Shown here: in pieces, positions 1-64,000 of the stretch | Position numbering within the stretch: position 1 is the first letter of the stretch | Layout of the letters: each line of letters opens with the position of its first letter | Assembly (NCBI GenBank): GCA_965226885.1 | Contig: CBDDEL010000010.1 | Span: 366,258 to 430,257, forward strand | From: Opitutales bacterium | GTDB taxonomy: Bacteria > Verrucomicrobiota > Verrucomicrobiia > Opitutales > UBA2987 | Reading direction: 5' to 3' | Length of the DNA stretch: 64,000 nucleotides | Notes under the pieces: model-generated | What the model saw: the letters and a program-made list of their open reading frames with translations, nothing else | What the model was told of the DNA's origin: nothing | The model's database searches: none | Translations under genes and position numbers: made by a program

Positions 1-354
1 GGACAGGTATCTGGCCGCACCCAGGAGCATGGCTGTGTGCCCATCATGACCACAGGCGTGCATCTTGCCATCAATCTTTGATTTATAGGGGACAGTGTTC
101 CGTTCCTGGATGGCCAGCGCATCTATATCCGCTCGCAGAGCTATCTTCCTCTCACTACTGCCTGCTTTCAGGGTGGCAACAACTCCGGTCTTCCCCAGTC
201 CTTCGTCAACCGGAAGTTGAAAGCTTCTCAAATGGTCCGCGATGAATTTTGCCGTATCGGTTTCTTCAAAAGCGATTTCCGGATATTGATGCAAATGATG
301 GCGCCATTTCCGCATTTTCCCATCCATCAGCAGTATTTTTTCGTTTACCGGCAT
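1..354 (-). CDS. M20D-family amidohydrolase/peptidase, N-terminal part (runs off the window)
   Basis: Manual translation: MPVNEK..WRHHLHQYPEIAFEE..IALRADIDAL..MHACGHDGHTAMLLGAARYLS, typical M20D motifs. Confidence 0.85.
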   Translation of the reverse strand, partial: MPVNEKILLMDGKMRKWRHHLHQYPEIAFEETDTAKFIADHLRSFQLPVDEGLGKTGVVATLKAGSSERKIALRADIDALAIQERNTVPYKSKIDGKMHACGHDGHTAMLLGAARYLS

Positions 355-1039
355 TTTTTTTCCAATCGAATTGTCAATAGTTGCGACGGACCTTGAGCAT
401 GCCCTGCCCGCGACACCATCCGCAGGTTCATACAACCGTCTGGTCAATCCTCGTAAAGCTTAAAAAGCGCTTGCGCGCCGTAATTCTCGCCACCCGAGGC
501 GGCCAATTGATCATACAGACCTTTCGCCAGTTCAAGACCGGGTAGAGCCAACCCCAACTTATCGGCCGAGGCGATGGCAATTGTCAGGTCTTTGATGAAG
601 TGTTTTACAAAAAAGCCCGGCCCAAAATTGCCTTGCAGGAAGTGCGGGGCGGCATGGCTCAGGATCACACTGCCGGCGGCTCCGTTCTTGATGCAGGCGA
701 TCACTTTCATCGCATCAAGCCCCCCTCGGCGCGCATAAGCCATCGCCTCCGAAACGCCCACCATGTTCGCGGCGATGGCGATTTGATTACTCATCTTGGT
801 GTGCTGACCGGCACCCGCGGAACCCATTAATCCAATATTGCCGCCCATCCTCTTGAATATCGGAAGCATCCCATCGAAAGCCTCCTGATCGCCCCCTACC
901 ATGATTGCGAGGCGCGCCTCGCGCGCGCCAATATCCCCACCCGAAACGGGAGCATCGAGGGAGGCAACTCTCTTCATATGCGCTTCCCGAAAAATGCGGA
1001 CCGCCAGTTCAGGGCTCGACGTTGTCATATCAATAACTA

Positions 1040-2874
1040 GAGGCTGTCCCAAAAATATAAAGATTTTATAGTCAACTGGATGACGTTGATAAAAAGAGCC
1101 GGAAAGAGCAAGTTTTTGCTCGATCCGGCCAAAAAAGGGTTCTATAATTGAGTTAGCGAAAATCAATATAGCCCTTTCTATGAAAATAGCCCTTTCTATG
1201 GAAAATATAGCCATCCAATGCCTCCTGCGTCCAGCTTTAACTGTGGTCGACCGGTGCCTCGATTACGATAACTTCCGCGCCACCATTGATCGAATCGCTC
1301 GGCTGCTGATCGACTCGGAGGTGGAATCGCAGGCCATTGAGCTGGCCTTGGAGGGGTGGCCGCCAATGGGTCTAAAGGTCCGGCGGCAGCGGGCCAGTTT
1401 TGCCATCAAGGCACTGCGCATGGATACGCTGGGCCGTCTGCTCGGAGGGATTTCGTTTCGGCATTTGTCGCGGGCTCTGGGCAGCAGCGATCTGTTGGCC
1501 GACTTTTGCCGTGTCCGGCAGATCGATGGCATCAGGGGCATCTCCAAAAGCACCCTGGAGCGGGCCTCGAAGTTTTTCAGCGAAGAGCAGTTGAGGGCCT
1601 TGCACCGGACCTTGACTGAGGTGGTGGGCGATGCCCTTCTGGCCCGGCAGGTGGTATTGGACAAGCCGATTGACACCACCATTTGCCTGATCGACGGCAC
1701 CTGTTTGGAGGCTAACATTCATTGGCCGACGGACTGGGTATTACTCAAGGATGTAGCCGGCACGTTGCTCAAAGCGATCCGGCTGATCCGCGAGAAGGCC
1801 GGTGTGCGCCATCGCATGCCGATCGAACCGGAGCCCTTGGCTCGGCAGATGAATCGGCTGTGCATACAGATGACCCACAGCCGGCGGCGAAAGGACAGCG
1901 CGCGGCAGCGCAAGGGTATCTTGAGGCAGATGAAAAAGCTGCTCAAACGGATCGGGGAGCATGCCCGCAGTCACCGGGAATTATTGCAAGCCTGCTGGGA
2001 GCAAAGCGATTACAGCGAAAAACAGGTCCAACAGATCCTCGCCCGGATGGAGCGCATGAGCGAGCAAATCCCGGTGGTCATCAAACAGGCGCACGAGCGG
2101 ATCATTGGCGGCCGCCAGGTGAAAAACGCAGAGAAAGTCTTGAGTGTTTACGAACTCGATGGGCAGGTGATTGTGCGAGGTAAAGCGGGCCAAGAGGTCG
2201 AGTTCGGCAACACCCTGTTTTTGGGAGAAAGCGTTGAAGGGTACCTGCTGGACTGGAAACTCTACGGCAGCCGAACTCCAAGCGAAAATGAACAAATGCA
2301 AGAGAGTTTGCAAAGACAGAACCGCTTCAACCTGGAAGAACCCATAGCGGCCATGTGCGCGGACCGGGGATTTGCCTCCCAGCGGGCCCGCCGGCAGTTA
2401 GCCCAGGAGGGAATCTACGACGCGCTCTGTCCACGCGATCCGAAGCAGTTGAAAAAACGGATGGAGGAACCACTGTTCAGGCAATTGCAAAAGCGCCGGG
2501 CCAGCACCGAAGGGCGGATCGGGGTATTGAAGAATCGCTGGCAGGCCGGGCGGTTGCGCAGCAAAGGCTTTGCCAACCGCTCGATCAGCGTAGCCTGGTC
2601 GGTACTCTCGCACAACCTATGGAAAGTAGCCAAGATGCTGGCCCAGCAAGACGAACTAAAAACCAAAGCGGCGGCCTAGAGAGCGGAAAAGCAAGGACAA
2701 TACTTTTTCACAGCCGTACTGTCGGCTCATACAAAGAAAACCAGGCAACCGGACCCCAGAACCAGTATCCTAACGTCATAGGAGAGCAAAGTTGATACTC
2801 TCCCAAATGCAAATACCTCTAAAATGAGCGCCTATCAAAAGCCCTCGCAAAAATCACCCTTTTGGGACAGCCTC
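1040..2874 (+). mobile_element. IS5/ISNCY-like element (here ISA), copy 1
   Basis: Terminal IRs GAGGCTGTCCCAAAA / TTTTGGGACAGCCTC; 6-bp TSD TAACTA (1034-1039, 2875-2880). Family assignment tentative. Confidence 0.9.
1180..2679 (+). CDS. DDE transposase of ISA
   Basis: IDGTCLEANIHWPTD, RGKAGQEVEFG, ADRGF, RASTEGRIG motifs; four near-identical copies in the window. Confidence 0.9.
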   Translation: MKIALSMENIAIQCLLRPALTVVDRCLDYDNFRATIDRIARLLIDSEVESQAIELALEGWPPMGLKVRRQRASFAIKALRMDTLGRLLGGISFRHLSRALGSSDLLADFCRVRQIDGIRGISKSTLERASKFFSEEQLRALHRTLTEVVGDALLARQVVLDKPIDTTICLIDGTCLEANIHWPTDWVLLKDVAGTLLKAIRLIREKAGVRHRMPIEPEPLARQMNRLCIQMTHSRRRKDSARQRKGILRQMKKLLKRIGEHARSHRELLQACWEQSDYSEKQVQQILARMERMSEQIPVVIKQAHERIIGGRQVKNAEKVLSVYELDGQVIVRGKAGQEVEFGNTLFLGESVEGYLLDWKLYGSRTPSENEQMQESLQRQNRFNLEEPIAAMCADRGFASQRARRQLAQEGIYDALCPRDPKQLKKRMEEPLFRQLQKRRASTEGRIGVLKNRWQAGRLRSKGFANRSISVAWSVLSHNLWKVAKMLAQQDELKTKAAA

Positions 2875-3351
2875 TAACTACCGAACCAGAACGCACACAA
2901 TTCAGAATACCGCTGGGTTCCAGATAAATCGACTCCACATCCTTGGGAAAGCCTACCATGGTGATAACAACATCGGATTTCGCAGCAATCTCTCCGACTG
3001 TGTCGCACCAGATCGCGCCTTTTCCAACGAGAGCATCCGCGCGTTCCTTTGTTTGGTTATAGACGTTCAGTGGGTGCCCAGCCTTAAGCAGGTGTTCTGC
3101 CATCGGCAGGCCCATAATTCCAGTTCCAATGAATCCGACTGTTTCCACGATGAGTAAATTAATACTGTGTGGCGATCCTTGAATCCCTGTCCGACCGTGT
3201 CAATCCACTAAGCCGCGCGGTGATGAGGATGTCATCGCTTTGCGTTCTGAACAGGGCATCTGCCTGACTCACCGCACAATTTTTTGCATTTTACTTCAAC
3301 TCTTTTTCCGGTAAGCATGCATTCTGTAAACTCAGAAAAGAAAGAATACTC

Positions 3352-4137
3352 ATGCCAAAAATAAGACCGAACAGGGTGAAAGAAAAGCTCGCCCAGGGAG
3401 AAAATGCTTACATTATCACCGGACTCACTCATTCCGATGATATTGATGCCATCGGGCCCATCGGAATCGACGCCGTTTGGTTGGAGGGAGAGCATGGAGC
3501 CGTCGATCCGGCCGATCTCGGAAATCTCACGCGAGCCTGTGATATCTGGGGCATGACATCGATTGTGCGGGTTAACAAAAATGACCAGGCGCTGATCTAC
3601 CGCACTCTGGATCGCGGTGCTCAGGGAATCGTCGTGCCCCATGTAAACTCAAAAGAGGAAGCTCAGAATGTGGTCGATGGGGGCAAGTTTTCACCCCTCG
3701 GCAACCGGGGCATGTTTACCAGTCGTCAGGGCTACGGCGTCCCAAATTATTTCAAAGTTGCTAACGAAGAGACGCTCCTCATCGCCCTCATTGAGGATAT
3801 CGTAGCGGTGCGGAACCTGGATGAAATATTGACCGTTGAAGAGATCGATGTATTCTTTATTGCTCCTGCTGACCTCGCAGCCTCCATGGGGCATATCGGA
3901 AACAAGTCGCATCCCGATGTTCAGGAAACGATTGATTCGACCCTTTTGAAAATTGTCGCCGCAGGCAGAACCGTAGGAACAGTGGTCAACAATCAAAACG
4001 TATCAAAATATGTTTCGGCCGGAGTCCGAGTATTGCTCACCAGTGTCAATAGCTGGATAGTCGACGGCGCGACCGAATTCATGAAGCGAGCGGAAAACAC
4101 GCCGAACATACTCATCAATGCAATGCCTAGCCATTAA
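3352..4137 (+). CDS. HpcH/HpaI aldolase family protein
   Basis: WLEGEHG, LDRGAQGIVVPHV, LIED, FIAPADLAASMG. Confidence 0.88.
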   Translation: MPKIRPNRVKEKLAQGENAYIITGLTHSDDIDAIGPIGIDAVWLEGEHGAVDPADLGNLTRACDIWGMTSIVRVNKNDQALIYRTLDRGAQGIVVPHVNSKEEAQNVVDGGKFSPLGNRGMFTSRQGYGVPNYFKVANEETLLIALIEDIVAVRNLDEILTVEEIDVFFIAPADLAASMGHIGNKSHPDVQETIDSTLLKIVAAGRTVGTVVNNQNVSKYVSAGVRVLLTSVNSWIVDGATEFMKRAENTPNILINAMPSH

Positions 4138-4198
4138 GGTTGCGCTCTCACTCAAAAGTGCCGATGTGCTGTAGGTATTGAATGAAGTCATAATGGAT

Positions 4199-4441
4199 CA
4201 CTTTTAACCCGCCCGTTTCACTACCCACCTCAATGAGCCTGAGCGAGAATAAAAAATGGCCTCATCAAGTCCTTTCATAATCGCCTGCGCGATAAATGTC
4301 TCACCCAATACATTTGCAGACTCTGGCCAACAATCAAAAAAACAGAGGCTGGCTCCATTCGACCTTCGGCCCACTCCGCCCCCCTGCAAAACCTACAGCA
4401 AAATTCACACTTATAGTGGTAGTGAAGATGGGGTCCGACCA
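4199..4441 (+). mobile_element. Internally deleted, degenerate IS3 remnant (MITE-like)
   Basis: Patchy similarity to the IS3 at 8221-9513 (TCCTTTCATAATCG..GCGAT; CCCAATACATTTGC..ACTCTGG; right end GTGGTAG..AAGATGGGGTCCGA). Left boundary approximate. Confidence 0.65.
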
Positions 4442-4509
4442 TAAACATGGTGTTTAGCGTTGCGCTCTTCGGCCCTGAAGAACAGAATCAATTGAAAAAG
4501 GAACCGTAA

Positions 4510-5313
4510 ATGGGCGAAAGGTTGAAGAATAAAGTAGCGATCGTTACCGGAGCCGGATCTATCGGAGCGGGATGGGGCAATGGCAAAGCAACGGCCGTTT
4601 TGTTCGCACGTGAAGGGGCAAAGGTGTTCGCCATCGATATTAATCCGGCCGCTGCGGCCGAGACAAGGGCACTCATTAGAGAGGAAGGGGGGGAGTGCGC
4701 GGTACACGAAGGTGACGTCTCAAAAGCGAGAGATGTCGAAGCCATGGTTGACCATTGTATTGAAACATTCGGAAGCGTCGATATTCTCCATAATAACGTC
4801 GGCATTTTGGATTTGGGTGGCCCCGTTGAAACCAGTGAGGAGAGTTGGGATCGTGTCATCGCGGTCAATCTTAAGAGCCTCTTTCTTATGTGCAAATACG
4901 TGCTGCCTCATATGGAAAGCAAGGGGGGGGCCATCGTCAATGTCTCGTCTATCGCCGGAATCCGTTGGCTGGGAACTTCCTATATTTCCTATAGCACGAC
5001 GAAAGCGGGGATCATTCAGTTCACGCAAGCCGTTGCCCTGCAATACGCGGCGAAGCGCATCCGGTGCAACTGTGTATTGCCCGGACTAATAAATACGCCA
5101 TTGGTGCGCAAAGCATTGGGCAGCGGTTATGCCGAAGGTGATATACAAAATTTGATGGACGCCCGGGATCGCCAATGCCCCATGGGCAAAATGGGTGATG
5201 CCTGGGATGTTGCCTACGCAGCGCTGTTCCTCGCTTCAGACGAAGCCAGATATATCACCGGCACCCAACTGATCATCGATGGCGGGTTAAGTTGTACTTC
5301 GGTGGCGCCATGA
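4510..5313 (+). CDS. Short-chain dehydrogenase/reductase (FabG-like)
   Basis: TGAGS..GNG, NNVG, SYSTTK (YxxxK), IRCNCVLPG. Confidence 0.92.
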   Translation: MGERLKNKVAIVTGAGSIGAGWGNGKATAVLFAREGAKVFAIDINPAAAAETRALIREEGGECAVHEGDVSKARDVEAMVDHCIETFGSVDILHNNVGILDLGGPVETSEESWDRVIAVNLKSLFLMCKYVLPHMESKGGAIVNVSSIAGIRWLGTSYISYSTTKAGIIQFTQAVALQYAAKRIRCNCVLPGLINTPLVRKALGSGYAEGDIQNLMDARDRQCPMGKMGDAWDVAYAALFLASDEARYITGTQLIIDGGLSCTSVAP

Positions 5314-5352
5314 AGTGCTCCTCGAACCCATCCTTATATGACCATTCGGATT

Positions 5353-6918
5353 TCAGATCACTTTTCGATCCTTCCCTTGCCAATACTTTTTCCGCACCTC
5401 CCGTTTGACAATTTTTCCATAATTGTTTTTGGGTAATTCATCCACAAAATCGACAGACTTGGGCTTTTTGTAGCTCGCGATATAGTCTTTGCAGAAATTG
5501 ATTATTTCCGCTTCTGTAATTGTTTGCCCCGGGACAATTGAGACGACGGCTTTAATGGCCTCACCCCATTTCGGGTCTGGAACCCCGATCACGGCAACCT
5601 CTCGAATCCCCGGATGTTGAATGATCACCTCCTCGATTTCACGGGGATAAATATTTTCACCGCCACTGATAATCATGTCCTTTGACCGATCCATTAGAAA
5701 GAGATACCCAAACTCATCGATGTAGCCAACGTCTCCAGTGTGCAACCACCCGTTTTTCAGTGTCTCGGCAGTGGCTTCCCGGTTACGCCAATATCCTTTC
5801 ATCACCAGATCCGACCGCGTAACAATTTCACCTATTTCGCCAGAGTCCAATTCACTTTCATTGCCGTCGACAATAGCAACTTCAACATCAGTACGTGCGA
5901 TGCCCGCTGACGCGAGCCGCTTCATCTGCGCAACGTTACCTTGCAACACGTGATCATGATGTGGCAGGTAGGTGATGGTCATGGGCGATTCGCCCATCCC
6001 GTAGAGCTGAACCAGACAAGGACCGAGTTTGGCCATAGCCTTTTTGAGATCTTCGAGCAGCATGGGAGCCCCTCCGTAGATAACGGCTTTCAGGGAACTG
6101 AGATCGTAGCGTTCCACCGCGGGGCTCTCTATCAGCCGGATAACCATTGTGGGAGCAACGAACATATTCGTCACGCGATAGGTTTCAACAGCTTTCAAGA
6201 CCAGATCGGGATCATAGGATTTGGATTCTAAAATAATGTTGGTTCCGCCCTTTCCGATGTTGGGCAGTGCGTACAAACCGCTGCCATGGGAGAGCGGGGC
6301 ACCGTGCAGGATAGTTTCGCAAGGACCAAAATCGGGACAAATATCCGCATAGAAATTCATCGTCATGGCAAGCAGGTTGCGATGGGTCAACATGGCTCCT
6401 TTGGGCATTCCCGTTGTGCCCGATGTGTAAAAGAGCCACGCCAGGTCATCAGGAGTCACATCAGCATCTGCAAACTGTTCAGATTCCGAAGAAAGGATGG
6501 TTTCATAGTCCAGAAGTTCGCCCTCGGCGCCACTTACCGTGACGATATGGCTAACATGCGGTAATCGGTCCCGGACACCCATAATTGATTCGTTGAACTC
6601 AGACGAGATAATCAGCGCTTTGGATTCTGAATGGTCGATGATGAACGCAAATTCTTTGGGATGCAGCCGAAAGTTGATCGGAACGACCCCACAACCAGCC
6701 TTGAAACAGGCAAAGATCGACTCCAGCACTTGAGGGAGATTATACATAAGTACAGCGACGTTATCTCCTTGCTCGACGCCGAGACTGCGAAGCCCGTTTG
6801 ACAAACGGTTCGCGCGTGCGTCGAATTGGGCATAGGTTAGCTTCCGGGAACCGTGGGCAATTGCCAGCTTTTCGGGATAAGTTCGCGCGGACTTTGACAG
6901 TAGCTGACCAATGTTCAT
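5353..6918 (-). CDS. AMP-binding acyl-CoA synthetase (long-chain fatty acid-CoA ligase-like)
   Basis: YTSGTTGMPKG, YGMGE, GWLHTGD, SGGENIYPREIE. Confidence 0.92.
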   Translation of the reverse strand: MNIGQLLSKSARTYPEKLAIAHGSRKLTYAQFDARANRLSNGLRSLGVEQGDNVAVLMYNLPQVLESIFACFKAGCGVVPINFRLHPKEFAFIIDHSESKALIISSEFNESIMGVRDRLPHVSHIVTVSGAEGELLDYETILSSESEQFADADVTPDDLAWLFYTSGTTGMPKGAMLTHRNLLAMTMNFYADICPDFGPCETILHGAPLSHGSGLYALPNIGKGGTNIILESKSYDPDLVLKAVETYRVTNMFVAPTMVIRLIESPAVERYDLSSLKAVIYGGAPMLLEDLKKAMAKLGPCLVQLYGMGESPMTITYLPHHDHVLQGNVAQMKRLASAGIARTDVEVAIVDGNESELDSGEIGEIVTRSDLVMKGYWRNREATAETLKNGWLHTGDVGYIDEFGYLFLMDRSKDMIISGGENIYPREIEEVIIQHPGIREVAVIGVPDPKWGEAIKAVVSIVPGQTITEAEIINFCKDYIASYKKPKSVDFVDELPKNNYGKIVKREVRKKYWQGKDRKVI

Positions 6919-8220
6919 CGTGCAGGTGCGCTTCGGCCTTCCTTCTGGTATCTTTCAAGTAAAGATTTCAGTTGCTGAACTACCTCAGGGTGATCCCGGT
7001 AGCAGTTGTGCCTCTGAAAAAGATCTCTTTCCAGGTCATAGAGCTGAGCTGGTGGGGCACCCTCCTTAATTTCCCCATTTCGTTTAAGGTCACTATTGAC
7101 TTGCCCGGTCAAGGCATGCCATTTACGCCAGTTGTAGGAACCTTCCGTATCCGTATCGAAGCCACCCGCGCCCTGGTTCGAGATGTAAACCCACTTTCCT
7201 TTTCGCAGGGAATGATGATCAGGACTTCGCGGGGCGATCAAGAAATGATCACGAATGGGCTCGCGGGGTTCCCCAATCAATGCGGGCAATAAGTTGAAAC
7301 TGTCAACACCCTCGTCATCCTCGAGCTTGTATCCCAGGATGGCCGCGATGGTAGCCAACATGTCAACGCTTGAAACGAGTTGATCGGATCGGGAACCCGG
7401 TGTAATATGCCCTGGCCAGCGAGCGAGAAAGGGCACCCGATGGCCGCCTTCCCAGGCGTCGAACTTAAAGCCAAGCAGATCCCCGTTGATACGGTGACCC
7501 GCCTCCCAGGCAACTTTTCCGCCTTCGTTCAGCATGCCTCCATTATCACTGGTGAAGATCACCAGCGTATTGTCTCTCAATTTCAGTTCATCAAGGGTAT
7601 CGAGAATCCGGCCAACCGCCCAATCCAGTTCGTGTATAGAATCCCCATAAGGACCGCAGTCACTGGTCCCCTTGAATTGGTCGTGGGGAGTGAACGGGTG
7701 ATGAATATTGGTCGTTGGGAAGTAGAGGAAAAAAGGGTCCTCCTTATGGCTGCGAATCCAGTCTACGGCACGGTTAGTCAAAGTGGTGCACACTTCTTCG
7801 TCCTTATAAAGAGCGTGGGCCGCACGCGCGCCGCCGACGCTCCCGGTGTCAAACTTCTCTGGATGTGACTCCGTATTGCCCGGACCACCAAAAACAGATG
7901 TACTGGAGGAATCTCGGCCCGCTTCGGTATTGCTCGGACCGCCAAAAACGATTGGATCATCAGGATCATGGCCCTTTATTTGATGGTCCTCGATATAAAC
8001 GAAAGGGGGGTGGCTGTTTACAACCGGCACCCCGAAGTAGGTGTCGAATCCAATTTCTAGCGGCCCCGGGTTTAGCTCGCCGTTCCAATCGGGTGTTTTC
8101 TCACCGGAAACCCAAGTGCCATTTTCCAATGCAAGCCGTAGAGTAGCCGTGGTTCTTTAGAAGCCGGGCAATAGTCATCTTGCCCGGGTCAATCAAAAGA
8201 CCGTCTTTGTGAAATGCGGG
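6915..8220 (-). pseudogene. Arylsulfatase family gene, 5' end lost at the IS3 boundary and frameshifted near 8105
   Basis: GYSTACIGKWHLGF lies in a different frame from GFDTYFG..FTSDNG..KFDAWEGGHRVP; the CxPSR-type N-terminus is absent. Confidence 0.85.
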
Positions 8221-9513
8221 TGATGTGACCGCCGAAAACACTACCATTGCCAGTGAGAGTCTTTCTGGAGAAATTACCGGAAAGACCTATGAAGCAAAAA
8301 AGATACACCCCTGAACAAATCATAACGATACTGCGCGAAGTAGACGCAGGCAAAGGCATTCAGGATGTCTGTCGGTCCCACAATATCAGTCCTCAAAGCT
8401 ACCATCGTTGGCGTAAAAAGTATGGCCGCATGGAGCTGCGTGACGCCAAGCGGCTGAAGGAGCTGGAGCGCGAGAACACACAGCTTAAGAAGATTGTAGC
8501 CGAGCAGATGCTGGAGAACCGTGTGCTCAAGGAGGTGAACGCAAAAAAATGGTAGGCCCGAAGCAGAAAAAGGAAGCGGTGAAGCATGTATTGGCCCAAG
8601 GGTCGTGCTCGCTGCGTCGGGCCTGTCAGTATTTTGGGTTGCACCGCTCAACCTACCTGTATGAACCCAAGAAAGCTACTGAGTATAGGCATAAACTGGT
8701 GGCACGCATCATTGCCTTTTCGAAGAAGCATCCGCGCTATGGCTATCGTCGGATCCGCGCTTTGTTGACCCATGAAGGTTGGCCCGTGAGTCGCAAATTC
8801 GTCCAAAAAGTGCGTCGTTTCGAAGGACTGGGTGTGCGGCCGTCTCGCAAGCGCCGTCGCCGGCAGGGCCAATCCACGGCTACCCCGACCCGAGCAGTGC
8901 AGCCCAACCATGTGTGGAGTTGGGACTTCGTGGCGGATCGCACCGACCGGGGCGGTCCGCTCAGGCTCTTGACACTGATCGATGAACATACCCGTCAATG
9001 CCTGGCCATTAAGGTTGCGCGCTCACTGAAAAGTGCCGATGTGGTAGAGGTATTGAACGATGCCATAAGAGAGAACGGCAAACCTCAGTGCATCCGCTCG
9101 GACAACGGATCGGAGTTTATAGCCCACCAAGTCAAAGAAGAACTGCAGCGACAGGAAATTGCCATCGCATACATTGATCCAGGAAGCCCTTGGCAGAATG
9201 GACATATAGAATCCTTTCATAATCGTTTGCGCGATGAATGCCTTAATCAGGAACTGTTCCTGAGCGTGACCGAAGCGCGTGTGGTGGTCGAACAATGGCG
9301 ACACAAATACAACGCGAAACACCCCCACAGCCGATTAGGCTTTCTCTCCCCAAATACATTTGCCAGACTCTGGCGAACAATCAACAAAGCAGCGGCTGGC
9401 TCCATTCGGCCTACGGCCTCATTGCGCCACCCGCTGCAAAACCTACAATACCAAAATACCAAACCTACGGAAATACTCTCACTTAAAGTGGTAGCAAAGA
9501 TGGGGTCCGATCA
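8221..9513 (+). mobile_element. IS3-family element (type 1)
   Basis: TGA..TCA ends with imperfect IRs; orfA/orfB arrangement; no TSD visible. Confidence 0.85.
8289..8555 (+). CDS. IS3 OrfA
   Basis: MKQKRYTPEQI..RLKELERENTQLKK (HTH plus leucine zipper); A7 slippery run at 8543-8549. Confidence 0.88.
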   Translation: MKQKRYTPEQIITILREVDAGKGIQDVCRSHNISPQSYHRWRKKYGRMELRDAKRLKELERENTQLKKIVAEQMLENRVLKEVNAKKW

Positions 9514-9523
9514 TTACCTATAA
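8549..9523 (+). CDS. IS3 OrfB (rve integrase core)
   Basis: YGYRRI, WSWDF, IRSDNGSEF, PWQNGHIESF. Confidence 0.9.
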   Translation: MVGPKQKKEAVKHVLAQGSCSLRRACQYFGLHRSTYLYEPKKATEYRHKLVARIIAFSKKHPRYGYRRIRALLTHEGWPVSRKFVQKVRRFEGLGVRPSRKRRRRQGQSTATPTRAVQPNHVWSWDFVADRTDRGGPLRLLTLIDEHTRQCLAIKVARSLKSADVVEVLNDAIRENGKPQCIRSDNGSEFIAHQVKEELQRQEIAIAYIDPGSPWQNGHIESFHNRLRDECLNQELFLSVTEARVVVEQWRHKYNAKHPHSRLGFLSPNTFARLWRTINKAAAGSIRPTASLRHPLQNLQYQNTKPTEILSLKVVAKMGSDHYL

Positions 9524-9665
9524 CAAAATACTGAACAAGGACTGAACCGCGGTCAATAATTCTACTTTTGGGTGTTTAGTGGAATCACATGATATTGGAA
9601 TGTGACGTGTACTGGATTTGTTGGACACGGGATTCTCTTATATTCATTGTTTATTGATTAGTGTG

Positions 9666-10583
9666 TCAGGCGGCTTGTTTTGGTAAAGGGCTTTGTTTTC
9701 TCGTTGCCCCCCATGGGGGGCAAATATTTTCCTCGAATTGGACTGGGCTTTGGTAACTCAGAGAGGAATGTTTGCGATATCGGTTGTAGAAGATTTCCAC
9801 GTATTCGAAGACAGTTGATCGCAGTTCGCGCTCGTCGGCAAAGTGGCGGCCTCGAATCGTGCTGGTCTTGAAGCGGCCGTAGAACGATTCCATGGCCGCG
9901 TTGTCGTAGCAGTTGCCTTGGGCGCTCATGCTCGGCTTCATGCCTAGTTCAGAGACCAGCCTCTGATAGTCGTCGCTGGCGTAGGGGCTGCCCCGATCGC
10001 TGTGATGAATAATCCCGGTGCGCAGTGTGCCGCGGGTCATGGCCGCGGCTTTGAGGGCCTTGCCAACCAGCTTCGCGTCGTTGTGGTTGGAAACGCTCCA
10101 GCCCAGCAGGCGTCGGCTGAACAGGTCCATCACCGTGGCCAAGTACATCCAACCGGCCAGGGTCCGTAGGTAGGTCGTGTCCGCCACCCAGACCTCGTCG
10201 ATATGGGTCGGCTGGCCATGCTTTTTAAGCACATTGGGGCTGTAACCATAGGGATGGTTACTGTTGGTTTTTAATGGCTTAAAGCGTTTACTCTGGGTGC
10301 TTTTGATTCCCATTTCACGCATCAGACGCAGAGCCCGGTCACGGCCGCAATCGATGCCCTCATCATCCTTCAGATGGCGGTGCATTGGCCGATGCCCATA
10401 GCGGCCCTTGGCCTCTTTGTGTACCTTCAGGATCGCCCCCTTGATTCCCTCGTCCTCGATCCGCCGGGCCGAGGGCGCTCGGTGCCTCCAGCAGTAATAG
10501 CCACTGCGACAAATCCCCATCGCCGAGCATATTTCCTCGATCTTGAAGCGCCCCTCGTTGTCTTTGACAAACTGGTACTTCAT
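9666..10583 (-). CDS. IS3 OrfB transposase
   Basis: WVADTTY, HHSDRGSPY, GNCYDNAAMESF. Confidence 0.9.
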   Translation of the reverse strand: MKYQFVKDNEGRFKIEEICSAMGICRSGYYCWRHRAPSARRIEDEGIKGAILKVHKEAKGRYGHRPMHRHLKDDEGIDCGRDRALRLMREMGIKSTQSKRFKPLKTNSNHPYGYSPNVLKKHGQPTHIDEVWVADTTYLRTLAGWMYLATVMDLFSRRLLGWSVSNHNDAKLVGKALKAAAMTRGTLRTGIIHHSDRGSPYASDDYQRLVSELGMKPSMSAQGNCYDNAAMESFYGRFKTSTIRGRHFADERELRSTVFEYVEIFYNRYRKHSSLSYQSPVQFEENICPPWGATRKQSPLPKQAA

Positions 10584-10876
10584 TGTTCGTCCTTGGCAAA
10601 GTAGCCCACCGTTTTTTTTAGTATCTGGTTGATCCGCTCCGAGCGGCGCAGCTCTTTGCGAAGACGATCTATCTCGGCCGCCATCTCCTTCGGACTGCTC
10701 TGTCGCTTTGAGGTGGCTTCGCCCTGCTGATCGTCCAGATAGAGCCTCTTCCACCTATACAATTGGTTGGTGTTGACCCCAAGTTTGGTCGATACCTCGG
10801 TGGCGCTCAGACCATCGAGTATCATCAGTTGAACTGCCTCATTTTTGAACTCTATACTAAAGCGTCTTCTTCCCAT
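10580..10876 (-). CDS. IS3 OrfA
   Basis: RRRFSIEFKNEAV..LYRW..ILKKTVGYFA; A8 slippery site near 10612-10619. Confidence 0.88.
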   Translation of the reverse strand: MGRRRFSIEFKNEAVQLMILDGLSATEVSTKLGVNTNQLYRWKRLYLDDQQGEATSKRQSSPKEMAAEIDRLRKELRRSERINQILKKTVGYFAKDEQ

Positions 10877-11074
10877 GCTTCGATTCTCCATTTAGGAGAA
10901 TCTCGTGTCCACTTTTTCCAGTGCACATCACACTCTTGGCGGTTCAGCCGGTTAGCATGACCGTTCATTCTCCAGCCATTTTGATAAACATAGCTCGCCG
11001 ACAAACGTCCCGGAGAAATATTGTTAATCTAGTGCAAGTAAATTTCAGTTATATTAGCGTACGCCCTGGAAATT

Positions 11075-11450
11075 TCATTTAATCGACCTGATGGGGCTCA
11101 AGAGGCTGGCGTAGTGCCGCTCCGTCACCATGTAACTATCCCCCAGGAACTGCGCCGCCGCCATCAAACCATCCCGTGTGGCAATCACGCTGCCGGCATG
11201 CTTGCGCAGCTCGTGTAGCCGATTGGTCCGCTCCGGGCTGGAGCCGCCCCCCTCACCCTCCCCCCTCACCCTCCCCGCAAGCATGCGAAAAAATCTGCCA
11301 AGCCTGAGCCCTTGCGGCCCGCTCCTCATATTTACCTGTGGCCCGCCAAAAACTCTTGCCCTTGAAACGGAACCGCACATGATACACCCTAGGCTTCCCC
11401 TTCTGGAAGACATTCAAATTGTTTTGTCCGAACGATATCAACCCTCTCAT
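11075..11450 (-). pseudogene. Tyrosine recombinase/integrase remnant with large internal deletion
   Basis: N-terminal VYHVRFRFKGKSFWRATG joined out of frame to C-terminal LHELRKHAGS..AAAQFLGD..TERHYA (H-x-L-R and catalytic Y region). Confidence 0.7.
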
Positions 11451-11584
11451 AATAACACGCTTTATAGCACAATACAAAGGTAATAAAACACACAAATCCC
11501 AACAATACTGACGACATTAAATTTCTTAACTCACTCTCAAACAACGACAAAGCCGCATAGAATAGCGGAAAGTTAATTGCCAGG

Positions 11585-11660
11585 GCCTCCGTAGCTCAGT
11601 TGGTAGAGCAGGTGACTCTTAATCACTTGGTCGAAGGTTCGAGTCCTTCCGGGGGTACCA
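11585..11660 (+). tRNA. tRNA-Lys (CUU)
   Basis: 76-nt cloverleaf; anticodon arm GGTGA-CT-CTT-AA-TCACT; GTTCGAGTCC; encoded CCA. Confidence 0.96.
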
Positions 11661-12050
11661 TTGATATTCAATGGGTTATGCCTTTTTATCGTTACTGGTT
11701 ACTGGAAAAAATACTACTGTCCGGTTTTATAGGTTCCGCAAATTGTAGTTTTGCCACCCCAGAAGTGTTGGTTTGCACGCCACTGAGGGTTGAATGGGAT
11801 CACTTTTTGAATTGGCCGACAGAGTTCGATAATTTTTTTTCTCACTAACCCAACCACTTAAACTTGGGTTGAGAAAATTTCTCACGAATGACCTAGGCCT
11901 TTTTCATGTGTCCGGGGTTGACCAAGGAATGCCTTTACCGCAATACGCTGTCATAGAAGGAAAAATATTGAGCACAATATCTAGCTAACACTGATGGGAT
12001 CTCCTTCGTCGAAAGTTTCTTAACCCGGATATTTCGTAAAAAAAGTATCG

Positions 12051-13421
12051 TTGATATGCTTAACTGCTGATATACAGCAGGATAGATCAATAATTAAAGC
12101 AATATCAGCGATGACAAAAGGTAAACAATTAAAGCTACAGTTGACAAGGGTAAAAGGCCGCCGTGTGCGGGTTGATTTCAAGGGCGGAGAGGTTACTTCG
12201 GATGCCGGACTGCTTTTGATCCGGGAAGTGGATCGGCAGTTGGGCTTGACCGAACGAGCGGCCCGACAGTTAGTGGACAAACGGCAGAAGGGCAAAGTAC
12301 GCCATGAGGTCTTGGGGATGCTGCGGCAGCGCGTTTACGGGCTGGTGGCGGGCTATGAGGATTTGAACGACTTTGATACCCTGCGCCACGATCCATTGTT
12401 GCAAACGGTAACGGGGCGCATTGAAACGTTGGCCAGCGCGCCGACTTTGTGTCGTTTTGAAAACGGGCAGGATCGGCGGGCGGCCTTTGCGGTAAACGAG
12501 CTGTTGGTCGAACAGTTCATGGGCTCCTTTGCCGAGGAACCCGAAGAGATCATCCTGGACTTTGACGCCACCGACAATCCGGTGCACGGGCTCCAGGAGG
12601 GACGTTTTTTCCACGGTTATTATGATCATTACTGTTTTCTGCCGCTATATGTTTTTTGCGGTGATCAGCTGCTGGTGGCCTACCTGCGGCCGAGCAAGAT
12701 CGATGCCAGCAAGCATGCCGGGGCCATCCTCAAATTGCTGGTTAAACGGATTCGCCAAAGCTGGCCCCGTACGCGGATTATTTGGCGCGCCGACAGTGGA
12801 TTTTGTCGAGACCGGATACTCTCTTGGTGCGACCGCAACGAAGTTAGTTACATCGTGGGGATGGCTCGCAATGCACGCTTGCAGCAAGACGCCCAGCAGT
12901 TGCAAAAGCAGGCCAAAGAATGGTTCGAACTAAGGGGTAAAAAACAACGGTTATTCCAGGACTTCGTCTATGCTGCCGATTCGTGGCGATGGCTGCGGTT
13001 GGTCATCCATAAAGCCGAACACACCGCACAGGGGTCCAACCCGCGCTTCGTGGTGACGAACCTGCCGGGCGATCCCCAGGAGCTTTACGACAAGGTATAC
13101 TGTGGCCGCGGTGAAATGGAGAACCGAATCAAGGAACAGATGCAATTGTTCAGCGAGCGCACCAGCGCCCATCAATGGTGGGCCAATCAGTGGCGATTGC
13201 TCTTGTCGGCGCTGGCCTACACCTTGATGGAAGCCATGCGCCGGTTAGCCTTAAAAGGGACGAAGTGGGCGCGGGCCCAATGCCACACCCTGCGGCTCAA
13301 ATTAATCAAGATCGGAGCGGTCATCGTGCGCAACACCCGAACGATTCACTTTCACCTAAGTGAGAGTTATCCTTGGGCCAGTCTTTTCAACCATGCGGCC
13401 CGCCGATTGGTGCCAACCTAA
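12051..13421 (+). CDS. IS1380 transposase (true start probably ATG 12111)
   Basis: TSDAGLLL, LDFDATD..HG.QE..FHGYY, RADSGF, YCGRGEMENRIKE. Confidence 0.92.
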   Translation: MICLTADIQQDRSIIKAISAMTKGKQLKLQLTRVKGRRVRVDFKGGEVTSDAGLLLIREVDRQLGLTERAARQLVDKRQKGKVRHEVLGMLRQRVYGLVAGYEDLNDFDTLRHDPLLQTVTGRIETLASAPTLCRFENGQDRRAAFAVNELLVEQFMGSFAEEPEEIILDFDATDNPVHGLQEGRFFHGYYDHYCFLPLYVFCGDQLLVAYLRPSKIDASKHAGAILKLLVKRIRQSWPRTRIIWRADSGFCRDRILSWCDRNEVSYIVGMARNARLQQDAQQLQKQAKEWFELRGKKQRLFQDFVYAADSWRWLRLVIHKAEHTAQGSNPRFVVTNLPGDPQELYDKVYCGRGEMENRIKEQMQLFSERTSAHQWWANQWRLLLSALAYTLMEAMRRLALKGTKWARAQCHTLRLKLIKIGAVIVRNTRTIHFHLSESYPWASLFNHAARRLVPT

Positions 13422-13624
13422 AGGGTGCATTGGTGCTGCCCCCGGCACTACCGAACCAATGGGGGAAAGGGGGCAGTGTCTCTACACCCTGAAAAACACC
13501 TAAAAATCAAGACGATCTGCTCAAAATACAAAGAAATCCATCTCCAATAGTGTAAACGCCGGGGAAAAACCGGTACGGTAAAGAGGGCGCTTTAAAACCG
13601 GTACGCTTATCCTAGAAAGGAGGA

Positions 13625-15130
13625 GTGTATCGAGATATGAAGCAATGGACAAGAGTGCGGCACAAAGTGCTGCGGGACAAGCAGAGCAAGCGCTCTGTAA
13701 TGCGAGAAGAGGGACTGCACTGGGAGACCCTGGGAAAGATGCTGGCCTATTCCCAGCCGCCGGGATACCGGCGCAAGAAGAGGCGAGAGCGCAAGATCGA
13801 TCCGTATGTGGGCTGGATCGAGGAGGTGCTCAAAGCGGACCGGAACGTGCCCAAGAAGCAGCGCCATACGGCCAAACGGATCTACCAGCGTTTGGGTCGG
13901 AAGAAGGGCTACCAAGGGGGCTACACGGCGGTCAAGGAGGTGGTGGCCGAGCTGCGAGCGAGGCGGCGGGAAGTGTTCGTGCCGCTGGAGCACCGCCCCG
14001 GGGAGGGACAGGTGGACTTCGGTCATGCCCTGGTGAAGGAGGCGGGGCAATTGCGTAGGCGGCCATTTTTTGCCATGAGCCTGCCCTACAGCGATGCCTT
14101 TTTCGTGCAGGTGTTCGAACGGGAGTGCACGGAGAGCTTCTGGGAGGGGCACCTGCGAGCTTTTGAGTTTTTCGGGGCGGTGCCCCGGCGCATCAGCTAT
14201 GACAACTCGAAGGTGGCGGTGGGTAAGATTATCGGTTCGCGTGAACGCAAGCTGACCGACGGGTTTCTGCAGCTACAGAGCCATTACCTGTTCGAGGAAC
14301 ACTTCTGTCTGCCCGCCCGGCCCAACGAGAAGGGCGTGGTCGAGGGGATCGTGCGTTATGCCCGGGCCAACTTCCTGGTACCGGTACCGCAGGTTCGGGA
14401 CCTGGAGGAACTCAACGCAAAGCTGTTGGAGGCATGTGAGCGGGACATGGAGCGTAAATTACGCGGGAAAAGGGCGGTGAAAAAGGAACTGCTGGCCGAG
14501 GAGCGCGCCGTCATGCTGGCGTTGCCGCCCATACCCTTTGAAGCGAGCCGCAAACGCTCGACCTGCGTCAGCAGCCTCTCGCTGGTGCGCTTCGAGTGCA
14601 ACGACTATTCGGTGCCGGTGCGCTGCGCCCACCATCCGGTGGTGGTGGAAGGGTCCTGTCGGCAGGTGGTGATCTTCTGTGGGGGCCAAGAGGTGGCCCG
14701 GCACCGCCGCATTTGGGATAAAGAGCAAGTCTCTTTCGAGCCGGTGCACTACCTGGCTTTGCTGGAGAAAAAACCGGGCGCTTTGGACTTCGCCCGCCCA
14801 CTCTCGGGCTGGCAGTTGCCGCAGTGCCTGCAGGTCCTCAGACGCCGGCTCGAAAGCCAATGCGGGGGCGAAGGCACCCGGGAGTATATCCGGGTGCTGC
14901 GGCTGTTGGAGAAACACCCCATGGCGGCCTTGCAGCAGGCCGTCGTCTCGGCCCTGCGGGAGGGGGGACTGACTCGTGAGGCCATCGCCCAGTATCTCTA
15001 TCCTCAGGAAGACTACGGGAGCAGAACCTTCCGGCTGGACGGCCATCCACACCTGCGTCACGTCCGTGTGGCCGCCCCTGACCTCGGTGCCTACAGCGAA
15101 CTGCTCAAGATTCCAGGAGGGGCTTTATGA
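13625..15130 (+). CDS. istA: IS21 transposase
   Basis: GQVDFG, FFGAVPRRISYDN, NEKGVVE. Confidence 0.92.
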   Translation: MYRDMKQWTRVRHKVLRDKQSKRSVMREEGLHWETLGKMLAYSQPPGYRRKKRRERKIDPYVGWIEEVLKADRNVPKKQRHTAKRIYQRLGRKKGYQGGYTAVKEVVAELRARRREVFVPLEHRPGEGQVDFGHALVKEAGQLRRRPFFAMSLPYSDAFFVQVFERECTESFWEGHLRAFEFFGAVPRRISYDNSKVAVGKIIGSRERKLTDGFLQLQSHYLFEEHFCLPARPNEKGVVEGIVRYARANFLVPVPQVRDLEELNAKLLEACERDMERKLRGKRAVKKELLAEERAVMLALPPIPFEASRKRSTCVSSLSLVRFECNDYSVPVRCAHHPVVVEGSCRQVVIFCGGQEVARHRRIWDKEQVSFEPVHYLALLEKKPGALDFARPLSGWQLPQCLQVLRRRLESQCGGEGTREYIRVLRLLEKHPMAALQQAVVSALREGGLTREAIAQYLYPQEDYGSRTFRLDGHPHLRHVRVAAPDLGAYSELLKIPGGAL

Positions 15131-15951
15131 AGGAAGAAAAAAACCAGCTGCTGTTACACCATCACCTCAAGAAACTGAAGTTGCCCACCATCCTGCGCGA
15201 ATGGCCGGCGGTGACCCCGAAGAAACGGATCCGCCGGCCCTGGGCACAGGCGGCAAAGCCCAGGGCGGTGGCCAGGTGCGTTTTACCGGTACCGGCGTTA
15301 CCGAGGAGCAGCACGTTTTCGCGCTGGTCGACATACTCCCCGCGCATGAGCTCTCGGATGAGCGCTTCGTTGATCGAGGGCTGCGCTTCAAAGGCGAAGC
15401 TCTCGAGGGTCTTGAGCACGGGGAAACGGGCGTTTTTGATCCGCCGCTGGGCGGCCCGCTGTTCGCGTTCAATGAGCTCCCGTTCGACCAGATGCAACAA
15501 AAAGGCGGCGTAATCGAGCCGGTCCCGGGAACAAGCCGCGGCCACCGCCCTGGGCTTTGCCGCCTGTGCCCAGGGCCGGCGGATCCGTTTCTTCGGGGTC
15601 ACCGCCCTGGTTACCCATATGCTCGAGCAACGCGACAACCACGACCTGCAGCGCTTCATGAAGCAACTCGAAAGGCTCGACCTACTCATCCTCGACGAAC
15701 TCGGTTACGTCCCTTTTTCCAAGACCGGTTCCGAACTGCTCTTCGACGTGGTCAGCCGCGCTTACGAGCGCACCAGTCTCATCGTCACCACCAACCTGCC
15801 CTTTGAGAACTGGATCGAAGTGCTCGGTTCCGAACGGCTCACCGGAGCTCTGCTGGACCGACTCACCCATCGGGTGCATATCCTCGAAGCCAACGGGCAA
15901 AGCTACCGCTTGCGCGATGCTCGACGCCGTCGCCGTGGCACAAAACAATAA
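15127..15951 (+). pseudogene. istB: IS21 ATPase gene scrambled by an internal inversion-duplication
   Basis: Against the intact copy at 21509-22276, about 15207-15549 is on the opposite strand (Walker A GNAGTGKT reads on minus). Confidence 0.9.
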
Positions 15952-16455
15952 ACGCCTTGGGCCCGGCTCGTCGGCCTCCGGCCTCCTCACCGACCCCAAG
16001 CCAATCCCCAAAACCAACTCCCAAACCCTAAACCTTGACGTACCTGCAATTACTAACCTAGACCTTATTCCAAGCGTACCGGTTTTACCCCGACCCCCGT
16101 ACCGGTTTCATCCCGGCGTTTACATCCAATAGCAATAACGAGCCAAACTTTACCCTTCATGAAATATCCGGGTTAACGCTTAAACCGATTACGGGCAGCT
16201 GTTGCCTGACCACTAAATCATGGTTTGAAAGTCCATAAAAGGGCCTTTGGACCCGATTCCCGATTATTGTCTCAAGTTGCCCTTTTTATTGGTCTCCAAA
16301 GGAGACCACGGTCCCGGCCATATTCAATTTACCCGGACTCTGGGTGATTACCGATTTAACCTCAAAATTTGATCACGAACAGGGTACCCTCAGACATAAA
16401 ACGATGCAAATCCCCCCACTCACCAAATAATTTTTAGTAGCTGTGTATTTAAGTC

Positions 16456-17505
16456 ATGATAAAAAATATAATGACACAGGATCCTGAACTTTTCGAAAAA
16501 ATTCACCACCAGGATGACATTATTCGGAATCGCAAAATGAATCTTAAAGTTGCCCGCGCTGAGAAATTTTTCAAGCAACGAGAGGCAAAGGCCAATGGCT
16601 CGAAAAATCCTCCGGTAAAAAAGCCAAAAAAGGAACCCGCGACTACAGAGGAAAGAGCCAAAAAGAAGACCTCACTTACCCGCACCCTTCCGGCCCATGC
16701 CAAAATCGTTCAAGGGCCCCTTCTACGGCAATTTCAGGATGATTCAGTAAACGGGAACGGCAATATGAAGACCGTGGAGTTTACAGCAGATGATGAAATG
16801 GATCTGTCCATGGAAATGCTCAATATTTTCCAGGGAGTTTCCGAAAAATTGCTCTCAGGCTCCAGTCTCGGTCCATTTAAGGCAGACTTTGTCAAATTAT
16901 TCTCCACCCTTGATGAGAAAAACGCTCTTTTTGAGGCCATGCATTTACTATATGAGAAGCATCGCCTGTTCCCGTTGTTAAAGGCCCGGGCACATGTAAC
17001 AAGCTATCTTATAAAATGTGCCCAACGCCAGGACTTGACACCGGCTGAAGCGCTTGCCTTCTATAAAATTTTCGGCGATGAGAGCGCCTCGATCCGTGCA
17101 TCATTGAAGGAATTCTCCGCCGCTCCACTTAAAGATGTTGAAGCCCTCCTGGAAAAAATCGATTCGAACGACGCAGGCAATCTACGCGATTTAGTAAAAC
17201 AATTCGCTGGGACGACTCCGCAGGGCAGAGAAATCATCCGGAGAGTGTTCTATGAGCTCAAACTGAAGGTAGATAAAGCACAGGCAGCAGAAGAAAAGCC
17301 CTCCAATGAAAATGAACCCGAAACGGAATCAGACCAGGATCCTGCTGATCAAAACCAAGATTCCGGGAAGAAGGAGGAGACGATAATGACCGCTGAACCA
17401 GCAACAACGGTAGCAGCCGATCCGGAATGTCCTCCTTCAACCCCTCCATGCCAAGGGACTGGTAACATCAAAAATACCCGGCCTGCTGGCATCTTTGCGG
17501 CATGA
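16456..17505 (+). CDS. Hypothetical protein (basic N-terminus, acidic disordered tail)
   Basis: 349-aa open frame; no motif recognised. Confidence 0.65.
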   Translation: MIKNIMTQDPELFEKIHHQDDIIRNRKMNLKVARAEKFFKQREAKANGSKNPPVKKPKKEPATTEERAKKKTSLTRTLPAHAKIVQGPLLRQFQDDSVNGNGNMKTVEFTADDEMDLSMEMLNIFQGVSEKLLSGSSLGPFKADFVKLFSTLDEKNALFEAMHLLYEKHRLFPLLKARAHVTSYLIKCAQRQDLTPAEALAFYKIFGDESASIRASLKEFSAAPLKDVEALLEKIDSNDAGNLRDLVKQFAGTTPQGREIIRRVFYELKLKVDKAQAAEEKPSNENEPETESDQDPADQNQDSGKKEETIMTAEPATTVAADPECPPSTPPCQGTGNIKNTRPAGIFAA

Positions 17506-17649
17506 TTCAGGCGGCGACCCCTACAAACATCACTTTTTTGGCCGAATCGAGCAAAAACATACTCTTTCCTGCTCTTTATATTAACGTTATCCTATTGACT
17601 ATAAAATTTTATAATATTAAATAACCACAAAGCTGAGTCATGGTGCTTC

Positions 17650-18997
17650 CTACCGTTGTTTCTTCCCGGTCAAATCTTCCTCCCGGACGACATAGGCCCT
17701 AATCACAGGCTGAGGTCCGAGACCCCTGGTAGCATTAATAAAGGGTAGTGTATTAAGTAGGAATGGTGGCTAATTCTTGATTATATTGATGAATGAAAAG
17801 TCTCAGACAGGTTTCATGCATACTCTTAAGCTTGGAAAAGGAGAGGGTTTTGCGTGTGAAACGACCCAGTCGTTGGCGCAGGGTATTGTTCCATCGTTCC
17901 ACATGGGCCGTTTCACCGGTTTCTTTTCCCACGGATCGGTTATGAGGAAAGACTTCATCATAAGTGCTCCAAAAGTCGCTGTAGGTGGCACATCTTTTGT
18001 AGGCCCGTGGCAGACGCTCGTAAAGTTCCCGGCAACGATACCAATCCCGAGGCCCAATGGCATAGGAGAGGATTTGACGGGTGCGTCGGCAAAGAGCGAT
18101 CCAAACCCATTGGGCATCGCTCTTGCGCCCCACAAAAGACCACAGTTCGTCCAGTTCAATGACATCATGGCGGCGGGCCGCAAGAATCGTGCTTTTGAGC
18201 GGTCGCAGCGATTGTCGTTTTTTTTAACCAACTCAAAACGGTGTTGGGACTCACCCCGAAGGCGCGCTGTAAACCGCGTAGACTGCTGCGTTCCTGATAG
18301 ACTCGAAGGATCATTTCTTTTTGCTCTTCGGTGTATTTCACTGTGGGGTTTTCGCGGCTTTGTTTACCACAATCATGGCAGCGGTAGCGCTGTTTATGGT
18401 TGGGCGTCTTGCCAAATTTAATGATATTTTCACTTCCACAGTGCCGACAATTAATAATTTTAGTAACCATGCACTAAGAATAAACTGCCTAACGCTATTT
18501 GTACAGCTAAAAATACAAAATAACATTCTTTTTTTATACACTACCTAATAAAGTTATCATTAGTGTAGTCCGAAATGACAATCGTCCCGTCGCTCATCTG
18601 CGTCCAGTTGCTGTAACCGGAATCGCTCGAATAATCCATGACAACCAGGCGATCACGACGAAACTGGTCCGGGTAGCCATCCCTGGCATGCCATCTCCAA
18701 TCGATCGAATAGTCGTCCGGGTTGTTTACTTTGGCGGAGACCGATCTCCAATGCGACACAGTCTTGAGTTTGCTTCCAAACCGAACCAGGCGCGACTCAA
18801 TACCCAAAACCGACCTCTGTAACTTAAGTTGACCGTCGATATAAACCTGCATCTCCCCAGCATCGCGAACGATTCTATAACGATGCCACTGTGTTGTATC
18901 CATCTCAACACCTTCTTCGGAGGCATGTGGCGCCACTTCGTCCAACGCAGCGCCGGTAGCATCAACGGAAGAAATCTGTTGAAAACGATGAGGAAGA
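17650..18997 (-). pseudogene. C-terminal fragment of a sialidase/BNR-like protein, split by IS1-A and truncated by IS1-B
   Basis: DSGYSNWTQMSDGTIVISDY; removing 17744-18553 continues in frame NFINATRG..EEDLTGKKQR*. Product call tentative. Confidence 0.55.
17744..18545 (-). mobile_element. IS1-family element A (insA 18165-18470, insB about 17753-18175)
   Basis: GGTAGTGTAT / ATACACTACC; TSD TAATAAAG; zinc ribbon CRHC..CHDC; ELDELWSF, VERWNNTLRQ. Confidence 0.92.
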
Positions 18998-20605
18998 GGT
19001 AGTGTTAACATGACGAATGTTTGATATTGCTGTTGTATTCCCAGATGGGTAGTGTATAAAAAAAGAATGTTATTTTGTATTTTTAGCTGTACAAATAGCG
19101 TTAGGCAGTTTATTTTTAGTGCATGGTTACTAAAATTATTAATTGTCGGCACTGTGGAAGTGAAAATATCATTAAATTTGGCAAGACGCCCAACCATAAA
19201 CAGCGCTACCGCTGCCATGATTGTGGTAAACAAAGCCGCGAAAACCCCACAGTGAAATACACCGAAGAGCAAAAAGAAATGATCCTTCGAGTCTATCAGG
19301 AACGCAGCAGTCTACGCGGTTTACAGCGCGCCTTCGGGGTGAGTCCCAACACCGTTTTGAGTTGGTTAAAAAAAACGACAATCGCTGCGACCGCTCAAAA
19401 GCACGATTCTTGCGGCCCGCCGCCATGATGTCATTGAACTGGACGAACTGTGGTCTTTTGTGGGGCGCAAGAGCGATGCCCAATGGGTTTGGATCGCTCT
19501 TTGCCGACGCACCCGTCAAATCCTCTCCTATGCCATTGGGCCTCGGGATTGGTATCGTTGCCGGGAACTTTACGAGCGTCTGCCACGGGCCTACAAAAGA
19601 TGTGCCACCTACAGCGACTTTTGGAGCACTTATGATGAAGTCTTTCCTCATAACCGATCCGTGGGAAAAGAAACCGGTGAAACGGCCCATGTGGAACGAT
19701 GGAACAATACCCTGCGCCAACGACTGGGTCGTTTCACACGCAAAACCCTCTCCTTTTCCAAGCTTTTAAGAGTATGCATGAAACCTGTCTGAGACTTTTC
19801 ATTCATCAATATAATCAAGAATTAGCCACCATTCCTACTTAATACACTGCCCCCAGATGAACAAGCACAGGACGCGAAAATGCATGACCAAAGACTTCGA
19901 GAATGACAGCGTTTTACGCACATAGCGTGACAGGGACTGTCGCAAGGTATTGTTCCAGCGTTCGATATGGGCGGTTTGGCCGGATTGTTTCCCGCTGGCG
20001 CTGTTGTGAGGGAAAACCTTGTCGTAGCTTTCCCAGTAATCGCTTACGGTGGCACAGTCGCGATAGGGCTGGGCGATGTTGTGATACAACTGCCAGCACG
20101 TTTGATCGCTACGATCACCCAGAGAAAACCCGACGACCTGTCGGGTACGTCGACACAAGGCTACCCATAGCCATACCTGCCCCGAACGCTTATCGCCCCA
20201 GAATGACCACACCTCGTCCAGTTCCAGCACATCACTACACTGGCGGGCAAGCAGAGTGGACTCCAGCTTCGGCAAACTCAGGACTTTTTTTTAATCCATT
20301 CGATGACCGTCTTTGGGGCTACCCCGAAGGTACGGTAAATGGCACGCAGGCTCATCCGGTTTTGGTGCGCACGGAGCACCTGCTTGACCAGCGCCGGAGG
20401 ATGCTCACGACTTTTGGGGTGAAGCCGAAACTGATAACCACACCCCTTGCATCGATACTTCTGAACCCCTTTCGGATCCTTGCCGTGCTTGATGATGTGA
20501 TCGCTTCCGCATTGAGGACATTTTACTGTGATATGGACCATTCCCAGTTCACAACATAATCACGCTAAAAAGTACAGCTTAATCATTCAAAATGTTAACA
20601 CTACC
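18998..20605 (-). mobile_element. IS1-family element B (insA 20278-20541, insB 3' end interrupted)
   Basis: GGTAGTGTTAACAT / ATGTTAACACTACC; no TSD; matches the intact copy at 55504-56299. Confidence 0.88.
19048..19851 (+). mobile_element. IS1-family element A nested in element B
   Basis: TSD CCCAGATG; 2-bp insertion near 19764 frameshifts insB; one mismatch in right IR. Confidence 0.9.
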
Positions 20606-20711
20606 CCAAATTTGAAGCTCGGAGCAACGTTTCTAGGGGAGGTGAACTTAATGGAATATGTCCTGCAAATTTGATATCCTGCTTCTGTGAAGCTATGGCA
20701 ATCTCAGTTAG

Positions 20712-21335
20712 CCCGGATATTTCATGAAGGGTAAAGTTTGGCTCGTTATTGCTATTGGAGATGGATTTCTTTGTATTTTGAGCAGATCGTCTTGATTTTT
20801 AGGTGTTTTTCAGGGTGTAGAGACACTGCCCCCTTTCCCCCATTGGTTCGGTAGTGCCGGGGGCAGCACCAATGCACCCTTTAGGTTGGCACCAATCGGC
20901 GGGCCGCATGGTTGAAAAGACTGGCCCAAGGATAACTCTCACTTAGGTGAAAGTGAATCGTTCGGGTGTTGCGCACGATGACCGCTCCGATCTTGATTAA
21001 TTTGAGCCGCAGGGTGTGGCATTGGGCCCGCGCCCACTTCGTCCCTTTTAAGGCTAACCGGCGCATGGCTTCCATCAAGGTGTAGGCCAGCGCCGACAAG
21101 AGCAATCGCCACTGATTGGCCCACCATTGATGGGCGCTGGTGCGCTCGCTGAACAATTGCATCTGTTCCTTGATTCGGTTCTCCATTTCACCGCGGCCAC
21201 AGTATACCTTGTCGTAAAGCTCCTGGGGATCGCCCGGCAGGTTCGTCACCACGAAGCGCGGGTTGGACCCCTGTGCGGTGTGTTCGGCTTTATGGATGAC
21301 CAACCGCAGCCATCGCCACGAATCGGCAGCATAGA
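20712..21335 (-). mobile_element. IS1380-A 3' fragment truncated by IS21
   Basis: Right IR after TTAG; matches the transposase 3' end; stops at the IS21 end. Confidence 0.9.
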
Positions 21336-21508
21336 TGTAAACGCCGGGATGAAACCGGTACGGGGGTCGGGGTAAAACCGGTACGCTTGGAATAAGGTTT
21401 AGGTTAGTAATTGCAGGTACGTCAAGGTTTAGGGTTTGGGAGTTGGTTTTGGGGATTGGCTTGGGGTCGGTGAGGAGGCCGGAGGCCGACGAGCCGGGCC
21501 CAAGGCGT

Positions 21509-22276
21509 TTATTGTTTTGTGCCACGGCGACGGCGTCGAGCATCGCGCAAGCGGTAGCTTTGCCCGTTGGCTTCGAGGATATGCACCCGATGGGTGAGTC
21601 GGTCCAGCAGAGCTCCGGTGAGCCGTTCGGAACCGAGCACTTCGATCCAGTTCTCAAAGGGCAGGTTGGTGGTGACGATGAGACTGGTGCGCTCGTAAGC
21701 GCGGCTGACCACGTCGAAGAGCAGTTCGGAACCGGTCTTGGAAAAAGGGACGTAACCGAGTTCGTCGAGGATGAGTAGGTCGAGCCTTTCGAGTTGCTTC
21801 ATGAAGCGCTGCAGGTCGTGGTTGTCGCGTTGCTCGAGCATATGGGTAACCAGGGCGGTGACCCCGAAGAAACGGATCCGCCGGCCCTGGGCACAGGCGG
21901 CAAAGCCCAGGGCGGTGGCCAGGTGCGTTTTACCGGTACCGGCGTTACCGAGGAGCAGCACGTTTTCGCGCTGGTCGACATACTCCCCGCGCATGAGCTC
22001 TCGGATGAGCGCTTCGTTGATCGAGGGCTGCGCTTCAAAGGCGAAGCTCTCGAGGGTCTTGAGCACGGGGAAACGGGCGTTTTTGATCCGCCGCTGGGCG
22101 GCCCGCTGTTCGCGTTCAATGAGCTCCCGTTCGACCAGATGCAACAAAAAGGCGGCGTAATCGAGCCGGTCCCGGGAACAAGCCGCGGCCACCGCCGGCC
22201 ATTCGCGCAGGATGGTGGGCAACTTCAGTTTCTTGAGGTGATGGTGTAACAGCAGCTGGTTTTTTTCTTCCTTCAT
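21509..22276 (-). CDS. istB: IS21 helper ATPase
   Basis: GNAGTGKTHLA, LLILDELGY, LLDRLTH. Confidence 0.94.
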   Translation of the reverse strand: MKEEKNQLLLHHHLKKLKLPTILREWPAVAAACSRDRLDYAAFLLHLVERELIEREQRAAQRRIKNARFPVLKTLESFAFEAQPSINEALIRELMRGEYVDQRENVLLLGNAGTGKTHLATALGFAACAQGRRIRFFGVTALVTHMLEQRDNHDLQRFMKQLERLDLLILDELGYVPFSKTGSELLFDVVSRAYERTSLIVTTNLPFENWIEVLGSERLTGALLDRLTHRVHILEANGQSYRLRDARRRRRGTKQ

Positions 22277-23780
22277 AAAGCCCCTCCTGGAATCTTGAGC
22301 AGTTCGCTGTAGGCACCGAGGTCAGGGGCGGCCACACGGACGTGACGCAGGTGTGGATGGCCGTCCCCAGCCGGAAGGTTCTGCTCCCGTAGTCTTCCTG
22401 AGGATAGAGATACTGGGCGATGGCCTCACGAGTCAGTCCCCCCACCCGCAGGGCCGAGACGACGGCCTGCTGCAAGGCCGCCATGGGGTGTTTCTCCAAC
22501 AGCCGCAGCACCCGGATATACTCCCGGGTGCCTTCGCCCCCGCATTGGCTTTCGAGCCGGCGTCTGAGGACCTGCAGGCACTGCGGCAACTGCCAGCCCG
22601 AGAGTGGGCGGGCGAAGTCCAAAGCGCCCGGTTTTTTCTCCAGCAAAGCCAGGTAGTGCACCGGCTCGAAAGAGACTTGCTCTTTATCCCAAATGCGGCG
22701 GTGCCGGGCCACCTCTTGGCCCCCACAGAAGATCATCACCTGCCGACAGGACCCTTCCACCACCACCGGATGGTGGGCGCAGCGCACCGGCACCGAATAG
22801 TCGTTGCACTCGAAGCGCACCAGCGAGAGGCTGCTGACGCAGGTCGAGCGTTTGCGGCTCGCTTCAAAGGGTATGGGCGGCAACGCCAGCATGACGGCGC
22901 GCTCCTCGGCCAGCAGTTCCTTTTTCACCGCCCTTTTCCCGCGTAATTTACGCTCCATGTCCCGCTCACATGCCTCCAACAGCTTTGCGTTGAGTTCCTC
23001 CAGGTCCCGAACCTGCGGTACCGGTACCAGGAAGTTGGCCCGGGCATAACGCACGATCCCCTCGACCACGCCCTTCTCGTTGGGCCGGGCGGGCAGACAG
23101 AAGTGTTCCTCGAACAGGTAATGGCTCTGTAGCTGCAGAAACCCGTCGGTCAGCTTGCGTTCACGCGAACCGATAATCTTACCCACCGCCACCTTCGAGT
23201 TGTCATAGCTGATGCGCCGGGGCACCGCCCCGAAAAACTCAAAAGCTCGCAGGTGCCCCTCCCAGAAGCTCTCCGTGCACTCCCGTTCGAACACCTGCAC
23301 GAAAAAGGCATCGCTGTAGGGCAGGCTCATGGCAAAAAATGGCCGCCTACGCAATTGCCCCGCCTCCTTCACCAGGGCATGACCGAAGTCCACCTGTCCC
23401 TCCCCGGGGCGGTGCTCCAGCGGCACGAACACTTCCCGCCGCCTCGCTCGCAGCTCGGCCACCACCTCCTTGACCGCCGTGTAGCCCCCTTGGTAGCCCT
23501 TCTCCCGACCCAAACGCTGGTAGATCCGTTTGGCCGTATGGCGCTGCTTCTTGGGCACGTTCCGGTCCGCTTTGAGCACCTCCTCGATCCAGCCCACATA
23601 CGGATCGATCTTGCGCTCTCGCCTCTTCTTGCGCCGGTATCCCGGCGGCTGGGAATAGGCCAGCATCTTTCCCAGGGTCTCCCAGTGCAGTCCCTCTTCT
23701 CGCATTACAGAGCGCTTGCTCTGCTTGTCCCGCAGCACTTTGTGCCGCACTCTTGTCCATTGCTTCATATCTCGATACAC
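22273..23780 (-). pseudogene. istA: IS21 transposase with a 2-bp insertion near its 3' end
   Basis: CCGTCCCCAG at about 22361-22370 versus CCGTCCAG in copy 1; reads through to 554 aa. Confidence 0.85.
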
Positions 23781-23894
23781 TCCTCCTTTCTAGGATAAGC
23801 GTACCGGTTTTAAAGCGCCCTCTTTACCGTACCGGTTTTTCCCCGGCGTTTACAACCCCGCTCGCAAGCCTTCAAAAAGGAGGGCTCGGGTACG

Positions 23895-24860
23895 ATGACA
23901 TTGACACCACTTCAACCGGAGCGACCCACGGCATACCGCTTTTGCAACTGGGATCGCGATTTCGAGAACTCAAGCAGCCGCAAGGTCGATAATGCACAGT
24001 GGGTGCGAGCGTCCAACAACCACGAAAACCGCCAATATCTGACGATAGCCCGTCAGGAGAACGCAGTTGAGCTCATTGGTGCCAAGGAGTTATTGGCTCA
24101 GGCGGGATCGAAAATGCAGGAACGCGGACTTTTCGTGGATCAATCGGGGCCGTTAATCGCAGAGGACATCGCTCAAATGGTAAGAATGCCAACTGAACCG
24201 ATAGAGAGAGCCTTGGAATTTTTCTCAAATCCGTCCGTTGGATTGATCGAGAAAATCCCCTGTCCAAAGCAACTGAATCTTTCTGGTCGGCAGGGCGATG
24301 GAGTAAACACGCTTCCTGTTAATTTGCCAGGTGAAACACGCCCCGATGGGATAGTATCCCACCCAGCCGGGATAGCATCCCGCGCAGGTGGGCCAGAAAG
24401 GAAAAGAAAGAGTGCACCGGCTGGCACCGGCTCAGACTCACAAAGTTCTTCAAAATATAAAAAAACTTCAGCTTCTAATCAAAAGCCATTCCAAAAGCCC
24501 ACCCAGCAGGAGTGGTTGGCTTATATGGCTTCGATCCTGGTACCCTCTCAAGCGGCTGAGAAGGCGTTCCACCACTACGAGGCTGTGGGCTGGACGGTGG
24601 GCCGCAATAACCGCCCCATGATGGATTGGAAGGCGGCGGCGCAGACTATCAAATGCAATCACATCAAAGAGGGTGGGACGCTTCTGGGCGATGGCCCTAC
24701 CCATAAGGAGCCGGATGGCTGGCGGGAGTGGTATGTGAAGACATACCCGCCAGACAAGTACCCCGTACAACCTCGCTACGAAACCAGAACATGGGCGGAT
24801 TTGCCGGATTTTATGCGGGATGAGTTTTTTGCAAAGCAGAAAAAGGAGGATGCAGCGTGA
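23895..24860 (+). CDS. Phage-type replication initiator-like protein (5' end possibly clipped by IS21)
   Basis: KPT..EW..AEKAFHHYEAVGW.VGR..PMMDWKAAA C-terminal motif typical of phage replisome organisers; overlaps dnaB. Confidence 0.65.
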   Translation: MTLTPLQPERPTAYRFCNWDRDFENSSSRKVDNAQWVRASNNHENRQYLTIARQENAVELIGAKELLAQAGSKMQERGLFVDQSGPLIAEDIAQMVRMPTEPIERALEFFSNPSVGLIEKIPCPKQLNLSGRQGDGVNTLPVNLPGETRPDGIVSHPAGIASRAGGPERKRKSAPAGTGSDSQSSSKYKKTSASNQKPFQKPTQQEWLAYMASILVPSQAAEKAFHHYEAVGWTVGRNNRPMMDWKAAAQTIKCNHIKEGGTLLGDGPTHKEPDGWREWYVKTYPPDKYPVQPRYETRTWADLPDFMRDEFFAKQKKEDAA

Positions 24861-26203
24861 TGGCCGGAATAGATGGGACGGTTGTGCCGTCCAACGTTGA
24901 CGCAGAGGCGGGCTTGCTTGGATGCTGCCTGCTTGAGGAGGGGGAGGAGGTGCTCGCTAAATGCATGGTGGCGCGGCTAACTCCCGATGATTTTTTCAAA
25001 CCGGGCCACCAGATGATTTTCAAGGCTCTTTGCAGCCTCCACCAAAAAAACGTCCCGCCAGATGAAATTACCCTCGCTGATGAATTGCAGAGAATGGGGC
25101 AATTAGAGGAAGCCGGGGGATACCCTGAGATGGCCAATCTTACCAGCCAAATCGATACTACGGCCCATTCCAAACACTGGCTGGACATTGTGAAGGAAAA
25201 GGCCACCAGGCGCAGCATCATCAAGGCAGGCACCATACTTGTTGAAAATGCCAGGCAAAACCATGAGGATATTCAATCCGTCCTGGACAGCGCCGAAAAA
25301 ACCATATTCGCCCTTTCGAGGGATCAGGTTTCAAACTCGGCCCGGCACGTATCCAGCGTTGTCGATGACTTCAAGCAATCGCTGGCGCAGGAGGCGAATG
25401 TGCTTCATGGGCTCCACACTGGCTTCCTTGATCTGGATACAAAGACTTCCGGCCTCCACGCCGGGGAAATGAACGTCCTGGCCGCCCGGACATCAATCGG
25501 CAAAACAGCATTGGCTCTAAATATCGCCGCGAATGTGGTATTGCCCAAATCAGGAGGAAACGGTCAAGGGGTTTTGATATTCTCACTGGAAATGTCCAGC
25601 GAGCAACTCATCCAGCGAATGGTTTGCAGCCGTGCATCAATCAACCTGGCAAAGTTGCGTCAAGGGTATCTCAAACAAGAGGATCGGGAGAAACTGGATT
25701 ATACAGCCGATGAAATCCATGCCGCGCCCCTTTGGATTGATGATACGGCGTCGATGAACATTCTGGAACTGAGGGCTAAGGCTAGGCGCATGGTCGCCCA
25801 GCATAGCGAGATCAGCCTAATTATTCTCGACTACTTACAGTTGGTAAGCGGAACGGATCGACGTGTTTCCCGCGAGCAGCAGGTATCAGAAATCTCCGGC
25901 GGACTCAAGGCTTTGGCCAAGGAATTGAAGATGCCGGTTCTTGTTCTCAGCCAATTGAACCGATCCTTAGAAACAAACAGCCGCCAACCGCGCCTGTCTG
26001 ATCTCCGAGAGTCCGGGGCCATCGAGCAGGATGCCGACGTTGTGCTGCTCATGTCGAAACCCGCCAATCAAGGAGAGGCATACGCGGCTGTAGAAACGGT
26101 TGATCTGAACATTGCCAAACAGCGAAATGGGCCTGTGGGCCATGTGCGCCTGGCATTTCAACCGCAATTCACCCGGTTCGAGAATTTCCAATCAGAGGGA
26201 TAG
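24857..26203 (+). CDS. dnaB: Replicative DNA helicase, phage-associated
   Basis: LAARTSIGKT, IFSLEMS, LDYLQL, LSQLNR, LSDLRESGAIEQDAD, AKQRNGP. Confidence 0.95.
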   Translation: MMAGIDGTVVPSNVDAEAGLLGCCLLEEGEEVLAKCMVARLTPDDFFKPGHQMIFKALCSLHQKNVPPDEITLADELQRMGQLEEAGGYPEMANLTSQIDTTAHSKHWLDIVKEKATRRSIIKAGTILVENARQNHEDIQSVLDSAEKTIFALSRDQVSNSARHVSSVVDDFKQSLAQEANVLHGLHTGFLDLDTKTSGLHAGEMNVLAARTSIGKTALALNIAANVVLPKSGGNGQGVLIFSLEMSSEQLIQRMVCSRASINLAKLRQGYLKQEDREKLDYTADEIHAAPLWIDDTASMNILELRAKARRMVAQHSEISLIILDYLQLVSGTDRRVSREQQVSEISGGLKALAKELKMPVLVLSQLNRSLETNSRQPRLSDLRESGAIEQDADVVLLMSKPANQGEAYAAVETVDLNIAKQRNGPVGHVRLAFQPQFTRFENFQSEG

Positions 26204-26205
26204 CA

Positions 26206-26562
26206 TTGATAATTATGCATGAATTAGAAAAAACGACGCAAGCCGGTGGGATCGTTCCACTGCCAAAAGTGATCCGTAAACAGGGGTTTACCCTGACTCA
26301 GACATGGCGGAAGGGGACCGTAGCTATTTTTGAACAGATGAAACCCGGATGGGCCAAGCCGGGATATGAGGTAATTATCATTCGGGTAGGGAAAGGCCAT
26401 TATTTGGGCGACCAAAAGGATACCCTAATGGAGCGGTACCCTACCAACAATGAATGGGGCAAGTATGGCTGGACCCATCCCAATGAAGAAAGTGCCAAAA
26501 TTGCGGCCAACAATGCTTATCGGGAAGAATTGCTAAATCGGGAGGGCAAGAGTGCTGCGTAA
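26206..26562 (+). CDS. Hypothetical phage-like protein
   Basis: Directly follows dnaB; ERYPTNNEWGKYGWT segment. Confidence 0.65.
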   Translation: MIIMHELEKTTQAGGIVPLPKVIRKQGFTLTQTWRKGTVAIFEQMKPGWAKPGYEVIIIRVGKGHYLGDQKDTLMERYPTNNEWGKYGWTHPNEESAKIAANNAYREELLNREGKSAA

Positions 26563-26736
26563 AGGTATCAGGAAGGTCTTACTGTACGTCCGAAAACGGG
26601 AGGTTGGGGGTAAATAGGTATCAGAGTGCCACTTTTTCAGAAATTCGATGTTTTCAGCATGAATTTCACATTCATACCTGTGGACATGGATTCAGAATTA
26701 GAACCAGTACGTTTTCTTCAAATTACATACAATATT

Positions 26737-26799
26737 GGGGGCGAAGGATTTCGATGGCGCAGCAGTGACCGGATGGCGGTTCGATTCCGCCCGCCTCCA
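26737..26799 (+). ncRNA. tmRNA tRNA-like-domain-only RNA (mini-tmRNA)
   Basis: Acceptor GGGGGCG/CGCCTCC+A with G3:U70; stemless D-loop AAGGATTTCGA; short helix 2 capped by AGCA; GAT linker; T-arm GGCGG-TTCGATT-CCGCC; no tag ORF. Confidence 0.78.
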
Positions 26800-26818
26800 G
26801 CAAATCAAAGGAAAAAAC

Positions 26819-27022
26819 ATGAGCAAATGGAAAAAAGTCAAGGAACGCCTGGAAGACCTTCTCGACGCACCTGATGCAAAGATAACGAAGGGCAAAGCGG
26901 CCAAAAGGCTGGGGATGTCCCACCGTGCCCTCCATTTCTACCTGTGGAATGGAACATCGACTCCAAACTACGACCTTGGATGCGAATTTCTGAGGCTGGC
27001 CAAATCGCTTGAGGACAAATAA
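26819..27022 (+). CDS. Small Cro/XRE-like HTH protein (67 aa)
   Basis: AAAGGA RBS; ITKGKAAKRLGMSHRALHFYL..GTSTP HTH pattern. Confidence 0.7.
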   Translation: MSKWKKVKERLEDLLDAPDAKITKGKAAKRLGMSHRALHFYLWNGTSTPNYDLGCEFLRLAKSLEDK

Positions 27023-27231
27023 TATAAACAACTGGACCAACTGGTGGACCAAGGCCCAGCCCAATAGAAAGGAGGGAAACCATGACTGATATTATCACAA
27101 TATCCCTTTTGATGTACCGGGAAGGAAGGAACCGAATCCATCCTAAACCACATGTTGAATCTAATTTATTATGTAAAATTTTACAAATAACAATTCAAAC
27201 AATTTAAGGGAGATAAAACTATATGAATAAT

Positions 27232-28561
27232 CACTAGTGTCCAGTTAAGCGGCCAGTCTAAAGTCGTATTTCGTTGATGATGTGTTTGTTGAGTAGCCAC
27301 ATGGATGTGACGCATTTGAAGTTAGCTGGCGCTTTCCGCACCCTTTTTGAGACTGGGCAGCATGAACGAAGGCCGCCTTGCATTCACGCAGGCGATGGAT
27401 TTGCTCCATCGCGAACAGTTCGAACGCTGCGTTAGTCTTTATCCCATGCCAAGAACCAGTCGTAGTTTCAGTGCCCGTGATCAGTTCTTGAGCATGGCCT
27501 TTGCGCAAATGACATTCCGTGAGAGTTTGCGTGACATCGAGGCGTGTCTGCGGGGAAGTCCTCACTTGTATGCGATGGGAATCCGGGGCAATGTGACACG
27601 CACGAACTTGGCCTACGCCAACGAGCATCGCAACTGGCGCCTTTACGAAGCATTGGCTCAAGTGCTCATCGCCAAGGCGCGCCGTTTGTATGCCCAAGAC
27701 GCGATTGGATTGAATGTAGACGAGATGGTTTATGCCCTGGATGCCTCGACCATAGACCTGTGCCTGTCGTTGTTTTCGTGGGCAACATTTCGCCGCACCA
27801 AGGCGGCCATCAAACTGCATACGATGATGGACTTGCGTGGCTCCATCCCTATATTCATCAGTATTACAGACGCAAGCGTGCATGACGTGAACATCCTTGA
27901 TGAACTGGCTTTTGAACCCGCAAGCATTTACGTAATGGATCGTGGTTACGTCGATTTTCAGCGGCTCTTTCGCATCCATTTGGCTGCTGCCTTCTTCGTC
28001 ACCCGCGCCAAAAGCAATATGAGTTTTACGTTAGTGCTTCCCAACCCGTGGACCGATCCAGCGGAATCAGTTGCGACCAGATCATCGGATTGAAAGTCGC
28101 CAAAAGCAAAAGCCAATACCCCGGCAAGCTCCGGCGCATTCGCTACCGCGATGGCGCAACTGGCCAGAGGCTGGTCTTCCTCACCAACAACTTCACCTTG
28201 CCCGCCTTGACTATCGCGGCCATTTACAAAAGCCGCTGGCGCATTGAGCTGTTCTGCTGGCGCATTGAGCTGTTCTTTAAGTGGATCAAGCAAAACCTCC
28301 GCATCAAGGCTTTCTACGGCACCACCGAAAACGCCGTGAAGACCCAAATTTGGGTAGCCATATGCGTTTATCTCATGGTCGCCTGTTTGAAAAAAGTGCA
28401 TGGAGTCACTGAAAGTCTGAGTCGGATTCTGCAAGTTTTGAGTGTGAACGTCTTTCAAAAAGATCCTGTATATCAACTACTTGCAAAGTTCGAAACAAGA
28501 AAGCCAAACTTAGCATTACACAACCAGTTGATGCTCAAGGGCTTTTAACTGGACACTAGTG
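27232..28561 (+). mobile_element. IS4-family element
   Basis: 17-bp IRs CACTAGTGTCCAGTTAA; 9-bp TSD ATGAATAAT. Confidence 0.92.
27362..28548 (+). pseudogene. IS4 transposase, frameshifted near 28030-28050, with a 21-bp duplication
   Basis: LDASTIDL, KLH, VMDRGY in one frame; YKSRWRIELFFKWIKQ in the next. Confidence 0.88.
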
Positions 28562-29509
28562 ATGAATAATATTTGATGTGATTTTAGATATCATTGGTAT
28601 ACAATGGGTTGAGAATTATCGCAAATTATTTAATATTCCGATTTATACCGATTTAAATGCCCTTCGATCGCGAGTACCCTAGCCCGGATATTTCGTAAAA
28701 AAAGTATCGTTGATATGCTTAACTGCTGATATACAGCAGGATAGATCAATAATTAAAGCAATATCAGCGATGACAAAAGGTAAACAATTAAAGCTACAGT
28801 TGACAAGGGTAAAAGGCCGCCGTGTGCGGGTTGATTTCAAGGGCGGAGAGGTTACTTCGGATGCCGGACTGCTTTTGATCCGGGAAGTGGATCGGCAGTT
28901 GGGCTTGACCGAACGAGCGGCCCGACAGTTAGTGGACAAACGGCAGAAGGGCAAAGTACGCCATGAGGTATTGGGGATGCTGCGGCAGCGCGTTTACGGG
29001 CTGGTGGCGGGCTATGAGGATTTGAACGACTTTGATACCCTGCGCCACGATCCATTGTTGCAAACGGTAACGGGGCGCATTGAAACGTTGGCCAGCGCGC
29101 CGACTTTGTGTCGTTTTGAAAACGGGCAGGATCGGCGGGCGGCCTTTGCGGTAAACGAGCTGTTGGTCGAACAGTTCATGGGCTCCTTTGCCGAGGAACC
29201 CGAAGAGATCATCCTGGACTTTGACGCCACCGACAATCCGGTGCACGGGCTCCAGGAGGGACGTTTTTTCCACGGTTATTATGATCATTACTGTTTTCTG
29301 CCGCTATATGTTTTTTGCGGTGATCAGCTGCTGGTGGCCTACCTGCGGCCGAGCAAGATCGATGCCAGCAAGCATGCCGGGGCCATCCTCAAATTGCTGG
29401 TTAAACGGATTCGCCAAAGCTGGCCCCGTACGCGGATTATTTGGCGCGCCGACAGTGGATTTTGTCGAGACCGGATACCCTCTTGGTGCGACCGCAACGA
29501 AGTTAGTTA

Positions 29510-31335
29510 GAGGCTGTCCCAAAAGGGTGATTTTTGCGAGGGCTTTTGATAGGCGCTCATTTTAGAGGTATTTGCATTTGGGAGAGTATCAACTTTGCTC
29601 TCCTATGACGTTAGGATACTGGTTTTGGGGTCCGGTTGCCTGGTTTTCTTTGTATGAGCCGACAGTACGGCTGTGAAAAAGTATTGTCCTTGCTTTTCCG
29701 CTCTCTAGGCCGCCGCTTTGGTTTTTAGTTCGTCTTGCTGGGCCAGCATCTTGGCTACTTTCCATAGGTTGTGCGAGAGTACCGACCAGGCTACGCTGAT
29801 CGAGCGGTTGGCAAAGCCTTTGCTGCGCAACCGCCCGGCCTGCCAGCGATTCTTCAATACCCCGATCCGCCCTTCGGTGCTGGCCCGGCGCTTTTGCAAT
29901 TGTCTGAACAGTGGTTCCTCCATCCGTTTTTTCAACTGCTTCGGATCGCGTGGACAGAGCGCGTCGTAGATTCCCTCCTGGGCTAACTGCCGGCGGGCCC
30001 GCTGGGAGGCAAATCCCCGGTCCGCGCACATGGCCGCTATGGGTTCTTCCAGGTTGAAGCGGTTCTGTCTTTGCAAACTCTCTTGCATTTGTTCATTTTC
30101 GCTTGGAGTTCGGCTGCCGTAGAGTTTCCAGTCCAGCAGGTACCCTTCAACGCTTTCTCCCAAAAACAGGGTGTTGCCGAACTCGACCTCTTGGCCCGCT
30201 TTACCTCGCACAATCACCTGCCCATCGAGTTCGTAAACACTCAAGACTTTCTCTGCGTTTTTCACCTGGCGGCCGCCAATGATCCGCTCGTGCGCCTGTT
30301 TGATGACCACCGGGATTTGCTCGCTCATGCGCTCCATCCGGGCGAGGATCTGTTGGACCTGTTTTTCGCTGTAATCGCTTTGCTCCCAGCAGGCTTGCAA
30401 TAATTCCCGGTGACTGCGGGCATGCTCCCCGATCCGTTTGAGCAGCTTTTTCATCTGCCTCAAGATACCCTTGCGCTGCCGCGCGCTGTCCTTTCGCCGC
30501 CGGCTGTGAGTCCTGTGAGTCATCTGTATGCACAGCCGATTCATCTGCCGAGCCAAGGGCTCCGGTTCGATCGGCATGCGATGGCGCAAACCGGCCTTCT
30601 CGCGGATCAGCCGGATCGCTTTGAGCAACGTGCCGGCTACATCCTTGAGTAATACCCAGTCCGTCGGCCAATGAATGTTAGCCTCCAAACAGGTGCCGTC
30701 GATCAGGCAAATGGTGGTGTCAATCGGCTTGTCCAATCCCACCTGCCGGGCCAGAAGGGCATCGCCCACCACCTCAGTCAAGGTCCGGTGCAAGGCCCTC
30801 AACTGCTCTTCGCTGAAAAACTTCGAGGCCCGCTCCAGGGTGCTTTTGGAGATGCCCCTGATGCCATCGATCTGCCGGACACGGCAAAAGTCGGCCAACA
30901 GATCGCTGCTGCCCAGAGCCCGCGACAAATGCCGAAACGAAATCCCTCCGAGCAGACGGCCCAGCGTATCCATGCGCAGTGCCTTGATGGCAAAACTGGC
31001 CCGCTGCCGCCGGGCCTTTAGACCCATTGGCGGCCACCCCTCCAAGGCCAGCTCAATGGCCTGCGATTCCACCTCCGAGTCGATCAGCAGCCGATCGATT
31101 CGATCAATGGTGGCGCGGAAGTTATCGTAATCGAGGCACCGGTCGACCACAGTTAAAGCTGGACGCAGGAGGCATTGGATGGCTATATTTTTCATAGAAA
31201 GGGCTATATTGATTTTCGCTAACTCAATTATAGAACCCTTTTTTGGCCGGATCGAGCAAAAACTTGCTCTTTCCGGCTCTTTTTATCAACGTCATCCAGT
31301 TGACTATAAAATCTTTATATTTTTGGGACAGCCTC
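29510..31335 (-). mobile_element. ISA copy nested in IS1380-A
   Basis: IRs as copy 1; TSD TAGTTA. Confidence 0.92.
29705..31195 (-). CDS. ISA transposase (9-bp in-frame duplication)
   Basis: Near-identical to 1180-2679; MTHRTHS insertion. Confidence 0.9.
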   Translation of the reverse strand: MKNIAIQCLLRPALTVVDRCLDYDNFRATIDRIDRLLIDSEVESQAIELALEGWPPMGLKARRQRASFAIKALRMDTLGRLLGGISFRHLSRALGSSDLLADFCRVRQIDGIRGISKSTLERASKFFSEEQLRALHRTLTEVVGDALLARQVGLDKPIDTTICLIDGTCLEANIHWPTDWVLLKDVAGTLLKAIRLIREKAGLRHRMPIEPEPLARQMNRLCIQMTHRTHSRRRKDSARQRKGILRQMKKLLKRIGEHARSHRELLQACWEQSDYSEKQVQQILARMERMSEQIPVVIKQAHERIIGGRQVKNAEKVLSVYELDGQVIVRGKAGQEVEFGNTLFLGESVEGYLLDWKLYGSRTPSENEQMQESLQRQNRFNLEEPIAAMCADRGFASQRARRQLAQEGIYDALCPRDPKQLKKRMEEPLFRQLQKRRASTEGRIGVLKNRWQAGRLRSKGFANRSISVAWSVLSHNLWKVAKMLAQQDELKTKAAA

Positions 31336-32081
31336 TAGTTACATCGTGGGGATGGCTCGCAATGCACGCTTGCAGCAAGACGCCCAGCAGTTGCAAAAGC
31401 AGGCCAAAGAATGGTTCGAACTAAGGGGTAAAAAACAACGGTTATTCCAGGACTTCGTCTATGCTGCCGATTCGTGGCGATGGCTGCGGTTGGTCATCCA
31501 TAAAGCCGAACACACCGCACAGGGGTCCAACCCGCGCTTCGTGGTGACGAACCTGCCGGGCGATCCCCAGGAGCTTTACGACAAGGTATACTGTGGCCGC
31601 GGTGAAATGGAGAACCGAATCAAGGAACAGATGCAATTGTTCAGCGAGCGCACCAGCGCCCATCAATGGTGGGCCAATCAGTGGCGATTGCTCTTGTCGG
31701 CGCTGGCCTACACCTTGATGGAAGCCATGCGCCGGTTAGCCTTAAAAGGGACGAAGTGGGCGCGGGCCCAATGCCACACCCTGCGGCTCAAATTAATCAA
31801 GATCGGAGCGGTCATCGTGCGCAACACCCGAACGATTCACTTTCACCTAAGTGAGAGTTATCCTTGGGCCAGTCTTTTCAACCATGCGGCCCGCCGATTG
31901 GTGCCAACCTAAAGGGTGCATTGGTGCTGCCCCCGGCACTACCGAACCAATGGGGGAAAGGGGGCAGTGTCTCTACACCCTGAAAAACACCTAAAAATCA
32001 AGACGATCTGCTCAAAATACAAAGAAATCCATCTCCAATAGCAATAACGAGCCAAACTTTACCCTTCATGAAATATCCGGG

Positions 32082-33563
32082 CTAGGCCGCCGCTTTGGTT
32101 TTTAGTTCGTCTTGCTGGGCCAGCATCTTGGCTACTTTCCATAGGTTGTGCGAGAGTACCGACCAGGCTACGCTGATCGAGCGGTTGGCAAAGCCTTTGC
32201 TGCGCAACCGCCCGGCCTGCCAGCGATTCTTCAATACCCCGATCCGCCCTTCGGTGCTGGCCCGGCGCTTTTGCAATTGTCTGAACAGTGGTTCCTCCAT
32301 CCGTTTTTTCAACTGCTTCGGATCGCGTGGACAGAGCGCGTCGTAGATTCCCTCCTGGGCTAACTGCCGGCGGGCCCGCTGGGAGGCAAATCCCCGGTCC
32401 GCGCACATGGCCGCTATGGGTTCTTCCAGGTTGAAGCGGTTCTGTCTTTGCAAACTCTCTTGCATTTGTTCATTTTCGCTTGGAGTTCGGCTGCCGTAGA
32501 GTTTCCAGTCCAGCAGGTACCCTTCAACGCTTTCTCCCAAAAACAGGGTGTTGCCGAACTCGACCTCTTGGCCCGCTTTACCTCGCACAATCACCTGCCC
32601 ATCGAGTTCGTAAACACTCAAGACTTTCTCTGCGTTTTTCACCTGGCGGCCGCCAATGATCCGCTCGTGCGCCTGTTTGATGACCACCGGGATTTGCTCG
32701 CTCATGCGCTCCATCCGGGCGAGGATCTGTTGGACCTGTTTTTCGCTGTAATCGCTTTGCTCCCAGCAGGCTTGCAATAATTCCCGGTGACTGCGGGCAT
32801 GCTCCCCGATCCGTTTGAGCAGCTTTTTCATCTGCCTCAAGATACCCTTGCGCTGCCGCGCGCTGTCCTTTCGCCGCCGGCTGTGGGTCATCTGTATGCA
32901 CAGCCGATTCATCTGCCGAGCCAAGGGCTCCGGTTCGATCGGCATGCGATGCCGCAAACCGGCCTTCTCGCGGATCAGCCGGATCGCTTTGAGCAACGTG
33001 CCGGCTACATCCTTGAGTAATACCCAGTCCGTCGGCCAATGAATGTTAGCCTCCAAACAGGTGCCGTCGATCAGGCAAATGGTGGTGTCAATCGGCTTGT
33101 CCAATCCCACCTGCCGGGCCAGAAGGGCATCGCCCACCACCTCAGTCAAGGTCCGGTGCAAGGCCCTCAACTGCTCTTCGCTGAAAAACTTCGAGGCCCC
33201 CTCCAGGGTGCTTTTGGAGATGCCCCTGATGCCATCGATCTGCCGGACACGGCAAAAGTCGGCCAACAGATCGCTGCTGCCCAGAGCCCGCGACAAATGC
33301 CGAAACGAAATCCCTCCGAGCAGACGGCCCAGCGTATCCATGCGCAGTGCCTTGATGGCAAAACTGGCCCGCTGCCGCCGGGCCTTTAGACCCATTGGCG
33401 GCCACCCCTCCAAGGCCAGCTCAATGGCCTGCGATTCCACCTCCGAGTCGATCAGCAGCCGATCGATTCGATCAATGGTGGCGCGGAAGTTATCGTAATC
33501 GAGGCACCGGTCGACCACAGTTAAAGCTGGACGCAGGAGGCATTGGATGGCTATATTTTTCAT
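32082..33563 (-). CDS. ISA transposase
   Basis: 493 aa, intact; its stop codon lies in the CTAG next to the IS1380 IR. Confidence 0.9.
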   Translation of the reverse strand: MKNIAIQCLLRPALTVVDRCLDYDNFRATIDRIDRLLIDSEVESQAIELALEGWPPMGLKARRQRASFAIKALRMDTLGRLLGGISFRHLSRALGSSDLLADFCRVRQIDGIRGISKSTLEGASKFFSEEQLRALHRTLTEVVGDALLARQVGLDKPIDTTICLIDGTCLEANIHWPTDWVLLKDVAGTLLKAIRLIREKAGLRHRMPIEPEPLARQMNRLCIQMTHSRRRKDSARQRKGILRQMKKLLKRIGEHARSHRELLQACWEQSDYSEKQVQQILARMERMSEQIPVVIKQAHERIIGGRQVKNAEKVLSVYELDGQVIVRGKAGQEVEFGNTLFLGESVEGYLLDWKLYGSRTPSENEQMQESLQRQNRFNLEEPIAAMCADRGFASQRARRQLAQEGIYDALCPRDPKQLKKRMEEPLFRQLQKRRASTEGRIGVLKNRWQAGRLRSKGFANRSISVAWSVLSHNLWKVAKMLAQQDELKTKAAA

Positions 33564-33922
33564 AGAAAGGGCTATATTGATTTTCGCTAACTCAATTATA
33601 GAACCCTTTTTTGGCCGGATCGAGCAAAAACTTGCTCTTTCCGGCTCTTTTTATCAACGTCATCCAGTTGACTATAAAATCTTTATATTTTTGGGACAGC
33701 CTCTACCACAGCCTCTACCCTATGTTAAAAATAATCCCTCTTCCAAAATCCACAAAAATCCCCTCGAATGCACCACTAAAACCTGATTTTTGGGCATTTT
33801 CAGCAGGTGATTGGCACAAAGCTATAATAAAGGAGTATTCTTTCTAATTCTCATCGGTTTAGAAAGCCAATAACCCATTTCATGTTTCATGCATAACGAC
33901 AAGGTTCAGCAGAGAGCTTTTA

Positions 33923-34417
33923 TCACTTACGAGCAGAACGAATCAATTCCGCCACTTCTTTCATTCCATTTTTTTCAAGGTATTTGATAAATACAGCCCA
34001 TGGAGGGATATTGCTACAATATGATGAAGACCCAGTGTATAAGCCACCCCCAGGGCCAGTATAAAGACCACCTCCGGGACCGGTGTATAAGCCACCACCG
34101 GGACCAGTGTATAAGCCACCTCCGGGACCGGTATAAAGACCACCTCCAGGACCGGTGTATGCGCCACCACCAGGACCAGTGTAAAGACCACCTCCGGGAC
34201 CGGTGTATAAGCCACCTCCAGGACCGGTGTATGCGCCACCACCAGGACCAGTGTAAAGACCACCTCCGGGACCGGTGTATAAGCCACCTCCAGGGCCGGT
34301 GTATTGATCTCGTGGCCAAGTATTTTCAGGGCACGCTGCAAAAGCAGACGACATAAAAGTTAAACAGAACCAAATTGCGCTTATAAGTTTTAGTCTTTCC
34401 ATAGACATAAAATACAT
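33923..34417 (-). CDS. Secreted glycine-rich repeat protein, (YTGPGGG[L/A])x11
   Basis: Signal peptide-like MERLKLISAIWFCLTFMSSAFA; 24-nt repeats vary mainly at third codon positions; start uncertain. Confidence 0.8.
   Translation of the reverse strand: MYFMSMERLKLISAIWFCLTFMSSAFAACPENTWPRDQYTGPGGGLYTGPGGGLYTGPGGGAYTGPGGGLYTGPGGGLYTGPGGGAYTGPGGGLYTGPGGGLYTGPGGGLYTGPGGGLYTGPGGGLYTGSSSYCSNIPPWAVFIKYLEKNGMKEVAELIRSARK
34032..34303. repeat. Coding 24-bp tandem repeat, about 11 units
   Basis: CCGGTGTATAAGCCACCTCCAGGA-like units without spacers. Confidence 0.9.
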
Positions 34418-34738
34418 AAAATTCCTATTTCCGGGTCCGAGCCTTGCCAGACGTCCGAGCCTTGCCAGACCTTTGCTCACCGCAAGGGTCGATGCCGTGT
34501 AGGCTTCGATCTTTTCCTTTAAATCAATGATTTTCTTAACTTTTGGCTTTCCCATCATTCTTCCTCCTTCGGTCGATTATATTGCAGGCAGCGTTTACGC
34601 TGCCCGTGATTGGGTACCATAAAATTTGGGCCGAATTTTGCAAGTAAATCTGCCGATGGGGCCAATTCAGTGGTTCATTACCCCTTTTCGTTCATTCTCA
34701 TTCTGGGTATTCACCCCTTCCGCCCTTTCTGGACAAGA

Positions 34739-35036
34739 TCAGGCAACAGGAAGCAGAACTTGGAAGCAGAACTTCAAAAAGCTGATAATCCAGACGAACC
34801 AGGAGATGTAAACGAGGTATTTTGGCGTCAGGCTCATCCCACCAAGCAAAATCACTGAAATTGCCATTGCCTGACCGCAGATGCTCATTGCCAGTTCCTT
34901 CGCCCATCGGGGAATGCGCTTCGATAGCTTGCCCTTGCCAAAATCACGGATGTAGTAAGCCATGAGGCACACAATCCCGGACAATGCCCCCAGGACTATC
35001 AGGAACGCCGCCAGCTTGTAATTCAGACCTGATGAA
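34739..35036 (-). pseudogene. Small membrane protein, probably damaged (13-bp duplication at 34749-34774)
   Basis: Three hydrophobic stretches; start not clear. Confidence 0.4.
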
Positions 35037-35552
35037 TTACTTGTCGTTTTCTATGCAATTCTCCAACCAGTGCGTTGGGTCAATCGGCAATGAACTGAAT
35101 AATGCATAGAGTTCGACAGTCAGCCTGAGCGGTGATGCTGCAGTGACTTTAGCAAATACTTCACCAGCCTCAAGAGTTTGCCCTTCTTTTACCACAACAC
35201 TGCCTGGGTCTAACCCCCAAAATACTATCTTCTTTTCATTGTCCTGCAAGGTAACTTCTGGGAAAACATCATATTCTCCATTAGTAGGATTAAACTTCTT
35301 TTCATCCCTAATAGCAACGACCTGCGCTGGGAAGGGTGCATTAACTCTATAGGGATCGCCTGTGTCGAGATCGGGCAAACTAACCGAAACACCTGAAAAA
35401 TTGACAGCACTCGGCACAATAACTAAAGTATTATCGCATTGCAAAACCTTATGCCACTGCTTTCCGAGCCCAAGATGAGTTGCATCAGGCCGCAGTAACA
35501 ACATTGATTTTAAATTCCTTTTAGAATTCGCAGCTATGTTTTTTGCGTTCAC
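35037..35552 (-). pseudogene. 3' part of a gene with a degenerate M23-peptidase-like domain; 5' part probably at 39635-39798
   Basis: APFPAQVV..GLDPGSVVVKEGQTLEAGEVFAKV..IDPTHWL pattern; abuts the IS1380-B left end. Confidence 0.5.
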
Positions 35553-35616
35553 CCCATATTTCCCATTTCATCATAAGAAAATTAGCTTGAAATAAGCGCT
35601 ATGTGTTTAATAATAA

Positions 35617-36418
35617 GGTAGTGTATTAAGTAGGAATGGTGGCTAATTCTTGATTATATTGATGAATGAAAAGTCTCAGACAGGTTTCATGCATACTCTT
35701 AAGCTTGGAAAAGGAGAGGGTTTTGCGTGTGAAACGACCCAGTCGTTGGCGCAGGGTATTGTTCCATCGTTCCACATGGGCCGTTTCACCGGTTTCTTTT
35801 CCCACGGATCGGTTATGAGGAAAGACTTCATCATAAGTGCTCCAAAAGTCGCTGTAGGTGGCACATCTTTTGTAGGCCCGTGGCAGACGCTCGTAAAGTT
35901 CCCGGCAACGATACCAATCCCGAGGCCCAATGGCATAGGAGAGGATTTGACGGGTGCGTCGGCAAAGAGCGATCCAAACCCATTGGGCATCGCTCTTGCG
36001 CCCCACAAAAGACCACAGTTCGTCCAGTTCAATGACATCATGGCGGCGGGCCGCAAGAATCGTGCTTTTGAGCGGTCGCAGCGATTGTCGTTTTTTTTAA
36101 CCAACTCAAAACGGTGTTGGGACTCACCCCGAAGGCGCGCTGTAAACCGCGTAGACTGCTGCGTTCCTGATAGACTCGAAGGATCATTTCTTTTTGCTCT
36201 TCGGTGTATTTCACTGTGGGGTTTTCGCGGCTTTGTTTACCACAATCATGGCAGCGGTAGCGCTGTTTATGGTTGGGCGTCTTGCCAAATTTAATGATAT
36301 TTTCACTTCCACAGTGCCGACAATTAATAATTTTAGTAACCATGCACTAAGAATAAACTGCCTAACGCTATTTGTACAGCTAAAAATACAAAATAACATT
36401 CTTTTTTTATACACTACC
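35617..36418 (-). mobile_element. IS1-family element A
   Basis: Matches 17744-18545; TSD AATAATAA. Confidence 0.93.
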
Positions 36419-36468
36419 AATAATAAGTTACTTAAATATACTTATAACGAGCAAATTCTTAAAATCCA

Positions 36469-39377
36469 ATGGGTGACGCAAAAAAGAGCAGTTTTCGGGT
36501 TCAATTCAACCGCCGAATCAAGTTGGAGTTCCACGGTGCGAAGGTTACCAGTGATGCAGGATTGTTACTCTACCGGGAACTCGATGAGGCTTTCGGGCTG
36601 ACTGCAATAGGAAGCAAAAATGTGGTGGAGGAGCGCACGGGCAAAAATATCCAGCACGGCAGAACGGCTCTGCTTCGGCAGTCTGTCTTTAGTCGCCTGG
36701 CAGGATACAAAGATACGAACGATGCGGAGCGACTGCGCTTTGATCCGGTCATGAGGCAGATTGTCGGGGGTCGTGCCGATTGGCAACCGGCGGCTTCGCC
36801 CAGTGAAATGAGCCGCTTTGAAACACAGATGTTAACCAAGCCTGCGAATCTGAGCGCACTGATGGACATGAGTGGTCAATGGATCGACCAGGTGAATAGG
36901 CGAGTGGGGATGAAAAAATTGATTCTCGATATGGATAGTTCGGAGAGCCCTACTTACGGGAAGCAGGAAGGCTCGGCCTTCAACGGTCATTTCGGCTGCA
37001 CCTGTTACCATCCCCTGTTCTGCTTCAACCAGTTTGGTGATCTGGAACGGGCCAACCTGCGTAAAGGCAATGTGCACAGTGCCGACGATTGGTTGTCGGT
37101 GCTCCAACCGGTCGTTGCCCGCTATCGTGACTGTCCCCTGAAACGATTTTTCCGAGGTGACGCAGCCTTCGCCAATCCGGACCTCTACGGTTACCTTGAG
37201 CAAGAGAACTTCTCCTATGCCATTCGGCTGCAGAGCAACACGATTTTACAAAAACATATCGCCCCTTTACTCACTCGGCCAGTGGGGCGACCCTCGTGGG
37301 CACCCAAGGTGTTTTATGCCAGTTTTCCGTATCAAGCCGCTAGCCCGGATATTTCATGAAGGGTAAAGTTTGGCTCGTTATTGCTATTGGAGATGGATTT
37401 CTTTGTATTTTGAGCAGATCGTCTTGATTTTTAGGTGTTTTTCAGGGTGTAGAGACACTGCCCCCTTTCCCCCATTGGTTCGGTAGTGCCGGGGGCAGCA
37501 CCAATGCACCCTTTAGGTTGGCACCAATCGGCGGGCCGCATGGTTGAAAAGACTGGCCCAAGGATAACTCTCACTTAGGTGAAAGTGAATCGTTCGGGTG
37601 TTGCGCACGATGACCGCTCCGATCTTGATTAATTTGAGCCGCAGGGTGTGGCATTGGGCCCGCGCCCACTTCGTCCCTTTTAAGGCTAACCGGCGCATGG
37701 CTTCCATCAAGGTGTAGGCCAGCGCCGACAAGAGCAATCGCCACTGATTGGCCCACCATTGATGGGCGCTGGTGCGCTCGCTGAACAATTGCATCTGTTC
37801 CTTGATTCGGTTCTCCATTTCACCGCGGCCACAGTATACCTTGTCGTAAAGCTCCTGGGGATCGCCCGGCAGGTTCGTCACCACGAAGCGCGGGTTGGAC
37901 CCCTGTGCGGTGTGTTCGGCTTTATGGATGACCAACCGCAGCCATCGCCACGAATCGGCAGCATAGACGAAGTCCTGGAATAACCGTTGTTTTTTGCCCC
38001 TTAGTTCGAACCATTCTTTGGCCTGCTTTTGCAACTGCTGGGCGTCTTGCTGCAAGCGTGCATTGCGAGCCATCCCCACGATGTAACTAACTTCGTTGCG
38101 GTCGCACCAAGAGGGTATCCGGTCTCGACAAAATCCACTGTCGGCGCGCCAAATAATCCGCGTACGGGGCCAGCTTTGGCGAATCCGTTTAACCAGCAAT
38201 TTGAGGATGGCCCCGGCATGCTTGCTGGCATCGATCTTGCTCGGCCGCAGGTAGGCCACCAGCAGCTGATCACCGCAAAAAACATATAGCGGCAGAAAAC
38301 AGTAATGATCATAATAACCGTGGAAAAAACGTCCCTCCTGGAGCCCGTGCACCGGAGTGTCGGTGGCGTCAAAGTCCAGGATGATCTCTTCGGGTTCCTC
38401 GGCAAAGGAGCCCATGAACTGTTCGACCAACAGCTCGTTTACTGCAAAGGCCGCCCGCCGATCCTGCCCGTTTTCAAAACGACACAAAGTCGGCGCGCTG
38501 GCCAACGTTTCAATGCGCCCCGTTACCGTTTGCAACAATGGATCGTGGCGCAGGGTATCAAAGTCGTTCAAATCCTCATAGCCCGCCACCAGCCCGTAAA
38601 CGCGCTGCCGCAGCATCCCCAATACCTCATGGCGTACTTTGCCCTTCTGCCGTTTGTCCACTAACTGTCGGGCCGCTCGTTCGGTCAAGCCCAACTGCCG
38701 AACCACTTCCCGGATCAAAAGCAGTCCGGCATCCGAAGTAACCTCTCCGCCCTTGAAATCAACCCGCACACGGCGGCCTTTTACCCTTGTCAACTGTAGC
38801 TTTAATTGTTTACCTTTTGTCATCGCTGATATTGCTTTAATTATTGATCTATCCTGCTGTATATCAGCAGTTAAGCATATCAACGATACTTTTTTTACGA
38901 AATATCCGGGCTAGTTGGCAGAGACCTCGCCGGGTGGTGGCCAAGGTCGAGTGGCAGGCCGGAGAGTTATTTGCGCGGGTCGGTTTCATCGTGACAAATC
39001 TGAACTGGCCACCCAGGAAGGTAGTGAAATTTTACAACCACCGGGGCACCGCAGAGCAGTGGATCAAAGAGGGCAAACATGCCATCCACTGGACCCGCTT
39101 GTCCTGCCATGACTTTGAGGACAATGCCGTTCGGCTTCAGCTCTTCGGCTTAGCCTACAATCTGGGCAACTTCATGCGCCGGTTGATTCTTCCTGGCAAG
39201 GTGAAGCACTGGATGCTGAGCTCTTTGCGGGAGAAACTCATCAAAATCGGAGCAAAGGTGATCCACCATGCCAAGTATATCACTTTCCAGATGGCTGAGG
39301 TGGCCATCCCAAGAGAAATGTTTCGAACCATGCTCAAGCGAGTAGAGCGACTGCGACTCGCACCTGATACGGGGTGA
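36469..39377 (+). pseudogene. IS1380-B transposase split by IS1380-A
   Basis: LDMDSS..YGKQEG, RGDAAFA, then YQAA-SWQRPRRVV..YNHRGTAEQWIKEGK. Confidence 0.9.
37344..38910 (-). mobile_element. IS1380-A complete copy (transposase 37513-38883)
   Basis: 1567 bp; TSD CTAG. Confidence 0.94.
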
Positions 39378-39864
39378 GTAAGAAGATTTTTCGATACAAA
39401 AGGAATCAGTGCTGTGGAAACCTCCTGCTGTGGAAACCTCCAACAGAAGGAAATATCTTTCCCTGATTTGACCAAGCAAAGGGAAAATCAGCAATAATTG
39501 TTAAATACTGCCGATTTGATCATCAAATAACCAAGGAAAGGATTGCAAAATCACATTGAAAGCAGAAAATTGGATCGAAATATTAGAAAGTAGCTATTTT
39601 CAACGATTACGAATGTTCATATGGGAAATCTCGGTTTACACGGCATACTGAAACAATGGGGTTAATTAAACCATTGCTAAATTTGTAAACAGTAAGTAAA
39701 TTGAGAATTGAATGAGCCCTAATGGGAAAGTATGAATCCTCTGCCAATGTATCCGCTACCGAGCCAAGAACCTCTCTCCAAATTGATTTGCAATCCAAAT
39801 CTCCTTGCTTGCATGATTGTCGGCGCCTAATAACCCAGCGCTAACAATTCCCCCACACCAACCC

Positions 39865-42800
39865 ATGTTTAATAAACAGATTCTGCGGCAATGCATCTTT
39901 TCATTGCTCGTCGTAATCTTTTGTTTTTCAACCACATCCACTCGATCGGCGGAAATCAAGGGGAGCACCCTGAATTCCGCAGACGGACTGTTCCTGGAGG
40001 GTGTTCGTATCTCGATTGAGGGCACAGGTATTGTTATTTTCTCGGAACGAGGGGGAAGCTTCGTCATCAGAAACCTGAAACCGGGCGATTACACCCTGAA
40101 AGCCACCTACATCGGGTATCCCGTTTACACTCAAAGCGTTAATATTCCCAATCAGGAATCTTCGATCCGTATCACCATCGATTATGCGGCGGATGATATT
40201 GTCGAGCTGGAGACCTTCAAGGTCGAAGGCTCGCTCGTCGGCCAGGCCAAGGCGATCAATCTGCAGCGATCGGCGGACAACATTGTGAACGTGGTCTCGT
40301 CCGACGCCATCGGGCAGTTTGTGGACCGTAACGCGGCGGAAGCGCTCCAGCGCCTGCCCGGCATCTCCCTCGAGGAGAGCCAGGGGGAGGGAAAATTTAT
40401 CATCATTCGCGGCGCGGATCCAACTTTAAACGCTGTGACCATCGACGGCGTAAACTTGGCTACGCCCGAGGAGGACGGTCGCTCGGTAGCTCTGAACATC
40501 ATCTCCACCGACCAGCTCGAACGGATCGAGTTGGTGAAATCCTGGCTGCCGGATAAAAGCGGTAACGTGATCGGCGGAACGGTCAACCTGGTGACGCGCA
40601 GCGCGCTGGACCGCGGAGCGCGCTTTGCTTCTGTTGAGGGGGCTTTCACAAAGCACACCATTGCAGCCGGCGACAGCTATCGGTTCAACGCCACTTATGG
40701 GGATATTCTCGGTAAGAAAGAGAATATCGGTATTCAGATTTCTTACAATCAGTCCGTGGACAATCGCGGATCGGACACGCTGAAGGCAGACACCTGGAAT
40801 ACGCAAACCCGCGCCGACCTGGTGAGTTTTCCCGACGGATTCTATCTGGAGGGCCTGCAGTTCGAGGATCTTACGATTAGGCGCGAACGCACTGGAATCG
40901 GAGGAAAGCTCGAATATCAGCTGGGTGAGAACCATGAGTTCTTCGTGACGGCATCGTTCAACCAGTTCGATGACGACGAGGTCCTGCAGGAAACGCGAGT
41001 CAATATGAGCAATGCTCCCACTTCTTACACCAAACCTCGAAACTTGACGGAAGAATTTGCGTTGGAGCTCGGTCTCGATCTAAACGACCCCGAAGTTATT
41101 ATGCGCCTGTCCGCGTCGTCGGAGGGAAATAAGCTCTCGTTGCTCACGTTTGAAGAGGCGGTGCAATTAAACACCATCGCTTGGGACGCGGAAACGAGAA
41201 ATTACACATTCATCGGACACCTGGCAACGCCCACGAAGAGCTGGCGCAACACGGTTACGAACGACAAGATTCTCACTTTCCAGGCCGGAGGGAAGCATCA
41301 GCTTGGGCAGATTTGGCGTCTTGACTACAAGTTTTACGGTTCCGATGCGGAGAAGAACTGGACGGAACGCAGAGTTACGCTGGAAGCGAGCTCCACCGCA
41401 TTTGAGATCCGCCTCGGAGAGGACGGCTATTTCCCCCAGATAGTAGAGGATCTCACGACAAAGTTGACCGAGCCCGAGCGCTTCCAGTTGAACCGGGAAG
41501 AGGGCTCCGCGGCGGACAACACGTTTTTCAGCAGCGACCAGCGGAAAGGTTTTGAAGTTAATCTGGAGGCCGTTTACCAGATCGGAAAGTCGCCCGCCAA
41601 AACCAAGTTTGGCTTCGCCGCTGATTTTCGCGACAAAGAGTTTATTCGCAACTTCAATCGCTTCGGGAGTATCGATACATCACCTATTCCCCAGCTGACG
41701 CTGGCCGACGACGTGTTCTTCGGGGGAGAACTCGAGACGGGCTTTTTGTCCGGCCGGCCGGAATACGATTTCGGCCCGAGTTTTGACACGGCAGCCGTGA
41801 ATGCGTTTATCGACGATCCGGGGGACGTGACCTTTATCCAGCTCCCGAACGACGTGACCTTCAACGTCACCGACGCGATCTTAAAGAACTACCAGGCGGT
41901 GGAGGATATCAGCGCGGCATTCCTGATGCAGACCCTGGAGGTGAGAGGGTTCAAGATTATCGCCGGGTTTCGCTATGAGAAGACGAAGAATACCTTCACC
42001 ATCAACGAAATTTTGACCCGTCCCGAGGAGCTGCCGTTCTTTGTCTCGCCCGCCTTCTGGAACCGATTGCCCCTGGAAGCATTCTCCCAGTTGACGACGT
42101 CGCAAAGGAGCTATACCCACTTCCTGCCCGCCTTTCATGTCATTAAAAACTTTTCCGAGAATACCAAAGTTAAGGCCTCCATCACCAAGACCATCGGCCG
42201 CCCCAAATTCACCGACCTTGTTCCCCGCGAGATCGTTTCCATAGCAGGAGCCAGATTCGGAAATGATGTGCAGCTCCCCAATTTTAACCTCCAGGCGAGG
42301 GAAGCGACCAACATCGATTTCTCCTTTGAGCGCTATTTCGAGCGCCTTGGCCAGTTTACCGTGAGCGGCTTTCACAAGAAGCTGAAGAACTCGATCTACA
42401 CCGAGTCCCGGATCGTGGATGCCGGGACCGGGGTAGCGCCGGAGTTGGCGGCCAAATACGACAGCCTCGGAGAAGACGTGACCGAGTGGCGGACTACTCA
42501 GATGGTGAACGCGGGTGACGGCGAGCTCTTCGGGGTTGAGGTTGCTTTCGAACGCAAGTTCAACTTCCTCCCTTCCCCCTTTGACGGATTCGGCCTTTCC
42601 TTCAACACCGCTTTTATTGAATCCAAGGTCAAACTCCTGCTCGAAGAGCGCTTCGAGGAGGAGGTGCCTTTATTCAAGCAATCGAGTAGCATGGGCAATT
42701 TATCCGTTTTTTTCGAGAAGTACGGGTTGCTGGTGCGATTGGCGCTGGTATGGCGGGGCCAATACCTGCAAGGCGTTCGCGCCGGCGAGCAGGACATCGA

Positions 42801-43041
42801 CAACCTGACGAAAGAGGATCGGCTGAATCTGACACCTGATGCTCTCGACGTCTATGTCGATGATTTCACCCGGCTCGACCTGACCGTCAAATATCGATTT
42901 CGCAATCATTTCACCTTTTTCTTCGAAGCCACGAACCTGAACGACGAGCCGTTGCGGCGCTATCGGGGCAATACCAGCCGGCTCCATTCGATTCAGTTTA
43001 CGGATACGATTTTTTCAGTTGGAGCAAAATGGAATCTTTAA
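39865..43041 (+). CDS. TonB-dependent receptor with N-terminal carboxypeptidase-regulatory-like domain
   Basis: Signal peptide; plug NAAEALQRLPGIS..IRG..IGGTVNL; C-terminal ATNLNDEP..VGAKWNL. Confidence 0.93.
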   Translation: MFNKQILRQCIFSLLVVIFCFSTTSTRSAEIKGSTLNSADGLFLEGVRISIEGTGIVIFSERGGSFVIRNLKPGDYTLKATYIGYPVYTQSVNIPNQESSIRITIDYAADDIVELETFKVEGSLVGQAKAINLQRSADNIVNVVSSDAIGQFVDRNAAEALQRLPGISLEESQGEGKFIIIRGADPTLNAVTIDGVNLATPEEDGRSVALNIISTDQLERIELVKSWLPDKSGNVIGGTVNLVTRSALDRGARFASVEGAFTKHTIAAGDSYRFNATYGDILGKKENIGIQISYNQSVDNRGSDTLKADTWNTQTRADLVSFPDGFYLEGLQFEDLTIRRERTGIGGKLEYQLGENHEFFVTASFNQFDDDEVLQETRVNMSNAPTSYTKPRNLTEEFALELGLDLNDPEVIMRLSASSEGNKLSLLTFEEAVQLNTIAWDAETRNYTFIGHLATPTKSWRNTVTNDKILTFQAGGKHQLGQIWRLDYKFYGSDAEKNWTERRVTLEASSTAFEIRLGEDGYFPQIVEDLTTKLTEPERFQLNREEGSAADNTFFSSDQRKGFEVNLEAVYQIGKSPAKTKFGFAADFRDKEFIRNFNRFGSIDTSPIPQLTLADDVFFGGELETGFLSGRPEYDFGPSFDTAAVNAFIDDPGDVTFIQLPNDVTFNVTDAILKNYQAVEDISAAFLMQTLEVRGFKIIAGFRYEKTKNTFTINEILTRPEELPFFVSPAFWNRLPLEAFSQLTTSQRSYTHFLPAFHVIKNFSENTKVKASITKTIGRPKFTDLVPREIVSIAGARFGNDVQLPNFNLQAREATNIDFSFERYFERLGQFTVSGFHKKLKNSIYTESRIVDAGTGVAPELAAKYDSLGEDVTEWRTTQMVNAGDGELFGVEVAFERKFNFLPSPFDGFGLSFNTAFIESKVKLLLEERFEEEVPLFKQSSSMGNLSVFFEKYGLLVRLALVWRGQYLQGVRAGEQDIDNLTKEDRLNLTPDALDVYVDDFTRLDLTVKYRFRNHFTFFFEATNLNDEPLRRYRGNTSRLHSIQFTDTIFSVGAKWNL

Positions 43042-43128
43042 TCAAAAAAAATATAGCAATTTATTCCAAATCTTTCTAATATTCATATTCATTAACAAAT
43101 AACCAGGAATAGAAACGGGGAATTACCA

Positions 43129-46002
43129 ATGACAAAAAACATACCAATACCAAAAAACCCTGTGTGGAGGTTAATATTCACATTAATCTCCTGCGCCTTT
43201 CTGTTCGGCCTATCGGCCAACGCGGCAGATGTATTAGTGTTTCAGGAAAGTTTCGAGACGGACGGGTTGGACTCACGCTATACGGTGGAGAACGGCAGCG
43301 ATGACGGCTCAGGGGACTTCTTCGCCCGCAGACAGGAGGGCTCAGCCGGGACCGAGCCGTCTGGAGGGACGATCGATGGCTCGTTCTTCTGGGCCGGGCA
43401 GGATATCGACGCAGATGGCGCGATTGTAAATGACCTGGAAAAGGATGAGGGCCGGATCACCTTTAACGCCTTCGACATTTTGGGAGTCGGACGACTGAAG
43501 ATCACTATAGCCGCAGGCCAGGGCGGGGACTTTGTCGAGTTCGACAATGTCATGCTCATTCAGGTCAAATTCGACGATGGCGACTGGGCGACGATCGGCG
43601 GATTTCGCGGAACGTTTACGAACTCGCCCGGGCGATACTTTGAGGGTGGAGACAACACCCTGCCGGATCACAATGTGGAACCCAGGCTCACGAAGACCTT
43701 TGTGGACTTTTCGTGGGAGATTCCCGGCAGCGGCGACACCATGCAGGTCCGCATCAAGATGAATCTGAATGGAGGCACCGAAGAATACGCTTTCGACAAC
43801 TTCCGTGTTACGGGGGACGATGCGGTCGAGTTGTTCTCACTCGCCCTCGACAGTACAACGATATCTGAGGAAGCAGGTGCGGGCGCGGCCACACTGACCG
43901 TGACTCTCGAAAATCCAGCACCGGCCGGCGGCGCGACTCTTGCCGTGAGCACCGTCTCCCCACTCGCCGTAGGCGGCCCGGATACGGAGATATCCGTTCC
44001 CGAGACGGTGGAGATTGCAAGCGGAGCGACAGCGGGTACGATTTCGGTCGATGCGGTCGCGGATGGGCGTTTCGACGGCGACGTCGAAATTCGGATTTTT
44101 GTGGAAGGCGAAGGCTACAATCGCGACTTTATCACGATTACGGTGACGAATATAGATTCGCACCCATCGCTCCTCATCAATGAATTCCTCGCACAGCCGG
44201 CAGGAAGCATTCCCGAGGACCTCTCCGGTGATGCGAATGGCGACGGGTCGAGGAATTCGGCCGAGGACGAGTTCCTTGAGATTATCAATACGAACGGCGA
44301 CGGGAGCTCGATCGATCTCTCGGGCTGGACAATCACCGACAATATCGGGCCGCGGCATACATTCCCGCCAGGAACAGTTTTAGATGACGGGCGCGCCCTG
44401 GTCATCTTCGGTGGCGGGAACCCGACGGGTATCTTCGGCGGGGCACAAGTCTTGACGGCGTCGCAGGGCAATCTCGGGTTCTCGAATAACGGTGACACCT
44501 TTACCATCGTGGCCGGCGGGGCTGTGGTTACGGCAATTACCTACGAGGGTGATATCGGAGGATCCCAAGAGGCAGGGGTTCGCGACCCCGATATCACCGG
44601 GGATATCGTCCTCCATTCGCTGGCCACGGGCTCCGGGGGCGCGTTATTCTCGCCTGGTACTCGGTTGGACGGCTCGCCGTTTGGGTTATTCACCAATACG
44701 ATCACGCTCGCACTGAGCCCGGACTCCGTTTCCGAGATCGCGGGTGACGCGGCGGTGACGGGAACAATCACGCTGGAAAACGCGGCTCCGGCCGGCGGTT
44801 TGGTGATTAATATTGAGTCGGCGGGCGCTCCCGATCGGATCGATTTTTCCGGAGCCGGAGTAGAGATTTCGGAGATTATTATTGACGAGTTGCTGGGAAT
44901 AACCGTTCGTATTGTCAGTCTGACCATTGCCGCAGGGTCCACCCAGGGGACGTTCGATATCGATGTTTTCGATAACGAGGTCCTGAGTGGTGACCGCGAG
45001 TGGCGAATCATAGCTAAAGAAAGAAACACCCTCCCGGGAATCGCCCCTCTCACGGTAACCGAGGCGATTTCGAGTCCCTTCTACGTCGTTGTCAACGAAT
45101 TGTTGTCGGGTCCCAACGGAACCGGCCTCGATCCGAATGGTAACGGAATCGCCGAGGAGGGCCTCGAGGACCAGTTCATCGAGATTGTGAATGCGAGCGG
45201 ATTCGACGTCGATGTATCGGGCTGGATTGTCCGTATCATCGCCATTGGTTCGAATGGGATTCCCAGCAGTTTCAACGTCCACAAATTCGCGAACGGGACC
45301 GTTCTCGCGGACGAGGGCTCTTTTGTAATATTCGGCGGAGGGGACGAGGTTGCGATGAACGATCCGATGAATGACACCTACGGAGGTGCGGTTGTGTTTG
45401 TTGCCAACGAAGGGGAAAACGGCGTGAATCTTCCGACCCAAAAGGATGCGGTGATACTGCTACTGAATGAGCACGGGTTTATTTTGGACAGCGTCATGTA
45501 CCTTATTCAGGACGCAGACCAGTCGCAGTCCTTGACGCGTAGCCCGGATATAACCGGCAACTTCCCCAACCTGCACTTCGACGTCTCTTCTGCCTTCCTG
45601 CTATTCTCACCCGGCGCCACAACCGGCGGCGCGCCTTTTGCGGGCAACGGGGTGGTGGATTTGGATGTGTTCAGCGGTGTGGATATCCCAGGATTTCCGG
45701 GATGGAAGACCTCCCCCTGGTATAAGAACTACAACGTGGATTTCCCGCCTTGGATTTATCACGATGAGCACGGTTGGCAGTTTGTCGATTCAGGCGCTAC
45801 TGCGGCTGTCACATTCTTATTTGATCTCGGTTTGAACAATTGGGTATTTGTAAATGAGGGCGCTTATCGGTGGATTTTCCTTTATGGGCCCGACGAAGGC
45901 TGGATCTTTACATTCAGCGACAACACACCCGGAAGTCGTTTCTTCCAGAGACTTGACGATGGCAGTTTGTTCAGCGTTCCAGCGGGACTGCCAATTAATT
46001 AA
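43129..46002 (+). CDS. Secreted protein with two lamin-tail-like domains, Ig/Calx-like domains and an aromatic C-terminal tail
   Basis: INEFL..DANGDG..DEFLEIIN..DLSGW occurs twice; tail WKTSPWY..WIYHDEHGW. Confidence 0.8.
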   Translation: MTKNIPIPKNPVWRLIFTLISCAFLFGLSANAADVLVFQESFETDGLDSRYTVENGSDDGSGDFFARRQEGSAGTEPSGGTIDGSFFWAGQDIDADGAIVNDLEKDEGRITFNAFDILGVGRLKITIAAGQGGDFVEFDNVMLIQVKFDDGDWATIGGFRGTFTNSPGRYFEGGDNTLPDHNVEPRLTKTFVDFSWEIPGSGDTMQVRIKMNLNGGTEEYAFDNFRVTGDDAVELFSLALDSTTISEEAGAGAATLTVTLENPAPAGGATLAVSTVSPLAVGGPDTEISVPETVEIASGATAGTISVDAVADGRFDGDVEIRIFVEGEGYNRDFITITVTNIDSHPSLLINEFLAQPAGSIPEDLSGDANGDGSRNSAEDEFLEIINTNGDGSSIDLSGWTITDNIGPRHTFPPGTVLDDGRALVIFGGGNPTGIFGGAQVLTASQGNLGFSNNGDTFTIVAGGAVVTAITYEGDIGGSQEAGVRDPDITGDIVLHSLATGSGGALFSPGTRLDGSPFGLFTNTITLALSPDSVSEIAGDAAVTGTITLENAAPAGGLVINIESAGAPDRIDFSGAGVEISEIIIDELLGITVRIVSLTIAAGSTQGTFDIDVFDNEVLSGDREWRIIAKERNTLPGIAPLTVTEAISSPFYVVVNELLSGPNGTGLDPNGNGIAEEGLEDQFIEIVNASGFDVDVSGWIVRIIAIGSNGIPSSFNVHKFANGTVLADEGSFVIFGGGDEVAMNDPMNDTYGGAVVFVANEGENGVNLPTQKDAVILLLNEHGFILDSVMYLIQDADQSQSLTRSPDITGNFPNLHFDVSSAFLLFSPGATTGGAPFAGNGVVDLDVFSGVDIPGFPGWKTSPWYKNYNVDFPPWIYHDEHGWQFVDSGATAAVTFLFDLGLNNWVFVNEGAYRWIFLYGPDEGWIFTFSDNTPGSRFFQRLDDGSLFSVPAGLPIN

Positions 46003-46037
46003 TAAATCGATTAGGTAATTATGGTATGCGCCAATAG

Positions 46038-46075
46038 TGGCGGGCACGCATTTGCGTGCCCGCCATTAATTTTTT
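46038..46075 (+). terminator. Rho-independent terminator
   Basis: TGGCGGGCACGC-ATTT-GCGTGCCCGCCA followed by TTAATTTTTT. Confidence 0.85.
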
Positions 46076-46080
46076 AGACC

Positions 46081-47700
46081 ATGATGAAACTAAAGTTCAA
46101 TTTGTTAGCAACTACACTGCTGATTCTCATTTCCCATTCGGCATTTGGGCAGAGAGATATCACGGAATTTTCGAGTTATACCAAATCGCAAAAGGATTGA
46201 TAAAGATTAAAAACCAGCTATAAAGGCGGAATGAGAAGATATATGGGAACCGATGAAGACCGTGAACGTATCAAGAAATTGCTCAACAAAGAGGCTGTCG
46301 GCTGGCGTAAAGAGCGTTTGGTGGCATTAAAAATGGGCTTCCAGCCGCACCACAGCATTGATGAAATTGGAGCCATCGTGGGCCGAGGCAAAGCGACGAT
46401 CCAGCGTTGGTTTGACAAATATCGTGCTGCAGGGCTCGGGGCGGTGCTTACACGCGCCTACAAAGGCGGGATCAAAAGCCGTTGCGACAAAGAGGTGGAG
46501 GCCTTCTTGCTCAATGGTTTGAAGGTCGCGCGCTGGAACACAGCCGTTCAGGCGGGGCAAGAGCTGGAGCGACATTTCGGGCGCTCCTTCGCCTACAAGA
46601 CGGTGTGGCGATGGCTAAAAAAATGCGCCGGGGTGCTTCGAGTCCCTCGCCCCGTGCATGAGAAACGGGACTCGGCAAAAGCGGAAGCGTTCAAGCGAGA
46701 CTTTTTTAAGATCCTCCAGGAGCTTTCCCTCACCCGAGGCAATCGGGTTCGGGTGTGGTTTGCCGATGAAAGCCGTTTTGGTTTGCTTCCGGTGTACCGC
46801 CGGTGCTGGACGCAAAGAGGGCTTCGGCCGCACAAAAAATATCAGACAAGATACCAGTGGAGCTACTGTTACGGAGCCCTCGACGTGGTCAACGGCGAGA
46901 TGGTATGCATCCAAACCCCTAGCACGAATCTACAGTGGACGGAGGCTTTCCTCCAACAGATCAAAAAGCAATATCCTGAGGAGGAACATGTGGTTGTATG
47001 GGACGGGGCAGGCTTCCATCCGCACGACTCGGAGCACCCCAACGTCCCCCCGGGCATACATATCGTGAATTTGCCGCCGTATAGTCCTGAACTCAACCCG
47101 ATTGAAAGACTTTGGGATATGATACAGGATCAAACGGCCAACAAACTGTGGCCGAGCATTGAGCGACTCGAAGAAGTCGTCGCAACCCATCTCAAAGACT
47201 GGTGGGAGGACACTGAAAAAGTCCTCTCTTTAGTTGGCGGAGGCTGGCAGCACATTCAAGCAAACGCTTCTGCCAAATAACTTATTATCATACCTAATGA
47301 GATTTGGTATTACTGGAAACACAAGGTTTCTTTATTCCGAAGTCTGCCCAATCCGAAAGGCGAAATCTGTTTTCTCGGAGACAGCATCACCGATGGCTGT
47401 GAATGGCGTGAATTGACTGGATTAGAGCAGGTAACCAATCGTGGAATCTCCAGCGATACTGCCTGGGCCGTTATGAAACGAATCGAGGAGGTTACCGAGG
47501 GTAAACCAGCAAAAGTTTTTCTAATGATTGGCACCAACGACCTAGACCGGGAAAAATCCGTCACTGAAGTCCGAGATAAAATAGGGGAAATCCTCGAATT
47601 TATTCAGAAAAAGAGTCCTCAAACTAAGGTTTATCTTCAGAGTGTGCTGCCGGTTTGGGATGGTACCTGGGGTATTCGAATGAACATTCATAATCGTTGA
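46081..47700 (+). pseudogene. Secreted SGNH/GDSL hydrolase split by IS630 and 3'-truncated
   Basis: Removing 46179-47309 joins the signal peptide in frame to FLGDSIT, NRGISSD, MIGTND; DxxH block missing. Confidence 0.85.
46179..47309 (+). mobile_element. IS630-family element (transposase 46231-47280)
   Basis: TACCAAATC / GATTTGGTA ends at TA; FADESRFG, WDGAGFH, LPPYSPELNPIE. Confidence 0.92.
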
Positions 47701-48228
47701 AATTACAGGCTTCTGGAGCTTTCGAGTTCACATCTATTTTAGAAGCCAATTCAAAGTGGATCGCTCCCATCGAGGCATGGACTGATCCCATCTCGGCAAA
47801 GCCCACCTTCATATCAGTCGACATTGTTGTCTGTTCTTCCCGAAAATCTTGTTGGTCACTGCGGAGTTCTTTAACTTCTGTAACAACATTCTGGATGTTC
47901 GCATTTTGAGAATTGTACATAAAACCGACCAGAGTGCCCACCAACGTTGTAATGCCACCTACAAGTATCCATGAAATGTAAAAACCCATATTTACAGTCA
48001 TTGTCAGTTCCTTACAGTCATTGTCAGTTCCGGTAGTTCCTTACAGTCATTGTCAGTTCCGGTAGTTCCTTACAGTCATTGTCAGTTCCGGTAGTTCCTT
48101 ACAGTCATTGTCAGTTCCGGTAGTTCCTTACAGTCATTGTCAGTTCCGGTAGTTCCTTACAGTCATTGTCAGTTCCGGTAGTTCCTTACAGTCATTGTCA
48201 GTTCCGGTTTCTTCGTTCCTCCACTCAT
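47624..48228 (-). pseudogene. Small TM plus coiled-coil protein disrupted by a tandem repeat expansion
   Basis: Collapsing the array gives MSGGTKKPELTMTVNMGFYISWILVGG.. Confidence 0.55.
47992..48208. repeat. 29-bp perfect tandem array (6 full units plus 20- and 23-nt partials)
   Basis: Unit TTACAGTCATTGTCAGTTCCGGTAGTTCC; no spacers. Confidence 0.95.
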
Positions 48229-48313
48229 AATTATAATATTCTTTAATATTCTAGTTGTCAATTTATTAGTAAGTCTGATAGGGCATATGTTCCAGCTTCA
48301 TAGGGGGGTTTCC

Positions 48314-49024
48314 TCAATCAATGACTGGTATGCCTTCGCTCATGGTGGCAGCATCGTCGTTGGCTACAGGAACATCGTTGACCGGCGCAATCGCGATGGT
48401 GACCGTAGCCGCTCTCACATCGGTGCCGTCGGTCACACAGTAAACAAAGAAGTCTGCGGTGGTTTCGCCGCCATTGTGGGTGTAGGTGAATTCACCGTTG
48501 GCGAGAATATCTACGGTGCCGTTGTCGGTTGCGTTGACTCCGGTGTTGACAACCGAAAGCGGTGAATTATCGGGCTCATCGGTATCGTTGGCCAGCACAC
48601 TGGTGGCCCCGCCATCCAATACAGAGGTGCTGCCGCCCTCTAAGGTCGCGGCGCTGTCCGGATTGGCCACCGGCGGCGAGTCGCTCACCGGATTGATCGT
48701 GATATCTAACCTCCCGTTGCGGACGGCCTCCCCATCGCTGACGGCGTAATCGAAAAAGTCCGAGGTTGTCTCGCTGCCGTCATGGGTATAGGTAAAAAAG
48801 CCGCCTGCGGCCAAGGTTAAGGTGCCGTTGTCGGTTGTAATGTTAATCGTCGCGGTCAGCACATCGCCCGGCAGATCGGCGTCTGTGTCATTAGCCAGGA
48901 CATTGACCGTATTGATAGTGCCGCCCTCGTCCATGGTGGCTGCATCGTCGTTGGCTACAGGAACAACTAATTCGGAGGAATCCGAGAAAAGTAGAGTCCA
49001 CAGAGTGGGAATGAGTTTTTCCAA
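48314..49024 (-). pseudogene. Fragment of a cadherin-like/Ig-repeat adhesin
   Basis: Two PVANDD..VLANDTD..G.FTYTH.G.ETT.D.F.Y repeats; both ends look truncated. Confidence 0.7.
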
Positions 49025-49440
49025 AATTATAGAATGGCTTTGGATTATATAGTTTTCGGTTTTGCAGAATGATGAAATCCTAACATCCGGGTATAAGATT
49101 TCAGAAAATATTGTTAAATAGCTTCATGCCCCTCCGAATATTTCGGTTGGTAACTTTCTGTATGTTGGTAGCTTGTCAGGGTGTTGGTAGCTTGTCAGGG
49201 GTTTGTAAACTATTTTTTTACTTTATTTTTATTAAATTCTATGGCAAATGCAAATTACGTTCTAATGCCACCGCCACCGCAAAAAACCACTTTTTTGCAT
49301 TGCCAAAAAGCCAAAAAGGACTGTGGGTTGTTTTACGTTATTTGTCCATCTGCCCCGGGAATATATTGAGCCCTAATCTCATTATTGCAAATGTTGCAGG
49401 GAGATGTATGTTTTTAACAATTAATAATAGATATACCATC

Positions 49441-50372
49441 GTGAGCTATTTTGCAAGAATCCCAGTCATTTATTTTGGATTGATCGTTTTAACCGCTTCT
49501 GCAGGTCTCTACGGCCAGACGGCGGACTTGTTTTTTTCCGAATATGTGGAAGGAAGCGGGAGCAATCAAGCGCTCAAAATCTACAACGGCACAGGGACGC
49601 CGGTGAACCTCCTGCCCTACGAAGTGGTGCTCCTCTCCTCCAGCGGAACCGAGTTTGCCACATTTGCCCTCAATAACACCGGAACCAGCCTTGGGGACGG
49701 CGAGGTCATCGTCATCGCCAATGCCAATGCCGACTTCGCTCTCTTTCGGTTCTCCGACGCCTCTTCCAATATTACATTCTTTAACGGCAGCAATCCAGTG
49801 GGCCTGAAAAAGACGGCGTCCTCATTGATCTGATAGGCCTCATCGGGGCAGACCCAGGCCCTTGGGGTAGGGGTGATGCGACCACCAGGGACCACACCCT
49901 GCGCCGGCGGCTGGAGAGCGTGACTTCAGGCGATCCCGATGGTTTTGACGAGCCATTGGACCATTCCGCCGAATGGGCCGGTTTCGAACAGGATGATTTT
50001 GACGGCGTGGGAGCCCATCCCGGCCTCAATGCCGGTGGCGGCGGTGGGGGCGGCGAAGACCTCATGGCCGAAATTTTTGAAATACAGGGTAGCGGAACAA
50101 TCAGCGTTTTCGACGACCAAATCGTTACGACGGAAAACAATGTCGTCACCGGTGTCGTTTCCAACGGCTTTTTCATGCAGACCCCGGCCGAGCGGGACGA
50201 CAACAACCCGGCCACCTCGAACGGCATATTCTTATTTACCGGCGGTGCCCCCTCCGTTGCCGTGGGCGACCTCGTAAATGTCACCGGTATTGTGCAGGAG
50301 TTTTTCGATATGACCGAATTCAGCGGTTCATTCCCCTTTAGAATAAAAATTTTGATCGGCATCGGCATTTGA
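49441..50372 (+). pseudogene. N-terminal part of an ExeM/NucH-like extracellular nuclease (lamin-tail plus OB-fold), frameshifted and truncated
   Basis: LFFSEYVEGSGSNQALKIYN; IFEIQG..VTG..GFFMQ..TSNGIF..VGDLVNVTG.V.EFF. Confidence 0.75.
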
Positions 50373-50662
50373 ATAATACGTTTATGCTTCCTGAAAACCC
50401 TTTTGTAAAATTTCTAGGATAGAGAGGGTTTAACCAATACGCATATCGCCACCAGGGAAATCACTCGACCCCCCCGCCCCCTTCGGCAGTCCTGACATTT
50501 TCCTATCAATAAACAACCATTCCTATCAACTTTTTGGCCCTTTCTTACCTTTTAATGCCATTCAGTGCTCAAACGGTGTATTTCCTGTAAGCTAGTAAAC
50601 AAGCGGGATGCCCGATAGATAAAGGGCTAGAAGCCGGTTTTTGATTGGCCAAGGTTGACGAA

Positions 50663-50685
50663 TTCAAATCCCGTCAGCCACCCCA
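50663..50685 (+). other. 3' fragment of a tRNA-His-like gene (att-site remnant)
   Basis: TTCAAATCCCGT-CAGCCAC-C-CCA; C discriminator; no 5' half upstream. Confidence 0.6.
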
Positions 50686-50953
50686 TTTAAGTCATTTAAT
50701 ACCAACCTAGTATAAAATTTTCTTGCAAAGGTTGTCAGTAGTTGTCAGTAAAATATTATAGAACAGTTCAACTGAACTGACCACGAAAAACACTAACATT
50801 CCAGTGAAAGTATTTTCATCGGTTAAATTTGCCCATCTAATCCAAAAGAACCACAAAAACTACGAATTCTCTGTTGTAGGAATATTGTAGATTTATGAAA
50901 AATTGCGTATATCAATAAATCACAATATCTTTGATATACAATGGCATATAAAT

Positions 50954-51044
<91 letters not shown>

Positions 51045-51232
51045 ACTCCATAAATTGGAAGGCTTCGGAAAATGGGGCCGAATGGGTCTCAGGTCAAGCC
51101 CGACTCATTGGCCCAGCGCAAATCAAATTCCGCCAGCTGGGAAAAGCCTGTCAATTCAAGGAGATAGAAGTCAAAAGACAGGAGGCCGAAGTCAGGAGTT
51201 GATAGCTTTTTTCCCGTCCTTACAACTATCCC

Positions 51233-52234
51233 TTACTGTTTTGCCATCAAACGGGCCAGTCGGGTAAAGGTTTCTTCGGGAAAGCCGAGGGCGCGTTTGA
51301 ATTGGTAATCCCTCTCGAGGACGTTGCTTTCTTTTTCCCATTTGCGGTATTCCCGCCAATTGAGGTGGCCGCGCAGCCAGGGGCCCAGCCCGCTGACCGG
51401 TATGGGGTAATCGCTGCCGTGTAGGATACGGTCGGCGGCGTCTGGTCCCAAAGCAGCTTTTAGACTCCGGCTGCGGTTGGGGCTGCATAGGGCGCTGTTG
51501 TCGGCATAGAGGTTGGAAAAACGGGAAAACATTGACAACAGTGAATTGGTGTAATCGGGGTCCCAAAGGCAGCTTCTCCCGGCGCAATGGGCCGCGATGA
51601 CCGTCACTCCGCATTCCAGGGGAAGCGTCAAAGTTCGGGGGTCGGCATATTTGGCGTTGACTACCGGCAATGACATTTCGCCGCCGGTGTGGGCCAGCAG
51701 AATCATGCCCGCCTCTGCCATGCGGGTCCAAAAGGGGGCGAACTTTTTCTCGTTGCAGTCGATATTCTGGCAATTGGGCAGGCATTTCATGACTGGCGCT
51801 CCAGCCTCCAGACATTTTTCCAGTTCCTCCAGGGCGTCAGGCCGGGCCGGGTGGATGGACACGGCGGGGATGAATTCCGCATGTTCCCGGCAAAGACTTA
51901 GAAGATAATCGTTGGGCACATAAAATGCCCCTACCCCTTCCATTTCCTTGCCGTGAGAATCTCGAGGCGCTTCCTGGGCCAGGAGCAGTATGGCATCTAG
52001 GCTGGATTCCCGCGCCTGTTGCAGCAGCCTTTCCGCATAAAGCCGGTCCAGTTGGCCGGTTTTGAGAACGGACTGCGGGAGCCCGATCTCTTTTATCAAA
52101 GTGTGGGCCAGAATCCGGCTCCAGGGGCCTTGCAGGCGAAACCAGCAACCGCTGCCGCTGGAACCGTCCCCCAAAAGGTGCACATGGCCGTCGATTTTGC
52201 GAAAACCCATTTCACCAGCCGGGAGTTTTGCCAA
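51233..52234 (-). CDS. Amidohydrolase_2 family metal-dependent hydrolase
   Basis: IDGHVH, LAHTG, IAAHCA, HGSDYP. Confidence 0.88.
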   Translation of the reverse strand: MAKLPAGEMGFRKIDGHVHLLGDGSSGSGCWFRLQGPWSRILAHTLIKEIGLPQSVLKTGQLDRLYAERLLQQARESSLDAILLLAQEAPRDSHGKEMEGVGAFYVPNDYLLSLCREHAEFIPAVSIHPARPDALEELEKCLEAGAPVMKCLPNCQNIDCNEKKFAPFWTRMAEAGMILLAHTGGEMSLPVVNAKYADPRTLTLPLECGVTVIAAHCAGRSCLWDPDYTNSLLSMFSRFSNLYADNSALCSPNRSRSLKAALGPDAADRILHGSDYPIPVSGLGPWLRGHLNWREYRKWEKESNVLERDYQFKRALGFPEETFTRLARLMAKQ

Positions 52235-52249
52235 GGCCCATCATGGAAA

Positions 52250-53971
52250 TCACCGATCGAGGGCAAGCCGCTCGACTCCTTTGAGGTCGAGCTTGCCGGT
52301 TGCCAAACAGGGAATTTCCTCGACCTCCTTGATGATCCTGGGAATCCACAGATTGGGCAATCCTGCCCATTTGAGCCGCTCCCGCAGGTCGGCCGAAGAA
52401 ATATCGATAGCGCTGAGCAGGACTAGGGATTCACCCTTGGCCGGATCGGCAATTCCGGTTACCGCCACCATTGGCCGCTCGCTGTCTTCCAGGTCGAAAG
52501 CGGTCACAATGTGGTTCTCTATGGTGCCGTGGGGAACCATCTCCCCTCCTATCTTGGAAAAACGCGAAATGCGGCCCTCGATAAAAAGGAACCCTTCATC
52601 ATCGAATCGAGCCAAGTCTCCCGTCACGAACCAGCCGTCCTGAAAAACTTTGGCCGTCAGTTCGGGATTGTCGAGATAACCGTTAAAAACGTTTGGGCCT
52701 TTTACATGGAGAATGCCCACATCCGTTACGGGCAGTTGTTCACCCGATTGGGGATCGACGATGCGGGCGGCTATCCCCGGCATCAGGCGGCCCACGGAAC
52801 CCGTCCGGTTTCCAACCCTCCCTTGGTAAGGGCCCTTTACGCGGGAATAGCCGGGAAGGTTTATGCTGACCACGGGAGAAGTCTCCGTCAACCCATAGCC
52901 TTCCAGGTAACGACTGCCGAATTGATCCTCCCATTTACGGGCAAAACCGGCGGGTGTTTTCTCCGCTCCGGCCACCACAAATTTTAAACTGCGTAATTGA
53001 GCTGCATCAATTCTTTTAAAATACGGGCGATAAAATGTGGGCGTCCCAAAAAGCACCGTGGCCTGTTCTTCCTCAATGGTTTTGGCGATTCGTTTGACCT
53101 CCAGCGGAGAGGGCAATGTAACCACTTTGACCCCCGACAAAAGTGGAAGCCACAAAGCCGTTTTGAAGCCGAAACTGTGAAAAAGCGGCAGACAGCCGAG
53201 AATGGTTTCCGTCCGGGGCAACAGATGTGTTTCATCGATCTGCCGGCAATTACCGATAATATTGCGGTGGGATAGTGCGACTCCTTTGGGTTCGCCGGTG
53301 CTGCCGCTACTAAATAAGAGGCCGGCCTCCTCATTGTCTCCTTGTTGGGGAATGTCAAAACGCCGTGCTAACCATCCCGATGGACAAACCCAAATCGCCG
53401 CCAGCAGACCAAGGATCTCCGCCTTGGAAAGAGAGGTCAGTTCGAGCAGTAAATCCCGCGTATCTTCTACCCAGGGGAAGTTGGGAATTTTTTTCTTGAC
53501 CGCTTCGGCTGTCAGTACGGTTTCGACTCCCGCCTGTTTAATGCTGGCCTCGATAGTGGCCGGACCCATGGTGAAATTCAAATTGACCGGAATTTTCCCA
53601 CAAAGAACCAAGGCCAGGTTGGTCAGGGTTCCGCCGATACCGGGTGGAAATACGACCCCAACGCGTTTTCCCGGAATCGTCTTCCTCCATTTACGGGACA
53701 AAGCCAGCGATACAGCCAGTATCTTCCCGGCGGTGAGCTCTTTCCGCCCGGTCGAGCGGTCAACAATTATCACTCGCCACGGATGACGCCCAAGGGAGCG
53801 AAAACAGGCGTTTCCAAGGTGACATTTCAACTCCTCGCGCTCCTGAAATTCCCGGTAGCCGAAATCGATGACGGTCGGGCCTTTTTCAGCTTGGGCTGTC
53901 TCTTCCGCTGACATGGTGATTATTAAAGACAATAATTCCCCCCCTCCCGAGTCAAGCTCGACCGGCTTCAC
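52250..53971 (-). CDS. Aas-like acyl-ACP synthetase (AMP-binding domain); start may be 53914
   Basis: FSSGSTGEPKGV, PLFHSFG, EGYGLTETSP, SRFSKIGGEMVP. Confidence 0.88.
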   Translation of the reverse strand: MKPVELDSGGGELLSLIITMSAEETAQAEKGPTVIDFGYREFQEREELKCHLGNACFRSLGRHPWRVIIVDRSTGRKELTAGKILAVSLALSRKWRKTIPGKRVGVVFPPGIGGTLTNLALVLCGKIPVNLNFTMGPATIEASIKQAGVETVLTAEAVKKKIPNFPWVEDTRDLLLELTSLSKAEILGLLAAIWVCPSGWLARRFDIPQQGDNEEAGLLFSSGSTGEPKGVALSHRNIIGNCRQIDETHLLPRTETILGCLPLFHSFGFKTALWLPLLSGVKVVTLPSPLEVKRIAKTIEEEQATVLFGTPTFYRPYFKRIDAAQLRSLKFVVAGAEKTPAGFARKWEDQFGSRYLEGYGLTETSPVVSINLPGYSRVKGPYQGRVGNRTGSVGRLMPGIAARIVDPQSGEQLPVTDVGILHVKGPNVFNGYLDNPELTAKVFQDGWFVTGDLARFDDEGFLFIEGRISRFSKIGGEMVPHGTIENHIVTAFDLEDSERPMVAVTGIADPAKGESLVLLSAIDISSADLRERLKWAGLPNLWIPRIIKEVEEIPCLATGKLDLKGVERLALDR

Positions 53972-54091
53972 CCTTCATTCAAATTTTCGGAACAGAAATC
54001 ATTTCCGCAGTGGACAATCCAATCACGATGCCGGTATGAATGTTCGACACATCCGTTCCCTCCAGAATGGTAATTTTTTCCGCTCCAAATA

Positions 54092-55373
54092 ATGTCCTCC
54101 AACCAGCTTAGTCTCGATTACGATTTAGAACAAGGCCGCGAAGAAAAAGTGCGTTCTGCTCGGGAATTCCTGGCGGAACTTCGGGATTTTCATGAATTCG
54201 ATAAAAAACCCATTGTTGAACAATATCCGGATCCCGAAATCGAGACCCCCATGTTCATCAACGAATTTTGGACCTCCCGTCAGCGGGCCGCCCACTCGCT
54301 CCACGAAGTCTCCTACCGGGCCTGCTTCAAGCCTCAACTGCCGAGGTTTTTCATCGAGCGGCTGACCCGCCGGGGCGACCGGGCTTACGATCCATTCGCC
54401 GGACGGGGAACCACATTAATCGAGGCGGCTCTGCTCGGGCGCATCCCAGTCGGTTGCGACATCAACCCGCTCAGCGAAATTCTGGCCGCCCCTCGTTTGC
54501 ATCCGCCTTCCATTTCGGAAATCGCGGATCGGTTGGCACTGATTGATTTTGACCGGAAAACGGAATTTAGAAACGATCTGCTCGTATTCTATCATCCTAA
54601 AACCTTGCAAACCATAACGAATCTCCGCCATTACCTACTGCAAAAATCAAAAACCGGAAGTCTGGACAAAATTGACGCCTGGATCCGTATGGTGGCCACT
54701 AATCGTTTGACCGCCCACTCCCCGGGATTTTTCTCCGTTTACGCCATGCCCCCCAATCAAGCCGTATCCATCAAATCGCAGCAGAAAATCAACCAAAAAC
54801 GCTGTCAATTTCCACAAGAGAAAAACGTTACCGAAATTATACTCAAGAAAAGCCGCTCCCTTCTAAGCAGTCTGGATGTGCGACAAGCGGGCTCGTTGCA
54901 AAAAATTGCCCTGAATGCGCGCCATTATACGGGCTCCTGCGACTCAACTCCGCAAATCGAAAACGACTCTATCCAACTTGCAGTCACTTCTCCGCCTTTT
55001 TTGGACGTGGTCGATTATAAGACGGACAACTGGCTGCGCTGCTGGTTCAACGGCATCGAAGCTGAGAAAATAAAAATCTGGCAATTGCGCAAACCCGAGA
55101 ATTGGCAAGCCAAGATGAGTCAAGTTTTCCGGGAACTGTACCGGATACTTCATGCCGGGCGGCCACATCGCCTTCGAAGTCGGGGAAATTAAAGGAGGAA
55201 GGCTCCTCCTCGAAACCCTCGTAGTCCCCGCCGCCCAAAAAGCGCGCCTGACCCCCATCCTCATCCTCATCAACGCCCAGAAATTCACCAAAACCTCCAA
55301 CTGCTGGGTCATCGATAATCTAAAAAAAGGAACCAACACCAACCGCATCATTCTATTGCGAAAACAAAAGTGA
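54092..55373 (+). pseudogene. Orphan amino-DNA methyltransferase, frameshift near 55150
   Basis: YDPFAGRGTT and TSPPF; ELYRIL continues in another frame as PGGHIAFEVGE. Confidence 0.78.
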
Positions 55374-55400
55374 TGCATGGACAAACTGGCGGGATAAAAG

Positions 55401-56939
55401 TTACCGGGCGCCGTCAATGAGCTTGTTGACTTTGAGGCGGTGGGAGCCGGGGCGGTCGGGCGGATTGAGGATTAGAATTATTCGGTTGCCGGGATGGAAT
55501 TCGGGTAGTGTTAACATGACGAATGTTTGATATTGCTGTTGTATTCCCAGATGAACAAGCACAGGACGCGAAAATGCATGACCAAAGACTTCGAGAATGA
55601 CAGCGTTTTACGCACATAGCGTGACAGAGACTGTCGCAAGGTATTGTTCCAGCGTTCGATATGGGCGGTTTGGCCGGATTGTTTCCCGCTGGCGCTGTTG
55701 TGAGGGAAAACCTTGTCGTAGCTTTCCCAGTAATCGCTTACGGTGGCACAGTCGCGATAGGGTTGGGCGATGTTGTGATACAACTGCCGGCACGTTTGAT
55801 CGCTACGATCACCCAGAGAAAACCCGACGACCTGTCGGGTACGTCGGCACAAGGCTACCCATAGCCATACCTGTCCCGAACGCTTATCGCCCCAGAAGGA
55901 CCACACCTCGTCCAGCTCCAGCACATCATTACACTGGCGGGCAAGCAGTGTGGACTCCAGCTTCGGCAAACTCAGGACTTTTTTTTAATCCATTCGATGA
56001 CCGTCTTTGGGGCTACCCCGAAGGTACGGTAAATGGCACGCAGGCTCATTCGGTTTTGGTGCGCACGGAGCACCTGCTTGACCAGCGCTGGGGGATGCTC
56101 ACGGCTTTGGGGGTGAAGCCGAAACTGATAACCACACCTCTTGCATCGATACTTCTGAACCCCTTTCGGATCCTTGCCGTGCTTGATGATGTGATCGCTT
56201 CCGCATTGAGGACATTTTACTGTGATATGGATCATTCCCAGTTTACAGCATAATCACGCTGAAAAGTACAGCTTAAACATTCAAAATGTTAACACTACCG
56301 GAATTCGAAGGTATTAGTGAAAACAATTTTGGGGCCAGCTTTGGATTCAACGGCAAAGCCGACGGGTATGAAAAACAGATTTTCTTCAGCATCATAGAAA
56401 TTCCGCATTGAGAACGCTTTAGAAAAACCGTGAGGGAAAACGGTGTTCTCTTTTCCCACCCTGCCGATCAGTTTTTTAGTCATGGCGTTGAATACAACCA
56501 GACTTTCAACAGGAAAATCAGCGAAGCTATCATTAATAGAGAATAGTTGGAACTCTTTACCGGACGCTTCCTTATTAATAATAGGCATAAAAAATAACAG
56601 GTGTTCACGCGTACCTTTGGGCAAATGAACGGTTGCCACCGGCAATCGGGTAATGGTGTTGTCTTTGTTGATAATTTCCCGGAAAAAAACTATCGGCTGT
56701 TTCCCGTTGAATTCATAAGGGACAGATCGCCGGTAGTTTTGAAATTCTATGGTAGCAACTTCATCCGGCGTCGTTTCGACCTTGAGCCCGATGGGTTTGA
56801 CGGAGCCGATGAAAAAAACTCTAAAGGTAAGCGCAGTTCCCTCCCCTGCCCCATTTACCAGTGATGAAGCGTTGAGCAATGGCCAGAAAAATAGCAGGAC
56901 TAATCCGGTTGCAATTAAATATCTTCGGCGGCTACCCAT
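55401..56939 (-). pseudogene. Exported hypothetical protein split near its 3' end by IS1-B
   Basis: Removing the IS gives ..NTFEFHPGNRIILILNPP..LIDGAR*. Confidence 0.7.
55504..56299 (-). mobile_element. IS1-family element B, complete (insA 55972-56235, insB 55511-55969)
   Basis: IRs GGTAGTGTTAACAT; TSD GGAATTCG; A-run frameshift site at the insA/insB junction. Confidence 0.93.
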
Positions 56940-57270
56940 CGGAAATGTATTATCTGGAAGCGTCGGCCGAATTTGCCCGGCGGTTCATTATAGTCTTCGG
57001 AAATTTTCTCAGGATTCGTCTTATCGCGTAACTCGAACGGCTCTGGAATCCTCTGCACAAGAGCTTCGCACCATGCCATGGCCTGGGTTTGTTGAATGAT
57101 GGGATTATAAGCATCGCCATAAGCGCGAATCAAAAAAGTGTCCGAACGCGTTTGCACAAACGGCGCTATACTCGAAAGAATGTCGGCCTGGGTAAGAAAT
57201 GAAGGCGCGTTGAAAGGAATGCGGTTGTCGTTAAGCGCGGAGTCGTAATTAAAGCCATCGACAGTGTTAA
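56915..57270 (-). pseudogene. C-terminus of a Verrucomicrobia-type large hypothetical protein, truncated by IS1380-A
   Basis: TQADILSSIAPFVQTRSDTFLIRAYG..WCEALVQR..FGRRFQIIHFRW; family recalled from memory, not searched. Confidence 0.65.
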
Positions 57271-58017
57271 CCCGGATATTTCATGAAGGGTAAAGTCTGG
57301 CTCGTTATTGCTATTGGAGATGGATTTCTTTGTATTTTGAGCAGATCGTCTTGATTTTTAGGTGTTTTTCAGGGTGTAGAGACACTGCCCCCTTTCCCCC
57401 ATTGGTTCGGTAGTGCCGGGGGCAGCACCAATGCACCCTTTAGGTTGGCACCAATCGGCGGGCCGCATGGTTGAAAAGACTGGCCCAAGGATAACTCTCA
57501 CTTAGGTGAAAGTGAATCGTTCGGGTGTTGCGCACGATGACCGCTCCGATCTTGATTAATTTGAGCCGCAGGGTGTGGCATTGAGCCCGCGCCCACTTCG
57601 TCCCTTTTAAGGCTAACCGGCGCATGGCTTCCATCAAGGTGTAGGCCAGCGCCGACAAGAGCAATCGCCACTGATTGGCCCACCATTGATGGGCGCTGGT
57701 GCGCTCGCTGAACAATTGCATCTGTTCCTTGATTCGGTTCTCCATTTCACCGCGGCCACAGTATACCTTGTCGTAAAGCTCCTGGGGATCGCCCGGCAGG
57801 TTCGTCACCACGAAGCGCGGGTTGGACCCCTGTGCGGTGTGTTCGGCTTTATGGATGACCAACCGCAGCCATCGCCACGAATCGGCAGCATAGACGAAGT
57901 CCTGGAATAACCGCTGTTTTTTACCCCTTAGTTCGAACCATTCTTTGGCCTGCTTTTGCAACTGCTGGGCGTCTTGCTGCAAGCGTGCATTGCGAGCCAT
58001 CCCCACGATGTAACTAA
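57271..58017 (-). mobile_element. IS1380-A 3' fragment
   Basis: Right IR after TTAA; cut at an internal CTAA by the next copy. Confidence 0.9.
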
Positions 58018-59456
58018 CCCGGATATTTCGTAAAAAAAGTATCGTTGATATGCTTAACTGCTGATATTTCGTAAAAAAAGTATCGTTGATATGCTTAACT
58101 GCTGATATACAGCAGGATAGATCAATAATTAAAGCAATATCAGCGATGACAAAAGGTAAACAATTAAAGCTACAGTTGACAAGGGTAAAAGGCCGCCGTG
58201 TGCGGGTTGATTTCAAGGGCGGAGAGGTTACTTCGGATGCCGGACTGCTTTTGATCCGGGAAGTGGATCGGCAGTTGGGCTTGACCGAACGAGCGGCCCG
58301 ACAGTTAGTGGACAAACGGCAGAAGGGCAAAGTACGCCATGAGGTATTGGGGATGCTGCGGCAGCGCGTTTACGGGCTGGTGGCGGGCTATGAGGATTTG
58401 AACGACTTTGATACCCTGCGCCACGATCCATTGTTGCAAACGGTAACGGGGCGCATTGAAACGTTGGCCAGCGCGCCGACTTTGTGTCGTTTTGAAAACG
58501 GGCAGGATCGGCGGGCGGCCTTTGCGGTAAACGAGCTGTTGGTCGAACAGTTCATGGGCTCCTTTGCCGAGGAACCCGAAGAGATCATCCTGGACTTTGA
58601 CGCCACCGACAATCCGGTGCACGGGCTCCAGGAGGGACGTTTTTTCCACGGTTATTATGATCATTACTGTTTTCTGCCGCTATATGTTTTTTGCGGTGAT
58701 CAGCTGCTGGTGGCCTACCTGCGGCCGAGCAAGATCGATGCCAGCAAGCATGCCGGGGCCATCCTCAAATTGCTGGTTAAACGGATTCGCCAAAGCTGGC
58801 CCCGTAAGCGGATTATTTGGCGCGCCGACAGTGGATTTTGTCGAGACCGGATACTCTCTTGGTGCGACCGCAACGAAGTTAGTTACATCGTGGGGATGGC
58901 TCGCAATGCACGCTTGCAGCAAGACGCCCAGCAGTTGCAAAAGCAGGCCAAAGAATGGTTCGAACTAAGGGGTAAAAAACAACGGTTATTCCAGGACTTC
59001 GTCTATGCTGCCGATTCGTGGCGATGGCTGCGGTTGGTCATCCATAAAGCCGAACACACCGCACAGGGGTCCAACCCGCGCTTCGTGGTGACGAACCTGC
59101 CGGGCGATCCCCAGGAGCTTTACGACAAGGTATACTGTGGCCGCGGTGAAATGGAGAACCGAATCAAGGAACAGATGCAATTGTTCAGCGAGCGCACCAG
59201 CGCCCATCAATGGTGGGCCAATCAGTGGCGATTGCTCTTGTCGGCGCTGGCCTACACCTTGATGGAAGCCATGCGCCGGTTAGCCTTAAAAGGGACGAAG
59301 TGGGCGCGGGCCCAATGCCACACCCTGCGGCTCAAATTAATCAAGATCGGAGCGGTCATCGTGCGCAACACCCGAACGATTCACTTTCACCTAAGTGAGA
59401 GTTATCCTTGGGCCAGTCTTTTCAACCATGCGGCCCGCCGATTGGTGCCAACCTAA
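58018..59456 (+). mobile_element. IS1380-A with intact transposase (58086-59456), interrupted at its stop codon
   Basis: Left IR plus a 41-bp duplication; next IR starts right after CTAA. Confidence 0.9.
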
Positions 59457-60283
59457 CCCGGATATTTCGTAAAAAAAGTATCGTTGATATGCTTAACTGC
59501 TGATATACAGCAGGATAGATCAATAATTAAAGCAATATCAGCGATGACAAAAGGTAAACAATTAAAGCTACAGTTGACAAGGGTAAAAGGCCGCCGTGTG
59601 CGGGTTGATTTCAAGGGCGGAGAGGTTACTTCGGATGCCGGACTGCTTTTGATCCGGGAAGTGGATCGGCAGTTGGGCTTGACCGAACGAGCGGCCCGAC
59701 AGTTAGTGGACAAACGGCAGAAGGGCAAAGTACGCCATGAGGTATTGGGGATGCTGCGGCAGCGCGTTTACGGGCTGGTGGCGGGCTATGAGGATTTGAA
59801 CGACTTTGATACCCTGCGCCACGATCCATTGTTGCAAACGGTAACGGGGCGCATTGAAACGTTGGCCAGCGCGCCGACTTTGTGTCGTTTTGAAAACGGG
59901 CAGGATCGGCGGGCGGCCTTTGCGGTAAACGAGCTGTTGGTCGAACAGTTCATGGGCTCCTTTGCCGAGGAACCCGAAGAGATCATCCTGGACTTTGACG
60001 CCACCGACAATCCGGTGCACGGGCTCCAGGAGGGACGTTTTTTCCACGGTTATTATGATCATTACTGTTTTCTGCCGCTATATGTTTTTTGCGGTGATCA
60101 GCTGCTGGTGGCCTACCTGCGGCCGAGCAAGATCGATGCCAGCAAGCATGCCGGGGCCATCCTCAAATTGCTGGTTAAACGGATTCGCCAAAGCTGGCCC
60201 CGTACGCGGATTATTTGGCGCGCCGACAGTGGATTTTGTCGAGACCGGATACTCTCTTGGTGCGACCGCAACGAAGTTAGTTA

Positions 60284-63200
60284 GAGGCTGTCCCAAAAGG
60301 GTGATTTTTGCGAGGGCTTTTGATAGGCGCTCATTTTAGAGGTATTTGCATTTGGGAGAGTATCAACTTTGCTCTCCTATGACGTTAGGATACTGGTTTT
60401 GGGGTCCGGTTGCCTGGTTTTCTTTGTATGAGCCGACAGTAAGGCTGTGAAAAAGTATTGTCCTTGCTTTTCCGCTCTCTAGCCCGGATATTTCATGAAG
60501 GGTAAAGTTTGGCTCGTTATTGCTATTGGAGATGGATTTCTTTGTATTTTGAGCAGATCGTCTTGATTTTTAGGTGTTTTTCAGGGTGTAGAGACACTGC
60601 CCCCTTTCCCCCATTGGTTCGGTAGTGGTTCGGTAGTGCCGGGGGCAGCACCAATGCACCCTTTAGCCCGGATATTTCATGAAGGGTAAAGTTTGGCTCG
60701 TTATTGCTATTGGAGATGGATTTCTTTGTATTTTGAGCAGATCGTCTTGATTTTTAGGTGTTTTTCAGGGTGTAGAGACACTGCCCCCTTTCCCCCATTG
60801 GTTCGGTAGTGCCGGGGGCAGCACCAATGCACCCTTTAGGTTGGCACCAATCGGCGGGGCGCATGGTTGAAAAGACTGGCCCAAGGATAACTCTCACTTA
60901 GGTGAAAGTGAATCGTTCGGGTGTTGCGCACGATGACCGCTCCGATCTTGATTAATTTGAGCCGCAGGGTGTGGCATTGGGCCCGCGCCCACTTCGTCCC
61001 TTTTAAGGCTAACCGGCGCATGGCTTCCATCAAGGTGTAGGCCAGCGCCGACAAGAGCAATCGCCACTGATTGGCCCACCATTGATGGGCGCTGGTGCGC
61101 TCGCTGAACAATTGCATCTGTTCCTTGATTCGGTTCTCCATTTCACCGCGGCCACAGTATACCTTGTCGTAAAGCTCCTGGGGATCGCCCGGCAGGTTCG
61201 TCACCACGAAGCGCGGGTTGGACCCCTGTGCGGTGTGTTCGGCTTTATGGATGACCAACCGCAGCCATCGCCACGAATCGGCAGCATAGACGAAGTCCTG
61301 GAATAACCGTTGTTTTTTACCCCTTAGTTCGAACCATTCTTTGGCCTGCTTTTGCAACTGCTGGGCGTCTTGCTGCAAGCGTGCATTGCGAGCCATCCCC
61401 ACGATGTAACTAACTTCGTTGCGGTCGCACCAAGAGAGTATCCGGTCTCGACAAAATCCACTGTCGGCGCGCCAAATAATCCGCGTACGGGGCCAGCTTT
61501 GGCGAATCCGTTTAACCAGCAATTTGAGGATGGCCCCGGCATGCTTGCTGGCATCGATCTTGCTCGGCCGCAGGTAGGCCACCAGCAGCTGATCACCGCA
61601 AAAAACATATAGCGGCAGAAAACAGTAATGATCATAATAACCGTGGAAAAAACGTCCCTCCTGGAGCCCGTGCACCGGATTGTCGGTGGCGTCAAAGTCC
61701 AGGATGATCTCTTCGGGTTCCTCGGCAAAGGAGCCCATGAACTGTTCGACCAACAGCTCGTTTACCGCAAAGGCCGCCCGCCGATCCTGCCCGTTTTCAA
61801 AACGACACAAAGTCGGCGCGCTGGCCAACGTTTCAATGCGCCCCGTTACCGTTTGCAACAATGGATCGTGGCGCAGGGTATCAAAGTCGTTCAAATCCTC
61901 ATAGCCCGCCACCAGCCCGTAAACGCGCTGCCGCAGCATCCCCAATACCTCATGGCGTACTTTGCCCTTCTGCCGTTTGTCCACTAACTGTCGGGCCGCT
62001 CGTTCGGTCAAGCCCAACTGCCGATCCACTTCCCGGATCAAAAGCAGTCCGGCATCCGAAGTAACCTCTCCGCCCTTGAAATCAACCCGCACACGGCGGC
62101 CTTTTACCCTTGTCAACTGTAGCTTTAATTGTTTACCTTTTGTCATCGCTGATATTGCTTTAATTATTGATCTATCCTGCTGTATATCAGCAGTTAAGCA
62201 TATCAACGATACTTTTTTTACGAAATATCCGGGCTAGGCCGCCGCTTTGGTTTTTAGTTCGTCTTGCTGGGCCAGCATCTTGGCTACTTTCCATAGGTTG
62301 TGCGAGAGTACCGACCAGGCTACGCTGATCGAGCGGTTGGCAAAGCCTTTGCTGCGCAACCGCCCGGCCTGCCAGCGATTCTTCAATACCCCGATCCGCC
62401 CTTCGGTGCTGGCCCGGCGCTTTTGCAATTGTCTGAACAGTGGTTCCTCCATCCGTTTTTTCAACTGCTTCGGATCGCGTGGACAGAGCGCGTCGTAGAT
62501 TCCCTCCTGGGCTAACTGCCGGCGGGCCCGCTGGGAGGCAAATCCCCGGTCCGCGCACATGGCCGCTATGGGTTCTTCCAGGTTGAAGCGGTTCTGTCTT
62601 TGCAAACTCTCTTGCATTTGTTCATTTTCGCTTGGAGTTCGGCTGCCGTAGAGTTTCCAGTCCAGCAGGTACCCTTCAACGCTTTCTCCCAAAAACAGGG
62701 TGTTGCCGAACTCGACCTCTTGGCCCGCTTTACCTCGCACAATCACCTGCCCATCGAGTTCGTAAACACTCAAGACTTTCTCTGCGTTTTTCACCTGGCG
62801 GCCGCCAATGATCCGCTCGTGCGCCTGTTTGATGACCACCGGGATTTGCTCGCTCATGCGCTCCATCCGGGCGAGGATCTGTTGGACCTGTTTTTCGCTG
62901 TAATCGCTTTGCTCCCAGCAGGCTTGCAATAATTCCCGGTGACTGCGGGCATGCTCCCCGATCCGTTTGAGCAGCTTTTTCATCTGCCTCAAGATACCCT
63001 TGCGCTGCCGCGCGCTGTCCTTTCGCCGCCGGCTGTGGGTCATTTGTATGCACAGCCGATTCATCTGCCGAGCCAAGGGCTCCGGTTCGATCGGCATGCG
63101 ATGGCGCAAACCGGCCTTCTCGCGGATCAGCCGGATCGCTTTGAGCAACGTGCCGGCTACATCCTTGAGTAATACCCAGTCCGTCGGCCAATGAATGTTA

Positions 63201-63854
63201 GCCTCCAAACAGGTGCCGTCGATCAGGCAAATGGTGGTGTCAATCGGCTTGTCCAATCCCACCTGCCGGGCCAGAAGGGCATCGCCCACCACCTCAGTCA
63301 AGGTCCGGTGCAAGGCCCTCAACTGCTCTTCGCTGAAAAACTTCGAGGCCCGCTCCAGGGTGCTTTTGGAGATGCCCCTGATGCCATCGATCTGCCGGAC
63401 ACGGCAAAAGTCGGCCAACAGATCGCTGCTGCCCAGAGCCCGCGACAAATGCCGAAACGAAATCCCTCCGAGCAGACGGCCCAGCGTATCCATGCGCAGT
63501 GCCTTGATGGCAAAACTGGCCCGCTGCCGCCGGGCCTTTAGACCCATTGGCGGCCACCCCTCCAAGGCCAGCTCAATGGCCTGCGATTCCACCTCCGAGT
63601 CGATCAGCAGCCGATCGATTCGATCAATGGTGGCGCGGAAGTTATCGTAATCGAGGCACCGGTCGACCACAGTTAAAGCTGGACGCAGGAGGCATTGGAT
63701 GGCTATATTTTTCATAGAAAGGGCTATATTGATTTTCGCTAACTCAATTATAGAACCCTTTTTTGGCCGGATCGAGCAAAAACTTGCTCTTTCCGGCTCT
63801 TTTTATCAACGTCATCCAGTTGACTATAAAATCTTTATATTTTTGGACAGCCTC
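60284..63854 (-). mobile_element. ISA copy (transposase 62234-63715) with IS1380-A at its stop codon
   Basis: Both IRs present; CTAG duplicated at 60479-60482 and 62234-62237. Confidence 0.9.
60483..62233 (-). mobile_element. IS1380-A complete copy (60667-62233, transposase 60836-62206) plus an extra right end (60483-60666)
   Basis: Two tandem right ends joined at TTAG, the element's own stop codon. Confidence 0.9.
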
Positions 63855-64000
63855 TAGTTACATCGTGGGGATGGCTCGCAATGCACGCTTGCAGCAAGAC
63901 GCCCAGCAGTTGCAAAAGCAGGCCAAAGAATGGTTCGAACTAAGGGGTAAAACAACGGTTATTCAGGACTTCGTCTATGCTGCCGATTCGTGGCGATGGC

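Follow-up and report, generated by a model that had tools for sequence, protein, structure and literature searches.

Trans-translation, a drug target, is the main route of ribosome rescue and quality control in bacteria. If a small RNA that competes for SmpB occurs in nature, it would offer a ready-made inhibitor of this process, and would in addition mark a conflict between mobile elements and the host's control of translation. The closest described example comes from mycobacteriophage DS6A, whose tmRNA is listed in PMC4131195 as 'TLD only', i.e. as a tRNA-like domain (TLD) alone. In the passages of that paper that deal with DS6A, a molecule of this kind is described as a strong inhibitor of tmRNA in both chargeable and non-chargeable form, with titration of SmpB as a conceivable mechanism, and PMC11915505 mentions that the DS6A form inhibited the endogenous tmRNA in E. 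coli. Both papers, where they refer to DS6A, cite Mao et al. 2009.

Other reduced or element-borne tmRNAs have been reported. Message-less tmRNAs of jakobid and oomycete mitochondria and of Mallomonadaceae plastids are likewise TLD-only molecules of about 65 nt with conserved alanine identity. They are the only tmRNA of their organelle and are thought to act in rescue. In the account given by PMC11915505, which includes the ~65-bp CDS-less plastid genes, the message-less organellar tmRNAs co-occur with SmpB. Full-length and two-piece tmRNAs are also carried by phages (OM43 phage Melnitz, PMC9004378; cluster C mycobacteriophages, PMC4131195); these keep the tag frame and are found by ARAGORN. 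Finally, engineered TLD RNAs (Shimizu and Ueda 2006, as cited in PMC3895274) consist of the TLD only and are reported to accept peptide on the ribosome. The gene described here differs from each of these: it is an extra gene beside a complete ssrA and lies on mobile DNA, whereas the organellar forms stand alone; it has neither the tag frame nor the ARAGORN call of the phage tmRNAs; and it is natural, whereas the engineered TLD RNAs are laboratory constructs made from host tmRNA. The original prediction had placed message-less forms only in protist mitochondria, a statement that the DS6A and plastid genes contradict.

The window, namely the whole stretch of 64,000 nucleotides that was analysed, belongs to the genome of an Opitutales bacterium. 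As judged from its sequence, the gene at window positions 26737-26799 (forward strand) is confirmed as a genuine 63-nt TLD-only, i.e. tag-less, tmRNA gene (Table 1). The sequence originally given for 26737-26802 was recovered base for base, and the helices can be laid out on it at the places proposed. Like the DS6A gene (tmID 11587), the window gene is a one-piece arrangement of acceptor stem, D-loop, helix 2a hairpin and T-arm without a tag frame. Both genes are recovered by the same models and both lie on mobile elements beside replication genes, the DS6A gene being found between gp33 and the DNA pol III gene. The DS6A gene is 80 nt long and has a longer central hairpin, whereas the window gene is 63 nt long with a 4-nt loop. 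Moreover, DS6A is an intact phage of an actinobacterial host, whereas the window gene resides in an insertion sequence (IS)-bounded fragment without virion genes, in an uncultured bacterium. The TLD-only type is thus already known from DS6A, and the window gene is a further, very compact member. What it adds, to a modest extent, is the 4-nt loop, the absence of the CCA that is otherwise encoded throughout this genome, and the survival of two copies in IS-wrecked chromosomal elements.

Table 1. Features of the mini-tmRNA gene and of the island that carries it (window positions).
Feature	Position	Strand	Basis or remark
IS21-type insertion sequence, left bound of island	21336..23854	-	Pfam IstB and Mu-transposase C; multi-copy, 99.8% identity
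Carrier island, non-repeated	23855..27215		BLAST against own genome
321-aa ORF, weak likeness to phage replisome organiser N-domain	23895..24860	+	PF09681 E 0.0054, below cut-off; phrog_15768, function unknown
dnaB-type replicative helicase, 448 aa, extra genomic copy	24857..26203	+	Pfam DnaB_C, DnaB; PHROG 19; TIGR00665 441 bits
118-aa ORF directly upstream of RNA gene	26206..26562	+	No Pfam, PHROGs or NCBIfam match
Upstream spacer, putative leader or promoter	26625..26736	+	Copy comparison
Mini-tmRNA (TLD-only) gene, G1 to A73, 63 nt	26737..26799	+	Sequence; RF00023 in global mode; leave-out model R2, whole model
Acceptor stem, 5' strand	26737..26743	+	7/7 pairs with 26792-26798, including G3:U70
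D-loop, tmRNA type, stemless, 11 nt, ending TTCGA	26744..26754	+	Sequence; aligned to D-loop of models R1 and R2 and of family alignment
Helix 2a hairpin	26755..26771	+	26755-26760 pairs with 26765-26771; loop 26761-26764
GAT linker, helix 2a to T-arm	26772..26774	+	Sequence
T-arm, 5-bp stem and 7-nt loop	26775..26791	+	26775-26779 pairs with 26787-26791
Acceptor stem, 3' strand, and discriminator A73	26792..26799	+	Sequence; A73 is 26799
GCA trailer in CCA position	26800..26802	+	Sequence; backbone common to related element without RNA gene
67-aa ORF, 16 nt downstream of trailer	26819..27022	+	No family match in Pfam, PHROGs or NCBIfam
Multi-copy 1.35-kb insertion sequence, right bound of island	27216..28572	-	Copies elsewhere in genome

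Compared with ssrA (RF00023), the window gene has in common the acceptor stem with G3:U70 and A73, the D-loop motif, the GAC/GAU linker and the T-arm, whereas about 290 nt are missing. No pseudoknots, resume codon or tag reading frame are found in the 63 nt, and the site of the pseudoknots and tag frame is occupied by the helix 2a hairpin, which has six pairs (two of them G-U wobbles), a bulged A26768 and the 4-nt loop. The acceptor pairs G1:C72, G2:C71, G3:U70 and four others can be read directly, and the AlaRS identity set (G1:C72, G2:C71, G3:U70, G4:C69 and A73) is complete. The D-arm and anticodon arm of a canonical tRNA (RF00005) are not present in the sequence, and no tRNA is called by ARAGORN or Rfam. 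At the level of sequence, the mini RNA has all the features that tmRNA uses for charging by AlaRS and for presenting the SmpB-binding elbow. It should be noted that thermodynamic folding of the single sequence gives a z of -0.55, which is no improvement on shuffles, and predicts another central helix. Since this fold is uninformative, the central helix rests on homology, on covariation in the family and on the change between T26755 and C in the paralog (see below).

Detection of the gene depends on the tool. ARAGORN gives no tmRNA, tRNA or tag call at the locus, and cmscan against Rfam at gathering thresholds gives no match there. In a permissive Rfam scan, the 3' half of the gene aligns to tmRNA, and RF00023 aligns with the mini gene from end to end when the middle is deleted. 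A global-mode search of the whole genome with RF00023 scores the window gene at 40.9 bits (E 1.3e-14), which is below the gathering score of 47, its paralog on contig C14 at 49.3 bits, which is above it, and the host ssrA on contig C15 at 137.4 bits. Model R2, which was built from 36 other sequences with the window gene and its paralog left out, gives 56.9 bits (E 4.3e-11) and 59.8 bits for these two genes, and 18.1 and 14.6 bits for the two true tRNAs of the window. This score and the anatomy described above agree with the proposed compact TLD-only RNA without an mRNA domain. The DS6A locus (JN698994, 28478-28557) reaches 45.5 bits with R2 and 45.8 bits with R1. When ARAGORN was applied to 52 similar mini genes on viral contigs, none was called a tmRNA and three were miscalled as odd tRNAs. 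The missing calls by ARAGORN and at the Rfam gathering thresholds reflect tool blindness and not the absence of a gene.

The gene is carried by an island of 3,361 bases that holds dnaB and three small ORFs and is bounded on both sides by insertion sequences. The right-hand insertion sequence occurs in eight near-full-length copies (1,318-1,352 bases) and in one copy split in two, at 97.8-99.9% identity. No capsid, tail, terminase, packaging or lysis genes were found among the 44 window ORFs scanned, and the description of the gene as phage-borne is not borne out. The more general statement, that it is carried by a mobile element, agrees with the island and its extra dnaB. A second dnaB-like stretch, of about 70% DNA identity, is present on contig C17. 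When 72,556 plasmids were searched with the island by BLAST, only dnaB segments matched. A search of viral contigs for relatives of the 118-aa and 321-aa proteins gave one weak match (35% over 55 residues) and none, respectively. The downstream 67-aa ORF had been called HTH-like, a label that the family searches in Table 1 do not support.

Two further elements in the genome are related to the island. The copy on contig C14 is an 833-base fragment of 86.8% identity, in which a copy of IS21 interrupts the upstream ORF. Its RNA gene is identical to that of the window at 65/66 positions (98.5%), and the sole difference, T26755 against C, turns a U-G pair into C-G and so keeps the pair. The other segments agree at 107/112 positions (the 112 nt upstream), 55/62 (the spacer before that) and 161/204 (the downstream ORF). 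By this comparison, the RNA gene appears to be the best-kept transcribed part of the two copies; with n = 2 copies and a neighbouring upstream region that is also well kept, its conservation is no more than a hint of selection. The third element, on contig C17, carries counterparts of the small ORF and of the beginning of the 118-aa ORF, without the RNA gene. The C17 homolog of the small ORF begins at the same ATG, which places the RNA gene outside the 67-aa reading frame. Furthermore, homology to C17 restarts exactly at A73, which indicates that the GCA trailer is part of the backbone common to both elements and that the 3' end of the mini gene is a recombination or indel boundary. Five public runs contain the stretch, none of them RNA; the four that were examined consist of DNA contigs with only the two known paralog variants.

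The state of the carrier raises the question of whether the gene still acts. With insertion sequences on both sides, it may be a passenger that no longer does so: a gene that worked while its phage- or plasmid-like carrier was active, and that remains as a silent leftover now that insertion sequences have destroyed this carrier. The small size of the island between its two insertion sequences, the shorter second copy with its interrupted upstream ORF, and the lack of an encoded CCA in a genome that always encodes CCA all speak for such a leftover. The promoter and terminator scan points the same way, with no promoter-like or terminator-like site near the mini gene and no sigma-70-like promoter in 26625..26736. 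Against it, the gene is free of decay, with all 7 acceptor and all 5 T-stem pairs intact; it scores at the level of phage sequences; and the sole paralog difference is compensatory. We consider the silent leftover a doubtful explanation, albeit one to be reckoned with.

A different origin for the gene, as a by-product of the host ssrA, can be judged by direct comparison. The host ssrA on contig C15 is complete, with a length of 358 nt and the tag GENEYALAA, and the genome has one SmpB gene, also on C15, and one gene of the CCA-adding type. The mini gene differs from this ssrA at 8 of the last 32 positions and in the sequence of the T-stem, and acceptor pair 6:67 is C-G in the mini gene and U-A in ssrA, a compensatory change. 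The mini gene as a piece of the host ssrA was thus rejected, based on the end differences and the compensatory pair. No further copy of its 3' end was found in the genome, the nearest other match having 3 mismatches in 24 positions. It follows from the different ssrA ends and the lack of a 3'-end repeat that the gene is neither an att site left by an ssrA-integrating island nor the product of a one-off deletion that joined the two ends of ssrA. Both halves are present and paired, and the same architecture is seen, with covariation, in more than 100 unrelated sequences. The exact restart of C17 homology at A73 speaks for a recombination scar. This reading is already largely refuted and is almost certainly wrong. 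The comparison with the host ssrA thus upholds the original prediction that the gene is not an ordinary att scar, and both the differing ends and the TLD-only homologs described below count against a relic of ssrA.

The comparison with other genes of the host also bears on charging. CCA is encoded by 49/49 tRNA genes and by ssrA, and the mini gene encodes GCA in this position. Since CCA is not encoded in the mini gene, its charging is uncertain.

In order to find relatives of the gene, we used a motif scan that fixes four elements (the GGGG start, TTCGA, the T-loop core and the TCCA end) and leaves 14-34 free bases in the middle. The full layout was defined as at least 6/7 acceptor pairs, 5/5 T-stem pairs and a hairpin of at least 4 pairs directly after the D-loop. 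Viral contigs yielded 52 loci with 36 unique sequences, of which 34/36 have the full layout and 21/34 of these encode CCA, leaving 13/34 full-architecture viral relatives in which CCA is absent. Metagenome contigs yielded at least 117 loci with at least 90 unique sequences; among the matches listed, 75/90 have the full layout and 46/75 of these encode CCA. One genome each of 185,579 species gave 22 loci and 21 unique sequences, with the full layout in 8/21 and an encoded CCA in 1/8, and the phage-type GAC linker occurs in only 2 of the species-genome sequences. The linker of the 34 full-architecture viral sequences is GAC in 25/34 and GAT in 4/34. The AlaRS identity set is strictly kept in the family.

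The fold is supported by covariation in this family. In an alignment of 38 sequences, the 15 specified pairs are paired in 97.2% of cases, and the covariation is 0.637, compared with 0.122 in shuffles (0/500 reach the observed value) and at most 0.125 with slid partners. Ten of the 15 pairs change on both sides, and the five invariant pairs are those fixed by the search motif. An independent set of 80 distinct metagenome sequences among the matches listed is 98.8% paired with a covariation of 0.668, in an alignment that was fitted to the model and so favours the structure. Across the family, the acceptor helix is 96.6-98.7% paired with 4/7 pairs varying on both sides, the T-stem is 99.8-100% paired with 3/5 varying on both sides, and the first three pairs of helix 2a vary on both sides in 3/3 cases. 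The window gene scores at the level of the phage sequences.

The lone published DS6A case looked like an oddity, and it is now joined by over 100 distinct sequences that are built alike and come from phage and environmental contigs. The type thus turns out to be common among uncultured phages. We regard the breadth of the family as a more interesting fact than the window gene itself. No description of a wide phage family of TLD-only tmRNAs was found in the literature searched, and further viral CDS-less entries may be contained in the supplements of the tmRNA database papers. When the 66 nt were compared with 50,697 phage records by BLAST, no match spanned 80% of the query. Matches in Pseudomonas phage SM1 and Erwinia phage UCB24 proved to be ordinary or permuted tmRNA or tRNA regions and were rejected as minis.

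The genomic neighbours of 29 representative viral loci were also determined. At least 10/29 adjoin replication or recombination genes, 5/29 are near terminase or portal genes and 3/29 near lysis genes. At 2/29 loci (L014 and L017), the mini gene directly follows a dnaB array as it does in the window. True tRNA genes lie within 2 kb at 10/52 viral loci. Members of the family are often found in replication or tRNA gene clusters.

With moderate confidence, we favour the view that the gene is a TLD-only tmRNA of the DS6A kind, held in the remnant of a mobile-element replication module shattered by insertion sequences, and that its product is an SmpB competitor that lowers host trans-translation. 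By analogy with DS6A, the mini RNA probably interferes with the rescue-and-tag system of the host. We infer that it would be transcribed together with the same-strand dnaB gene array or directly after it, that it would mature in the manner of a tRNA, with RNase P cleaving at G1 and the 3' end being trimmed behind A73, and that the host CCA-adding enzyme may then add CCA. The elbow formed by the D-loop and T-loop, together with helix 2a, would present the SmpB-binding surface of tmRNA, and it is on account of this surface that competition for SmpB is proposed. The mini RNA would compete with the host tmRNA for the host's single SmpB and, if charged, for AlaRS and EF-Tu as well. The expected result is less trans-translation and ssrA tagging during activity of the element. 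SmpB sequestration is, among the functional ideas of the original prediction, the one that appears to have a published precedent, and the inhibition independent of charging that is described for the DS6A type would fit a copy without an encoded CCA in a CCA-encoding genome. The C17 element, which lives without the RNA gene, was counted against an SmpB competitor, as were the missing CCA, the broken carrier, the single-sequence fold and the negative promoter and terminator scan.

The mini RNA might instead serve rescue without tagging. In this case, the RNA, once supplied with CCA and alanylated, would enter stalled ribosomes with SmpB and EF-Tu and accept the nascent chain, which would be released without a degradation tag because the RNA has no resume codon. 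If so, the truncated proteins of the element itself would be spared and the ribosomes freed. The intact AlaRS identity set of the window gene, its strict conservation in the family and the CCA-adding-type enzyme of the host are all consistent with charging, and the many viral and metagenomic members that encode CCA (see above) suggest that charging matters to the family. In addition, peptidyl transfer to a TLD-only RNA in vitro is reported in PMC3895274, and the message-less organellar tmRNAs that PMC11915505 describes co-occur with SmpB. However, the window copy has no encoded CCA, inhibition is stated in the DS6A passages of PMC4131195 to occur whether the molecule is chargeable or not, and rescue of this kind has no accounted route by which the peptidyl-TLD would exit the ribosome. 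Rescue without tagging is unlikely in our estimation.

Apart from the SmpB competitor that we favour, the tRNA-like shape alone could be what is used, either as a signal for RNase P or RNase Z that splits the transcript of the dnaB array, or as a small structured RNA that acts as a binder or decoy of host nucleases such as RNase R or of defence enzymes. The position of the gene within a same-strand array, 16 nt before the next start codon, would suit a processing signal, as would the homologs that abut the upstream ORF of the dnaB array in phage contigs L014 and L017. PMC11662646 describes how a phage protein makes use of RNase R-binding t(m)RNA fragments. However, G3:U70, the tmRNA-type D-loop and the GAC/GAU linker are kept in more than 100 distinct sequences and would be needless for processing signals, and the mini RNA cannot be a decoy of anticodon nucleases since it has no anticodon loop. 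A role of the shape alone is, in our opinion, very improbable.

More broadly, TLD-only tmRNAs might be a large class of mobile-element RNAs, overlooked by standard tools, that turn off or re-route rescue. The survival of two intact copies in otherwise destroyed elements of this genome could then mean that the RNA has been domesticated by the bacterium as a resident brake on trans-translation or tagging, acting through the availability of SmpB rather than as a phage weapon. We put this forward as a speculation that is quite unlikely to hold in full. The distribution of the gene among related bacteria was also determined: none of the 8 other genomes of the same taxonomic family has a match. Among 150 other genomes sampled from the same order, 4 matched, and three of these matches are the 3' ends of real ssrA genes. 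The fourth (genome G092) is a separate 70-nt TLD-like gene of another inner layout, which lies beside a DinG-like helicase.

Placement of a mini-tmRNA directly 3' of a dnaB-like helicase gene, as on the window's island, recurs in viral contigs, namely in one group of nine near-identical contigs and one relative. The helicase of these contigs shares 31% identity with that of the window, and in L014, one of the viral contigs, a 115-aa ORF lies between the helicase and the RNA gene. The gene order is that of the window, but the small ORFs are unrelated.

ARAGORN called none of the 52 viral-contig loci as tmRNA, and misread three of them (L019, L024 and L035) as over-long tRNAs, the miscalls including a 91-nt 'tRNA-Glu' and an 83-nt 'tRNA-Arg'. 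In phage annotations, such mini-tmRNAs probably go unnoticed or carry a wrong label.

Two mini-tmRNA subfamilies differ in length. The 75-nt subfamily, apparently marine, comprises L012, L020, L025, L037, L048, L056 and L057 as well as many metagenome loci among the matches listed; its 8-bp helix encloses a conserved A/U-rich 12-nt inner loop. The 77-nt subfamily (L088, L098, L122 and L153) has a second, nested hairpin.

Besides mini-tmRNAs, the motif scan across species genomes picked up tRNA-like genes of 68-70 nt. These carry G3:U70, lack a D-arm and form a central hairpin whose 7-nt loop is anticodon-like. Compared with the phage mini-tmRNAs, these are odd tRNA-like genes of a separate kind. 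In the order to which the source genome belongs, one further genome (G092) carries a separate TLD-like gene immediately downstream of a DinG-like helicase gene and far from its real ssrA. Its acceptor stem sequence is that of the window's mini-tmRNA, but its inner stem differs, and it has neither the TTCGA motif nor CCA.

Within the source genome, a third, island-related element lies on contig C17. It encodes a Toprim/DUF3631 primase, and both the small ORF and the start of the 118-aa ORF have homologs in it. Compared with the window's island, the mini-tmRNA is absent from this element: 15 nt stand for ~475 nt of the window (26323-26798), homology restarts exactly at A73, and the junction holds an IS21 and IS4 composite with a target-site duplication.

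Location of related elements, tRNA-like genes and repeats
Feature	Locus	Position or detail
Third, island-related element	L085 (G000:C17:212000-231999)	10421-10577; 14953-15224
dnaB-like helicase, then mini-tmRNA	L014	301-2051 (-)
dnaB-like helicase, then mini-tmRNA	L017	648-2063 (+)
75-nt subfamily, metagenome examples	L087, L099, L108, L171	
68-70-nt tRNA-like genes	L063, L072, L080	Eremiobacterota/Vulcanimicrobiota MAGs
68-70-nt tRNA-like gene	L066	Flavobacterium MAG
68-70-nt tRNA-like genes	L076, L082	Balneolaceae
68-70-nt tRNA-like gene	L079	
Separate 70-nt TLD-like gene	L210 (G092:C3:672414-672483)	
IS21	window	IstA/IstB
IS4-like element	window	1.6 kb
IS3-like elements	window	
0.8-kb repeat	window	17740-18545; 19045-19852; 35617-36418

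Insertion-sequence density is extreme at 11600-39000 and 57200-63900 of the window. Present there are many near-identical copies of a 1.5-kb DDE_Tnp_1_4 element, the IS21, the IS4-like and IS3-like elements and the 0.8-kb repeat, and several of these sit inside one another. The same elements crowd the 30-127 kb region of C14, the contig with the second mini-tmRNA copy.
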